Source: Nanobdellota archaeon (GTDB lineage: Archaea > EX4484-52 > LFW-46). From it: a stretch of 64,000 bases of DNA. The stretch spans positions 20,157 through 84,156 of the forward strand of contig JAHILE010000040.1 in assembly GCA_018897155.1 (NCBI GenBank), in the 5' to 3' direction. Both the position numbers and the translations under genes were made by a program. Shown here one piece after another: positions 1 to 64,000 of the stretch. The number at the start of each line of letters is the position of its first letter. Position 1 is the first letter of the stretch. The notes below the pieces were generated by a model. It worked only from the letters and a program-made list of their open reading frames with translations. It was not told where the DNA came from and did no database searches.

Positions 1-44
1 GGACATGAATAAAACGCAAAAAAATGTAATAATATATACTTCAA

Positions 45-698
45 ATGTACATCAATGAACATATGGTCTTAAGCAGAATTCGTTTAAAAAACAGCGCCTT
101 GCTCGTCATCGATGTCATCAACTCCTGCTGTAGCTCCAAATGCGAAAGCAGAGAGCCAAAAATTACATTCAAGAAAATCAGAAAAATGGTTCCGGAATTG
201 GTCGCATTTATCAAAAAGTACAAAGAGTGCTCAGAAAACCCTGTTATCTATATCAATTGCACGCAATGGGATAAAGAGCATTTAGCCGCGAATATTAGTG
301 AATTATACAAAGACCCGAATTGCCGCTATTATTCTAAAGATAAAACAGGATTCCGCAATACGTTTTATAAGGTGAAACCGGATAGCTGCGACATCATCGT
401 TACAAAGAATGGCTATGATGCGTTTACAAATCCAGAATTAGATAGACTTTTGAAAAAGAGGCAAATAAGATACTTAATAGTGGCAGGTGTGTTCGGGGAT
501 GGGTGCGTGCACTCAACTATTCAAAGCGGTTTTTCCAAGGGATATAATTTCATAATCCTCAAAGACCTGATTGAGACAACCGACGTTAAAATACGGCAAA
601 ACTTGCAGAAACTGCTTAAAAGTTATACTTGGCCAGTAATGTTTGGGAAAACTATTAGTTCTGAAGAATTTCTAAATAGAAGTAGTAATCACTCATAA
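45..698 (+). CDS. isochorismatase-family cysteine hydrolase (nicotinamidase-like)
   Basis: The 'ALLVIDVINS' strand and 'VAGVFGDGCVHSTIQSG' catalytic-Cys region are typical of the isochorismatase family. Confidence 0.5.
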   Translation: MYINEHMVLSRIRLKNSALLVIDVINSCCSSKCESREPKITFKKIRKMVPELVAFIKKYKECSENPVIYINCTQWDKEHLAANISELYKDPNCRYYSKDKTGFRNTFYKVKPDSCDIIVTKNGYDAFTNPELDRLLKKRQIRYLIVAGVFGDGCVHSTIQSGFSKGYNFIILKDLIETTDVKIRQNLQKLLKSYTWPVMFGKTISSEEFLNRSSNHS

Positions 699-746
699 AT
701 GACGAAATATAGAAAGATTAATAAATACCTGAAACTAAAATAGATT

Positions 747-1358
747 ATGGTTGATTTATTCGTTTACGATGGAAGCCCGATTGTCAGGGATATGCATTTG
801 AAGAGTAACCAAAAGGATGAGGAACTCCAGAATGTATTTCGTGAGGTAATACGTTCGTTAAAGCCTAATATACCACAAGATCTATTGCTAAGAACAGTAG
901 TAGATTATAACCGCGATAATTTCGGAGGAGTTAACAGACTATTACTAAATTGTATGTCGAATGGTCATGACCGTATAAGCGATTCGAATTGGGGATCTAT
1001 CAATGATGAGGCGAAGAAAGAACTCATAATAAAAGGATACTCTTCTAAGGATGTTATCTATGCTAAGCCAGAAATAAGAGATGGAGACCCTAAACCATAT
1101 AATTGGTCAGGGGCTTCACACGGCGTAAATGTCGGTCTGCTTATTATTGATAAAGGCGCCTACAATGAAGAATTCTATACGATTTACGCACAAAATAATG
1201 TTAATGTACGAAAAAAGGGTCTTCGGGGGATTCTTCTTTTCGATATGGATAAAGAGCAAACCGAACCAAGAGCTAATCTACATGTGCCGTATGTGTCATT
1301 AGAGTATGTCGGAGAGGCCATGGATAAAATCCATCGTGCAGGATATTTTACCAAATAG
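747..1358 (+). CDS. hypothetical protein
   Basis: A 203-aa ORF with no recognisable motifs. It ends convergently with the DP2 gene. Confidence 0.35.
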   Translation: MVDLFVYDGSPIVRDMHLKSNQKDEELQNVFREVIRSLKPNIPQDLLLRTVVDYNRDNFGGVNRLLLNCMSNGHDRISDSNWGSINDEAKKELIIKGYSSKDVIYAKPEIRDGDPKPYNWSGASHGVNVGLLIIDKGAYNEEFYTIYAQNNVNVRKKGLRGILLFDMDKEQTEPRANLHVPYVSLEYVGEAMDKIHRAGYFTK

Positions 1359-1374
1359 TGCGTGTAAACTTCAA

Positions 1375-4300
1375 TTACTTCGCATTAAACCTTTCCAGCC
1401 CCAACTGCCTTGCTTTTTTTCCAAACAGGCTGTCAATATCTTTCTCAAGAAGCGAGAACTGCTGAAACAAATATGGCGATATCTTGTACTTTTCAATAAT
1501 ATGCTTTGTAGGCTCAACATATTTCCTTATCGCGCCTTCAGACACCGAAAGCATAAGCTTTCCTCCACAGTAGCACTTCCCGATTAAAGGTACTCTGCGG
1601 TACTTTGCATTACAGGTTGCGCACCGAACTTTCTGCTCTGAAAACGTGCGCAAATTCCCCTTTATGTCGCGAAGAAAATGCTTTGAAATAACCAACTCAG
1701 CCACAGAATCCTTATTCACGGCAACTATCTTCTCTGCAAGACCGAGTTGTGCAGTAACTTTGTCCTTCATGCTGCCAAGCTCCACATACTTTGTCTTAAT
1801 CGGCGCATCATTAACGTCGGCTGTGCCATGAGTGAACTTTATATGAAAGACCTCGGAAGTCTTTATTACATCTGCAACAAGGCGCGGCTTTTTTGTAAGT
1901 TCTGATATTGTTTTATAGTTCATGGTGTCTTCATAGAATTCAAGCGGGTATTCTGAAGAGATATCAACCCGCCATGCCTCATCATCCACTTCCTCAGGAT
2001 TAAGCTTGCTTGTAAGGACGAGTGGCGCATCCATTGTCCTCCCCCCGCGCGTGTCCGGCAAAAACTTACGAGAGAAATTAAGCAATGCATCCATCAAAAG
2101 CATTATTGAGTCTTCGTCGCCATCACAGTTTCCTGCAACAATGCCCGAGCAAATAAGGTTGTGATGCATATCAACAGTTACATCGTAAACATATTTTTCC
2201 CTGTTTTCAATAAACTTCTTGCCCACTATCTTGTCAACAAACGAATCCCCTTCAAGAACTGCTCGCGCAGTGCCTTTCTTTGTGAGCCACTGCTCCAAAA
2301 GTGCTTTGGCGCGAACTTGCTTATCTTCGACAAACCCTATTGTCTCAATATATTTTCTGGCGTCATCACCATATAATCTTATTTTATACGAATGCAAAAA
2401 TTTGGGCTTTCCGTAGAATTTTAAGATTAATTCGCTTTTTATTTCGCGGTTTTCTTCATAAATTGAATGTTTGATGCCCAAAAACATCAAAATTACTGAA
2501 ACAGAATCAATGAGCCACTTATTAACCGAGGTAACATTGACTTCAAGAGTGCTTTGAATGGCGCAGGAGCCATCGCCTGAAAAATATCCTCTTAAAAGTG
2601 CGGCAAGTTTTTCTTTTGGCAAAGAATAAACAAAATTTGGAACTCGTTTGCTTCGCGCGTCCTTTCCAACTTCGAGATAATTAAATAATTCATAAACAAA
2701 CCGCGAGCATATAGTAACTGCATTTCCGGACGTGTTTGGCGTCAAGCCAAAAACATCCTTTATTTTCGTTTCAAGATACGCTTTCACCCGCGCCTTAGTG
2801 GCAGTTATTGAAATCTGATGCGTATTTTTTTGATTTTTCTTTGTATATCCTTCGGCAAGATAAAAGCCCAGAATGCATAAAAAATCCTCGTTAAGAAGAA
2901 TCTCGGGCTTTATAGATATAGAATCCCTTTTGCTTCCAAGAAAATATTTTTTGTTTTCGAATAGATTCTGGCTAAAATGCTCAACAATATCAAGCGGATA
3001 AAACTTTCGATAAACATAATTAGTGAGTGTTTTATAATTCATCCCAAGATTAGCGCTGATTTGCGACAAAATTGTTCCGTTGCCAAAAATCTGCTCTTCG
3101 GTTCTTACCATAACATTTCTGTTATTAACGACATCAAGCAAATCTATTTTCTCAACATCAGATGTAATCGGGTTTTCTATTTGCCACGGTATTAGGACTT
3201 CGGTCGCATCTTCGGCGCGTATTTTTTCACCGCATTTGTTCAATAACAGATGGTCTGGGGTAACAACTATTTTTCTTCCGCACTTAGTTTTAATCTCTAA
3301 CAGGATTTGTGGAGCGGGATGTTTTGAAACATGCGTCATATCCGAAAGCTCGAATTTTTTGGTGAGTTTATTAAAAGCAAATGTTTTCAATCCAGCAATC
3401 GTTTTATATTCTGTTCCAAAAGCGTCTGTTTCAACCCCATCCGTAAGATTCGTCTCCACTAATTCGCGAATAGTTGATAATCTAAACTCTTTTCCATCAT
3501 GTACAATAATTTTTTCGTTGCCAAAAAAACAATTCCTTCTTTTGCCAGCATGCCAGAATGGATGCGCATAACATACTTTTGAACGAGTAAAGCCTACAAT
3601 TCTGCCCACTATGCCTGCAGATGTGTGTGGAGCAAGCCCTACAACCAGCTGACCCACCAAATCCTCTCTTGAGTTCATATTATAATACGGCGGAAGGCTG
3701 TAAAACTTTACAAGAAGCTCGTCGATAAACCTGCTGACATTCAGCATGTAATTTACTGATGAGAACTCTTCATTGTCGGATATGACAATATCCTGTACGC
3801 TCAGCTCAAGAATCTGATTCTCATTTTCAAGCGGTCTGCCCAAATAATCATTCACATAGCCTATGGATTTCAACTTTGCAACAGAAACGCCAAGCTCAGA
3901 TGGCTTGAAGTGTGTCATTGAGATATCAGAAGCATCATATCGTGTAGTGCCGTCCTTATTCACGTAAAGCTCGTATTTTGTACGAAGAACGCCTTTTTCA
4001 AGATATTCCATGCTTCTCTCAGGGCCTGAAACTCCCCTAACGCCTTTGAATAGCTTTGGCAATTGAACAACTGAAATGTTTTTGAACGCCTCATCAAGTA
4101 GCTCTTTCAATTTAATAGTCATCTTACGATATTTTTTTGTAGGCTGGTTGCAGTGCATAGTTGCTTCAACAATGGAATTACATGACTGACAAATATTTCT
4201 CGGAGTTCCGCGCACATTGCATTTTGGGCACATAGAAAATACATTCTCAGCACCGCATGAAGTGCATTTAAAGACCGGAAATTCTGCAGTTACTTTTCCG

Positions 4301-6249
4301 GAGGAATACGCCTCCATGAGATTGCGCATTTTTCCGCCTTCAATGCCGCAGGGAAAAAGTATCTGAGGCTTGCCTTTCAAAAGTCGTTTTTCCGCCTTTT
4401 CTGGTCTGCCCATTCTTATGCCTATGCGCGTCAATCCCCGTTCACGCACCCTTATTCCTGCAAGTTTTGATACTGCAGACATGGCTGATGTTTCCTGCGC
4501 AATAGATGCTAAAATATCTGCAACATTCTCTTTTGTCGGCTTTCCAAGCGAATAATATGCTCCAAGCGATTTTCCGGACAATATTACTTTTTCATCTTTT
4601 ACCGTACAAGGAGTACAAAGGATTTCAAGAATCCGAAATGATTCTGCCTTTGCAAGCGCAGCACGTTCGCCTTCAGCATCATTCTCGATTGTAGCTGTTG
4701 AAAACCATTGAATGAGTTCTTTCAATTCTCCGATTGACAAATCATGCCAAAAGAAATTGTACTCCGGATGAAGCGGTATTCCAAGCTCGCGCGCAATGTC
4801 GAAAGCCTCCGAAATCGTCGGCGGCTTTAAAGCATATTTTTCATAAGAATACTCTGAATTCTTTTCAGAAATTGCTTTTTTCAATTCCAGCAGCCACCAT
4901 TCTTTGCAATAAGCCGAGGGCATCAACATATGATTGTTTGACACAAACTCGCCATATGGAACAACAATATCCCCTAAAGAAAGAATGGACTCAACAGATG
5001 TTTTGTGCTGTTTCACTTCCTCGCGCGTCCTTAGTTCAAGAATGGTTCCATTTCGAAGTTTTACTATCGGAGGATCTATTGTATCGCAAGGCGCACAAAC
5101 AGTGGCCTTTCCAGGAAACTCTGTTGCAAGCTGAGTGCCTACTGCAATGAATTCTGTAAGCCACATCGTAGCAGGGTGCAAAGAAGTTGCTGCAAGCCCT
5201 CCTGTTCTTGAGCGGCCGTATCGTAATCTGAAACCGCCGCGTTTTGAAGGATGTGAGAATATCGGCCTTCCTGCAAGCACTTTTGAAAGATATGTGTCTT
5301 TAGGGGTATATTTTGCCGCATTCGGATTGTCTTTTAGCTCAACCTTTTTTGCAGCATGAATGCTGTTTTTCAGCTTTACAAAATCTGCAAGCCACAGCCA
5401 GTTTTTAAGATCGTATTCTTCAGGATATTTCTTCACCCTGCCAAGAACTTTCTCTGCCTTAAGCGGGATTCCGTCAAGAAGAATCAGGCACATCCCCCCA
5501 CGAATTTTATTTGTTTCAACTCTTGGAAGATCCTTGCAGGTTGAGACTTCAAGCTCTTCTGTAGGGTCTCCAGTAATTTCTACAGGAACGTTTTTTATTA
5601 TTGCGGTCATTTCCTCTTTTGTCGGATGATATTGCTTTGCAGTGACGCGCGTGTAATAATCCTCGACCTCGACAAAATACCGATTTATCTCTGCTTCTGT
5701 GGGCTTGTAAGCACCTATTTTCAGCGCCTTTCTTATGAAATCCGCTGCAAGAACAGAAACTGCTGAGGCGGTTCCTCCTGCAGACCTTATCGGGCCTGCG
5801 TAATAGACTGCAAGATAATCTGTTCCGTCATCATTCTTTTTGATAAGAACTTTTGAAATCCCCTCAAGAGGCGCAGTCACAACACCGAGTGTAAGATAGG
5901 CTACTGCAATGCGCAAACCGACCTCTGCGAATTTTTCTGCGGTTCCAAAATCTCCGTATTTTCCTATTGCAACATTCCTGCCGATAAGAAGCGCCACTCG
6001 CTCGTCATTTTTGCCGTACTTCCCCTCAAGCACCCGTATTCCTTCCTTCAACCCTGAACCAAAAAGCGTTGGAAAAAACGTAGAAACAAGGCCTTCGACT
6101 CTTGCCGCAAGGTCCTCTGCAAGAAGGATTTCAACAGTTGTCTCGGGATCTTTACCTTTTGCGCGAGCAGCTGTTGCAATAGAATATGCATTGTCAACCT
6201 CTTTTTGTATTGAGTCAAAATATTTTTGAGTCTGTGCATCAGTCTGCAT
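1375..6249 (-). CDS. DNA polymerase II (PolD) large subunit DP2, intein-containing
   Basis: The N-terminus is DP2-like ('YFDSIQKEVDNAYSIATAARAKGKDPE'). The conserved 'HPFWHAGKRRN|CDGDED' catalytic block is split by an insertion. The C-terminal Zn finger reads 'CATCNAKYRRVPLIGKCYCGG'. At 1624 aa it is larger than the ~1150 aa expected for DP2. Confidence 0.9.
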   Translation of the reverse strand: MQTDAQTQKYFDSIQKEVDNAYSIATAARAKGKDPETTVEILLAEDLAARVEGLVSTFFPTLFGSGLKEGIRVLEGKYGKNDERVALLIGRNVAIGKYGDFGTAEKFAEVGLRIAVAYLTLGVVTAPLEGISKVLIKKNDDGTDYLAVYYAGPIRSAGGTASAVSVLAADFIRKALKIGAYKPTEAEINRYFVEVEDYYTRVTAKQYHPTKEEMTAIIKNVPVEITGDPTEELEVSTCKDLPRVETNKIRGGMCLILLDGIPLKAEKVLGRVKKYPEEYDLKNWLWLADFVKLKNSIHAAKKVELKDNPNAAKYTPKDTYLSKVLAGRPIFSHPSKRGGFRLRYGRSRTGGLAATSLHPATMWLTEFIAVGTQLATEFPGKATVCAPCDTIDPPIVKLRNGTILELRTREEVKQHKTSVESILSLGDIVVPYGEFVSNNHMLMPSAYCKEWWLLELKKAISEKNSEYSYEKYALKPPTISEAFDIARELGIPLHPEYNFFWHDLSIGELKELIQWFSTATIENDAEGERAALAKAESFRILEILCTPCTVKDEKVILSGKSLGAYYSLGKPTKENVADILASIAQETSAMSAVSKLAGIRVRERGLTRIGIRMGRPEKAEKRLLKGKPQILFPCGIEGGKMRNLMEAYSSGKVTAEFPVFKCTSCGAENVFSMCPKCNVRGTPRNICQSCNSIVEATMHCNQPTKKYRKMTIKLKELLDEAFKNISVVQLPKLFKGVRGVSGPERSMEYLEKGVLRTKYELYVNKDGTTRYDASDISMTHFKPSELGVSVAKLKSIGYVNDYLGRPLENENQILELSVQDIVISDNEEFSSVNYMLNVSRFIDELLVKFYSLPPYYNMNSREDLVGQLVVGLAPHTSAGIVGRIVGFTRSKVCYAHPFWHAGKRRNCFFGNEKIIVHDGKEFRLSTIRELVETNLTDGVETDAFGTEYKTIAGLKTFAFNKLTKKFELSDMTHVSKHPAPQILLEIKTKCGRKIVVTPDHLLLNKCGEKIRAEDATEVLIPWQIENPITSDVEKIDLLDVVNNRNVMVRTEEQIFGNGTILSQISANLGMNYKTLTNYVYRKFYPLDIVEHFSQNLFENKKYFLGSKRDSISIKPEILLNEDFLCILGFYLAEGYTKKNQKNTHQISITATKARVKAYLETKIKDVFGLTPNTSGNAVTICSRFVYELFNYLEVGKDARSKRVPNFVYSLPKEKLAALLRGYFSGDGSCAIQSTLEVNVTSVNKWLIDSVSVILMFLGIKHSIYEENREIKSELILKFYGKPKFLHSYKIRLYGDDARKYIETIGFVEDKQVRAKALLEQWLTKKGTARAVLEGDSFVDKIVGKKFIENREKYVYDVTVDMHHNLICSGIVAGNCDGDEDSIMLLMDALLNFSRKFLPDTRGGRTMDAPLVLTSKLNPEEVDDEAWRVDISSEYPLEFYEDTMNYKTISELTKKPRLVADVIKTSEVFHIKFTHGTADVNDAPIKTKYVELGSMKDKVTAQLGLAEKIVAVNKDSVAELVISKHFLRDIKGNLRTFSEQKVRCATCNAKYRRVPLIGKCYCGGKLMLSVSEGAIRKYVEPTKHIIEKYKISPYLFQQFSLLEKDIDSLFGKKARQLGLERFNAK
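2128..3531 (-). other. intein (468 aa) with LAGLIDADG homing-endonuclease domain inside DP2
   Basis: It begins 'CFFGNEKIIVHDG' directly after 'AGKRRN' and ends 'ICSGIVAGN' directly before extein 'CDGDEDS'. Two LAGLIDADG motifs are present: 'LCILGFYLAEGYT' and 'LLRGYFSGDGS'. Confidence 0.75.
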
Positions 6250-6323
6250 AAGTGTATTGTGCAGATGAGATTTTTAAAAGAAAGGCTTGTAAGGATTATT
6301 AATTAATACTCCTTAGTGATGCA

Positions 6324-7061
6324 ATGATAAATCATATTTATGAATCCGTTGGATCTTCGTATTCTAATTCGGGCATATCATACAATCTACCCAGCTCTAT
6401 CGAAAATCTGAAAAAGGAATATCATTTTAAAAAAATCGGTGCGTCGATAAATCTCCAGAAGGTGGGATCTGTTAAAATCGGATCATCTGCTAACAATCTA
6501 TACGCAATATTGCTTGAATTTTCAGACACAATTCCTTTTTCAATAACTAAAAAGGATGAAGTAACGTTGGACGCGTTTATGGATCTTAGAGGTAATGAAA
6601 ACGTTATTGATGAATTAAAAAGAATATCGGAAGAAGAAATACATCAGAAAAGAATGGAACTTCAAGATAGTCTTGAAAAAAGATTTCAAAAAGTAGGTAG
6701 TATTCATGTCTCAAAACCTGAAGAAATATTAAAAAAACATATAGACGCTCATCTAACCGTCCCCTACTCTGTTTTAGGTGTTATAAGTGGCGTAATAATG
6801 ATATATGGCGGCGAAACATTAGCTGAAAAAATACTTGGCGGTACTCTTGCCATTGGATCCCCCACAGCCACTACTTTGCTTGGAGAGGGCATATACAGTA
6901 GTGATAAAACGGTCATTCAAGTAGCATTGAACAATAAAGCCGATTCAGAAATAGAGTGCTTATTCAAATCCGCATACCCTGAAATGACACTATCTCTCTC
7001 GAAAAGAGAAATTGCCGCGCTTATCATTAAGGAAAGCGTTAGTGAAGGGAAAAAAATTTGA
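6324..7061 (+). CDS. hypothetical protein (C-terminal hydrophobic segment)
   Basis: A 245-aa ORF with no recognisable motifs. Confidence 0.35.
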   Translation: MINHIYESVGSSYSNSGISYNLPSSIENLKKEYHFKKIGASINLQKVGSVKIGSSANNLYAILLEFSDTIPFSITKKDEVTLDAFMDLRGNENVIDELKRISEEEIHQKRMELQDSLEKRFQKVGSIHVSKPEEILKKHIDAHLTVPYSVLGVISGVIMIYGGETLAEKILGGTLAIGSPTATTLLGEGIYSSDKTVIQVALNNKADSEIECLFKSAYPEMTLSLSKREIAALIIKESVSEGKKI

Positions 7062-7132
7062 AAACACATACCAATCCATAAAACATATAAGGGCTAAAGA
7101 CGCTTTCCACGATAAAGATATCTAAAATATGA

Positions 7133-7318
7133 AGCCCTGGGCGCGAATTTCACCGGTTCTGGGCAGACATGCGACCTCAACGAAGTTGAAGTCGCTCCTT
7201 CTTTCTTTTCCACCCGGACTTGTCTATTCTTTCTTGAAAAGAAAGAAAAGAAACCATGTTTTGAACGCACGACCTTTACCTTACCAAGGTAACGCTCCAC
7301 CAGCTGAGCTACCAGGGC
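7133..7318 (-). tRNA. tRNA-Thr(GGU) with ~115-nt intron in the T-loop region
   Basis: Minus-strand read: GCCCTGG-TA-GCTC AGCTGGTG GAGC-G-TTACC TTGGTAA GGTAA-AGGTC-GTGCG TTCAA[...]-CGCGC-CCAGGGC. The acceptor, D, anticodon and T stems all pair. The T-loop is interrupted after TTCAAA by an insert with long CT/GA-rich complementary arms. Confidence 0.6.
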
Positions 7319-7378
7319 ACTGACATAACTAGAGAATGAATCTTTTTATTAGTTTAAAAATTCACCCATAAGCCGCTG

Positions 7379-7393
7379 TTTAAATTATATATA
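7379..7393 (+). promoter_or_regulatory. putative archaeal TATA/BRE element upstream of ORF 7420
   Basis: The motif 'tttaaattatatata' lies ~30 bp upstream of the ORF start. Confidence 0.3.
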
Positions 7394-7419
7394 CTCGCGC
7401 ATCGAATAGTAATGTATAT

Positions 7420-7971
7420 TTGCAATTTGGTGATTTTCTGGGGAAAAAAGATGAGGTTGAAATTAAAGGCGATGATGACTATGAAATTGTAGCTCTTTCA
7501 CCCATAAGGCGTCTTGAAAAACGGCTTGAAACAATGGAAAACACAAAGACTACAAACAATCTTGAAAAATTCATCGACAAAATGATGGACATGGTGGAAC
7601 TAAACCAAAAGATCATTGAAGATATTGTCAGATCCAACCAGGCAACGCGCGAAGATATTGGAATACTTGTGGGAAAACTTGATTCTTTGCAGGCAAAAAT
7701 ATCGAGCTTTGTAGAGATGGTTCAAAGCGCTGCGGAGTCAGATGTTGCCCAGACCGCTGCCGAAAGTACAACAGAAACAATAAAGCCGCTAATAGACCGC
7801 CTCGAAACAATGAGCGACCAGACAAAGGAAACAAACGCCCAGCTAGTCGAAAGCCTCGGAAACATAGAAAAGCTTCTAAGAAAACAGCCTCAATCAACAC
7901 TACCTACATCGCCGTCCAGCCAGACTGCTCGTGACATTCTTGCAAGGCGAGGCATAAGACCTCAAGAATAA
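7420..7971 (+). CDS. hypothetical coiled-coil protein
   Basis: A 183-aa ORF with an apparent TTG start, predicted helical and charged. Confidence 0.4.
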   Translation: MQFGDFLGKKDEVEIKGDDDYEIVALSPIRRLEKRLETMENTKTTNNLEKFIDKMMDMVELNQKIIEDIVRSNQATREDIGILVGKLDSLQAKISSFVEMVQSAAESDVAQTAAESTTETIKPLIDRLETMSDQTKETNAQLVESLGNIEKLLRKQPQSTLPTSPSSQTARDILARRGIRPQE

Positions 7972-7987
7972 TTGGAGAATGAATTAA

Positions 7988-8224
7988 ATGAGATCCGATC
8001 CAAAACATATGGAGCTCGTATTAATCGCTGCAATAATAACAGTAACCATTGTAACATTCGTGCTAATTTTAGCAGGCACTCTTTCAAATACGCCGCAAAC
8101 AACTCTAATAAATGTGAGTCTGCTTATGATATTTGGCGGATTGCTGCTATTAAGCATCATAAGCCTTCAGATATATGACAAACTGATAGAAATTAATGAA
8201 ACACTGAAAACGAGACATAAATGA
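7988..8224 (+). CDS. small membrane protein (2 TM)
   Basis: Two hydrophobic segments: 'LVLIAAIITVTIVTFVLILAG' and 'LLMIFGGLLLLSIISL'. Confidence 0.3.
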   Translation: MRSDPKHMELVLIAAIITVTIVTFVLILAGTLSNTPQTTLINVSLLMIFGGLLLLSIISLQIYDKLIEINETLKTRHK

Positions 8225-8263
8225 ATTCAGAAACAGTGCCTTTTAAGATTTATTAAGTTCTAG

Positions 8264-8275
8264 AAAAATATAAAA
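8264..8275 (+). promoter_or_regulatory. putative TATA box for tRNA-Leu
   Basis: The motif 'aaaaatataaaa' lies ~20-25 bp upstream of the tRNA 5' end. Confidence 0.25.
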
Positions 8276-8289
8276 CTGTGCCGCACAAT

Positions 8290-8447
8290 GCAGGGGTAGC
8301 CAAGCGGTCAACGGCGGTGGACTCAAAAATATTGAGTTATAGACCAACACAGGCAATAACTTTAGGAAATCCACTCTCTTAGTGAGTTCGAGGGTTCAAA
8401 ACAGTTTTCAGATAAATGAAAAAACTGTGAAAATCCCTTCTCCTGCA
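8290..8447 (+). tRNA. tRNA-Leu(CAA), long variable arm, two introns (anticodon loop and T-loop)
   Basis: GCAGGGG-TA-GCC..GGC D arm, anticodon stem GTGGA/TCCAC and loop CTCAAA|intron(~41 nt)|A. A long variable arm 'TCTCTTAGTGAGTTC' follows. The T-stem GAGGG...CCCTT is interrupted after TTCAAAA by ~33 nt. The acceptor 3' strand is CTCCTGC. Confidence 0.55.
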
Positions 8448-8562
8448 TCACATTCTTGCATATAAAATAAAGAAATTACCTAAAATTTGCGCATCTCAAC
8501 CGCAGTAAAGCTGCTGGGTATTAACCCAAACTGAAAAATAAAGACACAAAAGAGCCTAAGAA

Positions 8563-9093
8563 TTATTTCTTTATTCCGCCAAGCTCGCTTTTTAATGAAT
8601 CTAATTCACTGCGAAGGTCAATAAATTCGTCAGATGCTATAGATCCAGATATCTCAGGAACATGAAGCCCTTCAGGCGCAACAAGTTTCGATTCTATTTC
8701 TTCAATTTCTGCATCAATTTTGTCGAGCGCCACTTCCATGCGGGTAATAGCTTCAGACTTAAGCTTTTCTGCTTTTGCAAGTAAAGAAACCGTATCTGCT
8801 ATGACCTTCATATCTCCTTTCGCTTCGGCAAGTTTTTTGCCGATTGCTGCATGCTCTTCAACCTTTACAAAAAGCTCGGTATCTATAGCGGATGATGCTC
8901 GTTCCTCAGGCTTTTTATATGGATTTACAGATACATAGGACCGTGGTTTTTCTGGAATCTGTGTATTTTTAACGGGCTTAGTTTCTTCAATTGGCTTTTC
9001 ATCACTAAATGATTCTGTTTCCGAATCAAGGCCGACAATTGCGCGAAGTTTCTCTATTTCCATGTCGCTTAGCTTTTCATCCATAAACGTCAA
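8563..9093 (-). CDS. hypothetical acidic coiled-coil protein
   Basis: A 176-aa Glu/Lys-rich ORF. Confidence 0.4.
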   Translation of the reverse strand: MTFMDEKLSDMEIEKLRAIVGLDSETESFSDEKPIEETKPVKNTQIPEKPRSYVSVNPYKKPEERASSAIDTELFVKVEEHAAIGKKLAEAKGDMKVIADTVSLLAKAEKLKSEAITRMEVALDKIDAEIEEIESKLVAPEGLHVPEISGSIASDEFIDLRSELDSLKSELGGIKK

Positions 9094-9206
9094 TATAAAT
9101 ATTTATTCACGTTACTATATATCCTTTATTCGCGACAGCCCCAAAATCATCCAAACTTTTGAAACATTTTGGCTTTAAATTTTTGAAAAATAAAATTAGT
9201 TTTGAT

Positions 9207-9278
9207 GGACCTGTAGTCTAACGGATAGGACACGGCCTTGCGGAGGCTGAGATCCGGGTTCGATTCCCGGTGGGTTCG
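9207..9278 (+). tRNA. tRNA-Arg(GCG), no intron
   Basis: The T arm CCGGG TTCGATT CCCGG is canonical. The anticodon stem is CGGCC/GGCTG with loop TTGCGGA. The D stem is GTCT/GGAC. The acceptor GGACCTG/TGGGTTC carries three G-U pairs. Confidence 0.6.
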
Positions 9279-9303
9279 TTTTTAATCATCATGCAAGTTG
9301 TGT

Positions 9304-10194
9304 TTATTTTGTCGTCACAATCGGCTCGTCCGCTACAATTACTGTATGCTCTGCCTGAGATATGCAGCCACCAACAACTTCTTTTAACGGAGGATATGTG
9401 TGAAGCCCCCCTAAAGAAACAAGCTCACGAAGTCCGTTTTCTCGCAGCATTCCTTTGACACAAATTATGCTTCTCGATGAAAATGGCAAACCATTCAGCT
9501 TTTTTGCAAACAATTGTATGTTCCTTGCACTATCAGAACGGGGAGAAACATCCCGGATAAAACTAAAAATCATTGCGCGCGAAGTGTCCTTAACCTCGCC
9601 GGAGCCATCTGTTGCAAAGGGTTCTATTGCGATTACATCACCTTCATTCAGAATGGCTTTTGAAGTATTCATGACATTGGGGATGCTGGGCGCTCCATGA
9701 ATTATGTATTTTCCAAGATAATGCCCTGTAAGGTTTGCTATCGGAAAGAACCCTGATTTTCGTATTGTGGCCTCAATAATTCCTGAAAGTTCAAATATTT
9801 TTGCGCCAGGGCGCACGACAGAAATAGCAGCCTGGAGCGCAGATTTTGATGCATCAACAAGATCAAGTTTCTTTTTATCGCTGCCAAGGTAAATTGTTAC
9901 AGCAGTGTCTGCGATATATCCCTCAACATGCACTCCGAGGTCTATCTTCACCATGTCGCCTTCTTGAAAAACTTTTGAATCATTGTCTATTGGAGTGTAA
10001 TGCGCTGCGATTTCATTCAATGAGATATTTGCAGGAAACGCCAGTTCCCCGCCAAGTGCCGTTATTTCCGATTCTATTTTTTCTGCAGCATCAAGCAATT
10101 TTGCGCCGGAAACAATCCATTTTTTTGATTTTTCACGGACTTGGGAGGCTATTTTTCCGGCGCGCATATAACAATCAAGAGTCTGTGTATCCAT
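9304..10194 (-). CDS. map: methionine aminopeptidase, type 2 (archaeal/eukaryotic)
   Basis: Pita-bread fold motifs; 'GHYLGKYIIHGAPSIPNV' and 'GDVIAIEPFATDG' are MAP2-like. Confidence 0.8.
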   Translation of the reverse strand: MDTQTLDCYMRAGKIASQVREKSKKWIVSGAKLLDAAEKIESEITALGGELAFPANISLNEIAAHYTPIDNDSKVFQEGDMVKIDLGVHVEGYIADTAVTIYLGSDKKKLDLVDASKSALQAAISVVRPGAKIFELSGIIEATIRKSGFFPIANLTGHYLGKYIIHGAPSIPNVMNTSKAILNEGDVIAIEPFATDGSGEVKDTSRAMIFSFIRDVSPRSDSARNIQLFAKKLNGLPFSSRSIICVKGMLRENGLRELVSLGGLHTYPPLKEVVGGCISQAEHTVIVADEPIVTTK

Positions 10195-10238
10195 ACAATC
10201 ACTAAAGGTATATAATATTATATGACACTATAACTTTT

Positions 10239-11852
10239 ATGAGCTTTAAATTTCTGTTATTCATACTCATTCTTCTTTCTCCGATTACAAATGCCGAAAT
10301 AACCATAAACGAAATAATGTACGCGCCAAACAGCAACTGGGGTGGAGAAAATAATGAGTGGATAGAATTGTTTAATAACGGCATAGAAGATGCAAGCATC
10401 GCAAACTGGACAATCGATGAAAAAACAATACCTTACGCCATCGTTCCGGCGCAAGGATATTTAATCCTTGCAAAAAACACAACAAAATTCATAGAAGTAT
10501 ACGGCCGATCGTCTGTCCGCGTACCGTTTACGCTTTCAAACAGTGGAAAGGCGCTGTACTTAAAAACAGCTGGCGGCTCAACAATAGATTCCTTCGAGTA
10601 TACAGAATACGCCACTAGCGAGATGGCCAAAAACAACAACCGCACACTTGAACGAAATACAACAATCTGGCTTGAAAGCGCTGGGGTTGGTGGAACTCCG
10701 GGAGAGCAAAACAGCATATCATTCAACGCGCCTCCGGTTCAAACTCCAATGAATGAAACGAAAAACACAACAAATACAACACCATCCACAAATACTCAAG
10801 AAAATGACAGTGATATCCCGAACACGCAACAAAATCAGGAATCAGAAAATCCAATGAGCCTCGAAATACTTGTCGCGCCGGATACAATGAACTTCGGCGG
10901 ATATTCCACGATTCGTGCAAAATTCAATTCAGGAAACCGAGACTTCGAAACAGTGCGCTTTGTAGCATACATCTATAAGCCGTCGTGGATTTTGCGCGAC
11001 CTGAATGGCAACGGAACAACGCTGCGAAATTCGCCATATAATTCAAATGCTGCTGCAGAAGTTCGAGAAATTTCCGCAGACGAAACATATTATCTCGTAC
11101 TCCCGATTTTTCTAAAATGCAACACAGAAGGATATGCTGATGCCACCTATACAGCCCGGCTGCGCGCTTATACTTATGAAAACGACGAATGGAAGGCGCT
11201 AACAGAAAGCGACATAAATATTTTTGTCAGTGGAGAAAGCGAATCTTGCAAAAAAGAAATTGGAAAAGAAACCTCGTGCATAAATAAAACAATTGAAAAA
11301 AACTGCACTGAAAAAACAAAAATATTGCGCGAATATGCGCTTGAAATCAACATCACTCACCCGGAAATTATTTTTGCCGGCGAAAATTTCACTACAACGG
11401 TTTTTCTAAAAAACAATGGCGAAAAATTGCGCGACATTGAAATATACTCATACATGTACGAGCATAGCACAATAATATCAAGCGGATTTGATGGCACAAA
11501 ATGGGGCAATACAAGAACTGCGAACTCGAGAAAAGTAACGCTTTCAGCAAACGATTCCATAACAATTGAACTTTTGAATCGGGCAAAAGAAAATGCAAGC
11601 ACGGAAAAGTACACCTATAAGGTAGTTTTTGCTGATTTGGCGGACGATAAAAAATCAGAGGAACGAATATCTCTGATTGAGCTTGATGCGCGCAATGCAT
11701 CTGAAACTAACGGCTTAAAAAACGAAACGCTTTCAAACATGACCGAAATAGAAAATAAAATTACCGGGAATATGCTTGCGAAAAACGCAGTACCGAAAAA
11801 GCTTTCGCTTTTTGACAGAATAATATATAAAATAAAAAGCTGGCTAATTTAA
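10239..11852 (+). CDS. secreted lamin-tail-domain (LTD) protein with many N-glycosylation sequons
   Basis: An N-terminal signal peptide is present. The LTD signature reads 'INEIMYAPNS...NEWIELFNNG...ANWTIDEK'. There are more than 15 N-x-S/T sequons. Confidence 0.55.
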   Translation: MSFKFLLFILILLSPITNAEITINEIMYAPNSNWGGENNEWIELFNNGIEDASIANWTIDEKTIPYAIVPAQGYLILAKNTTKFIEVYGRSSVRVPFTLSNSGKALYLKTAGGSTIDSFEYTEYATSEMAKNNNRTLERNTTIWLESAGVGGTPGEQNSISFNAPPVQTPMNETKNTTNTTPSTNTQENDSDIPNTQQNQESENPMSLEILVAPDTMNFGGYSTIRAKFNSGNRDFETVRFVAYIYKPSWILRDLNGNGTTLRNSPYNSNAAAEVREISADETYYLVLPIFLKCNTEGYADATYTARLRAYTYENDEWKALTESDINIFVSGESESCKKEIGKETSCINKTIEKNCTEKTKILREYALEINITHPEIIFAGENFTTTVFLKNNGEKLRDIEIYSYMYEHSTIISSGFDGTKWGNTRTANSRKVTLSANDSITIELLNRAKENASTEKYTYKVVFADLADDKKSEERISLIELDARNASETNGLKNETLSNMTEIENKITGNMLAKNAVPKKLSLFDRIIYKIKSWLI

Positions 11853-11876
11853 CAAATTATTAAAGTATCTCTAAAG

Positions 11877-12134
11877 ATGATTATGGCAACTCTGCAAAAT
11901 TTGGAAAAAGAAATAGAAAAACTAAAGGAACGAAACATCCGTGTTGAAGCCGACAAAGCATGGGAAACAAGCTATTCGCGGCGAATGCTTCTTATGGTGT
12001 ATACGTATCTTGCAGTTGGTTTTTATCTAAGCGCGACGTATCTTGCAGTTGGTTTTTATCTAAGCGCGATAAAAATCGCTAGTCCCTGGATGAATGCGAT
12101 AGTCCCTACAGTCGGATTATGCTTTCAACGCTGA
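11877..12134 (+). CDS. small hypothetical protein carrying an internal tandem duplication
   Basis: An 85-aa ORF; 'TYLAVGFYLSA' occurs twice because of a 33-bp DNA tandem repeat. Confidence 0.3.
   Translation: MIMATLQNLEKEIEKLKERNIRVEADKAWETSYSRRMLLMVYTYLAVGFYLSATYLAVGFYLSAIKIASPWMNAIVPTVGLCFQR
12003..12068. repeat. perfect 33-bp tandem duplication (2 copies)
   Basis: The unit 'acgtatcttgcagttggtttttatctaagcgcg' occurs twice back-to-back. Confidence 0.8.
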
Positions 12135-12347
12135 CGATGCCGTTTTTCAAGAAATTGTGGTTAAAACACAAATACGAGAGATAATAGCCCTTTTTAAAGA
12201 TGGAAAAACAATAAGAATTATCGAGCGAGTTCAAAAACATTTGATAAATATATACATAAAAAATATATACGTATTCTAGTGTCTTTTGGATTCCCGTATC
12301 CTCGCGCGTTCGTGCCCGGATATATGAAAACAAAAAAGGCGTAATTA

Positions 12348-13595
12348 ATGAAATTCGAAGAATTGAACCTTAAACCCCTTATTCTGAAAAAGATTAAAGA
12401 AGAAGGGTTTTTGGAACCGACAGAAATACAAGAAAAATGCATTCCCGAAATAAAAAAAGGACGGGATGTTGTAGGCCAGGCAATGACTGGATCGGGCAAA
12501 ACAGTAGCGTTCTGCATACCGATTATAGAGGCCGTATCTCCCGGAAGAGGAGTTCAGGCGCTTATTCTTACACCTACAAGAGAATTGTGCGTGCAGGTAT
12601 CCGACACATTCCATAAATTCGGCCGCGAGATGAACGTACACACAACCGCAATATATGGCGGCGTCGGGATGGAGCCGCAATATCATGCGCTGAAGCGCGC
12701 TGATGTTGTCATAGCAACTCCTGGAAGGCTGATGGACCATATGCGCAGAAATTCGATAAAATTAGCCGGTCTGAGATATCTTGTGCTTGATGAAATGGAC
12801 AAAATGCTCGATATGGGTTTTGTCGATGATGTTGACACCATTGTCAGAAATATTCCGAAAAATAGGCAGACTATGCTTTTCAGCGCGACAATGCCGCAAA
12901 GCATAAATTCGCTGATTCACAAATATCTGAATTCACCGCAAATTCTGCGGGCGCAGACAAAGGTTGACAAAAGCCTCCTGAAGCAGATATATTATGTTGT
13001 CGAGCAACATGAAAAATTCTCGCTTCTTGTGCATTTATTGAAGCACAAAACAAGCGGTTTTGCAATGGTCTTCTGCGGAACAAGGCATCAGGTTGATGCG
13101 ATTACCCGGAATCTGCAGAAAAACAGCATAAATTCAATGGCAATACATGGCGGCCTGACTCAAAACAGGCGAATGCATGCGCTTGAATCTCTGAAAAAAG
13201 CCAGCATTGATGTTCTTGTCGCAACAGATGTTGCTGCACGAGGGCTTGACATACAGAACGTAACGCACGTTTACAATTTCGACGCCCCGAAAACTCCTGA
13301 TGAATACACGCACCGCGTCGGAAGAACTGCAAGAGCTGGAAAAGCAGGCGATGCAATAACGCTTTTATCTCATCGGGATTTTGAAAATTTCGACCGAGTC
13401 CTGCGCGATAAAACCCTTGAAGTCAGAAAAGAAGAGCTGCCGAAATTCGAGCGCATCCATTTCAAAGCGCGCGAAGATACTTTTGTAAGAAGCGGTGGAC
13501 GAGATTTTCGTGGCGGAGGGCGTGAAAGCCAAGGCCCGAGAAAAAGCTTTGGCGCGCCCAAATTCCAGAAAAGAGTAAGATGGAAAGACGGATAA
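12348..13595 (+). CDS. DEAD-box ATP-dependent RNA helicase
   Basis: Q-motif, Walker A 'AMTGSGKT', 'DEMD' (DEAD variant), 'SAT' and motif VI 'HRVGRTARAG'. The C-terminal tail is RGG-like. Confidence 0.85.
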   Translation: MKFEELNLKPLILKKIKEEGFLEPTEIQEKCIPEIKKGRDVVGQAMTGSGKTVAFCIPIIEAVSPGRGVQALILTPTRELCVQVSDTFHKFGREMNVHTTAIYGGVGMEPQYHALKRADVVIATPGRLMDHMRRNSIKLAGLRYLVLDEMDKMLDMGFVDDVDTIVRNIPKNRQTMLFSATMPQSINSLIHKYLNSPQILRAQTKVDKSLLKQIYYVVEQHEKFSLLVHLLKHKTSGFAMVFCGTRHQVDAITRNLQKNSINSMAIHGGLTQNRRMHALESLKKASIDVLVATDVAARGLDIQNVTHVYNFDAPKTPDEYTHRVGRTARAGKAGDAITLLSHRDFENFDRVLRDKTLEVRKEELPKFERIHFKAREDTFVRSGGRDFRGGGRESQGPRKSFGAPKFQKRVRWKDG

Positions 13596-14507
13596 TCACC
13601 ATCTATGATTCGGATTTCTTGGTATTATCAGCCATGCGATTAAATACAATAATACGCCCGATCCGCCTGCAAACGTCAAAATAACCCATATCAGACGGAT
13701 AGGAACCGGATCCACGCCCAAATATTCTGCAAGCCCGCCGCAAACGCCGCCGATAATCCTGTCGTTGCCGGAGCGATAAAGCCTTTTTACCCCATTGCTT
13801 GGAATATGATGCAATTCCGTTTCTGCACTTCTGCGATGGGGTTTTGTAATGTACTCCTGAATAATGAGCTGCATCAAAAGAAGAAAATACCCTAAAAGCA
13901 AAAAGAACCAAAAGATTCCTACCAGATTCACTTTCACATATTGCGCGAGCACATAAATCACAGGGCTTACGATCATCCCGCCATCAACGAGCATTATGCT
14001 TGAAGCAATCCAGAAAAACACAGCTATTCCGAATGCAGCAGAAAGCGGAGAGACAAGCAGATGCCCGGTTCTACAGCATCTTGAAAAATATGTAAGAAGT
14101 GATGAAAAAATCAAAATAAGAATGAATATACCGATGTTCAAAAGAAAAAAATCATGCATCGCATAAAGTATTGCACTCCCTGTTCGTTGCGCAAGAAATT
14201 CAAGTGCCCAGATGCAGACTGCCAATCCCACGATGCCAATGATTATTGAAAAAATGAGCTCGATAGCGCCAAAGGGGTGATAATCCCTGCCGCAGCATTC
14301 ATTACTATGTTTCTCTATTCTTTCCCCGAATGCTTTGCCATGTTTTTCGAATCGTTTCCCAAACTCTTCGCCGCGTTCACCTAATTTTTTTCCAAGAGCT
14401 TCAGCCTCTTCGCCGAAATGCTTTACCTGCTTCTCGAATTTCTTTTTGCGGGATTCGCGCGACATGGCTGCTTTTTGTTTTGCCTTGCGCGGCTTCTTTT
14501 TTGGCAT
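13596..14507 (-). CDS. PspC-domain membrane protein
   Basis: The C-terminal 'LYRSGNDRIIGGVCGGLAEYLGVDPVPIRLIWVILTFAGGSGVLLYLIAWLIIP' is a PspC domain. The N-terminus is Lys-rich with FG(E/K) repeats. Confidence 0.6.
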   Translation of the reverse strand: MPKKKPRKAKQKAAMSRESRKKKFEKQVKHFGEEAEALGKKLGERGEEFGKRFEKHGKAFGERIEKHSNECCGRDYHPFGAIELIFSIIIGIVGLAVCIWALEFLAQRTGSAILYAMHDFFLLNIGIFILILIFSSLLTYFSRCCRTGHLLVSPLSAAFGIAVFFWIASSIMLVDGGMIVSPVIYVLAQYVKVNLVGIFWFFLLLGYFLLLMQLIIQEYITKPHRRSAETELHHIPSNGVKRLYRSGNDRIIGGVCGGLAEYLGVDPVPIRLIWVILTFAGGSGVLLYLIAWLIIPRNPNHRW

Positions 14508-14631
14508 ATGGTTTATTTTGCGCGCGGGAACTTATATAGAAAAATCATATAAAATGTTCGGCAGGAGACGACACTATTAAAACATTTGCAATTCTGACGA
14601 ATTAATGAATTAATAAATATCTCATCCATAG

Positions 14632-15513
14632 ATGATTATGGGGATTTTAGAAAAAATCAAAGAGATCTGGAAAAATATAGGCACATCTAAAAAATCTGTA
14701 AGGATATTGGATTTGATAACAATAGTGAGTTTTATTTTGATTTTCTACGGATTTAATGAAAGCAAAAAATCAGAGGAAAACATAATCAATAATGTTAATT
14801 CATCAACATCAACAATTACTTTAGGGCAGAAAGAGATTAAAGAACTAATGCTTACCGATAAGATATCCGACTGGAATGTAAATAGTTGTCCCGACATCGT
14901 CGATAATCTTAAAACAAAATTTCCGGAATTAACTTGTTTATCTCCGATAAAGACGGAATATTGCGCATCCCAGCCCACCATTGAAAATAGTACCCTTCTT
15001 ATCGATGGTTGTGATATAGCATATAAAAAAATAGATCTTCCGGATTCGGGATATGCGATTAGGATTCGCTTCAAATCATCATGGAACGCAAATATCGACT
15101 CAATACATTATCTATTTGATAATATTGGCGGGGATAATCCTGAGAGGAACAGAATCTCACTATATGTTCAAAATGGTTATTTGAAGTATTCTATTCTTAA
15201 TGAATACGGAACTGAAGAACATATGATGAAACTGAAGTTAGAAAATAACTCTGCATGGAACGAAAAGGAGTTTAATACCATTGAAATTGGATGGGTTAAA
15301 GATCAAAACCGAATGTTTTTAGAAGTAAATGGAAATGAATACAATAAGGTAGTTGGAAATATTAGCCTAAATACATCAAATTCTATTATGTTCCTAGGTT
15401 CTGCTATTTTTGGAAACTATCAAGCAGATGGGTATTTCGATTACTGGTTTGTGAGAAAGTACATTTATCCAGAACCGACAGTTTCAATAGGTGCAGAGCA
15501 AAGAATATCGTAA
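14632..15513 (+). CDS. membrane-anchored extracellular protein, possible LamG/concanavalin-like C-terminal domain (tentative)
   Basis: An N-terminal TM is followed by a beta-rich region ending 'GYFDYWFVRKYIYPEPTVSIGAEQ'. Confidence 0.3.
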   Translation: MIMGILEKIKEIWKNIGTSKKSVRILDLITIVSFILIFYGFNESKKSEENIINNVNSSTSTITLGQKEIKELMLTDKISDWNVNSCPDIVDNLKTKFPELTCLSPIKTEYCASQPTIENSTLLIDGCDIAYKKIDLPDSGYAIRIRFKSSWNANIDSIHYLFDNIGGDNPERNRISLYVQNGYLKYSILNEYGTEEHMMKLKLENNSAWNEKEFNTIEIGWVKDQNRMFLEVNGNEYNKVVGNISLNTSNSIMFLGSAIFGNYQADGYFDYWFVRKYIYPEPTVSIGAEQRIS

Positions 15514-15660
15514 ATCTACAGAATTATTATTGCCCGCGAACATCAATGTAATAATAACGTCGTTATTGTTTTGACAGCTTGTATCTAACTGTCATACACA
15601 CACCAACTTATTTCGCCCCCCCCCCAACTTCCCATCCCCTCCTGCTTTGCGCGCCCACCT

Positions 15661-16251
15661 TCAAACCAGCCGTATGCCGTCGCGCTTTACCTGCTCCACT
15701 ACGCCGCCTGTGGTTTTTTCAAATTCAATTTCTGTGAAAAAATGCGGCTGTATCTCGCGCCCGAATCTAATCTCTGCGCGCTCGCCTATTTTTTCAAGCA
15801 GTATTCTTTCTTTTGCCGAAAGCTCCTTTTCAGTAATTATCGCCATATCCACATCAGAATCCGCCCTGTACGAGCTTTTTACAATCGAGCCGAACACATA
15901 TATTGCGGATATCTCGACGGAATCCGTTGCCTGCCGCACATACTCCCTAAGAATCATTGCGATTTTCGGGCTCATGTTGTTCAGGTCTTTTCGCTCGCTC
16001 TGGATTATTTCAGCGGCCATGCGCGCGTATTTATTTGCCATATTCATGCGGTAATATGTTTTATTTCCTGATTTTTCATAATCAACTATGCTGTTATGAA
16101 GAAGGATTTCCATCGACCGGAAAATGGCGTTTCCGCCAAGCTTTGTTATTTCTTTTATCTCTTCTTTTGTAACGCCCTGTCCCGGAGCTTGCGCAAGAAC
16201 AACTAGCGCGCGCCACACCGCCTTTGACCCGAAAACAATATCAACCAGCAT
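15661..16251 (-). CDS. minimal nucleotidyltransferase (MNT) with N-terminal wHTH; antitoxin-like
   Basis: 'IYVFGSIVKSSYRADSDVDMAII' matches the GS...DxD polymerase-beta-type NTase motif. Confidence 0.65.
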   Translation of the reverse strand: MLVDIVFGSKAVWRALVVLAQAPGQGVTKEEIKEITKLGGNAIFRSMEILLHNSIVDYEKSGNKTYYRMNMANKYARMAAEIIQSERKDLNNMSPKIAMILREYVRQATDSVEISAIYVFGSIVKSSYRADSDVDMAIITEKELSAKERILLEKIGERAEIRFGREIQPHFFTEIEFEKTTGGVVEQVKRDGIRLV

Positions 16252-16726
16252 TGAGCAGCCCCTCCATGATTTTTATGAACGGCTCTGCGATATTTGCAAT
16301 GAACCAAAGCGCTTTCTTTGAATAATCGATATTTTTAGACGATGTCTGCTCGGAATAATATTGCGCTTTCCCGCGCTCCTTTTTTCCAGTTATGAGCAGA
16401 TACGGCACCGAATCGGGTTCAACGCCGGCTATTTCATCCTCTGCTTTTTCAAGAAGTTTTATGACTTTTTCTTTCTCCTCTTTTTGCTCAAAAACATTTT
16501 TCAGTTCATCAATAGTTTGCCTGTGGGTTTCGGATCCGGAAATCTTGAGGTTATGAATATTTCCAAGATAAAGCTTTGCAATATCATGCATCGCATAGTA
16601 ACTGCAAATTATCGCCCAGCGCGGATGTTCTTTAATAATTTTTTCTGCCAGCCGAAAATCATCCTTATACGCAAATTCATGAAACTCAAGCCATATCTTT
16701 CGCTCAACTTCTGTAAGATTTGTCAT
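16241..16726 (-). CDS. HEPN-domain protein (toxin-like partner of MNT)
   Basis: An alpha-helical protein with an R-x4-6-H-like 'ETHRQT' motif. It overlaps the MNT gene by 11 nt, the classic HEPN/MNT arrangement. Confidence 0.5.
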   Translation of the reverse strand: MTNLTEVERKIWLEFHEFAYKDDFRLAEKIIKEHPRWAIICSYYAMHDIAKLYLGNIHNLKISGSETHRQTIDELKNVFEQKEEKEKVIKLLEKAEDEIAGVEPDSVPYLLITGKKERGKAQYYSEQTSSKNIDYSKKALWFIANIAEPFIKIMEGLLNAG

Positions 16727-16939
16727 TTTTAATCATTCCTCCATTACAATGGATTAAAATCATCTCGCTTTGCTCGAAGCTTTTAAACCTTCGTTCAAAA
16801 AGCTTGAAATTGGCCTTTATGCCATGCAATTTCATGAGTATATCACTTTTATGATATTATATTCGCTTATTTATATAGTTTATCACTTTTATGATGAATT
16901 TGCATCACTTTTTGTGCAGACGTGCGTTCCAATAATCGC

Positions 16940-17386
16940 TTATATTTCTTTTCGCAGTATAATAATTTCGCCGATATTTTTATCGCGCTTTTTTTCAATC
17001 TCCTTATAGCCGAGCTTTTTGTAAAACTTGTCTGCGGTTATACTTGACGGCAGCTCGACAAAGGAATATCCTCTGTTCTTAACTATTTTTTCGGCATGTG
17101 CCATCAGTCTTGTGCCGATTCCAATTCCATGAAAGGTTGGATTGACAAAAAGATTAAAGACGTGGTTATTTTCTATGCCGACAATCCCGAAAATTTTCGC
17201 GTTTTCCGCTGCTACAAAGATTGCTCTTTTTTTAGAAGCATCAATTAATCTTTTTGGAGAATACTCATCACACAGATATTGAATTGCTGATGGGGGATAA
17301 TCTTTGCTGTTGACTTCAACCAACGCTTTTCTGATAAGATTTGAAACTTTTCGCGCGTCTTCTTTTTTGAATTTCCTAATCATCAC
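16940..17386 (-). CDS. GNAT family N-acetyltransferase
   Basis: Acetyl-CoA binding motif 'VNPTFHGIGIGTRLMAHAE'. Confidence 0.7.
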   Translation of the reverse strand: MMIRKFKKEDARKVSNLIRKALVEVNSKDYPPSAIQYLCDEYSPKRLIDASKKRAIFVAAENAKIFGIVGIENNHVFNLFVNPTFHGIGIGTRLMAHAEKIVKNRGYSFVELPSSITADKFYKKLGYKEIEKKRDKNIGEIIILRKEI

Positions 17387-19926
17387 TTCTTCCCCCAGCT
17401 TCCAAGCCCCTTCTGCTTTGCGCGCCCGAGTAAATCGTCTTCTGTCACGCCGAAAATGTGCAAGACGCGCAATGCTGCAGGCACAATCTGGTTGTTGATG
17501 TAATACTCCGGGTCGTAATTCTTTGCGTATTCAGTCAATTCCGCGCGATCGCTGATAGAACCGCTTCCTTTTGTAATGACGTATTCGATTGTCTCGCCGA
17601 CCCGAATTTCTTTGCCGCGCGCGTTTGCCTTCTCAACCGCTGCAACATGCGGGCCGCGCTGGACATAATGCTTGAGTTGCCGCGTAAGCTGCGTATAGAC
17701 GCGCAACTCAGTCAAAGGCACTTTCTCAAGCTTTACTTCCTGCACGATTTTTTTAACATACTCGACAGCTTCTTTCTGCCGTTTATTCAGAACCAAGTCA
17801 AGCACTTTTTCTTGAGTATCTTTTGCAAGCCTTGACCAGTCCCTGCGCACTTTTTCAAATCCGCGAATTGTGATATTGCCGTCTTTGTCTATCAGAGCAT
17901 ATCGCTTTTTCGCCCCACCCTCGCCGGCTTTCTTTGAAACAAAAATTCCGCGCACATAAATTCCCTGCAAATCAAGCTCCATTATTCCAGGAAGTGTTGC
18001 ATTCACTTTCTGCAAAAAATTATGCGCCTCAACTTCTGTATTTTTGTCGATGCGCAAAAATAAAGAATCCGTATCGCCATATAGCGCTTCAAAACCCTGC
18101 TCCTCTGCCATTGCAATGACATTCTGTATATAGTTTCTGCCGAATGCAGTGACTGCTGACGCACATTCCCTATTATACCATCGCGAGCCGGCAAAGCCAA
18201 GATACCCGTACATTGCGTTGCTGACTGTCTTTACCGCGAACTGGCGCGCATTCAGTTCGGCATAATCGCGGCTTTTCTTATCATGGAATTTCATCTTTTC
18301 CTTTATGTGCTTTCTTTCCTGGAAAAGGTCTAAAAGAATTTCCGGAATAAACCCTTTTGTATTTGTACAAAAATGGCTTCTGCTTCCAGGAATTTTATTT
18401 TCCTGCCGGTCCTTACAGCACGAACAATTCAGCGTCTCAGGATCTATGTTGTGTGAGACAATTATGCTTGGATACAATCCCCGAAAGTCAAACACGGCAA
18501 TATTTTCATGCATCCCTGCTTTCGGCTCTTTGACAAAGCCGCCGGCAAACTGCTCCATATCCTTTCGGTCTCCGATTTCCTCTGACGATGGCCGATTCGG
18601 CACAACCACATTCATCTGCGATGCTTTTTTTATTGCATAGCTTTCAACAAGCTGGCCGTAAGTCATTCGTGACGCATCGCTTGGCAATTGAGCAGTGAGA
18701 TTTGACAGCTCAAAAATATTCGGCATTATCCGGTCTGCAAGCTTTAATGTAAGCAGTGAATCCTGCATGCAATAATCCGCAAGCTCGTGAAGCCGCGTCT
18801 TCTGTGTCCAGGCATCTTTCAGCTCATCCCAGGTGAATCCTTTTTTCCCTTCACCGACTAATTCCATTGCCACACTATCAAGGGATAGCGTTTCAGAACT
18901 CATTGCCGGGGACATCACCCGGGAGATGAAATTGAAAAGGTCTATATGCGGCATGCCTTTAAGAGTTGCGGCCTTTATTCTTCCTTTTTTCTGAAAGGAG
19001 AGTGGATTACCGTTCCTGCCGGAAATGATTTTCTCCTTAAGGTCTTTTGCTCTGGAATCAAGCACAACAAAATCAAACCCGTCGCCATTATACGTAACTA
19101 TGAAGTCGGGGTCAATAGATTTTATCTCTGAAAAAAGCGTTGACATAAGCTCTTTTTCTGATTTGACAAAAATTTCTTTTTCAAATCCGTTTTTCTCATA
19201 GCTTATGACCTTTGCGCGCCCGGCAGATGATGCAAAACTCGCCATGATTATCTTCTGTTTTTTATCCTCGTCAATTGTTTCAAGATCAAATGCAACTGTC
19301 TTTAATCCATTATGAAATGATTCTGTTTTTGATGCAGAAACGTTTTTTGCTAGAATAACAATATCTGCAGAATATCCAAAACGTTCTGCATTTTCCTTCT
19401 GCAATACCTCTGTTCCTTCTGCACAAACCCATGTAAGTGGCGCTATTTTTTTGTCAAGAAAATACCGCTTGTAAAAGGATATATCATATTCGCGCACTTC
19501 TGCTATTTTTTTTGACACTATCGGATTAGTTTTTACAATAGATTTCAGATGCGGTATGTGTGCGGGAATGTTTGCAAAAACTTTCAAGATATGGCGCTTG
19601 TCAAGACCAACAGTTTTCTCAGAAACATCAACAGATTTTACAGAAATGTCCCCGCCAGAAACAGCAGTTTCATCGCCGCCATTTGCGGTTTCATCAAACA
19701 CTCTTTCAGGAGTTCCTTTCACAATTATTTTTTCAATAGCTGATTTCAACAAAAGCAAATCCTCGGTCGTTAGCCCCGGCCTTGGCACAACATAAAAATA
19801 AGGATAGAATGAGTTGTCAAGAACTATTGCAGACTTTCCTTCATGCGTCCTTCCGTAAAGCCTGACATGCGGCTTTCCATCTAGCACAACATAATCTGCG
19901 TCGATTACGAAAATATCAAATACCAT
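17383..19926 (-). CDS. polB: DNA polymerase, family B
   Basis: An exonuclease domain plus the 'YGDTDSLFL' polymerase motif. The likely start is 'MVFDIFVID' at 19926, because the ORF track's upstream extension overlaps the neighbouring gene. Confidence 0.85.
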   Translation of the reverse strand: MVFDIFVIDADYVVLDGKPHVRLYGRTHEGKSAIVLDNSFYPYFYVVPRPGLTTEDLLLLKSAIEKIIVKGTPERVFDETANGGDETAVSGGDISVKSVDVSEKTVGLDKRHILKVFANIPAHIPHLKSIVKTNPIVSKKIAEVREYDISFYKRYFLDKKIAPLTWVCAEGTEVLQKENAERFGYSADIVILAKNVSASKTESFHNGLKTVAFDLETIDEDKKQKIIMASFASSAGRAKVISYEKNGFEKEIFVKSEKELMSTLFSEIKSIDPDFIVTYNGDGFDFVVLDSRAKDLKEKIISGRNGNPLSFQKKGRIKAATLKGMPHIDLFNFISRVMSPAMSSETLSLDSVAMELVGEGKKGFTWDELKDAWTQKTRLHELADYCMQDSLLTLKLADRIMPNIFELSNLTAQLPSDASRMTYGQLVESYAIKKASQMNVVVPNRPSSEEIGDRKDMEQFAGGFVKEPKAGMHENIAVFDFRGLYPSIIVSHNIDPETLNCSCCKDRQENKIPGSRSHFCTNTKGFIPEILLDLFQERKHIKEKMKFHDKKSRDYAELNARQFAVKTVSNAMYGYLGFAGSRWYNRECASAVTAFGRNYIQNVIAMAEEQGFEALYGDTDSLFLRIDKNTEVEAHNFLQKVNATLPGIMELDLQGIYVRGIFVSKKAGEGGAKKRYALIDKDGNITIRGFEKVRRDWSRLAKDTQEKVLDLVLNKRQKEAVEYVKKIVQEVKLEKVPLTELRVYTQLTRQLKHYVQRGPHVAAVEKANARGKEIRVGETIEYVITKGSGSISDRAELTEYAKNYDPEYYINNQIVPAALRVLHIFGVTEDDLLGRAKQKGLGSWGKK

Positions 19927-19961
19927 ACATATATTTGCACTCAAAGAATTAAATGCCTGAT

Positions 19962-20738
19962 TCATTCTTTTTCGCCATGTATTGCCTTTGCAAATTCCAT
20001 TGTTCTTGCAAGCGGATCTGCCGCATCCTCTATTTTTGTCCCAATGTGAATGCAATCGGCACCGACCTCAATCAACGCCTTTGCCTGTTCTGGTGTTTTG
20101 ACGCCACCAGCAATCACTATTACAAGATCCGTCGCCTTTCGTATTGCGGTCACAACCTCAAGCGGAACATGAACCGAGGCACCTGAACCTGATTCCAGAA
20201 TCACAAAACGCATACCCATGCACTCTGCTGCCAAAGCATATGCAACAGCCACATCCGGCTTGTCGCGCGGAATAAGGTTTGCCTCACTCACCCAGCCGAC
20301 GGTCTGGCCAGGCTCAAATATCAGGTATGCTGTCGGAATCGCCTCTACATTATGCTTTCTGATGAATGGCGCACCCACGGCCTGCACTCCGGAAATCCAG
20401 TACGGATTCTCCGAATTCAAAACAGTCATAAAATATATCGAATCGGCATGCTTTGTAAGCGCTGTCGCATTACCTGTAAAAAGATGAAGCGGCAAAGAAC
20501 AAGTTTCCTTTATTCCCTTTCCGCAGAGATCTATCAGCGCCTCGGTTCCCATAGACCCCCCAAGCATTAGTATATCCGCTCCGCCTTTTTGAAGCATCTT
20601 GGCAAGTTCAACTGTTTTTTCGGGCGCGTATTTGCCGGGATCAAGAAGACCCATGAACACTCCCCTGCCTTTGGCGCGTATGTCTCTGATATGCTGCTCA
20701 ACGCTGCCTTTAAAAGTATGTGATTTATTGCCATTCAT
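19962..20738 (-). CDS. geranylgeranylglyceryl phosphate synthase (PcrB/GGGPS family)
   Basis: A TIM-barrel PcrB-like fold with 'GGADILMLGGSMG' and a C-terminal 'IAGGVKTPEQA' phosphate-binding motif. Confidence 0.7.
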   Translation of the reverse strand: MNGNKSHTFKGSVEQHIRDIRAKGRGVFMGLLDPGKYAPEKTVELAKMLQKGGADILMLGGSMGTEALIDLCGKGIKETCSLPLHLFTGNATALTKHADSIYFMTVLNSENPYWISGVQAVGAPFIRKHNVEAIPTAYLIFEPGQTVGWVSEANLIPRDKPDVAVAYALAAECMGMRFVILESGSGASVHVPLEVVTAIRKATDLVIVIAGGVKTPEQAKALIEVGADCIHIGTKIEDAADPLARTMEFAKAIHGEKE

Positions 20739-20925
20739 AAGTTTTTGTTGTAGCCGAAGGTTTAAAAACGCAAAGATTCAATATTTTGTATGCGAAACTT
20801 GGCATTGATTATGCCAAGCTTTTCATTTTGAGGCCGTAGAGCCCTCAAAAGCTTGACACGAAGTCCTCTCGTTTTCCCTTGAGGCTTTACAATCATCAAA
20901 TTGTAAATGGCATGATTTTTTCGAT

Positions 20926-21882
20926 ATGTATGGTGGCTCAAAAATGAAAATTCTGATAACCGGAGGCGCGGGTTTCCTTGGAAGGCGGATTGCAAAAGAG
21001 GCAAAAAGGCGCGGCGCAGATGTTGCTGTTTTTACCCGAAATTCCGATAAAGAGCTTGAATCTCTTGGCATAAAGATAATTGCCGGAGATATCATGAGCC
21101 GCGAACAATTAAAGCGCGCGTTTGCCGGCTATGATGTCGTATACCACCTTGCTGCAGAAATTGATGAATCATCTAAGGATTTGTGGAACATTAATGTTGA
21201 AGGCACGCGAAACGTGGTCCGGGCATGCAAAGCGTCCGGAATAAAGCGGCTGATTTTCGCATCATCTATTGGCGTTCTTGGAGGATCGCAGGTGCAGCTT
21301 ACAGAAGATTCGCCTCATGCTCCTGAAACCGCATACGAAAAAACAAAAGCTGCTGCGGAAAAACTAGTTGTTGCTTCCGGAATTCCATACACTATTGTAC
21401 GCATGCCGCCGATTGTCGGCCCAAACAAGACGTGGCAAAAAATATTTGATGCTGCAAAAAAAGAATATCCAATTATCGGCTCCGGAGAAAATTACTGGGC
21501 TCTAGTATATATCGATGATGCTATTGAAGCGCTTCTCAAAATGCTTCGCCAGATAGCAAAAAACCAGGTATACAATATTGCGGAAGCAGAACCTCATAAA
21601 TACAACGAAGTCTATTTCACAATCACGCGCGTACTTGTTTGCCCTGCGCCCGAGAAGCACATGCCCGTATGGATTGCAATAATTGGGGCTTTTTTCTACG
21701 AATTAAAATGCAAACTCGCGCATAAAAAACCAAGCGTCACACTAATGATGGCAAGCATCAAGCGGCTTACAAGCAACCGCATCGTTAGCATAGAAAAGGC
21801 TAAGCGCGACCTTGATTATTCGCCGAAATACACGCTTAAGGATGCGATGAGTAAAACTGCGGAAGGGCTGGAAAAAATATAA
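20926..21882 (+). CDS. NAD-dependent epimerase/dehydratase (extended SDR)
   Basis: Rossmann motif 'ILITGGAGFLGRRI' and a YxxxK catalytic motif. Confidence 0.75.
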   Translation: MYGGSKMKILITGGAGFLGRRIAKEAKRRGADVAVFTRNSDKELESLGIKIIAGDIMSREQLKRAFAGYDVVYHLAAEIDESSKDLWNINVEGTRNVVRACKASGIKRLIFASSIGVLGGSQVQLTEDSPHAPETAYEKTKAAAEKLVVASGIPYTIVRMPPIVGPNKTWQKIFDAAKKEYPIIGSGENYWALVYIDDAIEALLKMLRQIAKNQVYNIAEAEPHKYNEVYFTITRVLVCPAPEKHMPVWIAIIGAFFYELKCKLAHKKPSVTLMMASIKRLTSNRIVSIEKAKRDLDYSPKYTLKDAMSKTAEGLEKI

Positions 21883-21907
21883 GAAGCAAAATAAATCTCC
21901 AAAAAGA

Positions 21908-23251
21908 TTATTGGCATAAATAATCGCTGCCACGCAATTCTTGCATGTTCAAAATTGCCTTTGAAATATGTTCCTGAGTGCCGATGTCGGGTCGGTGATA
22001 TATTGCTCCTCGGACTCCTGAAAAACCGGCCTCTGCATTTTTTTCTGCCGCACCAAGATTGTCTCCCACACCCAAAAATCCAAATGCCCTTGATTTTGTC
22101 AGATATAAGTTTTCGCCGCTTTCATAGACATTTGCATAAATTAATTGCGAATTGCCGGGCTTCTGGATGATTATAGCCCGATCAACAACTGGGTTTCCCG
22201 GATATCCTTCGGGAACGCCATATTTGAAAACAGTTGCCTGTTTTTTGAATTTTACGTTTTCTTTATTGAGCTTTCCATTCACAATCGCATTGAAAACATC
22301 AAGAATATCATTTTTAAGAAGCGGAAGAACATTGATAATTTCGGAATCTCCGCCGCGGGCATTGAATTCGATGACTGAAATCCCTTTTGCAGCGGCCATG
22401 AACTGACCGTATAGAATCCCCTGATACGGAATGCTTGTTTCTTTCTTTATCGCACCGGCAGTATCAGCCATTATTTTTTTGGCACCATCATAATCCGCTT
22501 GCGTCATGAACGGCAAAATGTCTTTTGAATCATTATATGAACCCATGCCGCCGGTGTTCGGGCCTTTTTCCCGGGCACGCTTCTCATCCTGAACCGCAGG
22601 CCCAAAAGCAAGAGTATCCCCGTCGACAAATGCCTGAAGAGTAAATTCCTCGCCGCGCAGCCTTTCTTCAATCACCAGATCAGATTTTTTCAAAACTTCC
22701 GCGGCATACTTTTTTGCGCCGCCAATATCAAAATGATCCGGAAAAAGGCGAACGCCTTTGCCGCCTGTCAAGCCTGCCGGTTTTATGACCGGGTCAATAT
22801 CCTGCGAAATCAATTCATCGATGTACGCTCCAACATCAAATGCGGTGTTTTCATTTTTTCTGAAAATGCAATACTGCGGATTTCCCGGAATGTGGTGCTT
22901 CTCCATTATGGATTCTCTGGCCCATGGCTTGTTTGTTTCAATCTGCGCAGCAAGCTTTTTCGGCCCCACTGTCGGAATGCCTGCATCCCAAAGCAAATCA
23001 GATATGCTTGCTGCAAGCGAAGTTTCGCCGCCAATGACTGCAAGCTCAATTTTTTTCTTCTCTGCATAATCAACAATTCCGCAATCATCTTCAGAAATAA
23101 TCTTAAAGCCTTTGCATAATTTCGAAATGCCCGGATTCCTTTTGCTCATCGCTGCATAAAGTTCCGGTTCATTATAACTGCTAGAAATCACTTTGGCAAA
23201 TTCGTGCTCCCGCCCTCCGCTTCCAACCAGGAGAACTTTCATGCATATCAC
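21908..23251 (-). CDS. purD: phosphoribosylamine--glycine ligase
   Basis: N-terminal 'KVLLVGSGGREHEFAKVI' plus an ATP-grasp domain. Confidence 0.8.
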   Translation of the reverse strand: MICMKVLLVGSGGREHEFAKVISSSYNEPELYAAMSKRNPGISKLCKGFKIISEDDCGIVDYAEKKKIELAVIGGETSLAASISDLLWDAGIPTVGPKKLAAQIETNKPWARESIMEKHHIPGNPQYCIFRKNENTAFDVGAYIDELISQDIDPVIKPAGLTGGKGVRLFPDHFDIGGAKKYAAEVLKKSDLVIEERLRGEEFTLQAFVDGDTLAFGPAVQDEKRAREKGPNTGGMGSYNDSKDILPFMTQADYDGAKKIMADTAGAIKKETSIPYQGILYGQFMAAAKGISVIEFNARGGDSEIINVLPLLKNDILDVFNAIVNGKLNKENVKFKKQATVFKYGVPEGYPGNPVVDRAIIIQKPGNSQLIYANVYESGENLYLTKSRAFGFLGVGDNLGAAEKNAEAGFSGVRGAIYHRPDIGTQEHISKAILNMQELRGSDYLCQ

Positions 23252-23257
23252 CTCAGA

Positions 23258-23896
23258 TCATTTCATCTTCCCAACCATAAAGCAATGGTCCTTTTCAAGA
23301 GGATCAAGTTCTATCTGTTCAAGAATATTAAACATCTTTGAAAGCTTCGCGCGCTCTTCTGCATAAATCTGCTGCGGCTTTTTTGCGACATTTATGCTTC
23401 GCGCCTTTACTGCAATCATCATCCAGCCCTGCGGCTTAAGGAAGACTTTTGCATTGCGCATAATGATTTCAGACTGGTCCGGCTGGGCAACGTCGCAGTA
23501 AACCAGATCGACTTTCTCAACAATCTGCGCGTAATTCTCAGGCATCCTTGCATCATCAAGAATCGGCGCGATATTTTTCCTCTGCCTTGCAAGCGGAATT
23601 AAATCGCGCATAGAGCGGCCTGAAAATTCTACGGCATAAATTATTCCGTTGCGCTCAACAATGTCAGAAATATGACTCGGCGTTGTTCCTGTGCTTGCGC
23701 CAAGATAAAGTATCTTCATTCCTTTTTTTATCGGAAAGTTCTTCAGGCCCTTGACAAGCGCCGCCCCGAGCTTTGAGCTAGTGGGGTCCCAGACGCGCCA
23801 TTCCTCCTTTCCCTTTCGCATAATGCGCTCTCCGTAGACTTTTTTTCCGTTCACAAGATTTTTTGTCGCATAGTCGCGCCCGAATTTTTGCATCAT
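23258..23896 (-). CDS. flpA: fibrillarin-like rRNA/tRNA 2'-O-methyltransferase
   Basis: 'ILYLGASTGTTPSHISDIV' and 'VYCDVAQPDQ' motifs. Confidence 0.85.
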   Translation of the reverse strand: MMQKFGRDYATKNLVNGKKVYGERIMRKGKEEWRVWDPTSSKLGAALVKGLKNFPIKKGMKILYLGASTGTTPSHISDIVERNGIIYAVEFSGRSMRDLIPLARQRKNIAPILDDARMPENYAQIVEKVDLVYCDVAQPDQSEIIMRNAKVFLKPQGWMMIAVKARSINVAKKPQQIYAEERAKLSKMFNILEQIELDPLEKDHCFMVGKMK

Positions 23897-23900
23897 AAAA

Positions 23901-24950
23901 TCATTTCCCTCGCTTCATTTTCGAAAGTTCTGCATCAAGCTCTCTTTTGTATTCCGCACCCACTGGCTTGCCTTTGTAAAAATCAACTTTTATCGCCATC
24001 GACAGCTTTGATGCAAGAAGGCGCGCCATTTTCCCTTTCCTCTCAAACGGCGCCTGCTGAACATAATTTGTCTGGAACAGTATGCCGTATTTCGGCGACT
24101 TTCCGCCGGTTACGAGATGGCGGAACAGCGCTTTTTCCGCGCCAAGAATCTGAATTGTAGATGACGGGAATTTGGCAAGCTTAACAAGCGAGCCGGCAAT
24201 AGCCAGGAGCCTTGCCGCAATCACGCTTCCAATAATAGCCGTTGTATTCGGCATGATTTCTTTTAATCGCGACTCGACATATCCCTCTATTGATTTTCTC
24301 TGTGCATACATTGCCTGAAGCGACTTCGCAAGGCTTTGCATCTGCAGAAGGTCTTTCTTTTCTATATCCGCGCCTATAGTCTCTGAAACATCAATTCCTT
24401 TGACATCTTTGCGGTAAAGCTCATCAGCAACATAACTTACCATTTGCTCGCTGTCCTGCATCTTTTCAAGAAGCTCAGGAAAGTAATATCCATACCACTC
24501 GCGCAGGCGTATTGAAAGCAGATTAGTGGTTTTATCCAGCTCGTCAATCGCATTCACTGCCTGTATGACCAGCTTGTCGTTTGAGAAGTCCGAAACCATC
24601 TTTTTTGCGGATAATTCGAGCGCAATAGAAGAAACAAATTCGAAAAGCATATCCCTTGACGCGATTCCGCTTTTTGATGCTATTGTTTCAAGGTTCCTGC
24701 GCAGGTATTCGCCGGCAGGATTCGGAAATTCGTGCTCATATCCTTCCTTTCTCTGCTCAAAAACGATTTTATCTGCCGCAATTTGCGAAAGAAGCTTTTT
24801 TTCGGCGTCGGTTACCGCGTATTCTGAGCATGCGTGCATGCTTTCAGCGGCTTTTGCGCGGTCAAAAAGGACGTGCCCAATCTCCTTGCCAGATGCATCA
24901 ACTACAAATACGCCAAGCGCGCAATACGAAACAAAAATCATGAAAACCAC
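23901..24950 (-). CDS. C/D box sRNP protein Nop5 (Nop56/58)
   Basis: It carries a NOP domain ('GAEKALFRHLVTGGKSPKYGILFQ'), a coiled-coil middle region and a short KK tail. It sits adjacent to fibrillarin as in most archaea. Confidence 0.8.
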   Translation of the reverse strand: MVFMIFVSYCALGVFVVDASGKEIGHVLFDRAKAAESMHACSEYAVTDAEKKLLSQIAADKIVFEQRKEGYEHEFPNPAGEYLRRNLETIASKSGIASRDMLFEFVSSIALELSAKKMVSDFSNDKLVIQAVNAIDELDKTTNLLSIRLREWYGYYFPELLEKMQDSEQMVSYVADELYRKDVKGIDVSETIGADIEKKDLLQMQSLAKSLQAMYAQRKSIEGYVESRLKEIMPNTTAIIGSVIAARLLAIAGSLVKLAKFPSSTIQILGAEKALFRHLVTGGKSPKYGILFQTNYVQQAPFERKGKMARLLASKLSMAIKVDFYKGKPVGAEYKRELDAELSKMKRGK

Positions 24951-25077
24951 AATACCTTAATACACTCCATATATAACTATTTTCAAGTTTTTAATGCAGT
25001 GCCTAAAAACTATCACACACCATTAGTGCTTTAAATAGCTTTAAAAATGTATTAGTCAATAAATATGAGAGATACTT

Positions 25078-25269
25078 ATGGGAAGAATCAAGCAAAAATT
25101 CATAAAAAACAGGGCCTTTGAGCTTGTCTGCGAACACGAGAAATTCACCACGGATTTCAAAAAGAACAAGGAAATCCTGCCTGAATTCGCGGATGTAAAG
25201 AACAAAAAAACAAAGAACAAGCTCGTGGGTTACATAACTAGGCTTGAAAAACAGAAAAAAAGGTATTGA
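25078..25269 (+). CDS. rps17e: ribosomal protein S17e
   Basis: 'MGRIKQKFIKNRAFELV...NKLVGYITRL' matches the conserved eS17 N-terminus. Confidence 0.7.
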   Translation: MGRIKQKFIKNRAFELVCEHEKFTTDFKKNKEILPEFADVKNKKTKNKLVGYITRLEKQKKRY

Positions 25270-25320
25270 TTCTTGTCAGTGGCATAAGCGCCATACCGCA
25301 CAGATTAAAGTATTTAACTT

Positions 25321-25986
25321 TTGAAGGGTAAAATAATCTGTGAATTGATGATACCTGAAGAATCCAAAAATCTGGTTCTTGACGAAAGCGCAAAAACAGT
25401 AAAAATCACGCTGAATCCGCGGCTTTATCCGCAGACTGTTGTGATGCGCGCAGCCTACCGTTTCACCGATGATTTCGACGTTATTGTTGACGGAGATCCT
25501 CTGTCAAGCATATTCGTAACGCTAAAGGTCAAGGCAGAAGATGTGGAAAGCACAACGCGTAAAGATTTGGAACAGCTTGAAAATGCTTTTTTCTCCGAGC
25601 TCATCCATGCAAATGTCGAAGAGACTCAGTCGCGCAGGTATGCTGATACAAGAAACGCGCTGATAGGGGCTGCGCTGAGGAACTTAATGGTCCAGGCAAC
25701 ACCGGAAAAGATTGAGAATATCGGAAAAAAACAAAAAACAACTGACGAAGAAAGTGCTTTTGATAAAATTTACAAATACATGCCAAAACAGAATTGTGGA
25801 AAATGCGGCGCAGATTGTGAAAAAACCGCAAAAAAAATACTTACAGGTGCTGCGAATCCAAATACATGTTTTCATCTGAAAAGGGCAGAATTTTCTGTGG
25901 TGCGAGAAGGGCTTGAAAATGCGCTTATTGCGCTAAAAAACAATAATGATTGCTATGAGCTTAATAAGAAAGACGAAAAATGCTGA
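25321..25986 (+). CDS. hypothetical protein with C-terminal CGxCGx3C...C Fe-S-like cysteine cluster; first gene of rSAM cluster
   Basis: The C-terminal 'NCGKCGADCEKT...NTCFH' cysteine cluster. Its 3' end overlaps the first rSAM gene by ~40 nt. Confidence 0.4.
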   Translation: MKGKIICELMIPEESKNLVLDESAKTVKITLNPRLYPQTVVMRAAYRFTDDFDVIVDGDPLSSIFVTLKVKAEDVESTTRKDLEQLENAFFSELIHANVEETQSRRYADTRNALIGAALRNLMVQATPEKIENIGKKQKTTDEESAFDKIYKYMPKQNCGKCGADCEKTAKKILTGAANPNTCFHLKRAEFSVVREGLENALIALKNNNDCYELNKKDEKC

Positions 25987-26911
25987 TTCCATTCTGGCAA
26001 ATGGTGCCTGTCAAACCGCAGAGCATGGCAAAACAGATTATATTCTTATAGGCATCAACAGAATTTGCGATAATGACTGCCTATTCTGCACAGATAACGA
26101 AAGCCATCCGGAATTAAACACAGATGCTAATGGCGTTATCAAAAGAATCGATTCACTAAATATTAAAAAATACCGCACAATAATACTCTCTGGCGGAGAG
26201 CCTGCAGAACAAGAAGGAATATCGGGAATAATATCACACTTAACTAGAGAGGGTCATACGGTTCAGATAATCACAAACGCAAGAAAATTTTCAGATAATA
26301 TATTTTCAAAAAATGTTGCGGATTCTGGCCTGAAAACCGCAATTACTGAAATACATTCTTCGATTCCCGAGGTACATGACTACATCACGCAAAGGCCCGG
26401 AAGCTTCAACGAAACCGTACTCGGAATAAGAAATCTAATTAATCTGAATGTAAACGTGCAAATAAAAATCATACTGAACCGCATAAATTACAAGACTTTG
26501 CCGCAGATTATAAAATATATTTGCAGGACATTCCCGGAATCAAAAATCAATATCACAACAACAAACATTAGTGGAAACGCACTAAAAAATAAGGAATTAC
26601 TCGCGGTCCGATTCTCTGAGGCTGCTGAGTACATAGAAAAAGGAATAAATGTTGCAAACCGATTTAATGCGCGAGTTTCTATCTCATGTTTGCCGCTTTG
26701 CGTGCTTCGTCCGCAGTATCGCACGTACATATTATCGAATGTACAATACCAGTATCTTGATGTTGGAAGCGATAAGATGCACACGCCAAAAAGGCACTTT
26801 GCACCATCATGCGAACGCTGTATTGATTCATGCAGATGCATGGGATTTTGGCGCAGCTACCTGGACTTATTCGGAGAAAGCGAAATACCCCCCATATTTG
26901 CGAAAGATTAG
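25946..26911 (+). CDS. radical SAM enzyme (paired paralog A)
   Basis: 'CDNDCLFC' is a CxxxCxxC motif. It also carries 'LSGGEP' and 'GNALKNKELLAVRFSE', plus a C-terminal 'SCERCIDSCRC' auxiliary Cys cluster. Confidence 0.7.
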   Translation: MIAMSLIRKTKNADSILANGACQTAEHGKTDYILIGINRICDNDCLFCTDNESHPELNTDANGVIKRIDSLNIKKYRTIILSGGEPAEQEGISGIISHLTREGHTVQIITNARKFSDNIFSKNVADSGLKTAITEIHSSIPEVHDYITQRPGSFNETVLGIRNLINLNVNVQIKIILNRINYKTLPQIIKYICRTFPESKINITTTNISGNALKNKELLAVRFSEAAEYIEKGINVANRFNARVSISCLPLCVLRPQYRTYILSNVQYQYLDVGSDKMHTPKRHFAPSCERCIDSCRCMGFWRSYLDLFGESEIPPIFAKD

Positions 26912-26989
26912 CAAACGCGTTTTTATAATTTGGCTGACAATTTAGTATATGCCCAGTAGATGCGTTAGCGTATGTAATAAGGTGCTTCA

Positions 26990-27340
26990 ATGAGTTTAAA
27001 GGAAAAACTGGAAAGAATAAAAAACCAGAACATAAAAAAAGCGTTTGAACTCCCGGAAAATGAAAAAACCGGAGTTGTAAACGGGCTCCTGATTCTTGGC
27101 GCGGCCATCGGAGCGCTAATAAGCCAGCAGCAAACCGCACATAGCACTCCGACGCCGACAAGCTGCGCAGATACATTAAACGACAAAGTAACGGAAACAG
27201 AAATACCTGCAAATAATCTGGATTTGGGTTTTGTTGAAAACTCCTGGCAGGACCACTGTTGGTGGGATCATTGCTGGTGGGATCATTGGGACCATTGGGA
27301 TCATTGGGATTTTACATTGTTTGCAAATGGTGGTAATTAG
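26990..27340 (+). CDS. repeat-containing small protein: hydrophobic N-region plus C-terminal WQ(DHCWW)2(DHW)3DF tract; candidate rSAM substrate peptide
   Basis: The C-terminus reads 'SWQDHCWWDHCWWDHWDHWDHWDFTLFANGGN'. It is encoded by 15-bp and 9-bp DNA tandem repeats and lies between the two paralogous rSAM genes. Confidence 0.5.
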   Translation: MSLKEKLERIKNQNIKKAFELPENEKTGVVNGLLILGAAIGALISQQQTAHSTPTPTSCADTLNDKVTETEIPANNLDLGFVENSWQDHCWWDHCWWDHWDHWDHWDFTLFANGGN

Positions 27341-27351
27341 GTGACGCACGT

Positions 27352-28248
27352 ATGACGAATAGATTATACTGTGCATTTAGCTACGAGTGCAACAACAATT
27401 GCCTGCATTGCGCAGCTGATTCGGAAAAACAAAGAAATCTTTCACTGTCTATTGAAGATATTGAACGGCTGCTTAAAAAAATAGACGAAATGAAAGACGT
27501 TGAAGTGGAACTTTCCGGAGGCGAGCCGACGCTAAAGCCAGAATTATATTATTTCCTTGCGCGCCTGACTGAAAGCCATCCGGAAATAAAGCACGTACTG
27601 CTTACAAACGGGCGCACATTTTCAAATCCCAACAACGCCGCAAAACTGAGTGAATATAATCCATACAGCATTTTTGTGCCGCTTCATGCTGACACGCGAG
27701 AACTTCACGACAAAATTTCCGGCGCAAAAAACAGTTTTGATGAAACAATGCTCGGCTTAAAAAATATGTATGAGTATCGCCTTCCGGTAAATATAAAAAC
27801 AGTTGTCAATAAGCTGAATTATCAGCGCATGCCGAATCTCGTTGAAATGGTTGCGCAGACACTTCCAGAATGCAAATGGATTACGCTGAATGGCCTAGAA
27901 CTTTCCGGAAGGGCGCTAAAAAACAAAGATATGCTTGGAATAAGAATAAGCGACACCAAAACACATATAGAGAAAGCCATAGACATGGCAAATAAATACG
28001 GACTTAGAATCGCCACTTACTCCATCCCGCCTTGCATCTTAAGCAAAGATTATTGGAAATATGTCGGAAGAAAGCGGCGCAACGTCATAATTACAAAAAC
28101 GCCGACAACAGACATGAAACGCGTTGAATTAACGTACGGAACCGTGCCTGAGTGCAAAGAATGCCGCTTTTTTAACGGCTGTACGGGTGCGTGGTATAGT
28201 TACTTTGAGGTTTATGGAAAAGACGAACTGAAACCGGTGATAAAATGA
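27352..28248 (+). CDS. radical SAM enzyme (paired paralog B)
   Basis: 'CNNNCLHC' is a CxxxCxxC motif. 'LSGGEP' and 'GRALKNKDMLGIRISD' match ORF 25946, and there is a C-terminal 'ECKECRFFNGC' cluster. Confidence 0.7.
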   Translation: MTNRLYCAFSYECNNNCLHCAADSEKQRNLSLSIEDIERLLKKIDEMKDVEVELSGGEPTLKPELYYFLARLTESHPEIKHVLLTNGRTFSNPNNAAKLSEYNPYSIFVPLHADTRELHDKISGAKNSFDETMLGLKNMYEYRLPVNIKTVVNKLNYQRMPNLVEMVAQTLPECKWITLNGLELSGRALKNKDMLGIRISDTKTHIEKAIDMANKYGLRIATYSIPPCILSKDYWKYVGRKRRNVIITKTPTTDMKRVELTYGTVPECKECRFFNGCTGAWYSYFEVYGKDELKPVIK

Positions 28249-29645
28249 CTGAAAATAAATCCGATGCTATGTGCAGCACGGTTTGTGCGCCAAACGAATA
28301 TTTTACAAAAAAACTATCAACTGGAAAGTATCTTGTGACTACGCGGCACAGACAGTATGCATTTCTTGACGCCAAGGAATATGACTTGCTTTATAGAGAA
28401 CAATTTCAAGAAAATAAAGAGCTTTTTGAAAAACTGGAAAAAACAGGCATCATATTCACTGAAAAAAACATTAAAAAAATAGTGGGCTCGTTTGAGAAAC
28501 AATACATATTTCTTTTCTTTCCAAAATCGTTCCGAATTAATTTGTCAAATGAGTGCAATCTCATGTGCAGTTACTGCCTGTCAAATGCGACCCCCACCCA
28601 GCACGAAACAATGTCAGACGAATTAGTGGATGCAACAATCAAATTCATGCTTTCTGCGCCCGGAAAAAAGTTTTATATGGAATTTCAGGGAGGCGAACCG
28701 CTTGTAAAATTCAATGAAATAAAAAAATTCGTAGCGAAAATAAAACTTGCTGCTGAGGTGGGAAAAAAAGAAATAGAAAAAATAGTTATTGTAACAAATA
28801 TGACTCTCATGACTGAAGAAATAGCAGAATATCTGCTCGAAAACAACATAGGGTTATGCTCTTCCCTTGATGGGCCTGAAGAGCTTCACGATATCCATCG
28901 CAAGTTTGGCGGCGGCGGCGGAACTTACAAAACAGTTACAAAATGGCTTTCGTACTTTCGGGAGCGAGGTAAGACAATAAATACGCTGCCCACAATAACT
29001 GCACACAGCATAAAATTTGGCGCGCGAAAAATAATTGACGAATATCTCAAACAGGGATGCATTCGAATCCCCATTAGGGCAGTAATTCCGGTTGGGCGGG
29101 CAAAACAAAATGACAACCACACATATTCTGCAGAAGAGTTCATTGCGTTTTGGAAAGATGCTGTCGAATACCTGGTGGAAATAACGCTGAATGGCAACCC
29201 CGTATTTGACCCTAACACGCAAGCAATGCTAAGAAACATAATGGATGGCCCGGTATCCTATATGTGCATGCGAAAACCATGCGGAGGTGCAATATCGCAC
29301 ATGTCGATATCCTGTGACGGAACAATCATGCCTTGCGACCTTTCAAAAACACTGCCTGAAATGGCTATCGGAAACGTGCGCGAAAGCCATATTGATGTTG
29401 CTCTAAGGACAATTAACATGAATGCGCGAACTTCTGATTTCCAACCGCTCTGCAACACCTGCGCGTTCGGGCCGTACTGCGGAAACTGCTACACCAGAAC
29501 GCGTGCCGTTTTTTCCGATGAAACCCCGAGAACTCCGCGCGACTTTGAATGTAAAGTAAACAAGGCAATGTTTACATATCTTTTTGAAAAAATGCAGGAC
29601 GCAAAATACGTAAAAGTTTTCCGCATTTGGATAAATGGCAGGTGA
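28245..29645 (+). CDS. radical SAM enzyme with C-terminal SPASM/twitch-like Cys-rich domain (peptide-modifying type)
   Basis: 'CNLMCSYC' and 'FQGGEP' motifs. The C-terminal tract 'CMRKPCGGAIS...CDGTIMPC...CNTCAFGPYCGNC' is SPASM-like. Confidence 0.75.
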   Translation: MTENKSDAMCSTVCAPNEYFTKKLSTGKYLVTTRHRQYAFLDAKEYDLLYREQFQENKELFEKLEKTGIIFTEKNIKKIVGSFEKQYIFLFFPKSFRINLSNECNLMCSYCLSNATPTQHETMSDELVDATIKFMLSAPGKKFYMEFQGGEPLVKFNEIKKFVAKIKLAAEVGKKEIEKIVIVTNMTLMTEEIAEYLLENNIGLCSSLDGPEELHDIHRKFGGGGGTYKTVTKWLSYFRERGKTINTLPTITAHSIKFGARKIIDEYLKQGCIRIPIRAVIPVGRAKQNDNHTYSAEEFIAFWKDAVEYLVEITLNGNPVFDPNTQAMLRNIMDGPVSYMCMRKPCGGAISHMSISCDGTIMPCDLSKTLPEMAIGNVRESHIDVALRTINMNARTSDFQPLCNTCAFGPYCGNCYTRTRAVFSDETPRTPRDFECKVNKAMFTYLFEKMQDAKYVKVFRIWINGR

Positions 29646-29649
29646 TTAA

Positions 29650-30498
29650 TTGTATTCGCTCATATTAAAGGCAGCAATAGTTGCAGCAATCTTGAAAGCG
29701 ACAAACGCGTTTAAATGGCGCGCAGTTATTGTATATTTCTTGCTGTCAGTTTTTATGATATACTTCTCCGGCGCACAATATGCTCCGGAAAGAATCCTAG
29801 TATACACATTTGAATTTTTTGCAGCATATGTCGCAATCGGCATCATTAAGTACCGCATAAATCGCGCAAAAACAAAAACCCCCGTATACGGAGGAGTTAC
29901 TCTTTCGCTGAATTCGCTTCTGTTAATGTTTTCAATGGGCTACATGTTTGCGCTTAGTGAAATAAATAAATATGCTTCGTTTTTTGTTACAATGCTTCTT
30001 TTTTTTATTCTCAATAAAAACGCTTACCGAAAAAAAATGATTTTGTTTTGGAAGGCCGTATTTATGTTGTCAATAATTCATTCGCTAATAATTTCCGGCG
30101 GCAGAACGCTAATAACCCCGACGTATTTTGTTGCGACATACGCGGTAATAACACATCTTTTTTTCGCTGCAAAAGATGCGTTCAGTTATGCACATTCGCC
30201 TGAAGAATTAACCGAGGGTATGATGCCGGCAGAAAGTATTGTTCAAGACAATAAAAAATATATTTTCGGAAGCACGCTGTTCCCGAGTGCGTTTGGGCTT
30301 ATTAGATATGTCGCAGGCGACATTCTGCTGAAAAGACGTGTTGTGGCTTCATTTTTTGTTCCGCTAACAAAGAAAAACATTCTTGAGATAAGAAAAATCG
30401 CAAAGGAACATAAACGTCCTTTTTTTCTTGTGCAAAAAGAAATAGACTTTTTGCCATTCATTGTTTTGGGCGCAATTGTTGCACTTTTAACAATGTAG
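29650..30498 (+). CDS. polytopic membrane protein (unknown; candidate exporter/processing component of the rSAM cluster)
   Basis: Six to eight hydrophobic segments. It lies immediately downstream of the rSAM/SPASM gene on the same strand. Confidence 0.4.
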   Translation: MYSLILKAAIVAAILKATNAFKWRAVIVYFLLSVFMIYFSGAQYAPERILVYTFEFFAAYVAIGIIKYRINRAKTKTPVYGGVTLSLNSLLLMFSMGYMFALSEINKYASFFVTMLLFFILNKNAYRKKMILFWKAVFMLSIIHSLIISGGRTLITPTYFVATYAVITHLFFAAKDAFSYAHSPEELTEGMMPAESIVQDNKKYIFGSTLFPSAFGLIRYVAGDILLKRRVVASFFVPLTKKNILEIRKIAKEHKRPFFLVQKEIDFLPFIVLGAIVALLTM

Positions 30499-30526
30499 CT
30501 TTTTATCGCGTTGCCAAAAATCGATT

Positions 30527-32620
30527 CTATGCAGCAATACAACACACCTTACTTAAAAGAGGCATATCAACACAGCCATCACTACATGCCTCCATACCCG
30601 GTGGACAGCCGCCCATAAACTCAAATACAAGGTCACATGTTGGTGGTGGTGGCAATCCTACTTTGCAGCAGATTTTAGTTATTTCCTGGCAATCTGAAAT
30701 AGTTATTTTAGGAACTTCATTTTCTCCTTCCAGACACGCACCCAAAAAATAGCACGTTCCGCCGTTATCGGCGCACGTTAATCCAGCTGGTGCGTCTTTG
30801 CAGCAAAGTTCACCTGCATCACAAGTTCCTGAAGCGACGATCTTGCCAACAGGACATCCCGCTCCTGCTTCACATGTCTGGCCTGCTGTATTTTCACATG
30901 TGTATAATAGCGGCGAGGGCACTTCAATTGGAGGTACTGTTTGAGGCCCAAAAGCACCGCCGCTTTGCGTAGAACAAACATGGCCGAAATCATCGCATGC
31001 ATTGTCATCCACTATATCTATTTCGACAAAAAAGGTAAACTGGTACGGCACCCATTTCTTTTCAACGCTGTCAAAAACATTATATTTTTCATCGATAATC
31101 GTCACATTTATTGGAACGTTTTTTAAAACATATCTACTGTCATAATGCATGTAACAAGTATTTGAAGTATCACAACCGCCAGTACAACCAGATGTTGATG
31201 AGCATTTGCCCGTATTCACAGCCAATCCGCTTTTGTATCTATAATATTCCAAATTTTGGCCGCTGCACCATTCGTTTTCATCGGCGGATGGTTGAGAATT
31301 TATGGGGCATATTTGAAAATCTGGTGCAATGCTAAGTTTCAATTTTATATCCGCCCCCACATTATCAAACTGATTTGATATATCACCGGCGATAATATCC
31401 AAGCCGCTGTTAAGGACAATCCGAAAATCAACTGCAGTATATTGTGGCGTAGGGTCTGAAGGGCATCCGTTCGCATAACTCAATCTTCCAGAATTGCATC
31501 CAAGTGTGTTTGATGGTATTTGATGATCTACCAACGTATTAAGTTGATTATACCATCTCGGCTTCACCCACGCCTCATAATTATCAACAAAAAACTTCGC
31601 GACCCCGTACATTCTCCAGTACCTGATTTGAGCGTCTTCTTCTACAAGGTTCCAGTTTTTCAGATTGGCGTCTGCGCTCAAGGAGCTTATTTTGTCGGGC
31701 CCATAAGCACTTCCTCTCAAAAAGCCTTCGCCGTTATTGAGCGTCTCGTAAACGCCTTTCCCTGCCGGCACAAAAAAAGCATTTAACGGTTCTATCTCAA
31801 AGCGTTGTAATTTGAGTTTTTGTCGGTAGCTTTCTATACTTGCGTTAAGTGCTGCATTAAGATTATTCACAACATCTTTGTCATATATTGAAACCGCCAT
31901 AACACGAATATGCGCAACATCAACGGCAGAGCCAGTAAATATGAGTGTAATATCCTCAACAGAATTTTGCACAATGCTGTTTCCAATTGGAAGGATTGTC
32001 GTGCCTGAGGTTGTGATTGTTGTAACACCATTACAATTTGCATTCTGGCAAATCTGGACATCAACAGATTCTTCTTTCAGCATAATCACATTAAACATTA
32101 TGTTCAGCTGATAGTCTCCTCGCACAACATCCTTCATAGTCTCGACATACTCCGCGGCGGAAACTACTGTGTATGTCTTGGCATCTGTTCCAAGCTTAAA
32201 ATTGGCATCAATATAAGACAAATACGGCATTCGTTTTCGTATTGTGCTCTCGGAAGTTCCAACTGTCTTGCATCGGGAAACCGCAAAATTCAGAACGCCG
32301 TCGGTAATGTCCATTTTCGGCACAGGATCATTTCCAGGATCTCCATCAGTAGCTGCAGTAATTACTGCCGCGCTTACTCCGCCATGCACTCCAAGCTCCT
32401 TTGCAGTATTCATGAGCCCAAAAAAAAGCGCGGTTTTTTCAAACGACTGCTTTATTCCGTGAAGCGCAAGATTAGCATCAGATATTGCGTCAGCACTTCT
32501 TGAAGATGTGCCCTGCGCAGCAGAAAATCTAAAAAGATCATATAATAAGGCACTGCCCAAAGCAATAACTAAAAAGAAGACCCCGAACAAAACAAAATGC
32601 CTTGACAATGCTTTTTTCAT
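30527..32620 (-). CDS. large secreted/anchored protein with Cys-rich C-terminal repeats
   Basis: An N-terminal signal anchor is followed by a C-terminal ~200 aa with more than 30 Cys in repeated '...C....CC...' units. Confidence 0.5.
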   Translation of the reverse strand: MKKALSRHFVLFGVFFLVIALGSALLYDLFRFSAAQGTSSRSADAISDANLALHGIKQSFEKTALFFGLMNTAKELGVHGGVSAAVITAATDGDPGNDPVPKMDITDGVLNFAVSRCKTVGTSESTIRKRMPYLSYIDANFKLGTDAKTYTVVSAAEYVETMKDVVRGDYQLNIMFNVIMLKEESVDVQICQNANCNGVTTITTSGTTILPIGNSIVQNSVEDITLIFTGSAVDVAHIRVMAVSIYDKDVVNNLNAALNASIESYRQKLKLQRFEIEPLNAFFVPAGKGVYETLNNGEGFLRGSAYGPDKISSLSADANLKNWNLVEEDAQIRYWRMYGVAKFFVDNYEAWVKPRWYNQLNTLVDHQIPSNTLGCNSGRLSYANGCPSDPTPQYTAVDFRIVLNSGLDIIAGDISNQFDNVGADIKLKLSIAPDFQICPINSQPSADENEWCSGQNLEYYRYKSGLAVNTGKCSSTSGCTGGCDTSNTCYMHYDSRYVLKNVPINVTIIDEKYNVFDSVEKKWVPYQFTFFVEIDIVDDNACDDFGHVCSTQSGGAFGPQTVPPIEVPSPLLYTCENTAGQTCEAGAGCPVGKIVASGTCDAGELCCKDAPAGLTCADNGGTCYFLGACLEGENEVPKITISDCQEITKICCKVGLPPPPTCDLVFEFMGGCPPGMEACSDGCVDMPLLSKVCCIAA

Positions 32621-32624
32621 AAAA

Positions 32625-33143
32625 TCATCCCCTTGTTTTCAATACCACTTTGGCAACGTCGCCGTTTGGAAGAGCGATGTACTCAAAGGACAAAACATTG
32701 AAACCGGTAGGGCCCATACTGGGCATTCCATAACATCCCGAAACCCCGAGAAGTGGTGGGCAGAGTACGGAATGTTCTACATAAAAATCATATGTTGTAA
32801 TAGATAGTTCCATTAACCACCCAAAACAATCCACAGGTTTCACAGAGTCTGTTTTCCCTCCGTACTCTATTTGAACCACGTCGCCTAAAAAGCTGTTTGT
32901 TTTCCCTTCGCCAATACCTATTGCTAACACATCCCTTAAAGGCAGTTTTGTATTCGGTGCGCAATCCGTGCTTTCAAGTATGCTGTGAAGCGCATATTGT
33001 GTAGTTTTGCTCTTATCATCATATAATAGTGACGTTACTTTCAGATAAGCCACAATTGCTATTATCACTATGAATATCAGCATTATAACCAAAAGCCATG
33101 GCGCAAGAGGCTCAGTCTGTCCGCACCTTTTTTTGTTATTCAT
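32625..33143 (-). CDS. membrane-anchored extracellular protein (class III-like N-terminus)
   Basis: The likely start is 'MNNKKRCGQTEPLAPWLLVIMLIFIVIIAIV'. The ORF-track N-extension overlaps the upstream gene. Confidence 0.35.
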   Translation of the reverse strand: MNNKKRCGQTEPLAPWLLVIMLIFIVIIAIVAYLKVTSLLYDDKSKTTQYALHSILESTDCAPNTKLPLRDVLAIGIGEGKTNSFLGDVVQIEYGGKTDSVKPVDCFGWLMELSITTYDFYVEHSVLCPPLLGVSGCYGMPSMGPTGFNVLSFEYIALPNGDVAKVVLKTRG

Positions 33144-33156
33144 ATAATCATCTAAC

Positions 33157-33864
33157 TTAGCTACAGGCATCATCAAACCCCACTGTTTGAAGCGATTTAT
33201 CACATATTTTTGAACAAAAACATTTTGTATAAGGGCATTGAATGTCGCAAAGGCATAGCGGATATCCATCTGCGTAAAAATCAGTTCCTGAATCCGCGTC
33301 CAATATTACTTTTATTGATGCAAGAGCCATTTTATCATCGCTATTTACGACGCCGGAAAATCTTAAAAAATTTCCATCACTGCCGTAATTATAAGGGGAT
33401 GGCATAAGCGTTTCGAACCCGAGCGGCCCTCCAACAGTCGAATATAAAAAAAAACCGCGATCCGAAATGCAACGTTTAGTTATTCCGCGAGCATGCGTAT
33501 TATATGCATAATCAATATTGTTGTTGTTCTGAAAATACCACGTATCGGTCCCGCTTTTGACTTCAATATAATACAGAGAGCCGGGCAGGTCCAGCGGTTC
33601 CGATGTTCCGGCGCAAACAATGCTATTGTTGTACTTGTCGAGAGCAGTCTTGTTAAATACAAATTTTTCTGTTGATCCTTTTACGTCATTCAAATTTATG
33701 CACGGAGCTGACAAAAGCTTTTCTGAAAGCGCTATTGAAGATCCGCGAGTTTCTATATCTCCTATAACCGTCTTTGCCCATACAAATATTACAATAAGCG
33801 CAACTGCGCAAGCAGTGCCTATGATGACGTAAATTGCAGACATTAAATTATCAACAAATTCCAT
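33157..33864 (-). CDS. membrane-anchored extracellular protein
   Basis: It has an N-terminal TM 'AIYVIIGTACAVALIVIFVWA' and a Cys-containing C-terminus. Confidence 0.4.
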   Translation of the reverse strand: MEFVDNLMSAIYVIIGTACAVALIVIFVWAKTVIGDIETRGSSIALSEKLLSAPCINLNDVKGSTEKFVFNKTALDKYNNSIVCAGTSEPLDLPGSLYYIEVKSGTDTWYFQNNNNIDYAYNTHARGITKRCISDRGFFLYSTVGGPLGFETLMPSPYNYGSDGNFLRFSGVVNSDDKMALASIKVILDADSGTDFYADGYPLCLCDIQCPYTKCFCSKICDKSLQTVGFDDACS

Positions 33865-33873
33865 TATATCCCT

Positions 33874-34341
33874 CTAGCAAAAAGATTCTTGAAATACTGC
33901 ATTGCAGCAGGCAGTACCTTGGACACAAACTTCGACAAACGGCCGGCATGAATCAGCCGGATCTTTTTTCTTAATAACGCAAAATGCACGGGCTTCAATT
34001 GGCGTAATTATCTGCTTTAGCTCCGCTGTGTAGTGGCTCATTTTAAGCTTCGGCGTTAATGCTTCAATAGTGATGGCATCGCCGGAGTACTGAACTTGTA
34101 TTGAATCTTCATCAATTTCCACAGTATAATTTTCATCATTCGGCAGTTTATATATCGCAATGCCGTTTTCAGCCACAGATATTTGGACGATGGTGTTTCT
34201 TAGCCCCATTATGGCAAGCTCTGTTTCGCCCCGCTTGTCTGCAAAAACATTGGCTGTTGTGGAAAGGGCAAATACCAATATGACAACCACTATAAGAAGC
34301 GCTCCGATACCGTTTATAACATTTCCAACAATGCCTTTCAA
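33874..34341 (-). CDS. type IV pilin-like protein (class III signal peptide)
   Basis: N-terminus 'MKG|IVGNVINGIGALLIVVVILVFAL'; C-terminus 'CVQGTACCNAVFQESFC'. Confidence 0.45.
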   Translation of the reverse strand: MKGIVGNVINGIGALLIVVVILVFALSTTANVFADKRGETELAIMGLRNTIVQISVAENGIAIYKLPNDENYTVEIDEDSIQVQYSGDAITIEALTPKLKMSHYTAELKQIITPIEARAFCVIKKKDPADSCRPFVEVCVQGTACCNAVFQESFC

Positions 34342-34345
34342 AAAA

Positions 34346-34555
34346 TCACCAAAAGCTCAAAAGACCGGCGCATGCAGACCAGTCCCATCTCAGGCAATCC
34401 AAAATTTTTGCCGTTCTTTCAGCAACAGGAATTGCCGGACCCATTGCTGCGCTGATAAAGTAAAAAACAATCACTAAAAGTATTATAAATATAAGCAGCT
34501 GCCGGATACCGTCTATAGAAAATACAAACGCGCCCTTCCGCCTTGAAAAAATCAT
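34346..34555 (-). CDS. small pilin-like protein
   Basis: 'RRKG|AFVFSIDGIRQLLIFIILLVIVF', with a Cys/Trp-containing tail. Confidence 0.4.
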   Translation of the reverse strand: MIFSRRKGAFVFSIDGIRQLLIFIILLVIVFYFISAAMGPAIPVAERTAKILDCLRWDWSACAGLLSFW

Positions 34556-34593
34556 ACTATTATATTATATCAAAGGCTATTAATATAAGTTCT

Positions 34594-34815
34594 CTATAGC
34601 AGCCAGCAGAGCGGCAGGCACTTGACAAGGCCATTCTCAGGAATACATTTGCCGCAGTCTGAAAGAGACTTGAACATGCCTGTTGATTTTGTCAAAAAGC
34701 CGGAATTCGTATTTACAAAAAACAAAATTACTAAAACCGCCATAATCAGGCCCAGAATTATGATTATGGTTGTTGAATTCACCTCTACCTGGCCTTTAGG
34801 TGATTTTGAGTTCAT
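34594..34815 (-). CDS. small pilin-like protein
   Basis: 'SPKG|QVEVNSTTIIIILGLIMAVLVILFF'; tail 'CGKCIPENGLVKCLPLC'. Confidence 0.45.
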   Translation of the reverse strand: MNSKSPKGQVEVNSTTIIIILGLIMAVLVILFFVNTNSGFLTKSTGMFKSLSDCGKCIPENGLVKCLPLCWLL

Positions 34816-34833
34816 AGAAGTCCTCGATTGCGT

Positions 34834-36795
34834 TCAGGCTTTTGGCTGACATACCGCTAAGACATTATTCCAGATACATGCAGAACATTTCGGGCAATTT
34901 GTCTTGGTATTGTATGTCGGAGTTCCGCACAGATCGCCGCATTTGCTTACACAGGTTTCTAAAACCCATTTACATAGGCTTGAACAAACATCACAATATG
35001 TCTGGCTAGTGCCCGCATATTCCGCACAATTATATCCGCAGGAAAAGAACGCCACGCTCTTTGACCATGTAACCGGAGTTGCCAAATTATCTGCGCTTGC
35101 AGATGTTGCTAATGTGGCGCTGACCGATGTTTCAAGCAGAGGCACTGTCGGCGAATCCTCTTTAAGGAGAACAAATGAGTAATTCCTTGACGCACTTACC
35201 GGAATATTTATATTATCGCCGCCCAAAAGAGCCAAATCCTTTGCCCCTAACTTTGCGCTAATATGATCGCTAACTTTTATCGCTGCCATGGTACCCGTAT
35301 TTTTTACAGTGACGTTAACAATGCGATCACTGACGAGGTCTTCATAAATTCTTGAAACACCGATTTTTTTGTCTTGAATATATACATTCGTTATCTCAAG
35401 CTTTGGCGCTTTGCAGCTTCCATCTGCGCATCCTGTTAAGCAGGAATCATCTGCCTTAGTAGTATATTTACAGCCCGTCACAGTATCAGAATATCCAGAA
35501 TCGCTCGGGCCTGAAAGGACATAATCACCGTCACATCCACCAGTTTGCGATGAACACGACCAGGTAAAATCTTTTTCAATATAATTTATTATGTATGGCT
35601 TCGTATCAAATGTTTTTATGCAAAGAACGTTTTTGCCATCCCCTTGGCGCTCAACACGCAGCGTATTTTTTCCATCATTAAAGCCGCCAACTCCGACCTT
35701 AGGCAGATCAAACAGAATTTCTTTAGGATTTGCGGGATTAATTTTCTTCCCTGCAATAACTTCCACAGTATTCAGCTTAACCACAACATGCGCGGGATTC
35801 CAAATATCGCTTTCAAATATCGCGCCCATTTGCTTTCCAGGCCCAAACGGCAGATCTGCGTCAAAAGTGACTGCCGGGCAAGTCCATGAAAAACTAACAT
35901 CACGATCTGCTGTTTCAATTCCGCGTTTTACGTGAATTTTCAAAGTATACCCGCCATTATACAAAGCTGCCACAGGCACTCTAAAACTATAAGACGCCAT
36001 ATTTTCGATGCAAGCAACAAGAGGACCTAGATTGCATTTTTGTTCAACCCCTCCTTTCCGTAATATAACTGTTAGACCGTCCACGGGGTTTTCAAGTGGT
36101 CCCATACCCACTTTAATTTTAACATATACTTGTTCTCCTGCTTTTACTGAAGATATTTTAATGTCACAATTCACATCTGAACAAAGAATAACGCGATTTA
36201 CGCCCGTTTCTTCTTCCGCTTCTTCTTCATCTTCCTGAATTGGTTTCGCGCCTTTGTCAACCAACATCGTAATCGGCTTTGACGGGTAATTATCTGCGCT
36301 GACAGTTAGCGTCACATACCCCTGCTGAATGTTTGTGGTGCTTATTGTACCTTGATAAACTCCAGGAGTTGTGGTTTCATCGAACGCGTCCGTTATGTAT
36401 GGCCCTGTTATTGTTCCGCCGGTAATCGGAGCGCCATTATATGTCAGTGCGATGTTTATTATATTCTCCCCCTCGCCTAGTTTCTCCGGATAAGTTGCTT
36501 CAATTGTCTTTGCCAGATGATCTAAAAATTCCCTGCAGGTCTGATCATTCATCTGCGGGTCTTTTACCGTCAAACATGCGGCGCCTGTCGGATTATCATT
36601 GCACACTTTTGTGCAATAATCTATTTTTGAAGAATTGCTTCCAAGTGAGGGATCTGTGCCTTTTATTATTTCTTCCGTTCCTGTTGCTCGCCCGTTTAGG
36701 ATAATATAAATAATTGCAGAAATTGCCAAGAGCACGATTATGTAAATCACCATATTCATTGAAACTTCAAACGTGCCTTTGCGTTTCATAAACAC
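34834..36795 (-). CDS. large pilin-like/adhesin-like protein (class III signal peptide, Cys-rich C-terminus)
   Basis: 'KRKG|TFEVSMNMVIYIIVLLAISAII' followed by a 600-aa extracellular region. The last 70 aa carry ~14 Cys. Confidence 0.5.
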   Translation of the reverse strand: MFMKRKGTFEVSMNMVIYIIVLLAISAIIYIILNGRATGTEEIIKGTDPSLGSNSSKIDYCTKVCNDNPTGAACLTVKDPQMNDQTCREFLDHLAKTIEATYPEKLGEGENIINIALTYNGAPITGGTITGPYITDAFDETTTPGVYQGTISTTNIQQGYVTLTVSADNYPSKPITMLVDKGAKPIQEDEEEAEEETGVNRVILCSDVNCDIKISSVKAGEQVYVKIKVGMGPLENPVDGLTVILRKGGVEQKCNLGPLVACIENMASYSFRVPVAALYNGGYTLKIHVKRGIETADRDVSFSWTCPAVTFDADLPFGPGKQMGAIFESDIWNPAHVVVKLNTVEVIAGKKINPANPKEILFDLPKVGVGGFNDGKNTLRVERQGDGKNVLCIKTFDTKPYIINYIEKDFTWSCSSQTGGCDGDYVLSGPSDSGYSDTVTGCKYTTKADDSCLTGCADGSCKAPKLEITNVYIQDKKIGVSRIYEDLVSDRIVNVTVKNTGTMAAIKVSDHISAKLGAKDLALLGGDNINIPVSASRNYSFVLLKEDSPTVPLLETSVSATLATSASADNLATPVTWSKSVAFFSCGYNCAEYAGTSQTYCDVCSSLCKWVLETCVSKCGDLCGTPTYNTKTNCPKCSACIWNNVLAVCQPKA

Positions 36796-36799
36796 ACCA

Positions 36800-37072
36800 T
36801 CAACATACCGTCATAATCCCTTTAGTTACGCAGTCGCCTCCAAAATCGTCCCAAACACAGCCGTCTCCATAAATCTGCTTGCAAGTGTTGCATCTTTCCT
36901 GGCATATCTGGGCTTGAATCACATTGTTCGCATTATCTGAAGTGGCTTGATTTCTTTCATCTGCCTTATTTGTAGAACTGCTGAAAACCAGAAGGATTAC
37001 CACGGCAACTGCCAGCGCAATCACTATTGCAATAATAATCCACATAGCCTGGCTTGTTCCTTTTTTAAACAT
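36800..37072 (-). CDS. small pilin-like Cys-rich protein
   Basis: 'KKG|TSQAMWIIIAIVIALAVAVVIL'; tail 'CQERCNTCKQIYGDGCVWDDFGGDCVTKGIMTVC'. Confidence 0.45.
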   Translation of the reverse strand: MFKKGTSQAMWIIIAIVIALAVAVVILLVFSSSTNKADERNQATSDNANNVIQAQICQERCNTCKQIYGDGCVWDDFGGDCVTKGIMTVC

Positions 37073-37073
37073 G

Positions 37074-37262
37074 TCATACCCCCGGAATATGGATGGTTTT
37101 CAAAACCATTATAATTGACCTGTCGCGCATAAAAAATAACATATACACCAACACAAGAAGCACAATCAAAGCAAGAACCCATTTTATAATGGTTTCTATA
37201 GGCATGCTGAAACCCTTTTTCATAATTAATTTATGTGCGAGCTTATTTAAATAAGCATTCAC
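37074..37262 (-). CDS. small pilin-like protein
   Basis: 'KKG|FSMPIETIIKWVLALIVLLVLVYML'. Confidence 0.4.
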   Translation of the reverse strand: MNAYLNKLAHKLIMKKGFSMPIETIIKWVLALIVLLVLVYMLFFMRDRSIIMVLKTIHIPGV

Positions 37263-37272
37263 AATAATTTAT

Positions 37273-37383
37273 ATGCGAAAGGGAATTGAGACCGAACGGC
37301 TCACAAATGTTGGAATTGCCATTGCATTGGTTTCGCTGGTACTTATTTTTGCATACACTTTGATGAAAAAACATCTTGGGTGA
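37273..37383 (+). CDS. mini pilin-like ORF (36 aa, below ORF-track cutoff)
   Basis: 'MRKG|IETERLTNVGIAIALVSLVLIFAYTLMKKHLG*'. It follows the cluster-wide KG-plus-hydrophobic-helix pattern. Confidence 0.25.
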   Translation: MRKGIETERLTNVGIAIALVSLVLIFAYTLMKKHLG

Positions 37384-37536
37384 TTGAATTCGAAGTAAAG
37401 GGCTTTCAGATATTTTCAAGACGCTAGTATTCGTAATACTTGCACTGATAGTCTTTGTTATTGTTTTATATCTGAGCGGAAATCTTGGAAATATGATGAG
37501 TGATGGATCAAAAAGTTTAATAGAGGGGCTGCCCGG

Positions 37537-37743
37537 ATGAAAAAGCATTTAATAAAAGGAAGTATTGATTGGGGAATGATTATAAAAATAATACTTGCAT
37601 TGATTGTATTCGTGGTTTTTTTCACAATCATGACACAAACCCAAACAGGATCCAAGGATAGCGCGTGTGGTGGTTTGCTGGAATCCTTTAAAGCATACGT
37701 TTATGAGCCGCTGGGAATACCTCCCCCGACAAAATTGTGTTAA
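37537..37743 (+). CDS. small pilin-like Cys-containing protein
   Basis: 'MKKHLIKG|SIDWGMIIKIILALIVFVVFF'; tail 'CGGLLESF...PPPTKLC'. Confidence 0.45.
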   Translation: MKKHLIKGSIDWGMIIKIILALIVFVVFFTIMTQTQTGSKDSACGGLLESFKAYVYEPLGIPPPTKLC

Positions 37744-37783
37744 TACTTGAAGTCTATAAAAATCTTCTTCAACAATTATTCGC

Positions 37784-40036
37784 ATGCCTGAAAATAATAA
37801 AGAAATCACACTGCGCGTCGCAGAACTGCCGTCAAGCCAGCAGTCAGATATCGGGATAGGTATTGCAAGAATGGACTTGCGCAGGATGGCTGAACTCGGC
37901 GTAAGAGAAGGTGAAGTCATAGAAATTGAAGGCTCTCGCAAAACAGGCGCCATTGCTTACAGGCCATATCCTTCTGATTCTGGCCTTGACATAATCCGTA
38001 TGGACCCTTACCTTCGAAAAAACGCAGGGACTTCAGCTGGAGAAAAAGTGACGGTAAAAAAAGGAGAGTACAAAGAAGCAAAAAAAGCAGTCATCTGTCC
38101 TGCGGAAAATGTTTCTCTTGTTCCTGTGCCTCAATTAAATGACCGCGTCAAGCTCCGCTTAATCGGGCGCGTCCTTACAAGGGGGGATATTATTTCTTTA
38201 GTCACGCGAAAAATGCAGCTGCCCGGCTCAACCGCAGAAGTTGCAGTTGACATTCCGCTTCCTTTTGAAACAAAATTTGTGATTGCGAATACAGAGCCCA
38301 AAGGAGGTATTGTAAAAATAACCGAAATTACAGAAATCGAAGTACTTTCAAAAGCAGTTGAAGTAAAGGATGAAGCAGAAGTGCCTTCAACAAGCTATGA
38401 AGATGTCGGAGGATTAAAAGAGGAGCTGAAAAAAGTCAGGGAAATGATAGAGCATCCGCTCAAGCATCCGGAAATATTTGAGCGCGTCGGCGTAAGCCCT
38501 CCAAAAGGCATACTCCTGTACGGCCCACCCGGAACCGGAAAAACGTTGCTTGCGCGCGCAATCGCAAGCGAATGCGGCGTAAATTTCATATCTCTTGTAG
38601 GCTCTGAACTTGTGGAAAAATTTCTCGGCGATACTGAAAAAAAGATACGCGACCTGTTCGATCAGGCTGCAGAAAAGGCACCAACAATAATATTTGTTGA
38701 TGAAATCGATGCAATAGCGCCAAAGCGCGGCGAAGTCAACAACTACGACCGCTTCGTCACTCAGCTTCTTGCATGCATGGACGGCATGGAAGACCGCGGA
38801 CAGGTTGTAGTAATTGCCGCAACAAATCAGATATCTGCCATAGATCCTGCCCTGCGAAGGCCCGGGCGTTTTGACCGCGAAATAGAAATCGGAGTCCCTA
38901 ACAAAGACGGCAGAAAAGAAATTCTGCAGATCCATACAAGAAATATGCCGCTTGCAAAAAATGTTGATGTTGAAAAAATAGCAAATATAACCCATGGTTA
39001 TGTTGGGGCTGATTTATCTGCGCTTGTCAGGGAGGCTGCCATGGCCGCGCTTAGAAAAAAGGTTTTCCCGAAAATAGATGCAAGCCAAAAAGAAATAGAT
39101 ATGAAAGTTCTTGACGCGCTGGATGTTGACATGGCTGATTTTGAAGACGCTTTAAAAATTGTAGAGCCAAGCGCAATGCGCGAGGTGTCTATAGACATTC
39201 CAAACGTTTCTTGGAATGATGTGGGCGGCCTTGACAAAATCAAGCAATATTTGAATGAAATGGTGGAGTGGCCGCTGAAGCATCCGGAAGCATTTACAAA
39301 AATGGGAATAACACCTCCAAAAGGCATACTTCTTTACGGACTGCCCGGAACCGGAAAAACATTAATTGCAAAGGCCGTTGCGCATGAAGGCGGCCTAAAT
39401 TTCATATCTGTCAAAGGCCCGGAGTTGCACTCGAAATGGGTAAATGAATCAGAAAAACATATACGAGATCTTTTCAAACGTGCAAAGCAGGTGGCCCCAG
39501 TCATTATTTTCTTTGATGAAATCGACGCCCTCGCCCCAAGAAGAGATGCGCATGGAAATGAAATGTTTAACAAGCCGGTTGCACAGCTCTTGACAGAACT
39601 TGATGGTCTTGAGGGATTAAAAGGTGTCATAGTTATTGGTGCAACAAACCGGCCGGACATGCTTGATCCTGCACTTTTGCGCCCGGGAAGATTTGACAGG
39701 CATGTCGAAGTGCCTCTTCCTGACAAAGCTTCAAGAAAGAAAATATTTGAAGTCCATCTTAAAGGCGTACCTATTGACAAATCTGTTAAGACAGATGCAC
39801 TTGTTGCAAAAACAGACGGTTTTGTCGGTGCAGACATCGAAGCCCTTTGTAGGGAAGCCGCAATTGTCGCCCTTCGCGAGGACATAAACGCAAAAGCAGT
39901 TACTGAAAAGCACTTTAAAGAAGCTCTATCTGTTATGAAACCATCAACTACAAAAGAAGATGCTGAAAAGTTCAAAAAACGCGTTGAAAAAACATCAAAG
40001 ATAAAAGCTCCAGAAGACATAGCATACTTAGGGTAG
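37784..40036 (+). CDS. cdc48: CDC48/VCP-like AAA+ ATPase (two AAA domains)
   Basis: An N-terminal double-psi barrel region is followed by Walker A 'GPPGTGKT' twice and Walker B 'IIFVDEID'/'IIFFDEID'. Confidence 0.9.
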   Translation: MPENNKEITLRVAELPSSQQSDIGIGIARMDLRRMAELGVREGEVIEIEGSRKTGAIAYRPYPSDSGLDIIRMDPYLRKNAGTSAGEKVTVKKGEYKEAKKAVICPAENVSLVPVPQLNDRVKLRLIGRVLTRGDIISLVTRKMQLPGSTAEVAVDIPLPFETKFVIANTEPKGGIVKITEITEIEVLSKAVEVKDEAEVPSTSYEDVGGLKEELKKVREMIEHPLKHPEIFERVGVSPPKGILLYGPPGTGKTLLARAIASECGVNFISLVGSELVEKFLGDTEKKIRDLFDQAAEKAPTIIFVDEIDAIAPKRGEVNNYDRFVTQLLACMDGMEDRGQVVVIAATNQISAIDPALRRPGRFDREIEIGVPNKDGRKEILQIHTRNMPLAKNVDVEKIANITHGYVGADLSALVREAAMAALRKKVFPKIDASQKEIDMKVLDALDVDMADFEDALKIVEPSAMREVSIDIPNVSWNDVGGLDKIKQYLNEMVEWPLKHPEAFTKMGITPPKGILLYGLPGTGKTLIAKAVAHEGGLNFISVKGPELHSKWVNESEKHIRDLFKRAKQVAPVIIFFDEIDALAPRRDAHGNEMFNKPVAQLLTELDGLEGLKGVIVIGATNRPDMLDPALLRPGRFDRHVEVPLPDKASRKKIFEVHLKGVPIDKSVKTDALVAKTDGFVGADIEALCREAAIVALREDINAKAVTEKHFKEALSVMKPSTTKEDAEKFKKRVEKTSKIKAPEDIAYLG

Positions 40037-40042
40037 TTTCCG

Positions 40043-40471
40043 ATGGAATTAAAAAGCAGCCATATTGCGCTTGCCGGAGTAATTATTCGATTTGGAGATC
40101 AGTTAATTATTACGCCATCGCATTTCTTAGTGGCCGCATCAAAAGACAAATGGCTTGTTTGGTCAAACAACCTTACAGCCAACATATCCACAACCATTAT
40201 TATGGTCGCGCTCTTCGCGATGCTATGTATTAACAATAAGACAAAGATAGCTGGCGCAATACTGAGCATTCTTTTTGGCACCTGGTTCATAACAAGCGGC
40301 CTTGTTGGTGTCGGCCTTAGTGCAGTTCTTTTTTTGCTGGCATATCCGATGCAATTCACATTCACGTTTACGCCAGCAATCCTTTTTATTGTGGCTGGCT
40401 GGCGATATTTGAATAATGAAAACGCAGAAACTACAAAAAAGATTGCGGAATTAAAGTCAAAAATCTTCTAA
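40043..40471 (+). CDS. small membrane protein (4 TM)
   Basis: Hydrophobic segments only; no recognisable motifs. Confidence 0.35.
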   Translation: MELKSSHIALAGVIIRFGDQLIITPSHFLVAASKDKWLVWSNNLTANISTTIIMVALFAMLCINNKTKIAGAILSILFGTWFITSGLVGVGLSAVLFLLAYPMQFTFTFTPAILFIVAGWRYLNNENAETTKKIAELKSKIF

Positions 40472-40504
40472 AAAGCATAAATACTTTGGAGGTTCATAAA
40501 CAGT

Positions 40505-40774
40505 ATGGCAGAATACCCGAACATTACGGAAACGAATTACTTTACAAATCGTGCGCTTGAGAATGAAAGTGGTGAAAAAAACGGCAAAATCATTATGTGG
40601 CGCGTTAAAGGCAAAGAAAAATTTCATTATGCTCTTAAATGCCCGTATTGTGGCGAAACAACAGAACGTGATGAACTTTTTGAAAAAAAACCATATAGGC
40701 CGTGGTGCGACAAATGCGGTAAGAAAGTAATGGTTGAGAAGATTAAGGCAAAAAAGGAGAAACATAAAAAATAA
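40505..40774 (+). CDS. small zinc-ribbon protein
   Basis: 'CPYCG...17 aa...CDKCG' (CxxC...CxxC) with a Lys-rich tail. Confidence 0.45.
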   Translation: MAEYPNITETNYFTNRALENESGEKNGKIIMWRVKGKEKFHYALKCPYCGETTERDELFEKKPYRPWCDKCGKKVMVEKIKAKKEKHKK

Positions 40775-40923
40775 TATTTGGCTATTAAAGGTTTATTTTT
40801 CAAGCTTTGCTTGAAAATCGTCTCACTACGTTCGAAGCTTTCCATGCTTCGCCTGTAAAAGATAGAAATCGCGAATTGAGCGATTTCTTTATAAATTTTT
40901 TTCAATACTATATTGAGAGTTAG

Positions 40924-41101
40924 GCCTCGGTAGCTCAGCTCGGTGGAGCGCGTGACTTGTACGTTAATACAAACGCGAGACTCGTACGCTCGTGATATGT
41001 CTTCAAAGCAAAGATATCACGCGGTCGAGGGTTCAAAAACAGGATTTTGTTTAAAGTGGATAACATCTCAGCATTTCCTGTGGAACTTCCCTCCCGAGGC
41101 T
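40924..41101 (+). tRNA. tRNA-Thr(UGU) with two introns (anticodon loop and T-loop)
   Basis: GCCTCGG-TA-GCTC AGCTCGGTG GAGC. The anticodon stem is CGTGA/TCACG with loop CTTGTA|intron(~55 nt)|A. The T-stem GAGGG...CCCTC is interrupted after TTCAAAA by ~50 nt. The acceptor 3' strand CCGAGGC is perfectly complementary. Confidence 0.55.
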
Positions 41102-41412
41102 TAAACTATTTTTTAAGCTTTTTTTGTAATTGTAAAGCACATTTGAATAATAAAATTACTTGAAAACCTGAAGAATTTACTTAATTTTTCATTATTTTTT
41201 ATAAAATCGTGGGCAGAATACCCACAAATTTATTTGTGGGATGAATGCCGTGCCTCTTTTCAGTTTTTGTGCGAGAGGCAGAAACAGTAAAAACATTTAA
41301 TAGAGTTTTCTGTTCATTCTGGCTCATTAGAGCAATTGGGACTAAGTATCAAGGGGACAATTTTAATTCGTAGGGGAGGGAGCGACCTGTTTTGTTCTTT
41401 TACAAAAGCAAA

Positions 41413-43593
41413 TTATAGTTTTAAGAATTTCCAGTCCGATAAGTTATTCTCATCATAATTGTATCTTTCATTATCGTTATATCTACAACTCTCATCTTTA
41501 AAGATAATAATCCCGCCAAATAGCTTTTTATTATGCTTTTGATTTTGTGTTTTAATGTATTTGCTTAGTGCTTCTGCTTTTTCTTTAGCGACTTTTGCGG
41601 TTATTCCACTTTTAGTATCAAAAATACCTATTCTTCCATCATCAAGCATAATTACAAAATCAACATAAAATCCTCTTTCCACACCTGCATCGTCTTTATA
41701 TTTTACTGCAAGGTATTTTTTATCTGATTCTCCGTTTTTGAACCACCATTTAACAGAATTTTTTGGATTTTCAAGTAGTTTTATGAAATCTTTTTCTGGC
41801 ACACTTTCGGCAGAAATAAAATAAGGTTTCATAATTGCTTTTTTATGTGGCAATTCTTTGTATTTGCTGTTATAAGTTATTAGTTTGGGAACATTCCAGA
41901 CAAGATGCTCTGTTTCTCTTTGTTCTGGCAATCCTCCAACAATCTTGAGTTTGTATTCCTCTTTTGCTTCATTAATGCAATCAGTAAATAACTGATTATT
42001 TTCTTCTCCTAAAATTATCTTTTGAGCAAAAGTTTCATCTTCGATTTTTATTACTTTTTCAAAAAACTTATAGAGTGCTGTTCTTATTCTTCCTTGTGAA
42101 TCAGCAGGAGCAAAAGGAGTACAGCTTCCTCTTACAAATAAGTCAAATCTATGTTGTAATTCAACAGCACTTAACTTAAATTGCATTTCTCCTTTATGTT
42201 CTACTGTTTGAACTTTATCTAAAACCAATATTTTTCCATCAACCATTATTTTAGTTACGAGAGATTTTGGCTTTAGATTTATTTTCTTTGCAAGTTCGCT
42301 TTTTTGTGCAATTTCTAAGAATAATTTTGTAAATTCTCCAGAAAGTCTTGTCTTTTCTCTTTGTCTTATGAGATAGATTGAATTAAGATCAATATTGCTA
42401 TATAATTCTTCTCTTCTTTTTGCTTCGTAAATTGTGATATAATCTTTAGCGACTTCTTCAGTTATGTTAATGTCAGCAAGATTTGTGAATACATAACCTT
42501 TATTCAATTCTTCAGTTTCATAATGCTTAAACTCTGGCATTCTCATTATTCTGCCTACTGTCTGAATGGTAAAGTCCATACTTTGCATATCTCTGAACAT
42601 TACCAGAATGTATGCTCTTGGACAATCCCAACCTAATGCTATAGCTTGTTTGAAAATAAGAACTTGAACATCGTTATCAGGCATTTCAATATTCTCAAGG
42701 TTGGTTTTTTCTTCTGATAAATAAATCCCTAATTTTCCGTTTTCTGTTGTTATTTTGAATTTATCTCTTAAAATTCCCGTAATCTGTTCTTGCCTGTCAA
42801 TAACTCCTGTCTTTTTATCAGGAAGCTGAATTAAAATTAATGGATTGATATCGGATTTTTCTTTTTCTAATAGTTTAAGCATTTCCTGTCTTTTCTTTAA
42901 AGCACATTCAATAACTAATTCATCAGGAGATTTGTCAGAAACTTTTCCTTTGTCTAATTCTGGATTTATGGCAATTTCTTTCTTTATCATTCCCTCTTTT
43001 CTTACATCTTCAAATTCTACAAGAACATTATAAAAAGAATGAATGTGCGGAGTAGCTGAAACTTCCAAAATTACATCGGGATCAATATCATTTATTAAAT
43101 TTCTTGAAGTTTCTGTTTTAGCAGTAAAGTGACTTTCGTCTATAATTAAAACTATTTTTGTGCCGTCTTCTTTCGTGTTTTCAATAATTTTAGATAAATT
43201 TCTTTCCTGTTCATTTTCTCTAATATAAACATTATCTGTTTTGTTTATGCTTTCCCAATTCAAGAACAAAATTTCATCTGGCTCAATTTTATTACCTACT
43301 AAATCTTCAAAAAATTTACACTCTATCGCTCTTGTCGTAGAATAATATTTATCTAATTTTTCTTTACTTTGTGTATGTAATTGTCTTGGAGCTGTCCAAA
43401 TAAAAGCGATTTGCTTTCCATCGTCTCTTCTATCAACAAGTCTTTTAATAAATTCGGCCACCATTAAAGTTTTACCAGAGCCTGTCGGAGATTTAAAAAC
43501 TAAAGTTTCTCTTGAATCTCGATTTAGTAATTCGTTAATCTGTTCTTTTAGTTTTAAAATTGCTTTCTCTTGATAATCTTTAATTTCAATCAT
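41413..43593 (-). CDS. Type III restriction enzyme Res subunit (SF2 helicase + PD-(D/E)xK nuclease)
   Basis: Walker A 'SPTGSGKT', DEAH-like 'LIIDESH' and a C-terminal 'VDFVIMLDDGRIGIFDTK' nuclease motif. Confidence 0.75.
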   Translation of the reverse strand: MIEIKDYQEKAILKLKEQINELLNRDSRETLVFKSPTGSGKTLMVAEFIKRLVDRRDDGKQIAFIWTAPRQLHTQSKEKLDKYYSTTRAIECKFFEDLVGNKIEPDEILFLNWESINKTDNVYIRENEQERNLSKIIENTKEDGTKIVLIIDESHFTAKTETSRNLINDIDPDVILEVSATPHIHSFYNVLVEFEDVRKEGMIKKEIAINPELDKGKVSDKSPDELVIECALKKRQEMLKLLEKEKSDINPLILIQLPDKKTGVIDRQEQITGILRDKFKITTENGKLGIYLSEEKTNLENIEMPDNDVQVLIFKQAIALGWDCPRAYILVMFRDMQSMDFTIQTVGRIMRMPEFKHYETEELNKGYVFTNLADINITEEVAKDYITIYEAKRREELYSNIDLNSIYLIRQREKTRLSGEFTKLFLEIAQKSELAKKINLKPKSLVTKIMVDGKILVLDKVQTVEHKGEMQFKLSAVELQHRFDLFVRGSCTPFAPADSQGRIRTALYKFFEKVIKIEDETFAQKIILGEENNQLFTDCINEAKEEYKLKIVGGLPEQRETEHLVWNVPKLITYNSKYKELPHKKAIMKPYFISAESVPEKDFIKLLENPKNSVKWWFKNGESDKKYLAVKYKDDAGVERGFYVDFVIMLDDGRIGIFDTKSGITAKVAKEKAEALSKYIKTQNQKHNKKLFGGIIIFKDESCRYNDNERYNYDENNLSDWKFLKL

Positions 43594-45337
43594 TCTTGAA
43601 AACCTTCCTATAAACTTTTAAGATTGTTTCTGGAATAGGACATAAAGTAACTTTGTTTTTAATGGTTTTAAATTCCTTTGTCGGCACAGAATCATCATGC
43701 GAGAATACATATACATGGATTTTTCCGTTTATTTTTTCTGCTTCTTTGACAAATTCATCAATATACTCGTCATCAAATACTATTCCTAAATGCAGTTTAT
43801 CATTTTTGAAAATCTTGAATTTCTTTGTGTCTTTGACTTTTTCAAAAGTATTTTCCTTAATGCAAAGCATTTCTGTGCAGTTATCAACCAGTTTACGCTT
43901 GTTTTTATCTGTTTGCTCTGCTTCAACAAAATCTGTTTTATAATATTTGAGATTACCGCCAAGACCTTCGATTTTTTCGTTAGATGCGTTAGTATATCCT
44001 TTAATTATTTTTTGTATTCTTGGATAACATACATCTGAGCAAATATTGCCTTCATTATTAGTGCATAAAATAAATGATAAATCTTGATTGAGTTCATCGT
44101 TTAGTTCCATTACTGCATGGCCTGTAGTTCCTGAACCTGCCATGAAATCTAAGACAACGCCTTTTTCTGGACAAGAATATTTAATTAGTTCTTTAAGTAA
44201 TTTCTTAGGTTTTGGATAATTAAATAATTGTTTACCAAATATATTTCTAAGCTCCTTTGTCGCAGCTTGATTTAAATCAGATTGCATTATTTTTATTCCA
44301 TTTTCGTCTTCTTCAGAATCAATGGCGACTTTTTTTATAACCGATGCTTCTATCCATGTTGATAAAGGTTTAAAGTTAGATTTTAACTCGTTTGCAAACC
44401 GTTTATATTGTGGTGTTCCGTTCTCTTTTTTTGGAAAGATTACTTTACCTGCTTTAATCTCATTTAACATTCTAACTCTCTCAAAACGCCAAACCCTGCT
44501 TGGATTAGCAGGATAAACCTTTCCTGTTTTAGGGTCGGTTATATCATAATATAAATTAGGTCTTTCATCTTTTGTTTTACCGCAAGTAAGATCTCCTGCT
44601 GTCCAAGGGCCCCTAGGGTCGTTATTAGGATTCTTATAGTTGCTTAAATCTTTCTCTATACCAAAAAGAGAGGCTTTTTCTGATTTTTTATAGCAAAAAA
44701 TATATTCATGGTCAGTTGATACTAAATTTTTTGGATCATTTGCTCCACTTCTTCTTTTCCAAACAAAATTAGCTACAAAATTGGTCTCTCCAAATATATC
44801 CTCACAGAGTAGTTTTAATTGTGCATTTTCATTATCATCAATCGAGATAAAAATAATTCCTGTATCTTTTAGTAGATTTTTAGCAAGAGCTAAACGCTTA
44901 CTCATAAAAGAAAGCCATTTACTATGTCTATATCCATCTTCTTTATCTACAAATTTATCATTATACTTAAAATCCTTATTTCCTGTGTTATACGGTGGAT
45001 CTATATAGATAACATCCACAGAATTTTTATGTGTGAAATTAAGAACAGCAAGTGAATGGTAATTATCTCCTTCAATTAAAAGATTAACTGGCTTGTCTTT
45101 ATCTGAATTTATCTCTTTATCTTTTACTTCTGCTAAAACTGGAAACTTATCTTTACTTTCTGGGCTAAATTCTTCTTTAGTCTTTTCGCCTTCCCAGTTA
45201 ATGAATAAGTCAAAATCTTCTTTAGTTTTCTCTCGTTCCCAAACTAAACCGTAAGTTTTTTGCTTCTTTAAAGCCAAAATTTCTCTTATGAGCTCCTCTT
45301 TTGACCATTCAATGTAATTTCTTTTTCCATTAACCAT
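43586..45337 (-). CDS. Type III restriction-modification Mod subunit (N6-adenine DNA methyltransferase, beta class)
   Basis: Motif IV 'IYIDPPYN' precedes motif I 'LDFMAGSGTTGHA'. The gene overlaps res by 8 nt. Confidence 0.8.
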   Translation of the reverse strand: MVNGKRNYIEWSKEELIREILALKKQKTYGLVWEREKTKEDFDLFINWEGEKTKEEFSPESKDKFPVLAEVKDKEINSDKDKPVNLLIEGDNYHSLAVLNFTHKNSVDVIYIDPPYNTGNKDFKYNDKFVDKEDGYRHSKWLSFMSKRLALAKNLLKDTGIIFISIDDNENAQLKLLCEDIFGETNFVANFVWKRRSGANDPKNLVSTDHEYIFCYKKSEKASLFGIEKDLSNYKNPNNDPRGPWTAGDLTCGKTKDERPNLYYDITDPKTGKVYPANPSRVWRFERVRMLNEIKAGKVIFPKKENGTPQYKRFANELKSNFKPLSTWIEASVIKKVAIDSEEDENGIKIMQSDLNQAATKELRNIFGKQLFNYPKPKKLLKELIKYSCPEKGVVLDFMAGSGTTGHAVMELNDELNQDLSFILCTNNEGNICSDVCYPRIQKIIKGYTNASNEKIEGLGGNLKYYKTDFVEAEQTDKNKRKLVDNCTEMLCIKENTFEKVKDTKKFKIFKNDKLHLGIVFDDEYIDEFVKEAEKINGKIHVYVFSHDDSVPTKEFKTIKNKVTLCPIPETILKVYRKVFKND

Positions 45338-45391
45338 TTATTTGTTCCCCTTTATTCTCAATATAACCTATGATGTTTATTAATGTTTTTC

Positions 45392-46030
45392 TTATTTAAC
45401 CATTGTGTTGCATTCTTCTAATCTTTCACAAAGCAAACTGGCAAAACTCAGATATTTTAATGCCCTGTTTTTATCTTTTTGGATAATATTCTCATGTCCC
45501 TTTGGGTTTCTTATACCCATTATTGCACCTGCATAAAGATGCATAAATCCTTCTTGTTCATCTTTATCTGATTGGGATACAAGTCCATTCATTTTTAGTA
45601 GAGGGCTATTTACACTAAAAGCAGTTAGCATAAGACTTTTACCATCCAAGTCTTTGCGACAAGATTTCTCTTTAACAAGATTATTTATTTTCTTAAAAGC
45701 CTCAAAAATTGCTTGAGCATAATGTTTATCATAAAATAATTTTTTACTGACGGATTCTATTTCAGGATGGATATTTAATAATCTAAAATATTCCACTTCT
45801 GTTTTTTTCCCTTCATAGAAATCCGCATTATTTTTTTGAATCCAACCTTTATCCTCTAAACGTAAGAATTTTTTACAGGATTTAAGTTGCATTAAAATAT
45901 TTGAGCAGGTTATTTGATATTCGTCAAAAAGTTTGTTTTTTACGTCGCTTGGCCTTCTATGTTCTAGAAAGTATCCATTTTTCCATAATTCGCTTATTGC
46001 AGTATTTATTTTCATGTTAATCAGATACAT
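45392..46030 (-). CDS. hypothetical protein in RM island
   Basis: A 212-aa ORF with no catalytic motif recognised. It lies on the same strand immediately upstream of mod. Confidence 0.35.
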   Translation of the reverse strand: MYLINMKINTAISELWKNGYFLEHRRPSDVKNKLFDEYQITCSNILMQLKSCKKFLRLEDKGWIQKNNADFYEGKKTEVEYFRLLNIHPEIESVSKKLFYDKHYAQAIFEAFKKINNLVKEKSCRKDLDGKSLMLTAFSVNSPLLKMNGLVSQSDKDEQEGFMHLYAGAIMGIRNPKGHENIIQKDKNRALKYLSFASLLCERLEECNTMVK

Positions 46031-46394
46031 AAGCCCATTTCTTTAATTTTGTCCCATTATTTAGCGTCTTGGTCTTTTTAAGAGAGCCATTCCTAACAAT
46101 ATTCCTTAGTGGGAGCGTAATGTCTGATGCTTTAAAATGGTAGTCTTTTTCTTTTAACTTATCCAACATTTCTTTTACAGTTCTAGGTTGATTAAAAAAG
46201 TTTCCTAAAGAAAGAATCTTCTCAGTAGTGCTTCCTTTTCTGTACCAGTTAGCTAATTTCTCACTTTTCACTTCTTTGGATTTAGACGCTGGCTCTTTGC
46301 GTTCTAAAAGGGTAATTCTTCTTTCATGGTCATCAAGAATTGCCTTAAACTCTTTTTCTGTTATCATCTTTATCATCTCCGAACATAAACCCAC
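46017..46394 (-). CDS. small winged-helix-like protein, paralog 1
   Basis: Its C-terminal half aligns with ORF 46373..46741 (ILxxGFFNxPxxxxE...KKWxYV). Confidence 0.4.
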   Translation of the reverse strand: MGLCSEMIKMITEKEFKAILDDHERRITLLERKEPASKSKEVKSEKLANWYRKGSTTEKILSLGNFFNQPRTVKEMLDKLKEKDYHFKASDITLPLRNIVRNGSLKKTKTLNNGTKLKKWAYVSD

Positions 46395-46741
46395 TTTTTC
46401 TCTTGTTTAATTCTTCTTAATTCCTTACCTTTTACCAATCCTAGAACTATTGCAGATAAGGTGGTAATTGGGATAAATGTTCCTTGTTCTTCAAGCCCTT
46501 GTTTCAATTCAGCCAGACTTTTTGGCTTGTTAAAAAATCCTTCTGCAAGAATCTTTCTGATAGTATCTGTTATAGTTGGTTTTGAATTAGCCTTAGCTTT
46601 GATAAATTTTTTAAATTCTTTTGCAGGAGTTTCAGGAGTTTTTTCATCTTTATATAGATTCATAACTTTTGAAATCTCTTCTGGAGTACCCTCTATAACA
46701 ATTTTAGTCCCATCTTTTGTTTCAATATTTGCTTTAGTCAT
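46373..46741 (-). CDS. small winged-helix-like protein, paralog 2
   Basis: 'TITDTIRKILAEGFFNKPKSLAELKQGLEE...KKWVYVRR'. Confidence 0.4.
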   Translation of the reverse strand: MTKANIETKDGTKIVIEGTPEEISKVMNLYKDEKTPETPAKEFKKFIKAKANSKPTITDTIRKILAEGFFNKPKSLAELKQGLEEQGTFIPITTLSAIVLGLVKGKELRRIKQEKKWVYVRR

Positions 46742-46799
46742 TTTTAATCGCCCTTAATAACATAATAGTGTAATAATGCAATAGTATTTAAATCTTTCG

Positions 46800-47600
46800 C
46801 CTATTTGTCCAGTGGTTCGTAGTTTCGTCGCCCCCTCCCCTGTTCGTCGTTTTTCGTTTAAATTTGTCCCCCTTCTTGAGATTTCACTTTGTGAAATCTC
46901 CTATTGTTAGCTGTCCTTTCAATTCTGTAGGGCATCCATAAATATCATATTCAAAGACATCTTTGCCTTGCTGTTCTTGAATGTATCTCTTAACTTGCTC
47001 TTGTGAAACGTGTCCAGCAGAGCCACAGTAATAACCTCTTGCCCAGAGGTTATCAAAACCTTTGCCGAAGTGCTGTTTATATCCAAGATACCTTAATTCA
47101 GGAAAGCATCGCCTTAATTGTATTGAAGTATTGCCTTTCAGCTTATGAATTATCTTGAAAGGAGTTACTGTCGGCTTTGCACCTACGAATAGATGCAAGT
47201 GGTCAGGCATAATCTCGAATGCCAGATTGCTAATGCTCATTTCTTGGCATTGCCCTTCAATGATTGCTTTCAGAACTTCAACAACCTTTCCAGTCAATAC
47301 TGGCTTCCTGTATTTTGGAATCCAAATAATGTGGTAATTGATGTTGTATTTGCAATGGTGAGATGTCCTCACAGTTGCGATTTTACTCTCGATTTTGTGC
47401 ACTTCTGGATTGAAGTGCGGATATAGTTTTTTAGTCATAGCGACCACCTCATGCTGAAGGTGGTTGCTTGTATCGTTAGGGGGTTCTCGTTTAGCGAACC
47501 ATACATTAAACTTTTAGCGTAGCGACCTCTGCAAGAGGGAAAAGTTTAAGTTAAATGGTTTGCGTGAGAAACCCCCAGCTTTAGCTGGATTTATTTTGGG
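46800..47600 (-). mobile_element. IS200-like insertion (TnpA only) with subterminal hairpins
   Basis: A perfect hairpin GAGATTTCAC-TTT-GTGAAATCTC (46878-46900) overlaps the tnpA stop. Imperfect palindromes GGGGGTTCTC/GAGAAACCCCC lie at 47474-47582. No tnpB was found, and the boundaries are approximate. Confidence 0.45.
46884..47447 (-). CDS. tnpA: IS200/IS605-family transposase TnpA (HUH Y1)
   Basis: 'YHIIWIPKYRKPVL', 'DHLHLFV' (HuH), 'LKGNTSIQLRRCFPEL' and 'WARGYYCGSAGHVSQEQVKRYIQEQ'. Confidence 0.85.
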   Translation of the reverse strand: MVAMTKKLYPHFNPEVHKIESKIATVRTSHHCKYNINYHIIWIPKYRKPVLTGKVVEVLKAIIEGQCQEMSISNLAFEIMPDHLHLFVGAKPTVTPFKIIHKLKGNTSIQLRRCFPELRYLGYKQHFGKGFDNLWARGYYCGSAGHVSQEQVKRYIQEQQGKDVFEYDIYGCPTELKGQLTIGDFTK

Positions 47601-47632
47601 AGTATGTTATTTCTAAAAATAAATATTATTTA

Positions 47633-47764
47633 TCTCCCACCCCATCATTTCCCTTAGAGATGTTTTTTGATTTTTCAATATGTTGCTATTGTTATAACAA
47701 TGTTATATTCGGTTCTATATAGGTATAGTATATAGTTCCATACGAAATGATGGGGTGGGGGTGT
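47633..47764. promoter_or_regulatory. predicted replication origin core: 16-bp perfect inverted ORB-like repeats flanking ~90-bp AT-rich DUE, upstream of orc1/cdc6
   Basis: 'GGGAAATGATGGGGTGGG' (antisense at 47633-47653) and 'GAAATGATGGGGTGGGGGTG' (47745-47764) face each other across AT-rich DNA. The GGAAATGA...GGGGT core resembles archaeal ORB elements. Confidence 0.5.
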
Positions 47765-47922
47765 TTAAAATCGAAAAATATTTTCATTTTTTATTTTTCA
47801 AAAAATCTTAAAAATTTCTATTGGAACTTTAAGAGGGGTTGGGTTCTTATGGAAACCCCAGAAAGAAAAAGATATAAGCTTTTTAAGCAAATAAAGCATA
47901 CCTTTGTTTCTCATGGAGGGCG

Positions 47923-49143
47923 TTGATGCAAATGGCTCAAACAACAATTCAGCAAATATTCTCTAATTATATGACAAAGCAACCGCTTTTTTTAGATAAA
48001 CGAGCACTTACTACATCATACACACCGGAAAATGTTCCGCATAGGGAAGAACAGATATCACAACTTGCATCGATTGTCACTCCTGTTCTGAAAAAAGAGA
48101 GGCCTTCAAATGTTTTTATATACGGTCCAACAGGAAGTGGCAAAACACTTGTTACGCAATATGTTGCATCAGAGCTAAAAACGGCGGCAAAAAACAACAA
48201 CATACCATTTCATATTGTTTATGTGAATTGTAAAATGAAACGCGTGGCTGATACAGAGTACCGCCTCCTTGCGCACCTTGCAAATCTGCTCGGAAAAACC
48301 GTACCGCCCACAGGCTTGCCCACAGATCAGGTATATAAGATATTTTACAGCGCGCTTGATGAGCGTGAAGGCGTGGTTATATTTATCATTGACGAAATAG
48401 ACGCGCTTATTAAAAAAGTCGGTGACGAACTGCTTTACAATTTTACAAGAATGAATCAAGATATAAAAAATGTAAAGGTGTCTATAATCGGTATTTCAAA
48501 CGACATTGCATTTACAGAAAATCTTGATGCGCGTGTCCGATCATCCCTTTCAGAAGAGGAACTTCTCTTTCCACCATATAACGCACTTCAGCTTCAAAGA
48601 ATACTTTCAGAGCGCGCAAGCATAGCATTCAATAAATCAAAAGTATCCGATGGCGTGATTTCAAAATGTGCGGCTCTTGCAGCCCAGGAACATGGCGATG
48701 CAAGGCGCGCATTGGATTTATTGAGGGTTGCAGGAGAGCTTGCAGAGCGTGAAAACGCGCCAATGGTTGAGGAAAAGCATGTTGATGCCGCAGAATCAAA
48801 GGTTGACCTGGACCGGGTAATAGAAACAGTAAAAATGCAGCCCAAACAGTCAAAAGCAATACTTTACAGCATAATTTATCTTACGCGCGGTGATGAAAAG
48901 ACCTGCCTTTCAGGCGATGTTTATGAGGAATATGTGCGCATCACAAAGGTCCTTGGCCTTAAGCCCCTGACACAGAGGCGTGTTTCTGACATAATTTCAG
49001 AGCTTGACATAATGGGTGTAATAACGTCAAAAGTCATAAGCAAGGGGAGGTATGGGAGAATGCGTGATATTGGCCTTGCTATATCGACGGAGATTTACCA
49101 AAAACTGCTGAATTTTTTAAAGAGCGATTTTGGATTTGATTAA
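47923..49143 (+). CDS. orc1: Orc1/Cdc6 replication initiator
   Basis: An AAA+ domain ('IYGPTGSGKT', 'IIDEIDAL') plus a C-terminal winged helix. Confidence 0.85.
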   Translation: MMQMAQTTIQQIFSNYMTKQPLFLDKRALTTSYTPENVPHREEQISQLASIVTPVLKKERPSNVFIYGPTGSGKTLVTQYVASELKTAAKNNNIPFHIVYVNCKMKRVADTEYRLLAHLANLLGKTVPPTGLPTDQVYKIFYSALDEREGVVIFIIDEIDALIKKVGDELLYNFTRMNQDIKNVKVSIIGISNDIAFTENLDARVRSSLSEEELLFPPYNALQLQRILSERASIAFNKSKVSDGVISKCAALAAQEHGDARRALDLLRVAGELAERENAPMVEEKHVDAAESKVDLDRVIETVKMQPKQSKAILYSIIYLTRGDEKTCLSGDVYEEYVRITKVLGLKPLTQRRVSDIISELDIMGVITSKVISKGRYGRMRDIGLAISTEIYQKLLNFLKSDFGFD

Positions 49144-49157
49144 GACCTGGTGGCGTT

Positions 49158-49596
49158 ATGACTGAAAAACAAAAAAAGTTTTACCTTCTTGATATGGGGT
49201 GTGGTGACAATCCCTACGATGAGAAAGGCAAAAACAACAATAGGTATCGATTCTTTACAATATCCGCTTAAACGAGCTAAAACCAACGGGCATGAGGTAC
49301 TTATGTGTGAGGCAGAACATCTTCCATTCAAGGAAGGTGTATTTGAAAAAGTAGTGGGAAGACGAGCGTTTGGATTTATGGATGATTATCTTAACAAAGC
49401 AGTTGATGAGGCTATGCGTGTCCATAAAAACGGCGGTTCTGTTGTAATTGACGACGATAAACAAGTAGTTAGCAATATAGAGAAACACATCAAAGCAGAG
49501 GGTTATACACCTCGTAAAATGATGAATTATTTATTGAAAAAGAACAAGAATACGAAAAAATACGTACGAAAACGCGGTGAAATAATCATCGAATAA
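49158..49596 (+). pseudogene. class I SAM-dependent methyltransferase disrupted by a frameshift
   Basis: Motif I 'LLDMGCGD' is in frame 0 from ATG 49158, which reaches a stop at 49270. The remainder ('KAKTTIGIDSL...AEHLPFKEGVFEKVV') is in another frame (ORF 49189..49596). A +/-1 indel near 49205-49215 is implied. Confidence 0.45.
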
Positions 49597-49647
49597 AGAA
49601 CGTTATCGTTAACAAGTTATTTAAAATCGCGCGAACATCCATTTTCT

Positions 49648-50925
49648 ATGAAACTCTGCGTCATAGGCACAGGATATGCCGGCATAGTCAATGCAGTTGG
49701 GTTTGCCGCGCTTGGAAACGATGTTTTATGCGTTGATATTGATGAAAAAAAAGTCGCGCTGATAAATTCCGGAAAGTCGCCGATTTTTGAGCCCGAGCTT
49801 GAGGAAAAGCTTGTCGCAGCGTTTAAACAGAAAAAAATACACGCGACAACAGACCTAAGCGCAGGTATAAAGGATGCTGAAATTATTTTTGTCTCTGTGG
49901 GCACGCCGTCAAAAGACGACGGAAGCATAGACCTTAAATACATCGAATCTTCGGCAAAAAGTCTTGGAAGCGCGATGAAAAACAGAAGCTACTGCGTAAT
50001 CATCATGAAGAGCACAGTTGTTCCCGGAACAACCGAAGGCGCGTTTCTTAAAATTCTTGAGGAAGAATCCGGCAAAAAAGCAGGCAAGAGTTTTGGGCTT
50101 TCAATGTGCCCGGAATTTTTGCGCGAGGGCCACGCAGTTTATGATTTTTTCAATCCGGACCGCGTTGTAATCGGAGTATCTGATAAAAAAGCCGAAGCAC
50201 TTGTTGTTGAGTTGCATAATCCGCTGAAATCAAAAACCTTGATTACTGATATCAAGACCGCGGAAATGATAAAATACGCATCAAACGCATTTCTTGCTGT
50301 GAAAGTTTCGTTTTCAAACGAAATCGGAAATATTTGCAAAAAACTCGGGATAGATGTTTATGATGTGATGAAAGGTGTTGGCATGGACGCGCGCATTTCT
50401 CCTCATTTTCTTAATGCCGGCGCAGGATTCGGGGGGTCATGCTTTCCAAAAGACGTAAAGGCGCTTGTTGCAAAATCAAAAGAGCTTGGATATGAGCCGA
50501 AACTTCTTGACAGCGCGCTTGAATTAAACAAGACTCAGCCGCTAAAACTCATCGAGCTTTTGAAAAAGCATCTGAAGAATTTGCGAGGCCAGAAAATAAC
50601 AATACTCGGCCTTGCGTTTAAGCCAGAAACAGATGACATCCGCGAGGCTCCGTCATTGAAAATAATTTTTGAGATGATAAAAGAAGGTGCAGATGTGATT
50701 GTATACGATCCAGTTGCCAAAAACAACGTCCGTCAGATTTTTGGCGACAAGATAAAATATGCCGAAACTTTGAAAGACGCGCTTGATTTCTCAAAACATA
50801 TTCTTATTGTTACAGAATGGAACGAATTTCGTGATGAAAAATTATATCGCGGCAAGATTGTTATTGACGGAAGAAAGGCCCTGAACAAAAAGACTGGCGG
50901 AGATTATGAAGGCCTTTGCTGGTGA
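49648..50925 (+). CDS. UDP-glucose/GDP-mannose 6-dehydrogenase family
   Basis: 'KLCVIGTGYAGIVNAVGFA' NAD-binding motif and a catalytic Cys in 'GGSCFPKD'. Confidence 0.85.
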   Translation: MKLCVIGTGYAGIVNAVGFAALGNDVLCVDIDEKKVALINSGKSPIFEPELEEKLVAAFKQKKIHATTDLSAGIKDAEIIFVSVGTPSKDDGSIDLKYIESSAKSLGSAMKNRSYCVIIMKSTVVPGTTEGAFLKILEEESGKKAGKSFGLSMCPEFLREGHAVYDFFNPDRVVIGVSDKKAEALVVELHNPLKSKTLITDIKTAEMIKYASNAFLAVKVSFSNEIGNICKKLGIDVYDVMKGVGMDARISPHFLNAGAGFGGSCFPKDVKALVAKSKELGYEPKLLDSALELNKTQPLKLIELLKKHLKNLRGQKITILGLAFKPETDDIREAPSLKIIFEMIKEGADVIVYDPVAKNNVRQIFGDKIKYAETLKDALDFSKHILIVTEWNEFRDEKLYRGKIVIDGRKALNKKTGGDYEGLCW

Positions 50926-51496
50926 TTTTATTTTGATTGAGAAATACGCGCAAGTTTGGGATTTGGCGCTTCCATACCTTGAAGCTGGAAAGAAAAAAGA
51001 TTTTGTTCTGCACACAAAATGCGTTATCAAATCAATGCAGATGCTGCTTGAAAATGAAAAAGGCGATGCGGATATTCTGATGCCTGCGGCAATTCTTCAC
51101 GACACGGGCTGGTCAAAGGTTCCTGCAGCTCTTCAAAAAAGCCTTGACAAAGCCGAAGCAAAAAAGGCCATGCAGATGCATTTGGAATGCGGCGCGTTAA
51201 TAGCCGAAGAACTTTTGGCAAAACTTAATTATGGTAAGGACAAAATAAAGCGTATTGCTGCCATTGTTTTTGCGCATAAGTTTCAAAGCCCGCAAGACTC
51301 TGAAAAGCAGATAATGATTGATGCGGATAACCTTACTGATGTTTTTTATGAACAATTTTATGGTGATTGCAAAGACTATAAATTGACGCCGGAAGAGCTT
51401 TTTAATATACGAAAGAACAATACGTACTATACAAAAACTGCGCGCAAAATATTTGCATCTGAATTGGATGCGCGAAAAAAAGAAATTTGGAATTGA
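50906..51496 (+). CDS. HD-domain phosphohydrolase
   Basis: 'AAILHDTGW' H...HD motif. Its start overlaps the dehydrogenase stop by 20 nt. Confidence 0.55.
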   Translation: MKAFAGDFILIEKYAQVWDLALPYLEAGKKKDFVLHTKCVIKSMQMLLENEKGDADILMPAAILHDTGWSKVPAALQKSLDKAEAKKAMQMHLECGALIAEELLAKLNYGKDKIKRIAAIVFAHKFQSPQDSEKQIMIDADNLTDVFYEQFYGDCKDYKLTPEELFNIRKNNTYYTKTARKIFASELDARKKEIWN

Positions 51497-51500
51497 TTGT

Positions 51501-52412
51501 ATGAAAGTTTCCATAATCGGCGCAGGAAGGCTTGGCAGCTTAATCGGCTTTTTGATAGCTGACAGAGGGCTTGCGGATGAAATTGTTTTTGTCGATATAA
51601 ACAAAGCCGGAGCAGAAGGGCAGGCACTTGACATAAATCACGCATTCCTAAAATCCGGCAAAGCGCCGAAAATTTCAGCAGGAGATTATTCAGCAACGTC
51701 TGGTTCTAACATAGTTATAATTACTGCAGGAAAGCCGCGCACCGCGGCAATGACCTCACGCGCCGAGCTTCTGGCAGACAATGCAAAAATCATCAAAGGA
51801 ATTGCTGACGAGATAAAAGCGCATAGCAAAGGCGCGATTTTAATCACAACAACGAATCCCATAGATGCCATCAACTACGTTCTTTGGAAAGAAACCGGAT
51901 TTGCGCGCGAGAAAATCATAGGTTTCGGAGGGCTTTTAGATTCATCGAGGTTTAAGGCAATGGTGTCGGAAGAGCTTAACATTCCTGCAAATTCGATAGT
52001 ATGTGAAGTTTTAGGAGAGCACGGCGAGAACATGACGCCGCTTTTCAGCAGGATGACTATTGATGGAAAATCAACCGCGCTTTCAAGCGAACAGACGGAA
52101 AAAATTAGAATCCAACTTCTTGGCACAGCAAAAACAGTGATAGAAAAAAAAGGCGCTACAGAATACGGACCGACAAGCCAGCTTTTGCGCATTGTCGATG
52201 CAATTGTAAATAATAAAAAAGAGGTTCTTTTGTGCTCCTGTGTTTTGCAAGGCGAATACGGGTTGAGCGATGTTTCAATAGGCGCGCCGGCAGTAATCGG
52301 TGCGCGCGGCATAGAAAAAATTGAAGTTTGGCAGATTGATTCTGACGAACTGGAAAGATTAAGGCGCGCAGGAGAAAAAATCAAAGCGGATGTTGGCGCG
52401 GCGATGAAGTGA
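51501..52412 (+). CDS. mdh: malate dehydrogenase (LDH-like MDH family)
   Basis: 'MKVSIIGAGRLGS' Rossmann motif and 'ITTTNPID'. The likely start is ATG 51501; the ORF-track N-extension is an artefact. Confidence 0.8.
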   Translation: MKVSIIGAGRLGSLIGFLIADRGLADEIVFVDINKAGAEGQALDINHAFLKSGKAPKISAGDYSATSGSNIVIITAGKPRTAAMTSRAELLADNAKIIKGIADEIKAHSKGAILITTTNPIDAINYVLWKETGFAREKIIGFGGLLDSSRFKAMVSEELNIPANSIVCEVLGEHGENMTPLFSRMTIDGKSTALSSEQTEKIRIQLLGTAKTVIEKKGATEYGPTSQLLRIVDAIVNNKKEVLLCSCVLQGEYGLSDVSIGAPAVIGARGIEKIEVWQIDSDELERLRRAGEKIKADVGAAMK

Positions 52413-52548
52413 ATTGCAGTCGATTGAGTTTAACGTTTTGCGGATGAAAGAAGTTTTCGAAGGAAATTTGGGCGGGGTGAAACGAAGCCTTTTAGCTGCT
52501 GTTAAGTGAATGTATGGCGCAAGGCAGTTCAATAATAAAACAATAAGT

Positions 52549-53055
52549 TTAAACCAATATCAACATGAATGTCAAAGATAAAAAATTATTGGAATAATGT
52601 GATAACAGACTTCCTTTAAATTGATATTTCTTGTAGACTAACCCAAAAACGATACCTATTAACATCATGTCAATTGCTTTAAGTATGCCCCACCCAAATA
52701 AAATGTGCCAAAAACCAAATAGAGTACTTGAAATAAACAATCCTAATCTAAACCGTTCATTTAAAATAAACCAATTAAGTAATCCTCTTCTAAAAATTAC
52801 TTCCTCAAAAAAGGGTGCAAAAATACCCACATACAAAATTTTAACGAGAGGAGATTGACTTAACCACCAAGAACCTTTACCAACCGTTAGTGCTATAGTG
52901 GCAGGATATAAATAAAAAATTAATTTCAAAAGATGATAATTGATTAAATAAAGAGAAAAACCAATCAAAATCGGGCAGAATAATCTACCATGTTTATTAT
53001 CTATAAAACTATTATCTATAAAACTGTTTAATTTTGAGAAAGTTATACGGGACAT
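52549..53055 (-). CDS. CPBP-family (CAAX) intramembrane metalloprotease
   Basis: 'EEVIFRRGLLNWF' and 'FGFWHILFG' motifs in a polytopic membrane protein. Confidence 0.65.
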   Translation of the reverse strand: MSRITFSKLNSFIDNSFIDNKHGRLFCPILIGFSLYLINYHLLKLIFYLYPATIALTVGKGSWWLSQSPLVKILYVGIFAPFFEEVIFRRGLLNWFILNERFRLGLFISSTLFGFWHILFGWGILKAIDMMLIGIVFGLVYKKYQFKGSLLSHYSNNFLSLTFMLILV

Positions 53056-53321
53056 AGTATATTTTTTAAATCAAATAATTTAAAGTTTCCTTCTGAGTCC
53101 AACTGAGTAATATTTCACTTAACTCCGAGGTTTAAAGAACTTCGCGAAGCGAAATTGGACGGAGAAACCTGTAATGTTTCGGAGCCGTTAAAGCGCCGAG
53201 TTAGTTTCGCCCCACATGGATTGATTTTTAGCGCAGCGTTCCCGAAGAAAAAAATCAAAGTCGCGAGGGCGCTTTATGTGCGAAAAGAATTTATTTGAAT
53301 GAAATCTTCGATGTTAATATT

Positions 53322-53522
53322 TTATTTTTGCTTTAATACCAACCAGTACCAGAAATTAACTACTATTGGAATAATGGTTATGATAATAACAAGAATAACG
53401 AACTGCCACGTCAAAGAGTTCAAGTCTGTGCCATGCTTTTTAAGTGCATAGAAGATTATTGAATCTGTTGCTGCTACAACAATAGTAACTATAATAACTA
53501 ATCTTGTGAAGAGGCTCATCAT
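53322..53522 (-). CDS. small 2-TM membrane protein
   Basis: A 66-aa protein with two hydrophobic helices. Confidence 0.3.
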   Translation of the reverse strand: MMSLFTRLVIIVTIVVAATDSIIFYALKKHGTDLNSLTWQFVILVIIITIIPIVVNFWYWLVLKQK

Positions 53523-54161
53523 ATTATTAATAAGATTCTGGATTTAATAACTATGTTGTTTTTTTGGCGCCCTCTCGATTTGGAGTAAATTCCGCTTTTC
53601 GCGCCATTAGTGGATAAAAGCGGAATCCCGCAGAGAAGTGGCGATTATTACGCGCTTAAAAGAACCAGCTCTTGCTGCGCAATTAAATTATAAAGAAAAA
53701 TTGGCGATGCGAGAAGAACATCAATTAATTCCCGCACCGAGAGTATTTCATGTCCCTGTTTACGTCTGTCTTAATCAAAATCGTCTTGGAGCCTTCATAG
53801 GCGATCGCGTATGAAATTCGATCATTTTGTTAATCCTTTTGACCTCTTTCCAGTTGCCGCGTAAAGCCATTTGAGCTTTCATTTCCTTTAGTGTTAATAC
53901 GTCCATATCTATCACCTATATTGTTTTAAGGTTTTATGCCGCTTGAAACAAACACGAACCCGTGGAGTTTAAACCGTTTAACCTACCTTACAGTATTTGT
54001 TTCATCTCCTAAAACAACTGCAATTAAAGAACTCCCCTTTGCAACCGTTTGTCTTCCATATCTATGGATGAGGTGGTATATAAATCTATCGTAGTCTACT
54101 GCTATCGAAATCTAAAAAATCAGAGCGCGAAAAGCAATTTTTTACGACAGTTGTTGATTTT

Positions 54162-54596
54162 TTAGCTGTTAAAGAACCGCAAAGCGCTGAATTTTTGTTT
54201 TTTATCTCCGTTTTCATCAAATTCTTCGTCTTCTGAATCGTCTTTCGGTTTGTTTTCTTCTAATTCCGCATTATTTGGCGCAACATTAGTAATTTCTTCA
54301 GTCATTACACTTGCCGCATATTCTACAAAGTCATCCTTCTCAGCGGGTTCAAAAGGTCGTGCACCGGGCGCGCTATATGTGGGCGCGACATTTCTTGCGA
54401 CTGGTTTTGTTTCCTCGAAAGAATTTGGCGCAGCTGTGACATACTCAGCCTCTGTTTTTCGTGTTTTGTATTGCAGTACTTCATCCCGGGGGGCATAAAT
54501 TGCTTCGCGCTGACGTGTTTTTGGCTTTTTGCCGTGTTTCATCCAATAGACTGCAAAAAAGCATGCCAACGACACACCCAAAAAGAATTCCCACAT
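54162..54596 (-). CDS. hypothetical N-terminally anchored acidic protein
   Basis: An N-terminal TM segment with an acidic, low-complexity C-terminus. Confidence 0.35.
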   Translation of the reverse strand: MWEFFLGVSLACFFAVYWMKHGKKPKTRQREAIYAPRDEVLQYKTRKTEAEYVTAAPNSFEETKPVARNVAPTYSAPGARPFEPAEKDDFVEYAASVMTEEITNVAPNNAELEENKPKDDSEDEEFDENGDKKQKFSALRFFNS

Positions 54597-54629
54597 GTTT
54601 TATTAATTGTTCGCAGGTATTTATAAGAT

Positions 54630-55691
54630 ATGTTGGAACCGCATAAACTCAAGCAGTATGATATAATAATCGCCGGTGCAGGCCCGGTAGGCGCGCATCT
54701 TGCATATCTTCTTTCAAAAAAAGGGCTTTCTGTTCTTGTTCTTGAGAAAAAGCGCGCGCCAGGAAAATCAGCTTGTTCAGGACTTATCAGCTTGCGACTA
54801 AAAAAACTTATTCCACTCGATAATTCGTTTGTTGAGCATCTGATCTATGGCGCGACATTCCACTCAAAAAACACATATTTGACAGTTGAAAAAAAGAAGC
54901 CGGTGGCATATGTAATAAATCGCGTTCTTTTTGACCGGCATATGATTATGCTGGCAGAAAAGACGGGCGCAAAAATTGTACTCGGCGAGCCGTTTGAATC
55001 ATACTCTATTAAAGAAAATCGCATTGTTGTGAATGAAAAATATCGTGCTGAAATGCTTGTTGGAGCAGATGGCGCGGCAAGCGCGGTGCGCAGGCTTTCA
55101 GGGCTCAAAGGCAAATTATGTTTGATTAACGGCATTATTTCAATATTTAGTGAGCCATCGATTTATAGAACCGTCGATGTTTTTTACGGAAAATCGATAG
55201 CTCCAGGCTTTTTTGCTTGGAGAATTCCGCGCGGGAAATCTATAGAGTATGGACTTGCCTCTAATAAAAACCATATCGCATATTTTGAGAAATTCCTTAA
55301 GCAGCACAACCGAATGCTTGGAAAATATTACACACACCCGATAGTTTTTGGGCAAACAGAAACTGTGGGGGATCGTGTAATTTTGGTCGGCGACGCAGCG
55401 CTTCAAGTTAAGCCATTCTCCGGCGGCGGGGTGATTTATGGCTTAATGTGCGCGAAAATTGCTGATAAAGCGATAACCAATGCATTCAAAAAAGACGATT
55501 TCAGCAAAGCGTTTTTTGAAAAAAATTACGATGGACTATGGAAGGAAAAGCTTATGGAGCCCATAAAAAACGGGAAATTGGTTCGAGAGATGCTGAATTC
55601 CCTTGATGATGAAGAGCTTGACGCGTTTTTTGAGCTTGCTGCAAAGAGAAAAGATGATATAGGATCTTTTGGAGATATGGATTTTTTATAA
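54630..55691 (+). CDS. geranylgeranyl reductase family FAD-dependent oxidoreductase (archaeal lipid saturation)
   Basis: 'YDIIIAGAGPVGAHLAYLLSKKGLSVLVLEKK' FAD motif and 'ILVGDAALQVKPFSGGGV'. Confidence 0.75.
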   Translation: MLEPHKLKQYDIIIAGAGPVGAHLAYLLSKKGLSVLVLEKKRAPGKSACSGLISLRLKKLIPLDNSFVEHLIYGATFHSKNTYLTVEKKKPVAYVINRVLFDRHMIMLAEKTGAKIVLGEPFESYSIKENRIVVNEKYRAEMLVGADGAASAVRRLSGLKGKLCLINGIISIFSEPSIYRTVDVFYGKSIAPGFFAWRIPRGKSIEYGLASNKNHIAYFEKFLKQHNRMLGKYYTHPIVFGQTETVGDRVILVGDAALQVKPFSGGGVIYGLMCAKIADKAITNAFKKDDFSKAFFEKNYDGLWKEKLMEPIKNGKLVREMLNSLDDEELDAFFELAAKRKDDIGSFGDMDFL

Positions 55692-55732
55692 TTCTCGCAA
55701 ATATATATTTTTAAGACACTGCAATAGGTATT

Positions 55733-56785
55733 ATGGTTTCTTTTGATGTCTTTTTTTTAAGCATGATTTACATACTGACTGCAAGTTTTTGTGCGGGCGT
55801 GGCCACATACATTATGACGAAACGAATAATAATTGTTTCTAAAAATATAGGGGCCGTCGGGTATGATATACATAAAAAAAATAAGCCCGAGATCGCAGAA
55901 CTCGGAGGATTTCCAGTTCTTCTTGGGTACCTTACAGGTATTTTATCATATGTGTTCGCACTTACATTTTATCTTAAAATAGATGGAGGTACAACTTCAA
56001 AAATACTTGCGGCAACACTTACCATCGTAATCATAACCCTTTTTGGATTGCTTGATGATTTGACTGCGCTTCTTCAGAAAAGAAAAATCATTGGCGGAAA
56101 AATTAATTCTGAAAAAAAGATCGGATTTAAACAAAGCACAAAATTCTTATTGCCTTTATTTGCTGCAGTTCCTCTTGCAGTTGTTAATTCCGGAGTTTCA
56201 TCAATAACAATTCCTTTTTTAGGAAATGTTGATCTCGGAATTCTTTATCCTATTTTGATGATTCCGCTCGGCATTTTTGGCGCGTCAAACGCAACAAATA
56301 TGCTTGCGGGCATGAATGGGCTTACAGCAGGGCTTGGAGCAGTGCTTATTTCTGCACTCGGAGTATTTGCATTTATGAATGGTGGTGTGGTGGCTGCAGC
56401 TATTGCATTTATTTTTGTTGGCGCGCTTGTCGCGTTTCTTTTTTATAACTGGTGCCCGGCAAAAATATTTCCGGGCGACAGCTTGGATTATACAATCGGT
56501 GCAGTTGCCGCATCAGTTGCAATTCTTGGTAATATAGAGCGCTTCGCAGTTATTGCATTCACACCATGGTTTGTCGAATTTTTGCTAAAGGCACGAAGCC
56601 GTTTCACAGCAGAGTCTTTTGGCGTGCTGCAAGCCGACGGAACATTAAAAGCGCCGTATGAAAAAACATATTCTCTAACGCACATTATTATGAAATCGGG
56701 CAGATTTACAGAAAAACAGGTTGTTTCAATATTGTTGGCCGTAGAGGCTGTTTTTTGCGCAATTGCGTTTGCGGTTTTTCTTTAA
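55733..56785 (+). CDS. MraY/WecA/AglH-family sugar-phosphate:polyprenyl-phosphate transferase (N-glycosylation initiating GT4)
   Basis: A polytopic membrane protein with the 'NATNMLAGMNGL' signature. Confidence 0.7.
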   Translation: MVSFDVFFLSMIYILTASFCAGVATYIMTKRIIIVSKNIGAVGYDIHKKNKPEIAELGGFPVLLGYLTGILSYVFALTFYLKIDGGTTSKILAATLTIVIITLFGLLDDLTALLQKRKIIGGKINSEKKIGFKQSTKFLLPLFAAVPLAVVNSGVSSITIPFLGNVDLGILYPILMIPLGIFGASNATNMLAGMNGLTAGLGAVLISALGVFAFMNGGVVAAAIAFIFVGALVAFLFYNWCPAKIFPGDSLDYTIGAVAASVAILGNIERFAVIAFTPWFVEFLLKARSRFTAESFGVLQADGTLKAPYEKTYSLTHIIMKSGRFTEKQVVSILLAVEAVFCAIAFAVFL

Positions 56786-56849
56786 TCGTTTATATTGATT
56801 ATTCAAACAAAAACTCAAGGTTTATAAAACTACCGTATCAACGTTAGCT

Positions 56850-57728
56850 ATGCTTTCAAAAATGGTGGACTGGAGCCTTTTGCATTATAGGAAAGGGCTT
56901 ATATTTACGGCGATGTTGCTTGTTTTTGTTCTGGGTATTCTTTTTAGCACATATATGAAAACAGGCGATTTTGTCGAGCGCGGCATTGATTTTAAAGGCG
57001 GTACAGAAATTGTTGTTCCAATAACCCCAGGAATCGCCGTTGACCTGCAGAAAATACAGGCAACTGCAAGCAAAGCAGTTTCCGGCGATATAACGCTGAA
57101 AGAAACCAAAGGGTCTGCGACAATGCTTATATTCCAGAGCGATGCATCAATTACAAAAGAAAATATTATTCGCGTTCTTGATTCTGAAGGCGTTTCCTAT
57201 GACTCTGGCGGAATAAGCTCGCAGGCAGTCGGAGCATCTCTTGGCACCGCATTCTGGTCTCAGGCAAAAATGGCGATAGTTGCGGCATTTTTGGTAATGG
57301 CGGGTGTTGTCTTTTACGTTTTTAAAAATCCGATACCTGCGGCCGCAGTTGTTGCTGCAGGACTTTCGGATTTTTTGTTTGCTGCAGCAATGATGGATGT
57401 TGTAGGATTGAAACTTAGCCTTGCAACCCTTGCGGCGCTGCTTATAACATTAGGGTATTCAGTGGATACTGATATATTGCTTACAACGCGTGTCCTAAAG
57501 CGCCACGACGAACAGTCTGTGGATGAGCGCATTAAATCATCGATGAAGACCGGGATGACTATGACTGTTTGTGCAATTGCTGCTATGGCGGTTCTTTATT
57601 TTGTGTCAACCTCGGTCGTGCTTAGCGAAATTGCGCTCGTGATACTATTTGGGCTGGTTGCAGACATTCCGTTTACATGGGTTCAGAATGTCGGCATTTT
57701 AAAGTTATATCTTGAAAAAAGAAAATGA
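56850..57728 (+). CDS. secF: protein-export membrane protein SecF
   Basis: 'GIDFKGGTEIV' followed by a 6-TM region. Confidence 0.75.
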   Translation: MLSKMVDWSLLHYRKGLIFTAMLLVFVLGILFSTYMKTGDFVERGIDFKGGTEIVVPITPGIAVDLQKIQATASKAVSGDITLKETKGSATMLIFQSDASITKENIIRVLDSEGVSYDSGGISSQAVGASLGTAFWSQAKMAIVAAFLVMAGVVFYVFKNPIPAAAVVAAGLSDFLFAAAMMDVVGLKLSLATLAALLITLGYSVDTDILLTTRVLKRHDEQSVDERIKSSMKTGMTMTVCAIAAMAVLYFVSTSVVLSEIALVILFGLVADIPFTWVQNVGILKLYLEKRK

Positions 57729-57748
57729 ATTGTTTTTTGTGTGATTAA

Positions 57749-59221
57749 ATGGACGTTAAAAGATTGCTGAAAGAGCCAAGAATTATATTTCTCGCAGTCC
57801 TGCTCATAGCCTCGCTTGCCGTAATTGGGCCTCATTTTGTGTTTGCTCCGGGAGAGCCTGCGCAGCTTGAGACAAAAATTGTCAAAGGCCTTGATCTTCA
57901 GGGAGGGGTGCGCGCGTTGATTGCCTTAGACAACGCGACAGACGAACAGTTTCAGCAGTCGATTTCAATATTGTCAAATAGGATCAATTATTTCGGCTTA
58001 AAGGAAATGAATATACGCCCGGTGATTATAGATAACACACAATATATACAGCTTGAGCTTGCGGGCGCGAATGAGGCCCAGATGCGCGACCTTCTTGAAA
58101 AGCAGGGGAAATTTGATGCCTATATAGACCGGCATGTTTCTTTATCCGACGGAACCGGCGTTTTGAAAATTGGCGGGATTGATTTTGCAATTTCTGAAAA
58201 TAATGGCACAATAACTGTCGGAAACAGCACGGTTTCAGAAAACCAGTCGTTTGCACTCGATGTTTCAGGGACAAAAATCGACATAAAGTACCAGAACAAA
58301 ACAAACAACATCATCCTTCTTTTTGCAAAGGTGTATGCTGGAGCAGACATCAAGCAGATTTATCATGATGCCCAGCATTCAAATGTTGTGCAAGGTTCGG
58401 GCGGCGCGTGGATTTTTCAGTTCTCGATAGTTACTTCAACCGATTCTGCGGCGCGGTTTTCAAAAATAACGCAGGATGTACCTGTTGATTTTGCAGGAAT
58501 CCAGAGGCAAAATTATCTTTCAAGCAAGATCTATTTATATCTTGATGACAATGAAATGGATTCATTAAGCATATCTTCTGATCTGAAAGGCAATTTCCTC
58601 ACGCAGCCGTCAATTTCAGGACCTGGTGAAAGCAAGCAGGATGCTGTTGATAAAATGAAAAAGCTTCAGGCAATTCTTGAAAGCGGCGCATTGCCTACAA
58701 AAATAGAGCTTGTAAGCGTTGCGGAAGTTTCGCCAACTCTCGGGGCGCAATTCATGAAAATGGCTATAGTGGCGATTTTTGCAGCAATTCTTGTTGTGAG
58801 TGTTATAATTTATTTAAGGTACAGAGACCCTAGAATAGTTATTCCGATAATACTTACATCCGGCGCAGAAGTGATAATTATATTTGGAGTTGCTGTGTTG
58901 ATAAAGTGGACAATAGATCTTGCATCTATTGCAGGCATTCTTGCAGCAATAGGTACCGGTGTTGATGCGCAAATAGTTTTAGTTGACGAGTCGCGAAAAA
59001 AGCATGCTGCTGAGATGAGCCTTAAAAGAAAACTCGATCAGGCGTTCTTTATAATTGTGTCTTCGGGCGCAACTATGATTGGCGCAATGTTGCCGCTTCT
59101 TTTTATCGGTGCAGGTGTGATAAAGGGCTTTGCATTTACAACAATACTCGGCGTGTTTATCGGAATTTTTATAACAAGACCAACATTCTCAAAGATTTTG
59201 GAGTATGTTCGCGCAGAATAG
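57749..59221 (+). CDS. secD: protein-export membrane protein SecD
   Basis: 'GLDLQGG' followed by a periplasmic-like domain and a 6-TM region. Confidence 0.75.
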   Translation: MDVKRLLKEPRIIFLAVLLIASLAVIGPHFVFAPGEPAQLETKIVKGLDLQGGVRALIALDNATDEQFQQSISILSNRINYFGLKEMNIRPVIIDNTQYIQLELAGANEAQMRDLLEKQGKFDAYIDRHVSLSDGTGVLKIGGIDFAISENNGTITVGNSTVSENQSFALDVSGTKIDIKYQNKTNNIILLFAKVYAGADIKQIYHDAQHSNVVQGSGGAWIFQFSIVTSTDSAARFSKITQDVPVDFAGIQRQNYLSSKIYLYLDDNEMDSLSISSDLKGNFLTQPSISGPGESKQDAVDKMKKLQAILESGALPTKIELVSVAEVSPTLGAQFMKMAIVAIFAAILVVSVIIYLRYRDPRIVIPIILTSGAEVIIIFGVAVLIKWTIDLASIAGILAAIGTGVDAQIVLVDESRKKHAAEMSLKRKLDQAFFIIVSSGATMIGAMLPLLFIGAGVIKGFAFTTILGVFIGIFITRPTFSKILEYVRAE

Positions 59222-59251
59222 TCGGCGGTTAGAAATTGGAGTGGCCCCGTT

Positions 59252-59498
59252 GAGATTTATTCATGCCGAATCAGCAGCGGACAGGTGACTGCACCGAAGG
59301 TGCAATCGCCCTAAGCGCCGACCGATTACGCGGCCGTTGAACTCAAGACCTCCGGCTCACTAAAACGCTAAGCGCAAGTAAGCACTTGGATTTGGGCAGG
59401 ACAAACTGTTCGCCCAAACGTCATATAAGACCGGCGCTCCTTCTGGCGGAATTTCGCGAATTTTTGGCAAAACCCGAAACCAGCTGAGCTACGGGACC
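59252..59498 (-). tRNA. multi-intron tRNA (~247 nt), anticodon UAU (Ile) if canonically spliced; introns in D-loop, anticodon loop and T-loop
   Basis: Minus-strand read: GGTCCCG-TA-GCTC AGCTGGT[39 nt]G GAGC-G-CCGGT CTTATA[~65 nt]A GCCGG-AGGTC-TTGAG TTCAA[~85 nt]CTCAA-CGGGGCC-A. All four stems pair once the three inserts are removed. Confidence 0.4.
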
Positions 59499-59577
59499 AC
59501 TAAAACCCTATATTGGCGGAGTTTTAAAAAGGTTTCTTATCTCAGATATATAAAAACCGGCTTCAAATAATCAATCT

Positions 59578-60171
59578 ATGAAAGGAAAATTTATTGTGGT
59601 TGAAGGCCTGGATGGAAGCGGAGCATCTACGCAAGTGGCTATGCTTTCCGAATATCTGGCAAGCAAAGGATATAATGTTCTTGTGACAAAAGAACCGACA
59701 AATAACCTCATCGGCGGGCTTATAAGGGGGCAATTGACGCACGAATGGAAATCAAATCCTGAGTGTTTGCAGCTTCTTTTTGCAGCAGACCGCTCGCACC
59801 ACATTGAAAAAGAAATAATTCCGGCGCTTGAGAAAGGCATGCTTGTCATATCCGACCGCTATATGTATTCCTCACTTGCTTTCGGCTCGATAGATTGTGA
59901 TATGGAATGGCTGAAACATATAAATGCAAAATTCTTAAGGCCTGATGTTTCCATAATACTGAACGTTTCGCCTGAAGTTTCTGTTGAACGGATAGGGCGA
60001 ACGCGCGCAGGTTTTGAGCTTTTTGAGGACAAGTCGAAGCTTGAAAAGGTTCGCACAGCTTTTGATGCGTTGGCAAAAGAAACGAAAGGCATTACAGTTA
60101 TCGATGGCACTATGCCGGTAAATAAGGTTTCCATGGCGATTGTGCGGGAAGTTCAGAAGGTTCTGCAATAG
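59578..60171 (+). CDS. tmk: thymidylate kinase
   Basis: P-loop 'VEGLDGSGAST' plus 'DRY' and LID region motifs. Confidence 0.85.
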   Translation: MKGKFIVVEGLDGSGASTQVAMLSEYLASKGYNVLVTKEPTNNLIGGLIRGQLTHEWKSNPECLQLLFAADRSHHIEKEIIPALEKGMLVISDRYMYSSLAFGSIDCDMEWLKHINAKFLRPDVSIILNVSPEVSVERIGRTRAGFELFEDKSKLEKVRTAFDALAKETKGITVIDGTMPVNKVSMAIVREVQKVLQ

Positions 60172-60682
60172 ATGCGCGTGTGTTGTAGACATATTTAATT
60201 AGTCGTAAAAGAATAAATATGCAATCGAGCCAATTTATTAGTGGTGCTTTGGCGCGCGCAAGATTGATGAAACTGGAATTACTGTTAGCGATTTTTCTTC
60301 CGGAGAAAATTTTGTAGGCTATATGGCTCTTGATTTTATTGCCGATGCGCGCATTCCGCGAAAATATGTGGATTCTATGAGGCGCATGGGCTAATGTTCT
60401 TTACATAAATGAAAGTAATGGCAGGATGCAGTATATTGAAATCATGCGCCTTGGCCAGCGCTTTGAAGTGCCTATTGCCACGCAGAATATTCGCCACTTT
60501 GGCGCGTATTATAAGCTGATTCCGCTGAAGTCAAGAAAAAGCGTGCGCCGATTAATTCAGGAGACTATGAAGCATTTTTCTAAAAGGGGTTGTCTGTCGC
60601 GCCGCTAATGGTGCTGCGATATTTCGCGAATATATTTATTTTGTTTTTTGGAGTATAAATAATCTGGTGTACTAAGTAATTA

Positions 60683-61045
60683 GTGGTGTTCTTGGAGCTT
60701 GCGCAAAAAGAGAAGTATTCTAATGAGATGCCGCCTAATGCGTATTCTTTAACAAAGAAATATATTGACTCTTTTAAAAAAATAGACTGTGTCGTAGACG
60801 CATGCGTTTCTGCAGAACTTGTTAAATTAATGCGCGAAAACGGCAAAAATGTTTTGTATATGGCTGAAATTGATGCACTAACTGGAGGGCATTTATCTGA
60901 TAACGATATAATTAACATAGCAAATAGCCATAATATTCCGGTGATTACTTTTAATATTCCGCATTTTTTGGGTTGTGTTGAACTCATTCCGCTGAAAGCC
61001 ACCAGCGTGAAACGCCAATTTGCGGTGATATCAAGTTACGAATAA
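60683..61045 (+). CDS. PIN-like (DUF5615-type) small protein, tentative
   Basis: A spaced acidic pattern in 'IDCVVDACVS...LYMAEID...DNDIINIANSHNIPVITFN' resembles PIN-like toxin folds. Confidence 0.3.
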   Translation: MVFLELAQKEKYSNEMPPNAYSLTKKYIDSFKKIDCVVDACVSAELVKLMRENGKNVLYMAEIDALTGGHLSDNDIINIANSHNIPVITFNIPHFLGCVELIPLKATSVKRQFAVISSYE

Positions 61046-61117
61046 TATTGTTGCATCAACAAATTCTGAAATGTTTTTTCATGACGTTTTAATAATAAAA
61101 ACATTTGCAATAAATAT

Positions 61118-61750
61118 TTGAGTGGTTGCATTTATGCGCATAGCGATGTTGTAAAAAAACCCTTTTTGTTCTTAGCAGAATTTGCTATATCCGGCAAAGA
61201 TAAAAAAGGAAAACAAGCGGATGAATATAAACGAACACTTATTGATTCAGGACTTTTCGAATATATTGACACGGGCATAGCCTGTGTAATTTCTGGCGGC
61301 GAATTGCGTGCTCGCAATAATTTTGATTTTAGAATATTTGTAAAATGTATTCCCGATTATGTGTTGGGGAATGTAATGTCTTATCTGAAAGAGTCGCACG
61401 CACAAAGCATGCTGGCAGCTAATCTGAAGCTGTTTGACAAAAACACTATTTCGAGTGGAGCTGACATATATCAACTTCTTGTGCTTGATACTGCTCAGCG
61501 CCAAAAAGTGGGCGATGCTGCATTCGGCGATGCACAAGGCCACGCGTTAGAAGGAGCACTTAGAGCGATGCTTACAAAAAAAGAATATCTTCCTGACGGC
61601 GGAGAATATGTTGATTTGCGTCAGCCGCCATACTCTGTAGATGCCGATTTTGGAATTTCTTTTGATTCAGAGAACTGCCTTTTAGAATATTATCGGAATT
61701 TGCGCGATGCCGAGTCTTGTTTTAAACTGCAGACAAAACGCAGATTATGA
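61118..61750 (+). CDS. hypothetical protein
   Basis: A 210-aa ORF, convergent with hisS. Confidence 0.35.
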   Translation: MSGCIYAHSDVVKKPFLFLAEFAISGKDKKGKQADEYKRTLIDSGLFEYIDTGIACVISGGELRARNNFDFRIFVKCIPDYVLGNVMSYLKESHAQSMLAANLKLFDKNTISSGADIYQLLVLDTAQRQKVGDAAFGDAQGHALEGALRAMLTKKEYLPDGGEYVDLRQPPYSVDADFGISFDSENCLLEYYRNLRDAESCFKLQTKRRL

Positions 61751-63022
61751 CGTAAGTTCGCTAACGCGTACTTTCCCTTCTTTTCCGGTCTTCATATTTC
61801 TCACAATAACTGCGCCTTCTGCAAGCTCTTTTGGACCTACAATTATGATTTTTTTTGCGCCGGTTTTATTTGCAAAGTCGAACTGCTCGCGCAGGCTTTT
61901 GTTCATTATGTCGATTTCTGCAGAAATTCCGGATTTGCGCAAGTTCGCAGCGATTTTTATAGTATCCGCGCGCATGGAATCATTTACAGCCGCAACGAAA
62001 TATTCCGCGCCGTTTTTTTTGCCGCCAAAAAGCCCTGCAGCCTCCATTGCTGCAAGAGTGCGCTCTATCCCCCCGGCAACGCCGCATGCAGGCATTTTCC
62101 TGCCGTATATTCCTGCTAGATTGTCATATCTTCCGCCGCCAAAAAGAGAGCCCAGTTCAGGCGTTTTCAAGTCTGCGGCTTCGTAGACAATGCCTGTGTA
62201 ATATCCAAGGCCCCTCACAACTGATAAATCCAGCACGCACTTGTCATAAACTCCGAACGCGCGAAGCAGTTCGCCCAATGTCTTGAATTCGCCAATAATT
62301 TGTTCAAGTCCGCCAAATTCTTTTGATTTTTCAAGCTTTGCAGTGACGTCGGCGATTTTTCCGCGCATAGAAAGGGACGAAAGTATCTTTTCTGCATCTG
62401 CTTTTTTTATTCCGTACTTTTCGAATTCCGACAAAAGCGCATGTTTCTGGAGCTTTGCGATTTTATCTATTGTACGAAGCGCGCCTTCTACATTTTCTTC
62501 TTTTACCCCGCAGCTTTTGATTATGCATTCAACAAGCCTGCGGTCATTTATTCGCACTTCGAAATTTTTCAGGCCAAGAGCATTGAGTATCTCGACAGCA
62601 AGCGCGATTGTTTCTGCATCTGCCTTGATGCCCTTTGCGCCGAAAATCTCGACATCCCACTGCCAGAATGAGCGGAAGCGGCCGAATTGGGGGTTGTCAT
62701 AGCGCCACATATTTGAAATGGCGTATGCTTTAAATGGAAATGTCACCGGTGCGGTTGCAGCCATTCGCGCAAGCCCCACGGTTAAATCAAAGCGCAGCCC
62801 CAGTTCTCGGCCGCCTTTGTCCTTGAGTATGTATATTTCGTTTTTGACATCCTCCCCGGATTTTGCAGTAAGCGTTTTTAAATCTTCGAGTGCTGGCGGC
62901 TCTACTTCAGTATAGTTCCAGCGGTCCAGCACCGAGCGTATCTTTGCATATATTTCCTTTCTTTTCGCCATTTCTTCTGGCATTATGTCCTTCATGCCTT
63001 TCGGCGGCTGGAATTCGGGCAT
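61745..63022 (-). CDS. hisS: histidyl-tRNA synthetase
   Basis: Class II aaRS motifs and 'GGRYD'. The anticodon-binding C-terminus includes 'IIIVGPKELAEG'. Confidence 0.9.
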   Translation of the reverse strand: MPEFQPPKGMKDIMPEEMAKRKEIYAKIRSVLDRWNYTEVEPPALEDLKTLTAKSGEDVKNEIYILKDKGGRELGLRFDLTVGLARMAATAPVTFPFKAYAISNMWRYDNPQFGRFRSFWQWDVEIFGAKGIKADAETIALAVEILNALGLKNFEVRINDRRLVECIIKSCGVKEENVEGALRTIDKIAKLQKHALLSEFEKYGIKKADAEKILSSLSMRGKIADVTAKLEKSKEFGGLEQIIGEFKTLGELLRAFGVYDKCVLDLSVVRGLGYYTGIVYEAADLKTPELGSLFGGGRYDNLAGIYGRKMPACGVAGGIERTLAAMEAAGLFGGKKNGAEYFVAAVNDSMRADTIKIAANLRKSGISAEIDIMNKSLREQFDFANKTGAKKIIIVGPKELAEGAVIVRNMKTGKEGKVRVSELTS

Positions 63023-63262
63023 ATAATCACTTTTGATTTTAACAATATATATTCATCTGCAGATGAATTATTAGTTTATTTAAAAAACACGCGCAAATCA
63101 TTCAAAACAATATAATTGCTTGTTTCAAAGCGCGCGTTTTCTTCCGGATTATTTCCATCTTCTTTTGAAATCAGTGGCGCGAGGTCACTTCCATATTGGT
63201 TTGTCATTTCAAAAGATCGTTGTCTCGTTTTTTCTTCAGAAAACGGCGCATTATCTAGTGGG

Positions 63263-63475
63263 CTATACATTACTCTCACCCCCTTCGGTTTCAGGAACAT
63301 TAATCGCGCTTCCGCTATCGGTAATTTTTTCAATACCTACAAAAACAACCGCGCCAAAGCTAAGTTTAAGCCTTTTTCTGATTGACGCAGGAACGATTAT
63401 TCTTGCGCGCTCATCGAGCTTTGCGGTGAAAAACAGAATTCGAGAATTCGGGCTGTCGCTGATGCCGAAAATCAT
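63263..63475 (-). CDS. AbrB/SpoVT-type (swapped-hairpin) small DNA-binding protein, tentative
   Basis: 'AKLDERARIIVPASIRKRLKL' resembles the AbrB/MazE N-domain. It overlaps ORF 63076..63333 in another frame, so the gene model is uncertain. Confidence 0.35.
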   Translation of the reverse strand: MIFGISDSPNSRILFFTAKLDERARIIVPASIRKRLKLSFGAVVFVGIEKITDSGSAINVPETEGGESNV

Positions 63476-63578
63476 CCTTTCGGATGAAGCAATTCACCTT
63501 TTATGTCCTTTGGCATAGATTTCACCACTTAGTAATTGTAATTAAAAGTATATAAACTTATGTGGGAAATTACCCTTT

Positions 63579-63893
63579 ATGCCCCTTTCTTTTTCAGCAC
63601 GTGTCCTTGAACTTACAAAAAGAATCCCAAAAGGCAAAGTTTCGACTTACGGCGACATTGCAAAGGCGCTCGGAAACCCAAAAGCTGCGCGCGCTGTAGG
63701 AAACGCATTGAATAAAAACCCGCATCCAGTAACTGTTCCGTGCCACAGGGTTGTGCGCTCTGGCGGCGCTGTTGGCGGCTATGTTTCTGGGAAAAAAGAG
63801 AAAATCGCGCTCCTTAAAAGCGAAGGAATCAAAATTAAGCGCGGCAAAGTCGCGGATTTTGATAATATACGATGGATTTTTAGAAAACGTTGA
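63579..63893 (+). CDS. ogt: methylated-DNA--protein-cysteine methyltransferase, C-terminal (DNA-binding/active-site) domain only
   Basis: 'VPCHRVV' active site and 'YGDIAKALGNPKAARAVGNA' HTH. Confidence 0.7.
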   Translation: MPLSFSARVLELTKRIPKGKVSTYGDIAKALGNPKAARAVGNALNKNPHPVTVPCHRVVRSGGAVGGYVSGKKEKIALLKSEGIKIKRGKVADFDNIRWIFRKR

Positions 63894-63967
63894 AGCAGAG
63901 GGTGGGATTTGAACCCACATAAACGGGCTTTGCAGGCCCGCGCCAAACCGGGTTAGGCGACCTCTGC
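63894..63967 (-). tRNA. tRNA-Cys(GCA), no intron
   Basis: Minus-strand read: GCAGAGG...CGGGC CTGCAAA GCCCG...GTGGG TTCAAAT CCCAC CCTCTGC-T. It sits directly after the ogt stop. Confidence 0.7.
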
Positions 63968-64000
63968 GTGTTTTGTCATTTTTATGTGTGCGAGAAGTTA

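Follow-up and report, generated by a model that had tools for sequence, protein, structure and literature searches.

A BHB intron in the T loop of an archaeal tRNA-Thr(GGU) gene and the structured intron family to which it belongs

Non-canonical BHB introns, such as those located at position 59/60, and tRNA genes with several introns are known from Thermoproteales, Thaumarchaeota, ARMAN and other DPANN archaea (PMC5829648; PMC8450103; PMC4033280). Many disrupted tRNA genes have been described in DPANN lineages with a modified EndA (PMC5829648). According to Fujishima (2010, Mol Biol Evol 27:2233), as described in PMC4090602 and PMC4033280, Thermoproteales have families of introns that are common to different tRNAs. 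On the matter of how BHB introns are gained, reviews explicitly call for "snapshots" of insertion events (PMC4033280).

In this study, we describe a tRNA-Thr(GGU) gene that lies in a stretch of DNA of 64,000 nt, which was analysed at its full length and is referred to as the window. The introns of this lineage resemble the non-canonical archaeal BHB introns in that a BHB is present at the junctions, the insertion site lies outside 37/38, and several introns may occur in one tRNA gene. They differ from them in the lineage, which appears to be EX4484-52-like, and in the predominance of the T loop as the insertion site. In addition, the tRNA-Thr(GGU) intron has a BHB that is near the strict rather than the relaxed form, and it is 113 nt long, whereas archaeal tRNA introns are described in a review as relatively short, <100 nt (PMC4033280). 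We consider it highly probable that the tRNA-Thr(GGU) gene is functional and has a 113-nt BHB intron at 59/60, and that this intron represents a structured family with a core of ~100 nt that has spread among tRNA genes. Taken alone, the intron is an unremarkable example of the BHB type, and the interesting part is the family that surrounds it.

The tRNA-Thr(GGU) gene and its splice junctions

The gene occupies positions 7133-7318 of the minus strand; it is 186 nt long unspliced and 73 nt spliced, including the discriminator U73, and CCA is not encoded. When 7147-7259 (113 nt) is deleted, ARAGORN calls a 73-nt tRNA-Thr(GGU) with a canonical cloverleaf, which has an acceptor stem of 7 bp, a D stem of 4 bp, an anticodon stem of 5 bp, an intact anticodon loop (UUGGUAA), a variable loop of 5 nt, a T stem GUGCG/CGCGC that includes one G-U pair, and the T loop UUCAAAU. 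The 5' exon (7260-7318, minus strand) contains tRNA positions 1-59 and ends in GUGCG UUCA AA, and the 3' exon (7133-7146, minus strand) consists of U60, the 3' strand of the T stem (CGCGC), the 3' strand of the acceptor stem (CCAGGGC) and the discriminator U. An earlier note on this DNA had proposed a tRNA-Thr(GGU) gene at these coordinates, with four stems after removal of an intron and an intact anticodon loop, and the ARAGORN call of the spliced sequence agrees with this proposal. The extent of the gene was given correctly, but the strand had to be corrected to minus; likewise, the intron was rightly placed in the T loop rather than in the anticodon loop, but its length is 113 nt and not ~115 nt.

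In the raw window, the gene is called neither by ARAGORN, with or without the intron options, nor by Rfam at the gathering threshold. The ARAGORN options -i, -i0,300 and -ps add no tRNAs in the raw window, because the tool models introns of the anticodon loop only. Under permissive settings, the Rfam tRNA model yields a partial match at 7255-7311 (model positions 8-63, 25.8 bits against a cut-off of 29 bits), which corresponds to a tRNA that lacks the 3' strands of the T stem and the acceptor stem. An A/T-rich stretch (TTTTTAAACTAATAAAAAG) lies ~24-42 nt upstream of the gene and is possibly an archaeal promoter.

Two related genomes, GCA_040960625.1 (locus L004) and GCA_902384675.1 (locus L008, MAG LFW-46), contain exons identical to those of the window at 73/73 positions (5' exon, 59/59). 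The intron sequence, in contrast, is 80% identical between the window and L004, and in L008 an intron of 41 nt that is unrelated to it occupies the same site. As judged from these comparisons, the exons appear to be under purifying selection while the intron varies, except for the parts that form the BHB.

A strict BHB search, in which two 3-nt bulges are separated by a 4-bp helix, found a single motif that is compatible with the cloverleaf, gtgcg-TTCA-[AA↓A]-c...g-TGAA-[AT↓T]-cgcgc, where the arrows mark the predicted cuts. Its 5' half (7259-7270, minus strand) comprises GUGCG of the T stem (7266-7270), UUCA of the central helix (7262-7265) and the bulge AA↓A (7259-7261); its 3' half (7141-7152, minus strand) comprises UGAA of the central helix (7149-7152), the bulge AU↓U (7146-7148) and CGCGC of the T stem (7141-7145). 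The outer helix is thus the T stem with its 5 bp, and the central helix consists of 4 bp between U54-A57 and the UGAA at the 3' end of the intron. The inner helix is weak beside the 5' bulge, with one C-G pair, a 2x1 loop and then GGUU/AACC. In the canonical BHB geometry, each strand is cut two nucleotides 3' of the central helix, and the same rule gives 37/38 in introns of the anticodon loop. Applied to tRNA-Thr(GGU), this rule places the intron (7147-7259, minus strand) between positions 59 and 60 and leaves the mature loop UUCAAAU; the predicted cuts would fall after 7260 in the 5' bulge and after 7147 in the 3' bulge. The suggestion that the intron lies near 59/60 and is of the BHB type is therefore supported by a unique strict BHB, and the observation named in advance as refuting it, the lack of a BHB at the junctions, was not made, since a BHB does form there.

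The fold that combines the cloverleaf with the BHB has an energy of -67.1 kcal/mol under constraint, compared with -70.2 kcal/mol for the unconstrained minimum, which is a cost of 3 kcal/mol, and the unconstrained minimum-energy fold of the precursor does not contain the cloverleaf. As a control for chance, T-loop BHBs were removed in silico and ARAGORN was then run; this pipeline yielded 3 tRNAs in the real window and 0 in each of 20 dinucleotide-preserving shuffles of it. Among 20 T-loop introns of the lineage, 17 form all four pairs of the central helix of the BHB and the other 3 form three of the four, and ARAGORN calls a tRNA after splicing in every case (20/20). The intron strand of the BHB also covaries with the host loop, as UUCA is matched by UGAA or UGGA, UUCG by CGAA and, at 37/38, CUCG by CGAG or UGAG.

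In the proposed precursor, the T stem (G49-G53 with C61-C65) would extend into the 4-bp helix between U54-A57 and UGAA, which would be flanked by the bulges AA↓A and AU↓U, with the closing helix of the intron beyond. The archaeal splicing endonuclease EndA would be expected to cut both bulges, and an RtcB-type ligase would then join the exons to produce the T loop UUCAAAU and circularise the intron. The modification of the T loop and the addition of CCA would presumably follow ligation. The ligation of exons accompanied by circularisation of the intron has been documented for other archaeal tRNA introns (PMC12558985; PMC4090602). Neither EndA nor RtcB was found by Pfam among the ~50 ORFs of the window, and a tblastn search of the fetched loci, with an approximate query sequence for the EndA of M. 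jannaschii, found no EndA. In several relatives, a 3x1 internal loop replaces the 5' bulge, and some relaxation of the specificity of the endonuclease is therefore probably needed. In DPANN archaea, an association between an L3 insert in EndA and increased tRNA disruption has been described (PMC5829648).

T-loop introns in other tRNA genes and the host lineage

The window contains six tRNA genes, four of which have T-loop introns. ARAGORN and Rfam at the gathering threshold see the same two, namely the intronless genes for tRNA-Arg(GCG) (9206-9279, plus strand) and tRNA-Cys(GCA) (63894-63967, minus strand), both called by ARAGORN. The gene for tRNA-Leu(CAA) (8290-8448, plus strand) has an intron of 41 nt at 37/38 (8328-8368) and one of 33 nt at 59/60 (8401-8433), and the latter has a perfect BHB with an inner helix of 7 bp. 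The gene for tRNA-Thr(UGU) (40924-41101, plus strand) has an intron of 54 nt at 37/38 (40962-41015) and one of 50 nt at 59/60 (41038-41087). The central helix of this second intron, UUCA/GGAA, has 3 bp and an A-G mismatch. A strict BHB, GUUC/GAAC, is available for an intron of 52 nt in the same gene; we rejected it because it would leave a T loop of 5 nt, and the register UUCA/GGAA is preferred because it retains 7+7 nt between the helices and the mature loop UUCAAAU.

The gene for tRNA-Ile(UAU) (59242-59498, minus strand) contains three introns, which are located in the D loop (59441-59477), at 37/38 (59358-59423) and in the T loop (~59257-59336). Our first assignment of the T-loop intron to 59/60 was abandoned, as it needs a 3' bulge of 5 nt. 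The central helix is GUUC/GAAC in the L004 ortholog and GUUC/GAAU in the window; the helix of the ortholog points to an intron at 58/59, with a mature loop that is still UUCAAAU. To judge from these helices, 58/59 is probably the site in the window as well, rather than 59/60. Three further tRNAs had been said to share the T-loop site of tRNA-Thr(GGU); this holds for tRNA-Leu(CAA) and tRNA-Thr(UGU), both at 59/60, but the exact site in tRNA-Ile(UAU) is probably different.

The related loci were fetched through a protein, MetAP, and not through the intron. Most of the tRNA genes in these loci have T-loop introns, which agrees with the view that such introns are a trait of the lineage and not an isolated defect. 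The host is archaeal, because the proteins of the window include PolD DP2 (with an intein), PolB, Cdc48, fibrillarin/Nop5 and Orc1/Cdc6; SecDF and others are also encoded, and the G+C content of the window is 40%. At NCBI, an identical MetAP is labelled "Nanoarchaeota archaeon". The MetAPs of the relatives are 73-79% identical to that of the window (L004, 79%; L008, 75%), and the relatives keep the gene order LTD protein, MetAP, tRNA-Arg, ORF, tRNA-Leu, ..., tRNA-Thr, PolD. Both this gene order and the intron family are common to the window and MAG LFW-46, a reduced, host-dependent DPANN archaeon of the GTDB phylum EX4484-52 in which only 18 tRNA types were detected (PMC8561730). We infer from these sequences that the window derives from the DPANN lineage of LFW-46 (EX4484-52-like).

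Since ARAGORN and Rfam see two of the six tRNAs of the window, and 18 tRNA types were detected in LFW-46, T-loop introns can make DPANN archaea seem to lack essential tRNAs. Hidden T-loop introns, which measure 20-160 nt, can distort inferences on the completeness and the codon usage of DPANN genomes.

The intron family and its fold

In a BLAST comparison of the precursor with the related loci, the intron matched a T-loop intron of tRNA-Arg(GCG) in L009/L010 and L006/L007 (89% over 57 nt). A covariance model of the family, R1, finds 16 full-length copies in the window and its relatives, with scores of 60-111 bits, and the single copy of the window, at 7154-7256 (minus strand, 100.8 bits), is the core of the tRNA-Thr(GGU) intron. 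A 19-nt motif of this core was searched for in 185,579 species genomes, where the bacterial hits were roughly at chance level and LFW-46 alone had seven hits. A scan of metagenomes with the same motif added seven true members of the family, and the scan of a viral collection found no family copies. About 24 bacterial, viral or other matches to the 19-nt motif per collection (~35 are expected by chance for 596 Gb) were discarded, as nhmmer extended none of them beyond the motif.

At least 11 different tRNA genes have a family intron at 59/60; as identified after in-silico splicing, these hosts comprise Thr-GGU, Thr-UGU, Leu-CAA, Arg-GCG, Pro-GGG, Pro-CGG, Asp-GUC, Ser-GCU, Ala-CGC, Cys-GCA and a class-II tRNA. 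In three genomes (L039, L049 and L043), a family intron is located at 37/38 of tRNA-Ser(CGA), and in L039 ARAGORN calls this anticodon-loop intron, of 106 nt, unaided. The anticodon loop of tRNA-Ser(CGA), CUCGAA, resembles the T-loop sequence UUCRAA, and the shared target therefore looks like YUCRAA. The family would thus have spread at YUCRAA loops, mostly T loops and once an anticodon loop, that of tRNA-Ser(CGA).

The core is bounded by a closing helix, P1 (7250-7258 with 7153-7159; all elements of the core are on the minus strand). Inside it follow hairpin A (7223-7251), in which a CU-rich strand is paired with a GA-rich strand (GA1), the linker AGACAA, and helix P2 (7158-7218), in which UCCGGGUGG at 7210-7218 pairs with CUGCCCAGA at 7158-7166 (UCYGGGURG with CUAYCCRGA in the family). 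Within P2 lie an unpaired strand rich in purines, GA2 (7196-7211), and the G+C-rich hairpin B (7171-7195), which frequently has a UUCG loop in the family. The intron had been described in the earlier note as a CT-rich/GA-rich hairpin; this hairpin is present, but it is one element of a three-way fold that also includes P1, P2 and the G+C-rich hairpin B. Even under permissive filters, the intron has no match in Rfam.

Each family member folds into the same three-way structure when folded as a single sequence. In the alignment, 92.5% of the cells are paired, compared with 48-54% when the partners are slid, and 16 of the 35 core pairs have changed on both sides (hairpin B, 9/9; hairpin A, 5/13), although these figures are somewhat inflated because the alignment was fitted to the structure model. 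At one pair of P1, 7 sequences have A-U and 7 have G-C. As RNAalifold did not recover helix P2 from an ordinary MAFFT alignment, the structure was set by hand from the single-sequence folds. In both variants of the family, GA2 mirrors GA1, the purine strand of hairpin A (13/13 or 12/13 positions). Such mirror symmetry is what an intramolecular triple helix requires of the sequence. Watson-Crick pairing of GA2 with the CU strand was also considered and was set aside, because it works in one variant and is poor in the other, whereas the mirror relation fits both.

Signs of mobility and comparison with known systems

The presence of the family differs between orthologous genes whose exons are identical. 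In the window and L008, the gene for tRNA-Arg(GCG) has no intron; its orthologs in L009 and L006 have a family intron at 59/60, and that in L004 has a different 59/60 intron. The gene for tRNA-Cys(GCA), intronless in the window, has a family intron at 59/60 in L072, and the two genes are identical over the first 62 nt, up to the point of divergence. The tRNA-Thr(GGU) intron of the window is 89% identical to a copy in tRNA-Ala(CGC) of the JGI genome, 83% identical to a copy in tRNA-Asp(GUC) of LFW-46 and 75% identical to the tRNA-Thr(GGU) copy of L004. Because the copy of the window is nearer to the Ala-CGC and Asp-GUC copies of other genomes than to its L004 ortholog, the relatedness of the introns is incongruent with the orthology of their hosts. 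The Ser-CGA copies, in contrast, group by host (87-95% identical).

The arrangement of the introns also varies. In the genes for tRNA-Ser(GCU) of L029 and tRNA-Thr(UGU) of L070 (JGI genome), the core is inverted relative to the tRNA, while the ends that form the BHB keep their polarity and P1 is retained; L067 probably has a third inverted copy. An additional module of two hairpins is present in introns of L008, L012 and L072 and makes up much of the tRNA-Arg(GCG) intron of L004. The short tRNA-Leu(CAA) introns found in the window, in L004 and in L009 have only the BHB and a helix that resembles P1 (CAGUUUU/AAAACUG). We read these short introns as deletion derivatives of a full family member; in L008, a full member occupies the 59/60 site of the ortholog. 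Finally, a degenerate copy in LFW-46 (L031, 3667-3824) lies between the end of an ORF and a tRNA-Ala gene, with no recognisable tRNA around it.

The family is apparently mobile on this evidence. A tentative possibility is that the ~100-nt core is a self-propagating element, whose fold would be kept for its own spread or persistence and not for tRNA splicing, and which would have colonised YUCRAA loops in either orientation. If this is true, the BHB machinery of the host renders the element phenotypically silent, and the presence and absence of introns in tRNA-Arg(GCG) and tRNA-Cys(GCA), together with the inverted copies, are snapshots of BHB intron gain.

An alternative explanation is that the core is a mobile element at the level of DNA, similar to a MITE, with the inverted repeat CRGUUUC/GRAACYG, and that it inserts into tRNA genes or recombines between them and is tolerated because its ends recreate a BHB, which the endonuclease of the host would remove. 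This explanation would refine rather than replace that of a functional gene with a BHB intron. It can draw on the inverted cores with BHB ends of unchanged polarity in two tRNAs and probably a third, on the degenerate copy apparently outside any tRNA, on the chimeric introns with inserted two-hairpin modules in L008, L012 and L072, and on the departure of intron similarity from host orthology; moreover, reviews place intron gain in Thermoproteales at the DNA level (PMC4090602). However, the terminal repeat shows compensatory changes between A-U and G-C (7 versus 7), which is the behaviour of an RNA helix, whereas a site recognised by a transposase would be conserved in sequence. In the ~0.2 Mb of lineage DNA searched, every copy but one is located exactly at a BHB-compatible site, no target-site duplications were found at the junctions, and no associated transposase was found; none of the viral contigs contained the element. 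The window encodes an IS200-type gene at 46884-47447, but this gene lies 40 kb from the intron, and nothing was found to connect the two. The inversions, furthermore, may have a different origin, in recombination between the two arms of an intron that was already in place. Considering these points, we regard a MITE-like origin as rather unlikely.

At first glance, tRNA-Thr(GGU) might be taken for a pseudogene that was inactivated by the insertion of a repeat and is not spliced, because standard tools give no call and the inserted sequence is a dispersed repeat. However, three genomes have exactly the same exons although their flanks and introns differ, and a BHB is preserved at the insertion, with covariation between its intron strand and the host loop. 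In addition, four of the six tRNA genes of the window and most of those in the related loci are built in the same manner, and if all of them were pseudogenes, many essential tRNAs would be missing. A pseudogene is thus very improbable. The length of the intron, which is great for the BHB type, and its high degree of structure might point to an intron of another kind, either self-splicing (group I or group II) or with a known guide RNA inside, such as the C/D box RNA of archaeal tRNA-Trp. We give this reading almost no weight, since the ribozyme cores of group I and II exceed 200 nt and have conserved P helices or domains, for which 113 nt is far too short, the BHB makes a ribozyme unneeded, Rfam returned no match and no snoRNA-type hit near threshold, and a direct reading of the intron found no RUGAUGA/CUGA box pair.

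We therefore return to the explanation of a functional tRNA gene with a BHB intron that belongs to a spreading family. In our full-text search of the literature, we found no description of a long intron family with a covarying fold of ~100 nt, and the strong T-loop preference, the inverted copies and the differences in presence and absence were likewise undescribed for EX4484-52-like DPANN archaea. In this lineage, a long and recognisable family can be compared at orthologous sites that are occupied or empty and have identical exons, at two kinds of loop with YUCRAA, and in copies that are inverted, chimeric or miniaturised. Taken together, this material allows models of the mechanism of intron gain to be tested.

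Three known systems are the closest to this family. Like MITEs and palindrome-associated elements that are mobilised in trans, the family is short, non-coding and multi-copy, has an inverted repeat, occurs in either orientation and has one copy outside a tRNA. Unlike MITEs, it has a terminal repeat that covaries as an RNA helix and sites that are BHB-compatible tRNA loops, and neither a target-site duplication nor a partner transposase was identified. Like the box C/D intron of archaeal tRNA-Trp, it is a long BHB intron with a conserved structured RNA that would be released as a circle; it differs from this intron in the lack of C/D boxes and of an Rfam match, in its T-loop site and in its multiple copies over many tRNAs. 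With the transposing introns of Thermoproteales, it has in common near-identical introns across tRNA specificities, the use of both canonical and non-canonical sites, and an incongruence with orthology. To our knowledge, the introns of Thermoproteales are mostly short, and we know of no report of inverted copies among them. Unlike those families, the one described here has a ~100-nt core with a covarying three-way fold, occurs in both orientations, is located at YUCRAA sites, and differs in presence and absence between close relatives.

Purine symmetry in the intron core

In the core of the tRNA-Thr(GGU) intron (window 7196-7251, minus strand), helix P2 is followed at once by a purine-rich single strand, GA2, whose sequence mirrors that of the purine strand in hairpin A. 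Both variants of the main intron family show this relation (AAAAAGAGAAAGA; AAGAAAGAAUAGA vs. AAGAAAGAAAAGA), and among the loci fetched from related genomes (L handles) it is common to L004, L006, L009, L016, L018, L031, L036, L039, L042 and others. Judged from the sequence, such mirror symmetry is what an intramolecular triple helix would require of GA2 and hairpin A.

Inverted, degenerate and composite introns

Copies of the main family are inverted relative to the host tRNA in tRNA-Ser-GCU (L029 800-909), in tRNA-Thr-UGU of a JGI genome (L070 1258-1359) and probably in a third tRNA (L067 1144-1235), and in these copies the polarity of the ends that form the bulge-helix-bulge motif is unchanged. 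A degenerate copy with an inserted module, found between an ORF end and the 3′ end of a tRNA-Ala (L031 3667-3824, plus strand), lies within no recognisable tRNA.

A second intron sequence occupies position 59/60 of tRNA-Arg-GCG in GCA_040960625.1 (L004 10914-11012, minus strand) and contains a two-hairpin module, ..CUUGGAAAGCUUGAAAAUUCG..UUUCAAGA. Because this module is also inserted inside main-family members in L012, L008 (the MAG LFW-46), L072 and L031, the introns are modular or chimeric. Two further T-loop introns outside the main family, one of 34-42 nt in tRNA-Leu-UAG (L016 ~7140-7190, minus strand) and one of 89 nt in tRNA-Arg-CCU (L036 ~3265-3354, minus strand), were detected solely by the splice-and-test scan.

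Integrases, a possible island and inteins

At ~11720-13830 of L006/L007, the site at which relatives have tRNA-Leu(CAA) retains just the final ~11 nt of the tRNA (CUUCCCCUGCA), which adjoin a phage-type integrase gene, and a second integrase gene is located at 18764-19654. The tRNA remnant and the integrase genes together suggest an integrated element with the tRNA-Leu(CAA) gene as its target. Directly downstream of tRNA-Thr(UGU), the window (41413-47447, minus strand) encodes a helicase/ResIII protein and an N6/N4 DNA methylase that resemble a restriction-modification pair, together with an IS200-type Y1 transposase and a Hypoth_Ymh protein. This segment may be a mobile island, and no connection was found between its genes and the tRNA introns.

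An intein that includes a LAGLIDADG endonuclease domain interrupts the PolD large subunit DP2 (window 1375-6249, minus strand; 1624 aa). The intein is missing from DP2 of L004 (1160 aa) and of L008 (1156 aa). In PolB, an intein is present in L009 (1268 aa) and absent in the window (890 aa).

A three-intron tRNA-Ile(UAU)

A tRNA with the anticodon UAU (Ile; window 59242-59498, minus strand) is interrupted by three introns, in the D loop, at 37/38 and in the T loop, and its ortholog in L004 (~1850-2077) has the same three. An isoleucine tRNA of this type would imply AUA decoding without agmatidine. Isoleucine tRNAs with UAU are unusual among Archaea and have been reported for Nanoarchaeum and Korarchaeum.

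Follow-up and report, generated by a model that had tools for sequence, protein, structure and literature searches.

The window analysed here, 64,000 nt of DNA from a DPANN archaeon, carries polB, the gene for a family B DNA polymerase, together with genes on the same strand encoding a GNAT acetyltransferase, a HEPN-like protein and a wHTH protein with a minimal nucleotidyltransferase (MNT) domain (Table 1). The start of polB was fixed from the gene call in assembly L013 and the translation. Its product ends in GRAKQKGLGSWGKK, a PIP-box-like tail, and the terminus QKGLGSWGKK-stop fits the clade consensus QKGLxxWGKK-stop. The TGA stop codon of polB overlaps the ATG of the GNAT gene by one base (TGATG), and in 4/4 relatives without a coupled downstream gene the polB stop is TAA. 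A mosaic structure of the polB 3′ end (L018-like up to AAAGCAG, L016-like thereafter) was statistically not separable from noise. On the far side of the variable interval, Pfam, NCBIfam and PADLOC gave no match for orf293/291; tblastn matches to it were confined to assemblies of the same species, and it was absent from all relatives.

Table 1. Features of the polB 3′ region in the window.
Feature	Position	Strand	Evidence or remark
orf293/291	14638..15513	+	Convergent with module; bounds far side of variable interval
Relic of polB terminus	15608..15656	-	32/36 to live copy; core 15621-15656
Block shared with L108 (promoter, HEPN-like, MNT, relic to G-run)	15620..16909	-	blastn 94.0% over 1291 nt
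wHTH + minimal nucleotidyltransferase (MNT), 196 aa, second module gene	15661..16251	-	Pfam Polbeta 2.4e-10, NTP_transf_2 3.5e-9
HEPN-like protein, 161 aa, first module gene	16241..16726	-	Uncharacterised family
Intergenic promoter/operator region of module	16727..16939	-	Repeat family D9
GNAT acetyltransferase, 147 aa	16940..17383	-	Pfam Acetyltransf_10 4e-18
Live repeat copy	17392..17427	-	Repeat family D2; 32/36 to relic
Family B DNA polymerase gene polB, 847 aa	17383..19926	-	Pfam DNA_pol_B 2.8e-70, plus exonuclease domain

The HEPN-like and MNT genes, which overlap by 11 nt, form a module of ~1.25 kb with promoter/operator repeats of its own. These are two 19-nt direct repeats (16837-16855 and 16877-16895; minus-strand core ATCATAAAAGTGATA) that flank a TATA-like stretch, and in L024, L025 and L108 the HEPN-like gene is preceded by the same pair. 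The HEPN-like protein had no Pfam, NCBIfam or PDB-sequence family match and a marginal one to PADLOC (E 0.038), and a Pfam domain was found in none of its 46 homologs. The top PDB matches of its AlphaFold2 model (pLDDT 88.5) in Foldseek were HEPN-domain proteins (2hsb, 4nqf and the sacsin HEPN domain), with probabilities up to 1.0 and weak E-values (from 7e-3). Invariant residues in the family are R36 W37, Y43 A45 M46 H47 D48, H68 and E117 R118 ... Q122 Y123 Y124. The MNT protein has a weak ArsR-type HTH at its N-terminus and matched PADLOC PDC-M05A (1.1e-17) and, below cut-off, NCBIfam MntA_antitoxin (4.7e-9); an MNT homolog is the next gene after the HEPN-like gene in essentially all of 80 metagenome loci, as far as the contig ends permit. 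Judged by the structural model, the pair would resemble the type VII toxin-antitoxin system HepT/MntA in that an MNT and a small protein of all-helical HEPN fold are encoded by two overlapping genes of one operon, accompanied by operator-like repeats. It differs from HepT/MntA in its reversed gene order (HEPN-like first), the N-terminal wHTH of the MNT, and a HEPN-like family that lacks the Rx4-6H motif as well as any Pfam or NCBIfam model. We regard the module as a putative toxin-antitoxin pair.

A repeat search in the window identified a direct repeat of 36 nt in two copies that are 89% identical, at 15621-15656 and in the final 12 complete polB codons ahead of KK-stop (17383-17427 with the tail and stop codon). 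The first-pass annotation had described a direct repeat of 31/35; its 35-nt strings proved correct, and are found at 15622-15656 and 17393-17427, 2-3 nt away from the positions it gave (15624-15658 and 17396-17430). It was also right that the DNA between the copies holds only the HEPN-MNT pair and the GNAT gene: we found the same three ORFs, plus the 213-nt promoter region. In gene orientation, the initial 15 nt of the repeat, GGGCGCGCAAAGCAG, are without mismatch. The four differences, from live copy to relic, are AAG>GAG, CTT>ATG (two changes) and AGC>AGT, amounting to one synonymous and two nonsynonymous codons, and these sequence differences would fit a donor/recipient origin of the copies and decay in place alike. 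The homology ends abruptly toward the body of polB; on the 3′ side it may reach the stop codon if an indel in a G-run is allowed, the tails being AAG AAG TGA and, in the 9-G allele of the relic, GCG AAA TAA. As the repeat is only 36 nt long and G+C-rich in a genome of 40% G+C, chance similarity or a compositional or assembly artefact was considered. However, the best match to the 36-mer in 300 dinucleotide-preserving shuffles reached a maximum of 24/36 (mean best 21.1, sd 0.93), which makes the similarity formally significant, and the best other match on either strand of the window was 22/36. The duplication is carried by at least four independent assemblies or runs, including a Logan contig from a separate run, so an assembly artefact is unlikely, and an orthologous relic lies at the same junction in the related contig L108. 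Shuffles, independent assemblies and L108 together refute this reading, to which we assign a negligible probability.

The distal copy starts 4 nt past the MNT stop codon (15661-15663) and in a different frame, in line with its earlier description as lying just beyond, and out of frame with, the MNT gene. It lacks a start codon, and its reading frame is interrupted by stop codons further upstream. Its poly-G run (15616-15625) comprises 8 bases in L021, 9 in L014 and 10 in L013, L015 and the window, so that these near-identical assemblies show all three frames after the W codon. Because the run has 10 bases in the window, the relic there reads GRAKQEGMGSWGGGEISWCVYDS followed by a stop; the GGAK-stop ending that had been proposed requires the nine G of the L014 allele, whose pseudo-stop TAA lies at 15608-15610. 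Given the absence of a start codon and the variation of the G-run among near-identical assemblies, the distal copy is non-coding, which upholds the view of it as a relic of the former terminus. The 9-G allele ends in K-TAA and shares its stop codon with the four relatives that have TAA, and this fits the relic being a displaced earlier terminus. A functional copy, whether a frameshifted PCNA-binding (PIP-box) peptide expressed from the MNT gene, a terminator or small RNA, or a selectively maintained G-quadruplex with a regulatory role, would account for the G-rich sequence and for the pattern Q-x-x-(L/M)-x-x-W kept in the relic (QEGMGSW), in which L>M is conservative. Besides the missing start and the frameshifts, it is opposed by the lack of an RNA structure signal (fold z-score -0.62) or Rfam match, by the extra indels of the L108 relic, which is ~74-85% identical whereas the adjoining module is 94-96% identical, and by the absence of the sequence from the module in L024, and we consider it highly improbable.

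Six relatives, L018, L016, L017, L001, L019 and L020 (PolB identities across the set: 94, 88, 82, 75, 70 and 67%), have a single polB terminus and lack the GNAT, HEPN-like, MNT and orf293 genes; the segment in the window is therefore an insertion. The comparison of polB 3′ regions proposed in the first-pass annotation thus gave the absence of HEPN/MNT/GNAT in 6/6 relatives. The interval between polB and the PspC/DEAD-helicase genes has a different gene content in each relative and is in flux, and lookups of the exact proteins returned no empty-site variant. As the orf293 DNA to the right of the relic (in gene orientation) is unique to this species, we infer the pre-insertion state of the locus.

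L108 has the order polB, module, relic, GNAT, with its GNAT gene (81% identical) on the opposite side of the module from that in the window. The two loci have an identical junction of the MNT stop with GGGCGCG, and the derived ATG-GGR-AGT is common to both relics. The flanking polB 3′ end and GNAT gene are 82% identical at the nucleotide level (82.1% for polB, 82.4% for GNAT), and the promoter/operator region, in which the homology begins at ~16909, is 95.1% identical; from this comparison of window and L108 sequences, the module is younger than its flanks. Since the GNAT gene has diverged like polB and the module differs by far less, GNAT is probably a resident neighbour of polB and not cargo, contrary to its earlier assignment to the inserted cassette. 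The repeat in L108 covers the polB end and the first ~9 nt of GNAT, which points to a target duplication rather than an element-borne site. The difference in gene order requires at least one extra rearrangement, and the order of the events that placed GNAT inside the repeats in the window and outside them in L108 is conjectural. In L024, a related MAG with the module at another site, homology to the window (77% at the nucleotide level) runs from the HEPN-like start and breaks off exactly at the MNT stop; nothing resembling polB follows. By this alignment, the module is separable from the relic.

In none of the 80 metagenome loci was PolB or GNAT encoded within 6 kb of the module. At 12 of 58 testable other loci the module is flanked by direct repeats that are specific to the locus (28-178 nt, 78-96% identical); in the remaining 46 no flanking repeat was detectable. 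At these 12 loci the downstream copy repeats a stretch upstream of the module and starts no more than 45 nt from the MNT stop in ten, at 121 and 177 nt in the others. Repeats that could be assigned are ends of ordinary host genes that vary by locus, among them those for asparaginase, HAD hydrolase, FttA, UDP-GlcNAc 2-epimerase and metallophosphoesterase. L064 and L055, although repeat-positive, have multi-copy repeats or tandem modules and are not simple two-copy scars. Under a strict test, 8/29 module loci were positive against 3/102 shifted control positions (Fisher p = 2.5e-4), and two of the three control positives are other toxin-antitoxin-type cassettes.

These data bear on site-specific insertion into the polB 3′ end with loss of the integrase, as the first-pass annotation had proposed. 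The insertion stands; its attribution to an attL/attR-type event is distinctly improbable. Such an event would join the attP of a small integrative element, mimicking the polB 3′ end, to attB via the 15-nt core, regenerating polB and leaving attR, with the integrase lost or acting in trans. It would explain the repeats in the same orientation at both ends of the insert, the restored gene end and the 15-nt perfect stretch at one end of the repeat, and an excised circle is expected to give the circularly permuted order HEPN-MNT-(polB-like spacer)-GNAT, which is the order in L108. However, no recombinase was found among the three ORFs between the repeats, as had been noted, or in the flanks, which are syntenic housekeeping genes, and both junctions of the insert lie 0-4 nt from a gene, too close for any element DNA to have been lost in between. 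Further evidence against it comes from the L024 module without polB-like sequence, the unrelated repeats around other family members, which are far from a fixed core, the target duplication in L108, the host-like divergence of GNAT, and the lack of HEPN-like homologs in the viral, phage and plasmid collections searched.

The distribution of differences between repeat copies suggests where the copies came from. Pooled by codon position, the differences number 13, 5 and 30, with 26 synonymous and 13 nonsynonymous codons (per locus, synonymous/nonsynonymous: L073 5/0, L099 3/0, L062 3/1, L027 12/5, L094 2/5). In several relics the encoded peptide is still identical to that of the live copy, and none of the 12 repeat pairs is 100% identical. 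Because the copies differ mostly at synonymous sites, which is unexpected under neutral decay in place, one copy probably derives from a diverged donor genome or ortholog. The same observations argue against a true target-site duplication by a long staggered break or replication template switching, in which the copies would have been identical at birth and the distal one decayed neutrally, as does the relic in the window, which differs from the live copy there (4/36) about as much as from live copies of other lineages (5-6/36). A true duplication would be in keeping with the differences in the window, which lack a synonymous bias and include tail indels, with the similar ratio in L094, with repeat lengths that overlap those described for restriction-modification (RM) systems (PMC2853133), and with the tight module boundaries, which suggest a defined unit; on balance we regard it as rather unlikely. 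The boundaries lie 0-45 nt past the MNT stop (10/12 repeat-positive loci), and ahead of the HEPN-like start the usual distance is 120-450 nt. Such precision is not an obvious outcome of random breakage of donor DNA, so a defined mobile unit or circular intermediate may be involved.

We favour, at a probability of roughly 60%, the reading that the distal 36-49 nt are a non-functional, decaying polB 3′ terminus, left by a mobile two-gene module that landed beside the polB/GNAT junction by target-duplicating recombination without a site-specific integrase. The module would arrive on DNA of a related genome along with a piece of a neighbouring gene. On one side, homologous recombination would take place inside that neighbour, here polB; the other end, a few nucleotides from the MNT stop, would undergo illegitimate joining within the copy of that gene end already present in the recipient. 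The essential gene would therefore be intact on one side, and a redundant gene end of tens to hundreds of nucleotides would remain on the other. The insert would be stabilised by the module's presumed role in addiction or defence, while the redundant end drifts, here by K>E, L>M, loss of the KK-stop tail and slippage in the G-run. Repeats and flanks could later permit allelic exchange of the module between lineages. Weighing against this reading are the 46 loci with no flanking repeat detected, the repeat-positive loci that are not simple scars, the tight module boundaries, the extra rearrangement required by the gene order of L108 and the lack of a clean empty site. We infer both this recombination pathway and which copy in the window is donor and which recipient.

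By analogy, the closest known processes appear to be insertion with long target duplication and homology-facilitated illegitimate recombination (HFIR). The former was reportedly described for restriction-modification gene complexes by Nobusato et al. in 2000 (Gene 259:99). HFIR in DPANN archaea is, to our knowledge, without precedent. RM modules insert with long, variable target duplications in the absence of mobility genes; their repeats exceed 30 bp, in many cases extend over a host gene's 3′ end and mostly fall short of 100% identity (for example, 44/46 and 384/412), the target is present once in a related genome, and no archaeal case survived Furuta's screen (Furuta, Abe and Kobayashi 2010, PMC2853133). 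The present loci are similar in having a small addiction-type module without transposase or integrase, bracketed by direct repeats whose sequence and length vary by locus, but they differ in their cargo (a HEPN-like/MNT pair), their DPANN host, the lack of a clean empty site, and a codon-position test that suggests a diverged-donor copy rather than the recipient's duplicated target.

For HFIR, experimental demonstration is confined to bacteria (PMC3240628); displacement of HFIR type leaves 3′ relics in Vibrio cholerae T6SS effector-immunity modules and in Rhs C-terminal displacement (PMC5361080). There, too, a conserved upstream gene is the homologous anchor for the incoming module, what used to be the 3′ end or the downstream piece moves further downstream and survives there as an orphan relic, and repeated events build arrays, to which that of L064 may be compared. 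In contrast, T6SS and Rhs events displace toxin domains and keep still-useful immunity genes, whereas the relic here, 36-49 nt from the gene of an essential polymerase, is functionless. Integrase-mediated attL/attR formation at the 3′ ends of tRNA or protein genes likewise gives flanking direct repeats and a regenerated gene end; unlike it, the present family has no integrase, no family-wide core and repeats of up to 178 nt, and the repeat in L108 is host target, not element-borne. Comparable scars are found in about a fifth of the tested loci, and may hint at how selfish modules move without an integrase.

The 3' end of polB occurs twice in the window, as a 36-nt direct repeat located by a repeat search, the two copies of which share orientation, are identical at 32 of 36 positions and bracket inserted DNA; with the tail and stop codon counted, the repeat measures about 45–49 nt. 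Elsewhere in the 64 kb (40.3% G+C) the 36-mer finds matches of at most 22/36, and in a dinucleotide-preserving shuffle test (n = 300) the best match had a mean of 21.1 (sd 0.93) and a maximum of 24. The match is far beyond chance, which bears out the direct repeat at the polB end claimed in the first-pass annotation; its sequence strings were right, its coordinates 2–3 nt too high. The leading 15 nt in gene orientation (GGGCGCGCAAAGCAG) are the same in both copies, the upstream edge of the homology is abrupt, and live copy and relic differ at four positions in all (AAG>GAG, CTT>ATG, AGC>AGT).

Features of the polB 3' region in the window (nt positions, in minus-strand order)
Feature	Position	Strand	Remarks
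polB, family B DNA polymerase	17383-19926	-	Pfam DNA_pol_B 2.8e-70
Repeat, live copy	17392-17427		within polB 3' end
GNAT acetyltransferase	16940-17383	-	ATG and polB stop overlap by one base (TGATG)
Operator-like direct repeats, 2 x 19 nt	16837-16855, 16877-16895		upstream of HEPN-like gene; core ATCATAAAAGTGATA; flanking TATA-like stretch
43-aa ORF	16704-16835	-	starts just past second operator repeat, overlaps start of HEPN-like gene
HEPN-like ORF, 161 aa	16241-16726	-	predicted fold
wHTH-MNT, 196 aa	15661-16251	-	weak N-terminal ArsR-type HTH; Pol-beta-type nucleotidyltransferase domain
Repeat, relic	15621-15656		dead copy

The C-terminus encoded by polB in the window is ..EDDLLGRAKQKGLGSWGKK, followed by the stop codon. 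Archaeal PolB carries a C-terminal PIP box, Qxx[LIM]xx[FYW][FYWL], near its C-terminus; the live copy, ending ..KQKGLGSWGKK, matches it in part, the eighth position being G, and inspection of the C-termini of 60 PolB homologs showed a Q-x-x-L-x-x-(W/F) tail in most. PolB proteins of six relatives lacking the module (L018, L016, L017, L001, L019 and L020; 94, 88, 82, 75, 70 and 67% identical to that of the window, respectively) all end in ..Q(K/R)GLxxWG(K/R)K, or in ..WGKSK or ..WGK, before the stop, so that the live copy is clade-typical and the relic (QEGMGSWGG..) deviant. The relic begins 4 nt past the TGA of the MNT gene and in another frame, in keeping with the earlier description of it as lying just beyond that stop and out of frame; its own frame has no start codon and contains stop codons upstream. 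The reading ..GSWGGAK previously given for the window is incorrect, a C-run of 10 bases (15616-15625) giving ..GSWGGGEISWCVYDS and a stop instead. The whole arrangement is present in four near-identical assemblies of the same organism (L013, L014, L015 and L021; 99.97–100% identical), among which this homopolymer, G on the coding strand, varies in length: 10 in the window, L013 and L015, 9 in L014 and 8 in L021, so that past the Trp codon each of the three reading frames is represented. With 9 G the relic reads ..GSWGGAK-TAA, plausibly a former terminus; the length variation is either a real slippage polymorphism or a homopolymer sequencing error. The relic is not a gene. As the relic region gave no sign of RNA structure (z = -0.62), matched nothing in Rfam and contained no terminator-like site, its interpretation as a functional RNA, a terminator or an Rfam family was rejected. 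The tail of the relic shares 8 nt (GGCGAAAT) with the 3' end of GNAT, a match set aside as post hoc.

The two copies are separated by about 1.73 kb containing the HEPN-like/MNT pair and the GNAT gene, with no transposase or integrase. The MNT protein matched Pfam Polbeta (2.4e-10), NTP_transf_2 (also above its cut-off) and PADLOC PDC-M05A (1e-17), and scored 36 bits against the NCBIfam MntA model, under the cut-off of 60. The HEPN-like ORF had no family match in Pfam, NCBIfam or PDB sequences and a marginal one in PADLOC (E 0.038), and none of its 46 homologs carried a Pfam domain. HEPN-like homologs P0121 and P0123-P0125 are 77–88% identical. An AlphaFold2 model built from 35 homologs (pLDDT 88.5) has six helices, and its best matches among PDB structures are HEPN proteins (2hsb, 4nqf and 3o10, the sacsin HEPN domain), 2hsb aligning with TM 0.58/0.72, probability 1.0 and E 7e-3; the E-values of these matches are weak, from 7e-3, despite probabilities of up to 1.0. 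The HEPN-like label is thus supported at the level of the predicted fold only. The catalytic Rx4-6H motif is absent, no His being found 4–6 residues past R118 in the 35-sequence alignment; the invariant stretch of the family is E117-R118-G-K-A-Q122-Y-Y (ERGKAQYY). The pair resembles HepT/MntA toxin–antitoxin (TA) systems in its Pol-beta-fold MNT partner and predicted HEPN fold, but differs in lacking Rx4-6H and in its gene order, HEPN-like first and MNT second, which is opposite to that of canonical MntA-HepT pairs; judged from sequence and model, it is probably a TA-like pair. The 19-nt repeats and the TATA-like stretch also precede the homologous modules of L024, L025 and L108, which indicates that the pair has its own promoter and operator. 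The stretch of about 110 nt holding the 43-aa ORF is present in L108 and absent from the L024 module, in which the operator abuts the ATG.

The host is a DPANN archaeon, its records being titled Nanoarchaeota or Aenigmatarchaeota MAGs; samples that contain it include SRR11548472, SRR11548473 and those from which GCA_022013375.1, GCA_018897955.1 and GCA_043814905.1 were assembled. Gene order around polB is conserved among the relatives, with GGGP synthase, polB, a variable interval, a PspC-domain membrane protein and a DEAD-box helicase. The interval holds nothing in L001 and L019, an isochorismatase and an unrelated HepT/MNT pair in L016, a decayed isochorismatase in L017 and other genes in L018 and L020. 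In all six the polB terminus is single-copy, and none has the GNAT, the HEPN-like gene, the MNT of the window or orf293, the right flank of the relic, which is unique to the window's species. These comparisons confirm the presence of extra DNA in the window and mark the polB 3' flank as a hot spot of gene flux. No second polB-end copy was found in L016, L017 or L001, which ties the duplication to the module and not to the polB hot spot in general. The proposal that an insertion at the polB end left the displaced terminus behind as a relic is supported by relatives without the insert and by a relic that is non-coding. In the comparison of polB 3' regions suggested with it, HEPN-like, MNT and GNAT genes were absent from the relatives, but a true empty site, in which the polB terminus would be directly joined to GTTGGTGTGTGTATGAC, was not found, because orf293 is restricted to this species. 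Exact-protein lookups with MNT, PspC and orf293 returned the same arrangement only and no empty-site variant, and that with PolB returned no record.

Several further observations concern this interval. The HepT/MNT pair of L016 (11062-11883) is canonical (Pfam HepT-like, NTP_transf_2), lies on the opposite strand between polB and PspC, and has no direct repeats that we could find around it. L017 retains at 11060-11146 only a remnant of the L016-type MNT 5' end beside the decayed isochorismatase, which indicates a deletion in L017 and that TA pairs of different families occupied, and then left, the same interval. The junction AAGAA(G/A)TGATGA is common to the window (17380-17391), L016 and L017 (both at ~10533-10550) and L108, and the same ATG within TGATGA starts unrelated genes, GNAT in the window and isochorismatase in L016 and L017; in relatives without a coupled downstream gene the polB stop is TAA. 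This suggests that the gene coupled to polB was replaced in place. The PolB of L019 (8001-11807, P0004; 1268 aa) contains an intein (Pfam Intein_splicing), whereas that of the window has none. In L018 (1-3002), the closest relative, the polB gene call is only 621 aa, with a 177-aa ORF and the GGGP synthase 3' end before it, and polB may be split, frameshifted or miscalled there. Contigs of GCA_043814905.1 break at window position 15522-15524 (L013 6731-6868; L022 1-138), and both contig ends run into foreign DNA with imperfect terminal inverted repeats of about 18 nt (AGACCTCTTGCATAATTA / AATAAACCTCTTGCGCAATTA), with 3 nt of window sequence shared across the break. In that strain an IS-like element appears to have inserted between relic and orf293.

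The first-pass annotation had interpreted the duplication as a site-specific, attL/attR-like event with loss of the integrase. No tyrosine or serine recombinase was found among the insert ORFs or in the flanks, which consist of housekeeping genes syntenic in the relatives. The module also occurs at an unrelated locus on L024, a second contig of the MAG that gave L019, where the HEPN-like protein is 87% identical (77% at the nucleotide level); homology to the window spans the HEPN-like start to exactly the MNT stop, and the sequence that follows is not polB-like. Scanning the HEPN-like alignment against metagenome contigs yielded 80 loci, in which an MNT homolog directly follows the HEPN-like gene wherever the contig allows. 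None of the 80 has PolB or GNAT within 6 kb, and none a polB-like 36-mer (27/36 or better). With no recombinase in insert or flanks, no polB-like sequence at L024 and repeats that are specific to each locus, the relic is not an att site. A casposon or a transposon-type target site duplication was rejected since terminal inverted repeats, Cas1 and transposase are absent and the repeats are too long and variable, as was a viral, phage or plasmid origin, no HEPN-like homologs having been found in those collections.

The closest homolog of the GNAT (81% aa identity) is on L108, a contig of 2,070 nt from SRR22387865 that reads, in order, polB 3' end (..GRAKQKGLGGWGKK and stop), TGATGAATTAG, module promoter, HEPN-like gene, MNT, a polB-like relic immediately past the MNT stop (GGGCGCGAGAGGGAAGCAGAAGGGATGGGGAGTTGGGGGG) and ATATGATACTGATTCGG.., running into GNAT. 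The repeat here covers the polB end and about 9 nt of the GNAT start, and the contig has the appearance of a simple module insertion at the polB-GNAT junction with target duplication. The junction of MNT stop and GGGCGCG is at essentially the same position in L108 and the window, which has 4 additional nt (AGGT), and both relics have the derived sequence ATG-GGR-AGT-TGGGGGG; the shared junction and shared derived sequence indicate that the junction arose once. Nucleotide identity between window and L108 is 82.1% for the polB 3' end and 82.4% for GNAT, as against 95.1% for the module promoter, 95.9% for the HEPN-like gene and 93.7% for MNT, while the relics are about 74–85% identical, with indels. 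GNAT therefore behaves like resident DNA, contrary to its earlier description as cargo of the cassette; exchange of the module between lineages postdates the divergence of the hosts, and the relic drifts fast. The orders polB-GNAT-module-relic in the window and polB-module-relic-GNAT in L108 require at least one further rearrangement, for which a duplication spanning GNAT, then resolved differently in each lineage, is one possibility and local excision followed by reinsertion another. Of the paths from L108 to the window that were considered (excision of a circle followed by reinsertion, differential loss of GNAT from a tandem dimer, right-anchored homology-facilitated illegitimate recombination), none was uniquely supported.

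For each module locus, DNA past the MNT stop was aligned to DNA upstream of the HEPN-like gene (blastn, E ≤ 1e-4). A direct repeat of the upstream stretch was found shortly past the MNT stop in 12 of 58 testable loci, the downstream copy beginning 1–44 nt past the stop in 10 of the 12, and 121 and 177 nt past it in L049 and L074; these repeats are 28–178 nt long and 78–96% identical. A stricter test gave 8/29 loci versus 3/102 shifted control positions (Fisher p = 2.5e-4), and two of the three control hits bracket other TA-type cassettes. These are a DUF4258 and MazE/MqsA-like pair (L059 4213-5663) and a second nucleotidyltransferase pair (L094 2173-3674), with bracketing direct repeats of 118–167 nt that are 89–90% identical, and the pattern may be general to TA cassettes in these genomes. 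Where assignable, the repeated segments are ordinary host gene ends that differ at each locus: the 3' ends of an asparaginase-family gene (L073) and a HAD hydrolase (L094), the 3' region of FttA/aCPSF1 (L062), the 5' ends of a UDP-GlcNAc 2-epimerase (L027) and a metallophosphoesterase (L099), and the junction before an AAA ATPase (L049). The polB relic is thus one instance of a general property of the module. A TA-type cassette array is found in L064 (1-5254), where five copies of a 107–169-nt repeat, spaced 1.4–1.5 kb apart (the last 0.8 kb) and beginning inside the 3' end of the preceding gene, separate an MNT-like pair, a HEPN-like/MNT pair and a pair of 88 and 115 aa.

Live gene ends and relics were compared codon by codon and pooled across loci. 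Differences fell 13, 5 and 30 times on the first, second and third codon positions, with 26 synonymous and 13 nonsynonymous codons; synonymous/nonsynonymous counts were 5/0 in L073 and 3/0 in L099, where the relic peptide is identical, 3/1 in L062 and 12/5 in L027. The four differences of the window repeat affect one synonymous and two nonsynonymous codons, too few for a test of synonymous bias. Were a dead copy simply decaying in place, its changes should be spread evenly over the three positions; the bias observed therefore indicates that both copies diverged as parts of working genes, and hence that one came from a diverged ortholog in another genome. The module would accordingly have been imported together with a piece of the neighbouring gene, through pairing with the homologous sequence there, while its opposite end was joined illegitimately. 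The bias favours such import with a donor flank and one-sided homology over a staggered-cut target duplication, and the import proposed corresponds to homology-facilitated illegitimate recombination, to which a single crossover of a circularised fragment would be equivalent. At polB, the relic is 4/36 from the live copy of the window and 5–6/36 from those of L018 and L108, which are ordinary inter-lineage distances. The live polB end resembles L016 in its last 30 nt and L018 before that, with the switch at the repeat core; this mosaic was dropped as evidence, the mismatches per 30-nt bin (5 versus L018, 2 versus L016) being within normal scatter. We assign a probability of about 0.4 to the reading that the HEPN-like/wHTH-MNT pair, and probably other small DPANN TA cassettes, are a widespread mobile unit whose spread needs no transposase or integrase and proceeds by recombination, in which tens to hundreds of bases of the neighbouring host gene would be captured or duplicated, leaving diagnostic dead gene ends such as the polB relic and, when iterated at one spot, repeat-separated arrays as in L064. 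Nothing here supports the more extreme version, that the module's own proteins promote insertion.

The polB relic is a recombination scar of a known but little-studied kind, for which insertion with long target duplication is the closest description. Such insertion was proposed for restriction-modification (RM) modules in Helicobacter and other bacteria, with repeats of >30 bp that are variable, not quite identical and often overlap the 3' end of a gene, and with mobility genes absent; no archaeal cases passed that screen (PMC2853133). Furuta et al. (2010) required an insert of <20 kb with a complete addiction-type module and without mobility genes, a direct repeat of >30 bp, and a single-copy match at an empty locus with both flanks conserved. 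The repeat of the window exceeds that length, and its insert qualifies by analogy only, having a TA-type pair instead of an RM system. Our literature searches found no report of long target duplications with TA modules or in archaea. Under a model of displacement anchored by homology, comparable orphaned 3' pieces are left in T6SS effector-immunity arrays and at Rhs loci (PMC5361080).

Little is understood of how TA and other addiction modules that lack mobility genes pass from one genome to another, and here a dead 36–49-nt copy of the end of an essential gene marks such a movement. Comparable scars at other host genes occur in about a fifth of the testable loci of the same module family, and since most of their differences from the live copies are synonymous they point to import with donor flanks and not to a cut of the transposase type. 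A phenomenon known so far from bacterial RM systems is thereby extended to archaea and to TA-type modules, and a simple computational signature, a duplicated gene end beside a two-gene cassette, becomes available for large-scale surveys. In annotation, such relics should not be taken for att sites, and a missing integrase is to be expected and is no sign of decay. The locus further shows that, in a reduced DPANN genome, gene flux has a hot spot immediately downstream of the replicative polymerase. If the mobile-unit reading is true, the flanking repeats would preserve the alleles of donor and recipient and give a direct handle on the movement of TA modules; the polB scar is valuable mainly for revealing a signature, recurrent and testable, of the spread of this TA-like module.

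Follow-up and report, generated by a model that had tools for sequence, protein, structure and literature searches.

A probable divergent Hxs-type radical-SAM cassette with a Trp-rich peptide in a DPANN archaeon

Background

The bacterial His-Xaa-Ser families, TIGR03976-03979, reportedly go back to Haft and Basu in 2011. Bacterial HXS of E. coli and Klebsiella has been shown experimentally to be an anti-phage system which blocks the entry of phage DNA (Li et al., Nat Commun 2026, PMC13128918). In E. coli it comprises an HxsC-HxsD complex, modification dependent on radical-SAM (rSAM) enzymes, N-terminal processing and an exported effector; the rSAM pair is HxsB plus HxsC, and the gene order is D-B-C-A (PMC13128918). 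Cassettes with canonical HxS repeats, of the HxsA3/HxsA4 type (NCBIfam NF038309 and NF038313, with HxsD_rel as NF038315), proved in this analysis to be common in DPANN archaea and to occur also in CPR and Elusimicrobia bacteria. Two further groups invite comparison: the triceptides, ie three-residue cyclophane RiPPs made by the rSAM/SPASM 3-CyFEs XyeB, GrrM/OscB, YhhB, HaaB and HtkB (PMC11499958), and the archaeal class III signal peptidases EppA, FlaK and PibD, which have Peptidase_A24 with or without Arc_PepC.

The locus described here lies in a stretch of 64,000 nucleotides, called the window. With a probability of roughly two in three we take it to be a divergent Hxs-type rSAM protein-maturation cassette, specific to one DPANN clade. 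An archaeal Hxs variant had been proposed in an earlier note, and the HMM check upheld that proposal, HxsB, HxsC, HxsC and HxsD ranking first, below their cut-offs.

Results

Six ORFs (O1 to O6) lie closely spaced on the + strand at 25321-30498, tightly packed as the note had described, and are joined successively by a 41-nt overlap, a 78-nt gap, an 11-nt gap, a 4-nt overlap and a 4-nt gap. Their order is D-(C')-A-C-B-O6, as against D-B-C-A in bacterial HXS. A six-ORF cluster with a repeat peptide is far beyond chance level, and NCBI labels the cassette proteins solely "radical SAM protein" or "hypothetical protein". All three rSAM genes reported as consecutive are present, but they are not strictly so because the peptide gene sits between the first and second, a placement that the note itself gives.

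O4 (27352..28248, +), the core HxsC-like enzyme, carries CNNNCLHC, LSGGEP, GRALKNKDML and CKECRFFNGC; its CxxxCxxC motif is C13, C17 and C20, and a four-Cys auxiliary site is formed by C228, C268, C271 and C277. Its top match is HxsC (TIGR03977), at 174.9 bits over model positions 34-289 of 292. The O4-type enzyme is found at all related loci, with seven Cys invariant in 12 of 12 full-length copies. O2 (25946..26911, +), with CDNDCLFC, LSGGEP, GNALKNKELL and a C-terminal CERCIDSC, also matches TIGR03977 best, at 137 bits. The two are paralogs, as had been claimed (30% identity over 287 aa, E = 4e-48), and O2 is an anciently diverged HxsC paralog. Its clade takes in the upstream copy at locus L008 and the C-terminal half of a C-C fusion at L016, ie a second HxsC occurs in three lineages including the window. 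The suggestion that paired rSAMs flanking a substrate represent the Hxs architecture needs correcting, as both window paralogs are HxsC-type whereas the bacterial pair combines HxsB with HxsC (PMC13128918).

O5 (28245..29645, +) contains CNLMCSYC (C104, C108 and C111) and the SPASM-like tract foreseen for the third rSAM protein (PF13186, aa 346-406, 27.5 bits, cut-off 21.5). The radical-SAM and SPASM domains clear the Pfam thresholds, and the CxxxCxxC and SPASM cysteines of the HxsB-like enzymes are invariant throughout the clade. O5 matches HxsB (TIGR03978) at 279.7 bits over model positions 6-466 of 466; its identity is 40-89% within the archaeal clade and at most 36% to bacterial HxsB, and the closest solved structures are anSME 4k37 and 5wgg.

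The third Hxs component is O1 (25321..25986, +; 212 aa from the gene caller's start at 25348). Its HxsD-like region (aa ~33-123, nt 25417-25689) scores 39.4 bits against TIGR03976 in NCBIfam (E = 5.8e-10), and its orthologs have precomputed PF27806:HxsD matches. Towards the C-terminus there is a putative [4Fe-4S] domain (PF04060, 24.8 bits, cut-off 23; aa 155-183, nt 25783-25869), which tblastn located at 0 of 12 close loci. The closest relative, L002, aligned by blastn only with 24999-25753, 26990-27301 and 27351-31000 of the window, and it lacks a 1.24-kb accessory block (25754..26989, +) made up of the Fe-S domain and the whole of O2. HxsD in L002 stops at ...KQKDCG*, whereas the window reads on, ...KQNCGKCGADC. 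The rSAM pair and the Cys-cluster protein singled out in the note are both present, but O2 and the Fe-S domain, missing from L002 and most lineages, are optional accessories.

For all four proteins the next NCBIfam family scores far lower, and all four fall short of the NCBI curated cut-offs (HxsB 370, HxsC 267.9, HxsD 50). Because of these scores, and because the Trp-rich peptides have no HxsA match, the cassette is Hxs-like and outside curated membership. Housekeeping rSAM enzymes, acting on cofactors or tRNA beside a chance or spurious small ORF, might be read from the weak secondary NCBIfam matches to MoaA, NirJ, AhbD and similar families, and from the core genes around the cassette (fibrillarin, Nop56/58, rpS17e, PurD). 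Those genes are not conserved with it, however, and the Hxs families lead by margins of 90-135 bits, while the small ORF recurs in 13 or more clusters with invariant motifs, always beside the enzymes. The best matches, the conserved peptide and the synteny effectively refute that reading, to which we assign almost no probability.

O3 (26990..27340, +) encodes the 116-aa precursor, a member of a conserved family with no match among the curated families of Pfam and NCBIfam. A basic leader ending in EKTG (aa 1-28, nt 26990-27073) precedes a hydrophobic stretch (aa 29-45, nt 27074-27124), a small-residue A-x-A-like site, Cys59, a linker and the C-terminal repeat that had been noticed, the Trp-rich core WQDHCWWDHCWWDHWDHWDHWDF (aa 86-108, nt 27245-27313). 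At the DNA level (27260-27310) this is a 15-bp unit repeated 1.9 times (100% match) and a 9-bp unit repeated 3.7 times (91%). Searching 5.8e9 clusters by word index brought up five relatives, and an HMM run exhaustively over 1.84e9 proteins gave 13 representative clusters sharing one layout; at every locus with context examined the peptide adjoins the same HxsD/C/B-like enzymes. Precursors of this family measure 92-116 aa. Each opens with a basic leader, closes with a Trp-rich core and has an invariant Gly immediately ahead of its hydrophobic helix. That Gly (G28 of O3) is the sole invariant column among 19 aligned members. An Asp-His-Trp repeat had been taken as the basis of the system; the DHW repeat is instead a local elaboration only, the family signature being a core that nearly always opens W-x-[DN]-H-C-W and continues as a tail rich in Trp, whose period is 2, 3 or 5.

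The features common to the window and bacterial HXS are an rSAM/SPASM enzyme of HxsB type, a second rSAM enzyme, of HxsC type, that bears a CxxCx5C cluster at its C-terminus, a small HxsD partner, and an adjoining repeat-bearing substrate gene with an export-type N-terminus. In the window tail His recurs with period 3 (H-W-D three times), which may be compared with H-x-S. Unlike the bacterial substrate, the window family is Trp-rich and acidic rather than basic, with its repeat at the C-terminus, and has neither HxS repeats nor a peptidoglycan-binding domain. Added components here are the dead A24 homolog, the optional second HxsC and an Fe-S domain, and the Trp-peptide cassette is archaeal (DPANN) where bacterial HXS is 99.7% Pseudomonadota.

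The HxsA3/A4-type precursors are built alike, with a basic N-terminus, an acidic motif ending in Gly, a hydrophobic helix, A-x-A, a linker and a C-terminal repeat within a similar length (80-190 aa), and HxsD and HxsB are likewise adjacent. They differ in having true HxS repeats, an HxsB above cut-off (455.6 bits at L029) and a second small protein, HxsD_rel; the precursor lies downstream of HxsB, and an adjacent HxsC is usually missing. No more than a suggestive likeness links the Trp-peptide leader to the HxS leaders of DPANN archaea: the hhalign probability is 78%, and HMM-to-sequence scores are no better than for shuffles. The Trp peptides have no detectable similarity to the HxsA, A2, A3 or A4 models and would form a new substrate class for Hxs-like cassettes. 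The view that no equivalent was known has to be qualified, given the canonical HxS cassettes of DPANN archaea.

Repeated aromatic-X-X units (W-D-H, W-S-D, W-G-N) and an rSAM/SPASM maturase link the window and other period-3 members, such as L016, with the triceptides. O5 is distant from the 3-CyFEs (YhhB 66 bits, cut-off 445; GrrM 62.7, cut-off 310), the period-2 tails (WxWxWx) of several members fall outside the triceptide motif, and HxsC, HxsD and A24 components do not occur in the triceptide pathways.

Processing of the leader may take either of two routes. Position -2 of the O3 leader is Thr, whereas class III signals usually have Lys or Arg; A-x-A-like sites followed by a conserved Cys occur after the hydrophobic region in most members, and signal peptidase I would fit equally well. 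Membrane-active and metal-binding peptides typically carry tails rich in Trp and in His, Cys and Asp. The locus could encode a conventional secreted RiPP, ie an 'archaeocin' with antimicrobial activity, a Trp peptide that acts on membranes, or a metallophore, exported by Sec, cut at A-x-A by signal peptidase I and released, with O6 and the pilin-like operon as bystanders. A small leader-bearing precursor with an rSAM/SPASM maturase suits this, as do the next-best families of O5, which are peptide crosslinkers (PapB 145 bits, QhpD 120 bits, SCIFF 103 bits). We nevertheless consider it improbable: the sole invariant residue is the Gly before the helix and not the A-x-A, a dedicated transporter, an immunity gene and a C39-type protease are all missing, and neither supposed bystander behaves as one.

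O6 (29650..30498, +) has about seven predicted N-terminal TM helices and one at the C-terminus. Arc_PepC (PF06819; aa 174-255, nt 30169-30414) is matched by all eight orthologs, with a best E of 2.7e-5, and O6 has this domain and the distal TM bundle in common with EppA, FlaK and PibD. When O6 is aligned with full-length A24+Arc_PepC relatives, ~80 residues are missing at its N-terminus and neither catalytic Asp motif is there. The polytopic membrane protein reported after the enzymes is present, and is a truncated, catalytically dead homolog of the archaeal A24 prepilin peptidases; its structure model is of low quality (pLDDT 45). Lacking the catalytic residues, O6 cannot itself be the leader peptidase, and the window ORFs that were scanned did not include an active A24 gene. 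O6 lies directly 3' of HxsB in 12 of the 12 clade loci where the position is visible, with the 4-nt gap in the window and overlaps in L090-L092; because of this translational coupling and its constant presence O6 is not a bystander. In contrast to EppA, FlaK and PibD, it is tied to an rSAM gene and does not belong to a filament locus. Archaeal HxsA3/A4-type cassettes resemble the window in having an A24-family membrane protein, but theirs is full length, with both catalytic motifs, and directly upstream of HxsD (16 of 27 archaeal HxS-type loci, 0 of 33 bacterial); these long relatives match the EppA and FlaK models weakly.

Beyond O6 lies a convergent operon of nine ORFs (30527..37262, -), which always goes with the cassette. 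In most of the ORFs a class III prepilin-like signal, where [KR]-G is followed by a hydrophobic helix, is combined with a Cys-rich C-terminus, and none falls in a Pfam family. Homologs adjoin the cassette, convergently, in L001, L011, L012, L014, L015 and L016, and operons of the same build stand beside it in L090-L092, where the upstream genes are unrelated. The pilin-like operon keeps its place over 40-60% HxsB identity while the upstream genes change (rpS17e/Nop56 in the window, TtuA/GGR in L090 and L091, RuBisCO/Trk in L092), which again counts against bystanders, although shared ancestry could account for part of the linkage. The core cassette of HxsD, peptide, HxsC, HxsB and membrane protein occurs in about 15 DPANN lineages, and D-peptide-C-B(-O6) is the arrangement at L001, L002, L003/4, L009, L010, L013, L014, L015, L016, L090, L091 and L092.

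The HxsB/C/D homology, the export-type N-terminus and the proven anti-phage role of bacterial HXS, with its exported rSAM-matured effector (PMC13128918), might suggest that the matured peptide blocks entry of viral DNA at the archaeal envelope. This too is doubtful. The effector chemistry is opposite, since an acidic, aromatic Trp-Asp-His tail replaces the basic HxS repeats that reportedly bind DNA electrostatically, and both the peptidoglycan-binding domain and peptidoglycan are missing. The cassette has the normal GC of the genome (0.41) and sits in a core region, outside a separate acquired defence island at 41.4-47.4 kb (type III R-M plus IS200, GC ~0.30), a further difference from bacterial HXS. 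PADLOC gave only generic, viperin-like rSAM matches, and cassette and pilin-like operon seem to be vertically conserved rather than sporadic.

Discussion

For the preferred reading, a divergent Hxs-type maturation cassette, E. coli HXS suggests a pathway. HxsD would dock the precursor onto HxsC, possibly an HxsC/HxsC' heteromer receiving electrons through the fused Fe-S domain, and HxsC and HxsB would act in the cytoplasm to modify the Trp/His/Cys core covalently, most likely by side-chain crosslinks (an aromatic-to-C-beta cyclophane or a Cys thioether). The leader would then be cut, either at the invariant Gly in the manner of a prepilin peptidase or by signal peptidase I at A-x-A, and export of the modified peptide would follow. 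O6 may work without catalysis, as a receptor or escort in the membrane, and the peptide may act on the cell surface, probably with the neighbouring pilin-like proteins.

This DPANN archaeon, tiny and of the symbiotic type, would carry an unannotated, divergent relative of the bacterial "His-Xaa-Ser" system, here directed at a Trp-rich peptide predicted to be exported. A surface role, if true, might be antiviral, as in bacterial HXS, or might lie in contact with the host.

Cassette genes and enzyme families

All six plus-strand ORFs of the earlier note are present as it described them. In O1 (25321-25986) the N-terminal part is HxsD-like, and the 'FeS' domain of Pfam (PF04060, 24.8 bits, cut-off 23) lies at the C-terminus. 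O1 is followed by the radical-SAM protein O2 (25946-26911), the 116-aa peptide O3 (26990-27340), which ends in WQDHCWWDHCWWDHWDHWDHWDF, a second radical-SAM protein, O4 (27352-28248), the rSAM/SPASM enzyme O5 (28245-29645) and the polytopic membrane protein O6 (29650-30498). The mechanical ORF of O1 opens with the TTG at 25321 (221 aa) and gene callers start it at 25348 (212 aa); O2 is 321 aa from the ORF start at 25946 and 318 aa in the NCBI version.

The kinship with HxsB and HxsC supposed in the earlier note holds in that these are the top families for the enzymes, but every score is below the curated cut-off. O5 matched HxsB (TIGR03978) with 279.7 bits over positions 6-466 of the 466 in the model, not reaching the cut-off of 370, and the runner-up, PapB, followed at 145 bits, leaving HxsB ahead by 135 bits. 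Its radical-SAM (PF04055, 62.4 bits) and SPASM (PF13186, 27.5 bits) domains both pass the Pfam cut-offs, and the CxxxCxxC and SPASM cysteines are unvarying in 23 clade members. The best family for both O4 (174.9 bits) and O2 (137 bits) is HxsC (TIGR03977, cut-off 267.9), with no other family above 86 bits, and the two proteins are 30% identical (E = 4e-48). O1 gave 39.4 bits (E = 5.8e-10) against the NCBIfam model HxsD (TIGR03976, cut-off 50). The HxsD motifs LYW and LLNDYxLRE are loosely retained in it, as LYP and FFSELIHANVEE, and precomputed PF27806:HxsD matches exist on its orthologs. Identical public proteins are labelled at NCBI only 'radical SAM protein' or 'hypothetical protein' [Nanoarchaeota archaeon], which is consistent with Hxs scores that stay under the three curated cut-offs.

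The Trp-rich precursor

The repeat in O3 is also seen in the DNA, as 15-bp and 9-bp tandem repeats. A word-indexed search found five relatives, and 13 O3-family clusters came from a profile search run exhaustively over 1.84e9 representatives; the loci supplied further members. All relatives are 92-116 aa long. The basic N-terminus, M-x-[IL]-K-[DE]-K-[IL]-x-K-I-K, is common to all members, and the motif E-K-T-G-V-x-N-G comes after it; the Gly of this motif, G28, is the sole invariant column in 19 sequences. In O3 this Gly is followed by a hydrophobic stretch of 17 residues, VVNGLLILGAAIGALIS, and preceded by Thr at -2 and Lys at -3. After the hydrophobic stretch the family has a small-residue, A-x-A-like site, then a conserved Cys, a variable linker and the Trp-rich C-terminus. 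Judged by sequence, the Gly before the hydrophobic helix is similar to that at -1 in prepilin or class III signals, imperfectly so given the Thr and Lys; the A-x-A-like site offers an alternative, as a putative signal peptidase I site.

The tail almost always starts W-x-[DN]-H-C-W and then follows one of three registers, namely period 5 plus 3 (WWDHx, WDH) as in the window, period 2 (WSWGWGWCW...) or pure period 3 (WSD WTN WSD ... WGN WGN). The number of Asp-His-Trp copies differs even between the window and its closest relative, L002, whose peptide is 85% identical to O3 at full length (alignment A1) and 95% identical over the aligned 70% in the search. The Asp-His-Trp repeat, on which the earlier note supposed this archaeal variant to be built, is therefore only a local elaboration, since relatives carry tails of other registers. 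The window tail has three H-W-D, two H-C-W and zero H-x-S, and the HxsA, A2, A3 and A4 models found no match at E <= 10 among the 19 Trp-type (O3-like) peptides.

Triceptides are three-residue cyclophane RiPPs, in which aromatic-X-X motifs of the core are crosslinked as aromatic-to-C-beta cyclophanes (PMC11499958). There are 7 W-x-[DNH] motifs in the window tail and 13 in that of L016, and only 1-2 in each of four O3-family members with period-2 WxWx tails; a uniform 'triceptide' was rejected as the family definition because of the period-2 and period-5 tails. Compared with the triceptide maturases, O5 scored 66.2 bits against YhhB (cut-off 445) and 62.7 against GrrM/OscB (cut-off 310), and the solved ChlB structure matches it at only 32 bits. 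Cyclophanes of this type are possible: they would suit the period-3 members and not the period-2 ones, and O5 is not near known cyclophane synthases. Cys thioethers are equally possible.

Conservation and gene order

Related loci were collected in two ways, from contigs encoding Trp-type peptides and through the HxsB-like enzyme. The order HxsD, peptide, HxsC, HxsB, O6 recurs in L001, L002, L003/4, L009, L010, L013-L016 and L090-L092, so that the clade order is D-A-C-B-O6 and the window reads D-(C')-A-C-B-O6. The HxsB-like enzymes form a separate archaeal clade with 40-89% identity, bona fide bacterial HxsB following from 36% down. The metagenome-assembled genomes of this clade are labelled chiefly as DPANN (Nanoarchaeota, Aenigmatarchaeota and Nanohalarchaeota), with a few Bathyarchaeota and Methanosarcinales labels that may be binning errors.

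Upstream genes are unrelated between lineages, being rpS17e/Nop56 in the window, TtuA/GGR in L090/L091 and RuBisCO/Trk in L092, and such wholly different neighbours argue that the cassette is a unit rather than a synteny frozen by accident. In two distant members of the clade, HxsD is separated from the peptide/HxsC genes by an inserted Peptidase_U32 gene of opposite orientation (L090:6468-7517 and L091:6533-7591, minus strand). Rfam and tRNA scans gave no matches in the cassette region. The cassette is a real, conserved, unannotated system and is best described as a variant of Hxs type.

The second HxsC and the Fe-S domain

The closest relative, L002, is without window 25754-26989, which is exactly the Fe-S domain and O2. 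Its HxsD ends ...KQKDCG, and at the same point the window reads on into the Fe-S domain, which suggests that the block was deleted in L002. Identity between the two loci is 77% upstream of this indel (24999-25753) and 90-92% downstream (26990-31000), a hint that the HxsD end of the cassette was recombined or replaced.

Second copies are found in other lineages. L008 has an O2-type copy upstream of the peptide (39% identity to O2 versus 31% to O4), and L016 has a single 611-aa protein that joins an O4-type to an O2-type HxsC, each half having CxxxCxxC and the C-terminal cluster; the fusion argues that the second HxsC works physically with the core HxsC. In a neighbour-joining tree the O2-type copies form a clade outside every O4-type copy, and seven Cys are invariant across the HxsC-like copies. 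From these comparisons the second HxsC is an old, optional partner, occurring in three lineages. The 'paired paralogs' of the earlier note are real paralogs, but O2 is not a fixed part of the system and is missing in L002.

Fusion of the Fe-S domain to HxsD was seen only in the window lineage. A tblastn search of the gap between HxsD and peptide in L015 found no degenerate O2. A peptide or second HxsC was also considered between the two HxsC genes of the bacterial locus L019, where the ORF in between codes for an unrelated protein of 195 aa.

Comparison with bacterial and archaeal HxS systems

Bacterial HxsABCD (HXS) was shown in 2026 to be an anti-phage system (PMC13128918). HxsA, with a signal peptide, five HxS repeats and a peptidoglycan-binding domain, is matured by HxsB and HxsC, both of them rSAM enzymes, together with HxsD, acquiring a +8 Da modification located at the SHRSS motif, and its N-terminal cleavage is non-canonical (PMC13128918). 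Binding of HxsC to HxsD was shown, and the periplasmic product stops phage DNA entry (PMC13128918). The order D-B-C-A is found in 99.6% of systems, 99.7% of which are from Pseudomonadota, and Archaea are not mentioned (PMC13128918). In contrast, the window has the order D-(C')-A-C-B-O6 and a Trp-rich substrate without HxS repeats. With HxsB and HxsC scores under the cut-offs, no HxS substrate and a different gene order, the cassette departs from HxsABCD in four defining features and is not a member of the curated system. PADLOC defence models gave only generic viperin-like rSAM matches on it.

More distant loci, with HxsB about 30-35% identical to O5, were found in Woese-, Iain-, Micr-, Aenigmat- and Nanoarchaeota and in CPR, Elusimicrobia and Omnitrophota bacteria. 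These encode short ORFs with true HxS repeats (...HSSHSSHGSHGS...), which match NCBIfam HxsA3/HxsA4 and in the archaea sit directly downstream of HxsB. The HxsB of the woesearchaeotal locus L029 scores 455.6 bits against TIGR03978, over the cut-off. In most of the distant DPANN/CPR loci (L017-L089) a second HxsD-like protein of 65-90 aa (...EFCNYVLGLMKN), which matches NCBIfam HxsD_rel (NF038315), lies between HxsD and HxsB, and an adjacent HxsC is often missing. HxsC-like genes are multiplied in some CPR loci, with HxsB and then seven tandem radical-SAM paralogs in one Saccharibacteria locus (L075:8392-15395), and 3-5 paralogs a few kb downstream in L048, L050, L058 and L078.

The precursors of these canonical cassettes share the build of the Trp-rich peptides, that is, a basic N-terminus, an acidic motif ending in Gly, a hydrophobic helix, A-x-A, a linker and a C-terminal repeat. 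Profile-profile alignment (hhalign) of the Trp-type and HxS-type leader sets gave 78% probability over 44 columns. Leader HMM-to-sequence scores between the two types were not above those of shuffled controls, and homology of the leaders is for that reason held as suggestive only.

O6 and the prepilin peptidases

O6 is present in 12 of the 12 loci with that position visible, its start usually overlapping the preceding stop or spaced from it by 4 nt; an O6-family HMM places it directly after HxsB in L014 and L016 too. A24 prepilin peptidases of archaea have Arc_PepC (PF06819) as their C-terminal domain. This domain was matched by 8/8 O6 orthologs tested (best E = 2.7e-5), and the L091 ortholog has an unmarked precomputed match; window O6 alone was sub-threshold, at 15.8 bits.

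Of 27 archaeal HxS-type loci, 16 have, directly upstream of HxsD, a gene for a protein of 355-380 aa that the O6-family HMM also matches; of 33 bacterial loci, none has one. The 16 archaeal loci are L017, L018, L023-L027, L030, L035, L036, L038, L041, L045, L046, L056 and L063. These long relatives combine Peptidase_A24 and Arc_PepC domains, show weak EppA/FlaK similarity and have the two catalytic motifs, Y-x-D-IK...I-x-N and W-[ST]-A-G-D-[AG]-K-L-F. The 'Y-x-D-IK' / 'AGDAKLF' region, which 18 of the long Hxs-associated relatives possess, is missing from O6 and 10 orthologs, and no invariant Asp pair was found in the O6 family. Since the family begins past the motif region and both motifs are missing, O6 is a truncated, catalytically dead A24 homolog. 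The GxGD-like segment 'YVAGDILLK' of window O6 was rejected as such a motif, since orthologs do not keep it. An AlphaFold2 model of O6 built from three sequences had a pLDDT of 45, too poor for searching folds, and only its topology was used.

The full-length A24 gene adjoining HxsD suggests that archaeal HxsA-type precursors may be processed like prepilins. We found no literature tying rSAM or Hxs systems to prepilin peptidases.

The convergent operon and genomic setting

A nine-ORF operon on the minus strand (30527-37262), convergent to the cassette, encodes proteins with prepilin-like signals and Cys-rich C-termini. Most start with [KR]-G and then a hydrophobic helix, as in MFKKG|TSQAMWIIIAIV, MKRKG|TFEVS and MKG|IVGNVINGIGALLIVV; the C-terminal regions are Cys-rich in many, the 697-aa and 653-aa members having 20 or more Cys. 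Homologs of the operon hold the same position in L001, L011, L012, L014, L015 and L016, and operons of like build occur in L090-L092. Pfam gave no families for these proteins, and no filament ATPase, platform protein or active A24 peptidase was found among the window ORFs scanned.

The surroundings are core chromosome, with genes for fibrillarin, Nop56/58, rpS17e, PurD, an intein-bearing PolD, PolB, Cdc6 and CDC48. The intein, with a LAGLIDADG homing-endonuclease domain, lies in DP2, the large subunit of DNA polymerase D (1375-6249, minus strand), at about residues 915-1374. The 537-aa product of a plus-strand gene at 10239-11852 has a Lamin Tail Domain (PF00932, 53 bits) in its N-terminal part, a domain uncommon in archaea. 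A low-GC (~0.30) island on the minus strand (41413-47447) adjoins Cdc6/Orc1 (47923-49143) and holds genes for a restriction enzyme of type III (ResIII), an N6/N4 DNA methylase, Hypoth_Ymh, an IS200-like transposase and two small proteins of unknown kind. It probably represents a defence island gained by horizontal transfer, separate from the cassette.

Three points speak against the cassette being simply a copy of the bacterial defence that traps DNA: the tail here is acidic and aromatic, the GC of the cassette is normal, and it sits among core genes. The mobile defence island is elsewhere, at 41.4-47.4 kb.

Possible mechanism and significance

By analogy with the HXS of E. coli, HxsD would hand the precursor to HxsC, possibly to the O2/O4 pair, to which the fused Fe-S domain might feed electrons. 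In the cytoplasm, HxsC and HxsB would then introduce modifications into the W-x-[DN]-H-C-W/Trp core, and the product would be exported to the cell surface after its leader had been cut off. As to rSAM maturation of an exported repeat peptide, the cassette most probably works like HxsABCD. The enzyme chassis is the same as that of Hxs; the substrate class, the gene order, the archaeal-specific A24-derived component and the conserved surface-protein operon partner are new. The product may serve in envelope defence, in host or surface interaction together with the pilin-like proteins, or as a released bioactive peptide.

A further proposal, which we consider unlikely as it stands, is that the rSAM-crosslinked, Trp-rich peptide is prepilin-like and is cut at the invariant Gly, after which the dead A24 homolog delivers it to a surface apparatus, type IV filament-like and made of the neighbouring Cys-rich pilins. 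Its place there would be that of a modified minor pilin, a tip subunit or an element inserted into membranes, with which DPANN episymbionts contact or breach host membranes. If true, this would be the first link of RiPP-type rSAM chemistry to type IV filament biogenesis, and Hxs systems in general would be modifiers of envelope structures, with anti-phage defence as one use.

Hxs was an in-silico curiosity for 15 years and has been known as a bacterial anti-phage barrier only from 2026; neither its chemistry (+8 Da on SHRSS) nor the way it is processed has yet been explained. HxsB/C/D-type enzymes acting on Trp-rich W-x-[DN]-H-C-W cores would give enzymologists a second, chemically contrasting substrate, and the archaeal-specific tie between Hxs and A24 (active in HxS-type cassettes, degenerate here) suggests a testable route for the 'non-canonical' N-terminal processing. 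Hxs-type systems, whose proteins in this cassette had been annotated no further than 'radical SAM protein' or 'hypothetical protein', are now placed firmly in Archaea, and in genome-reduced DPANN any retained gene cluster is likely to matter. The conserved Cys-rich, pilin-like operon partner points to a role at the DPANN cell surface, a poorly understood interface with hosts and viruses.
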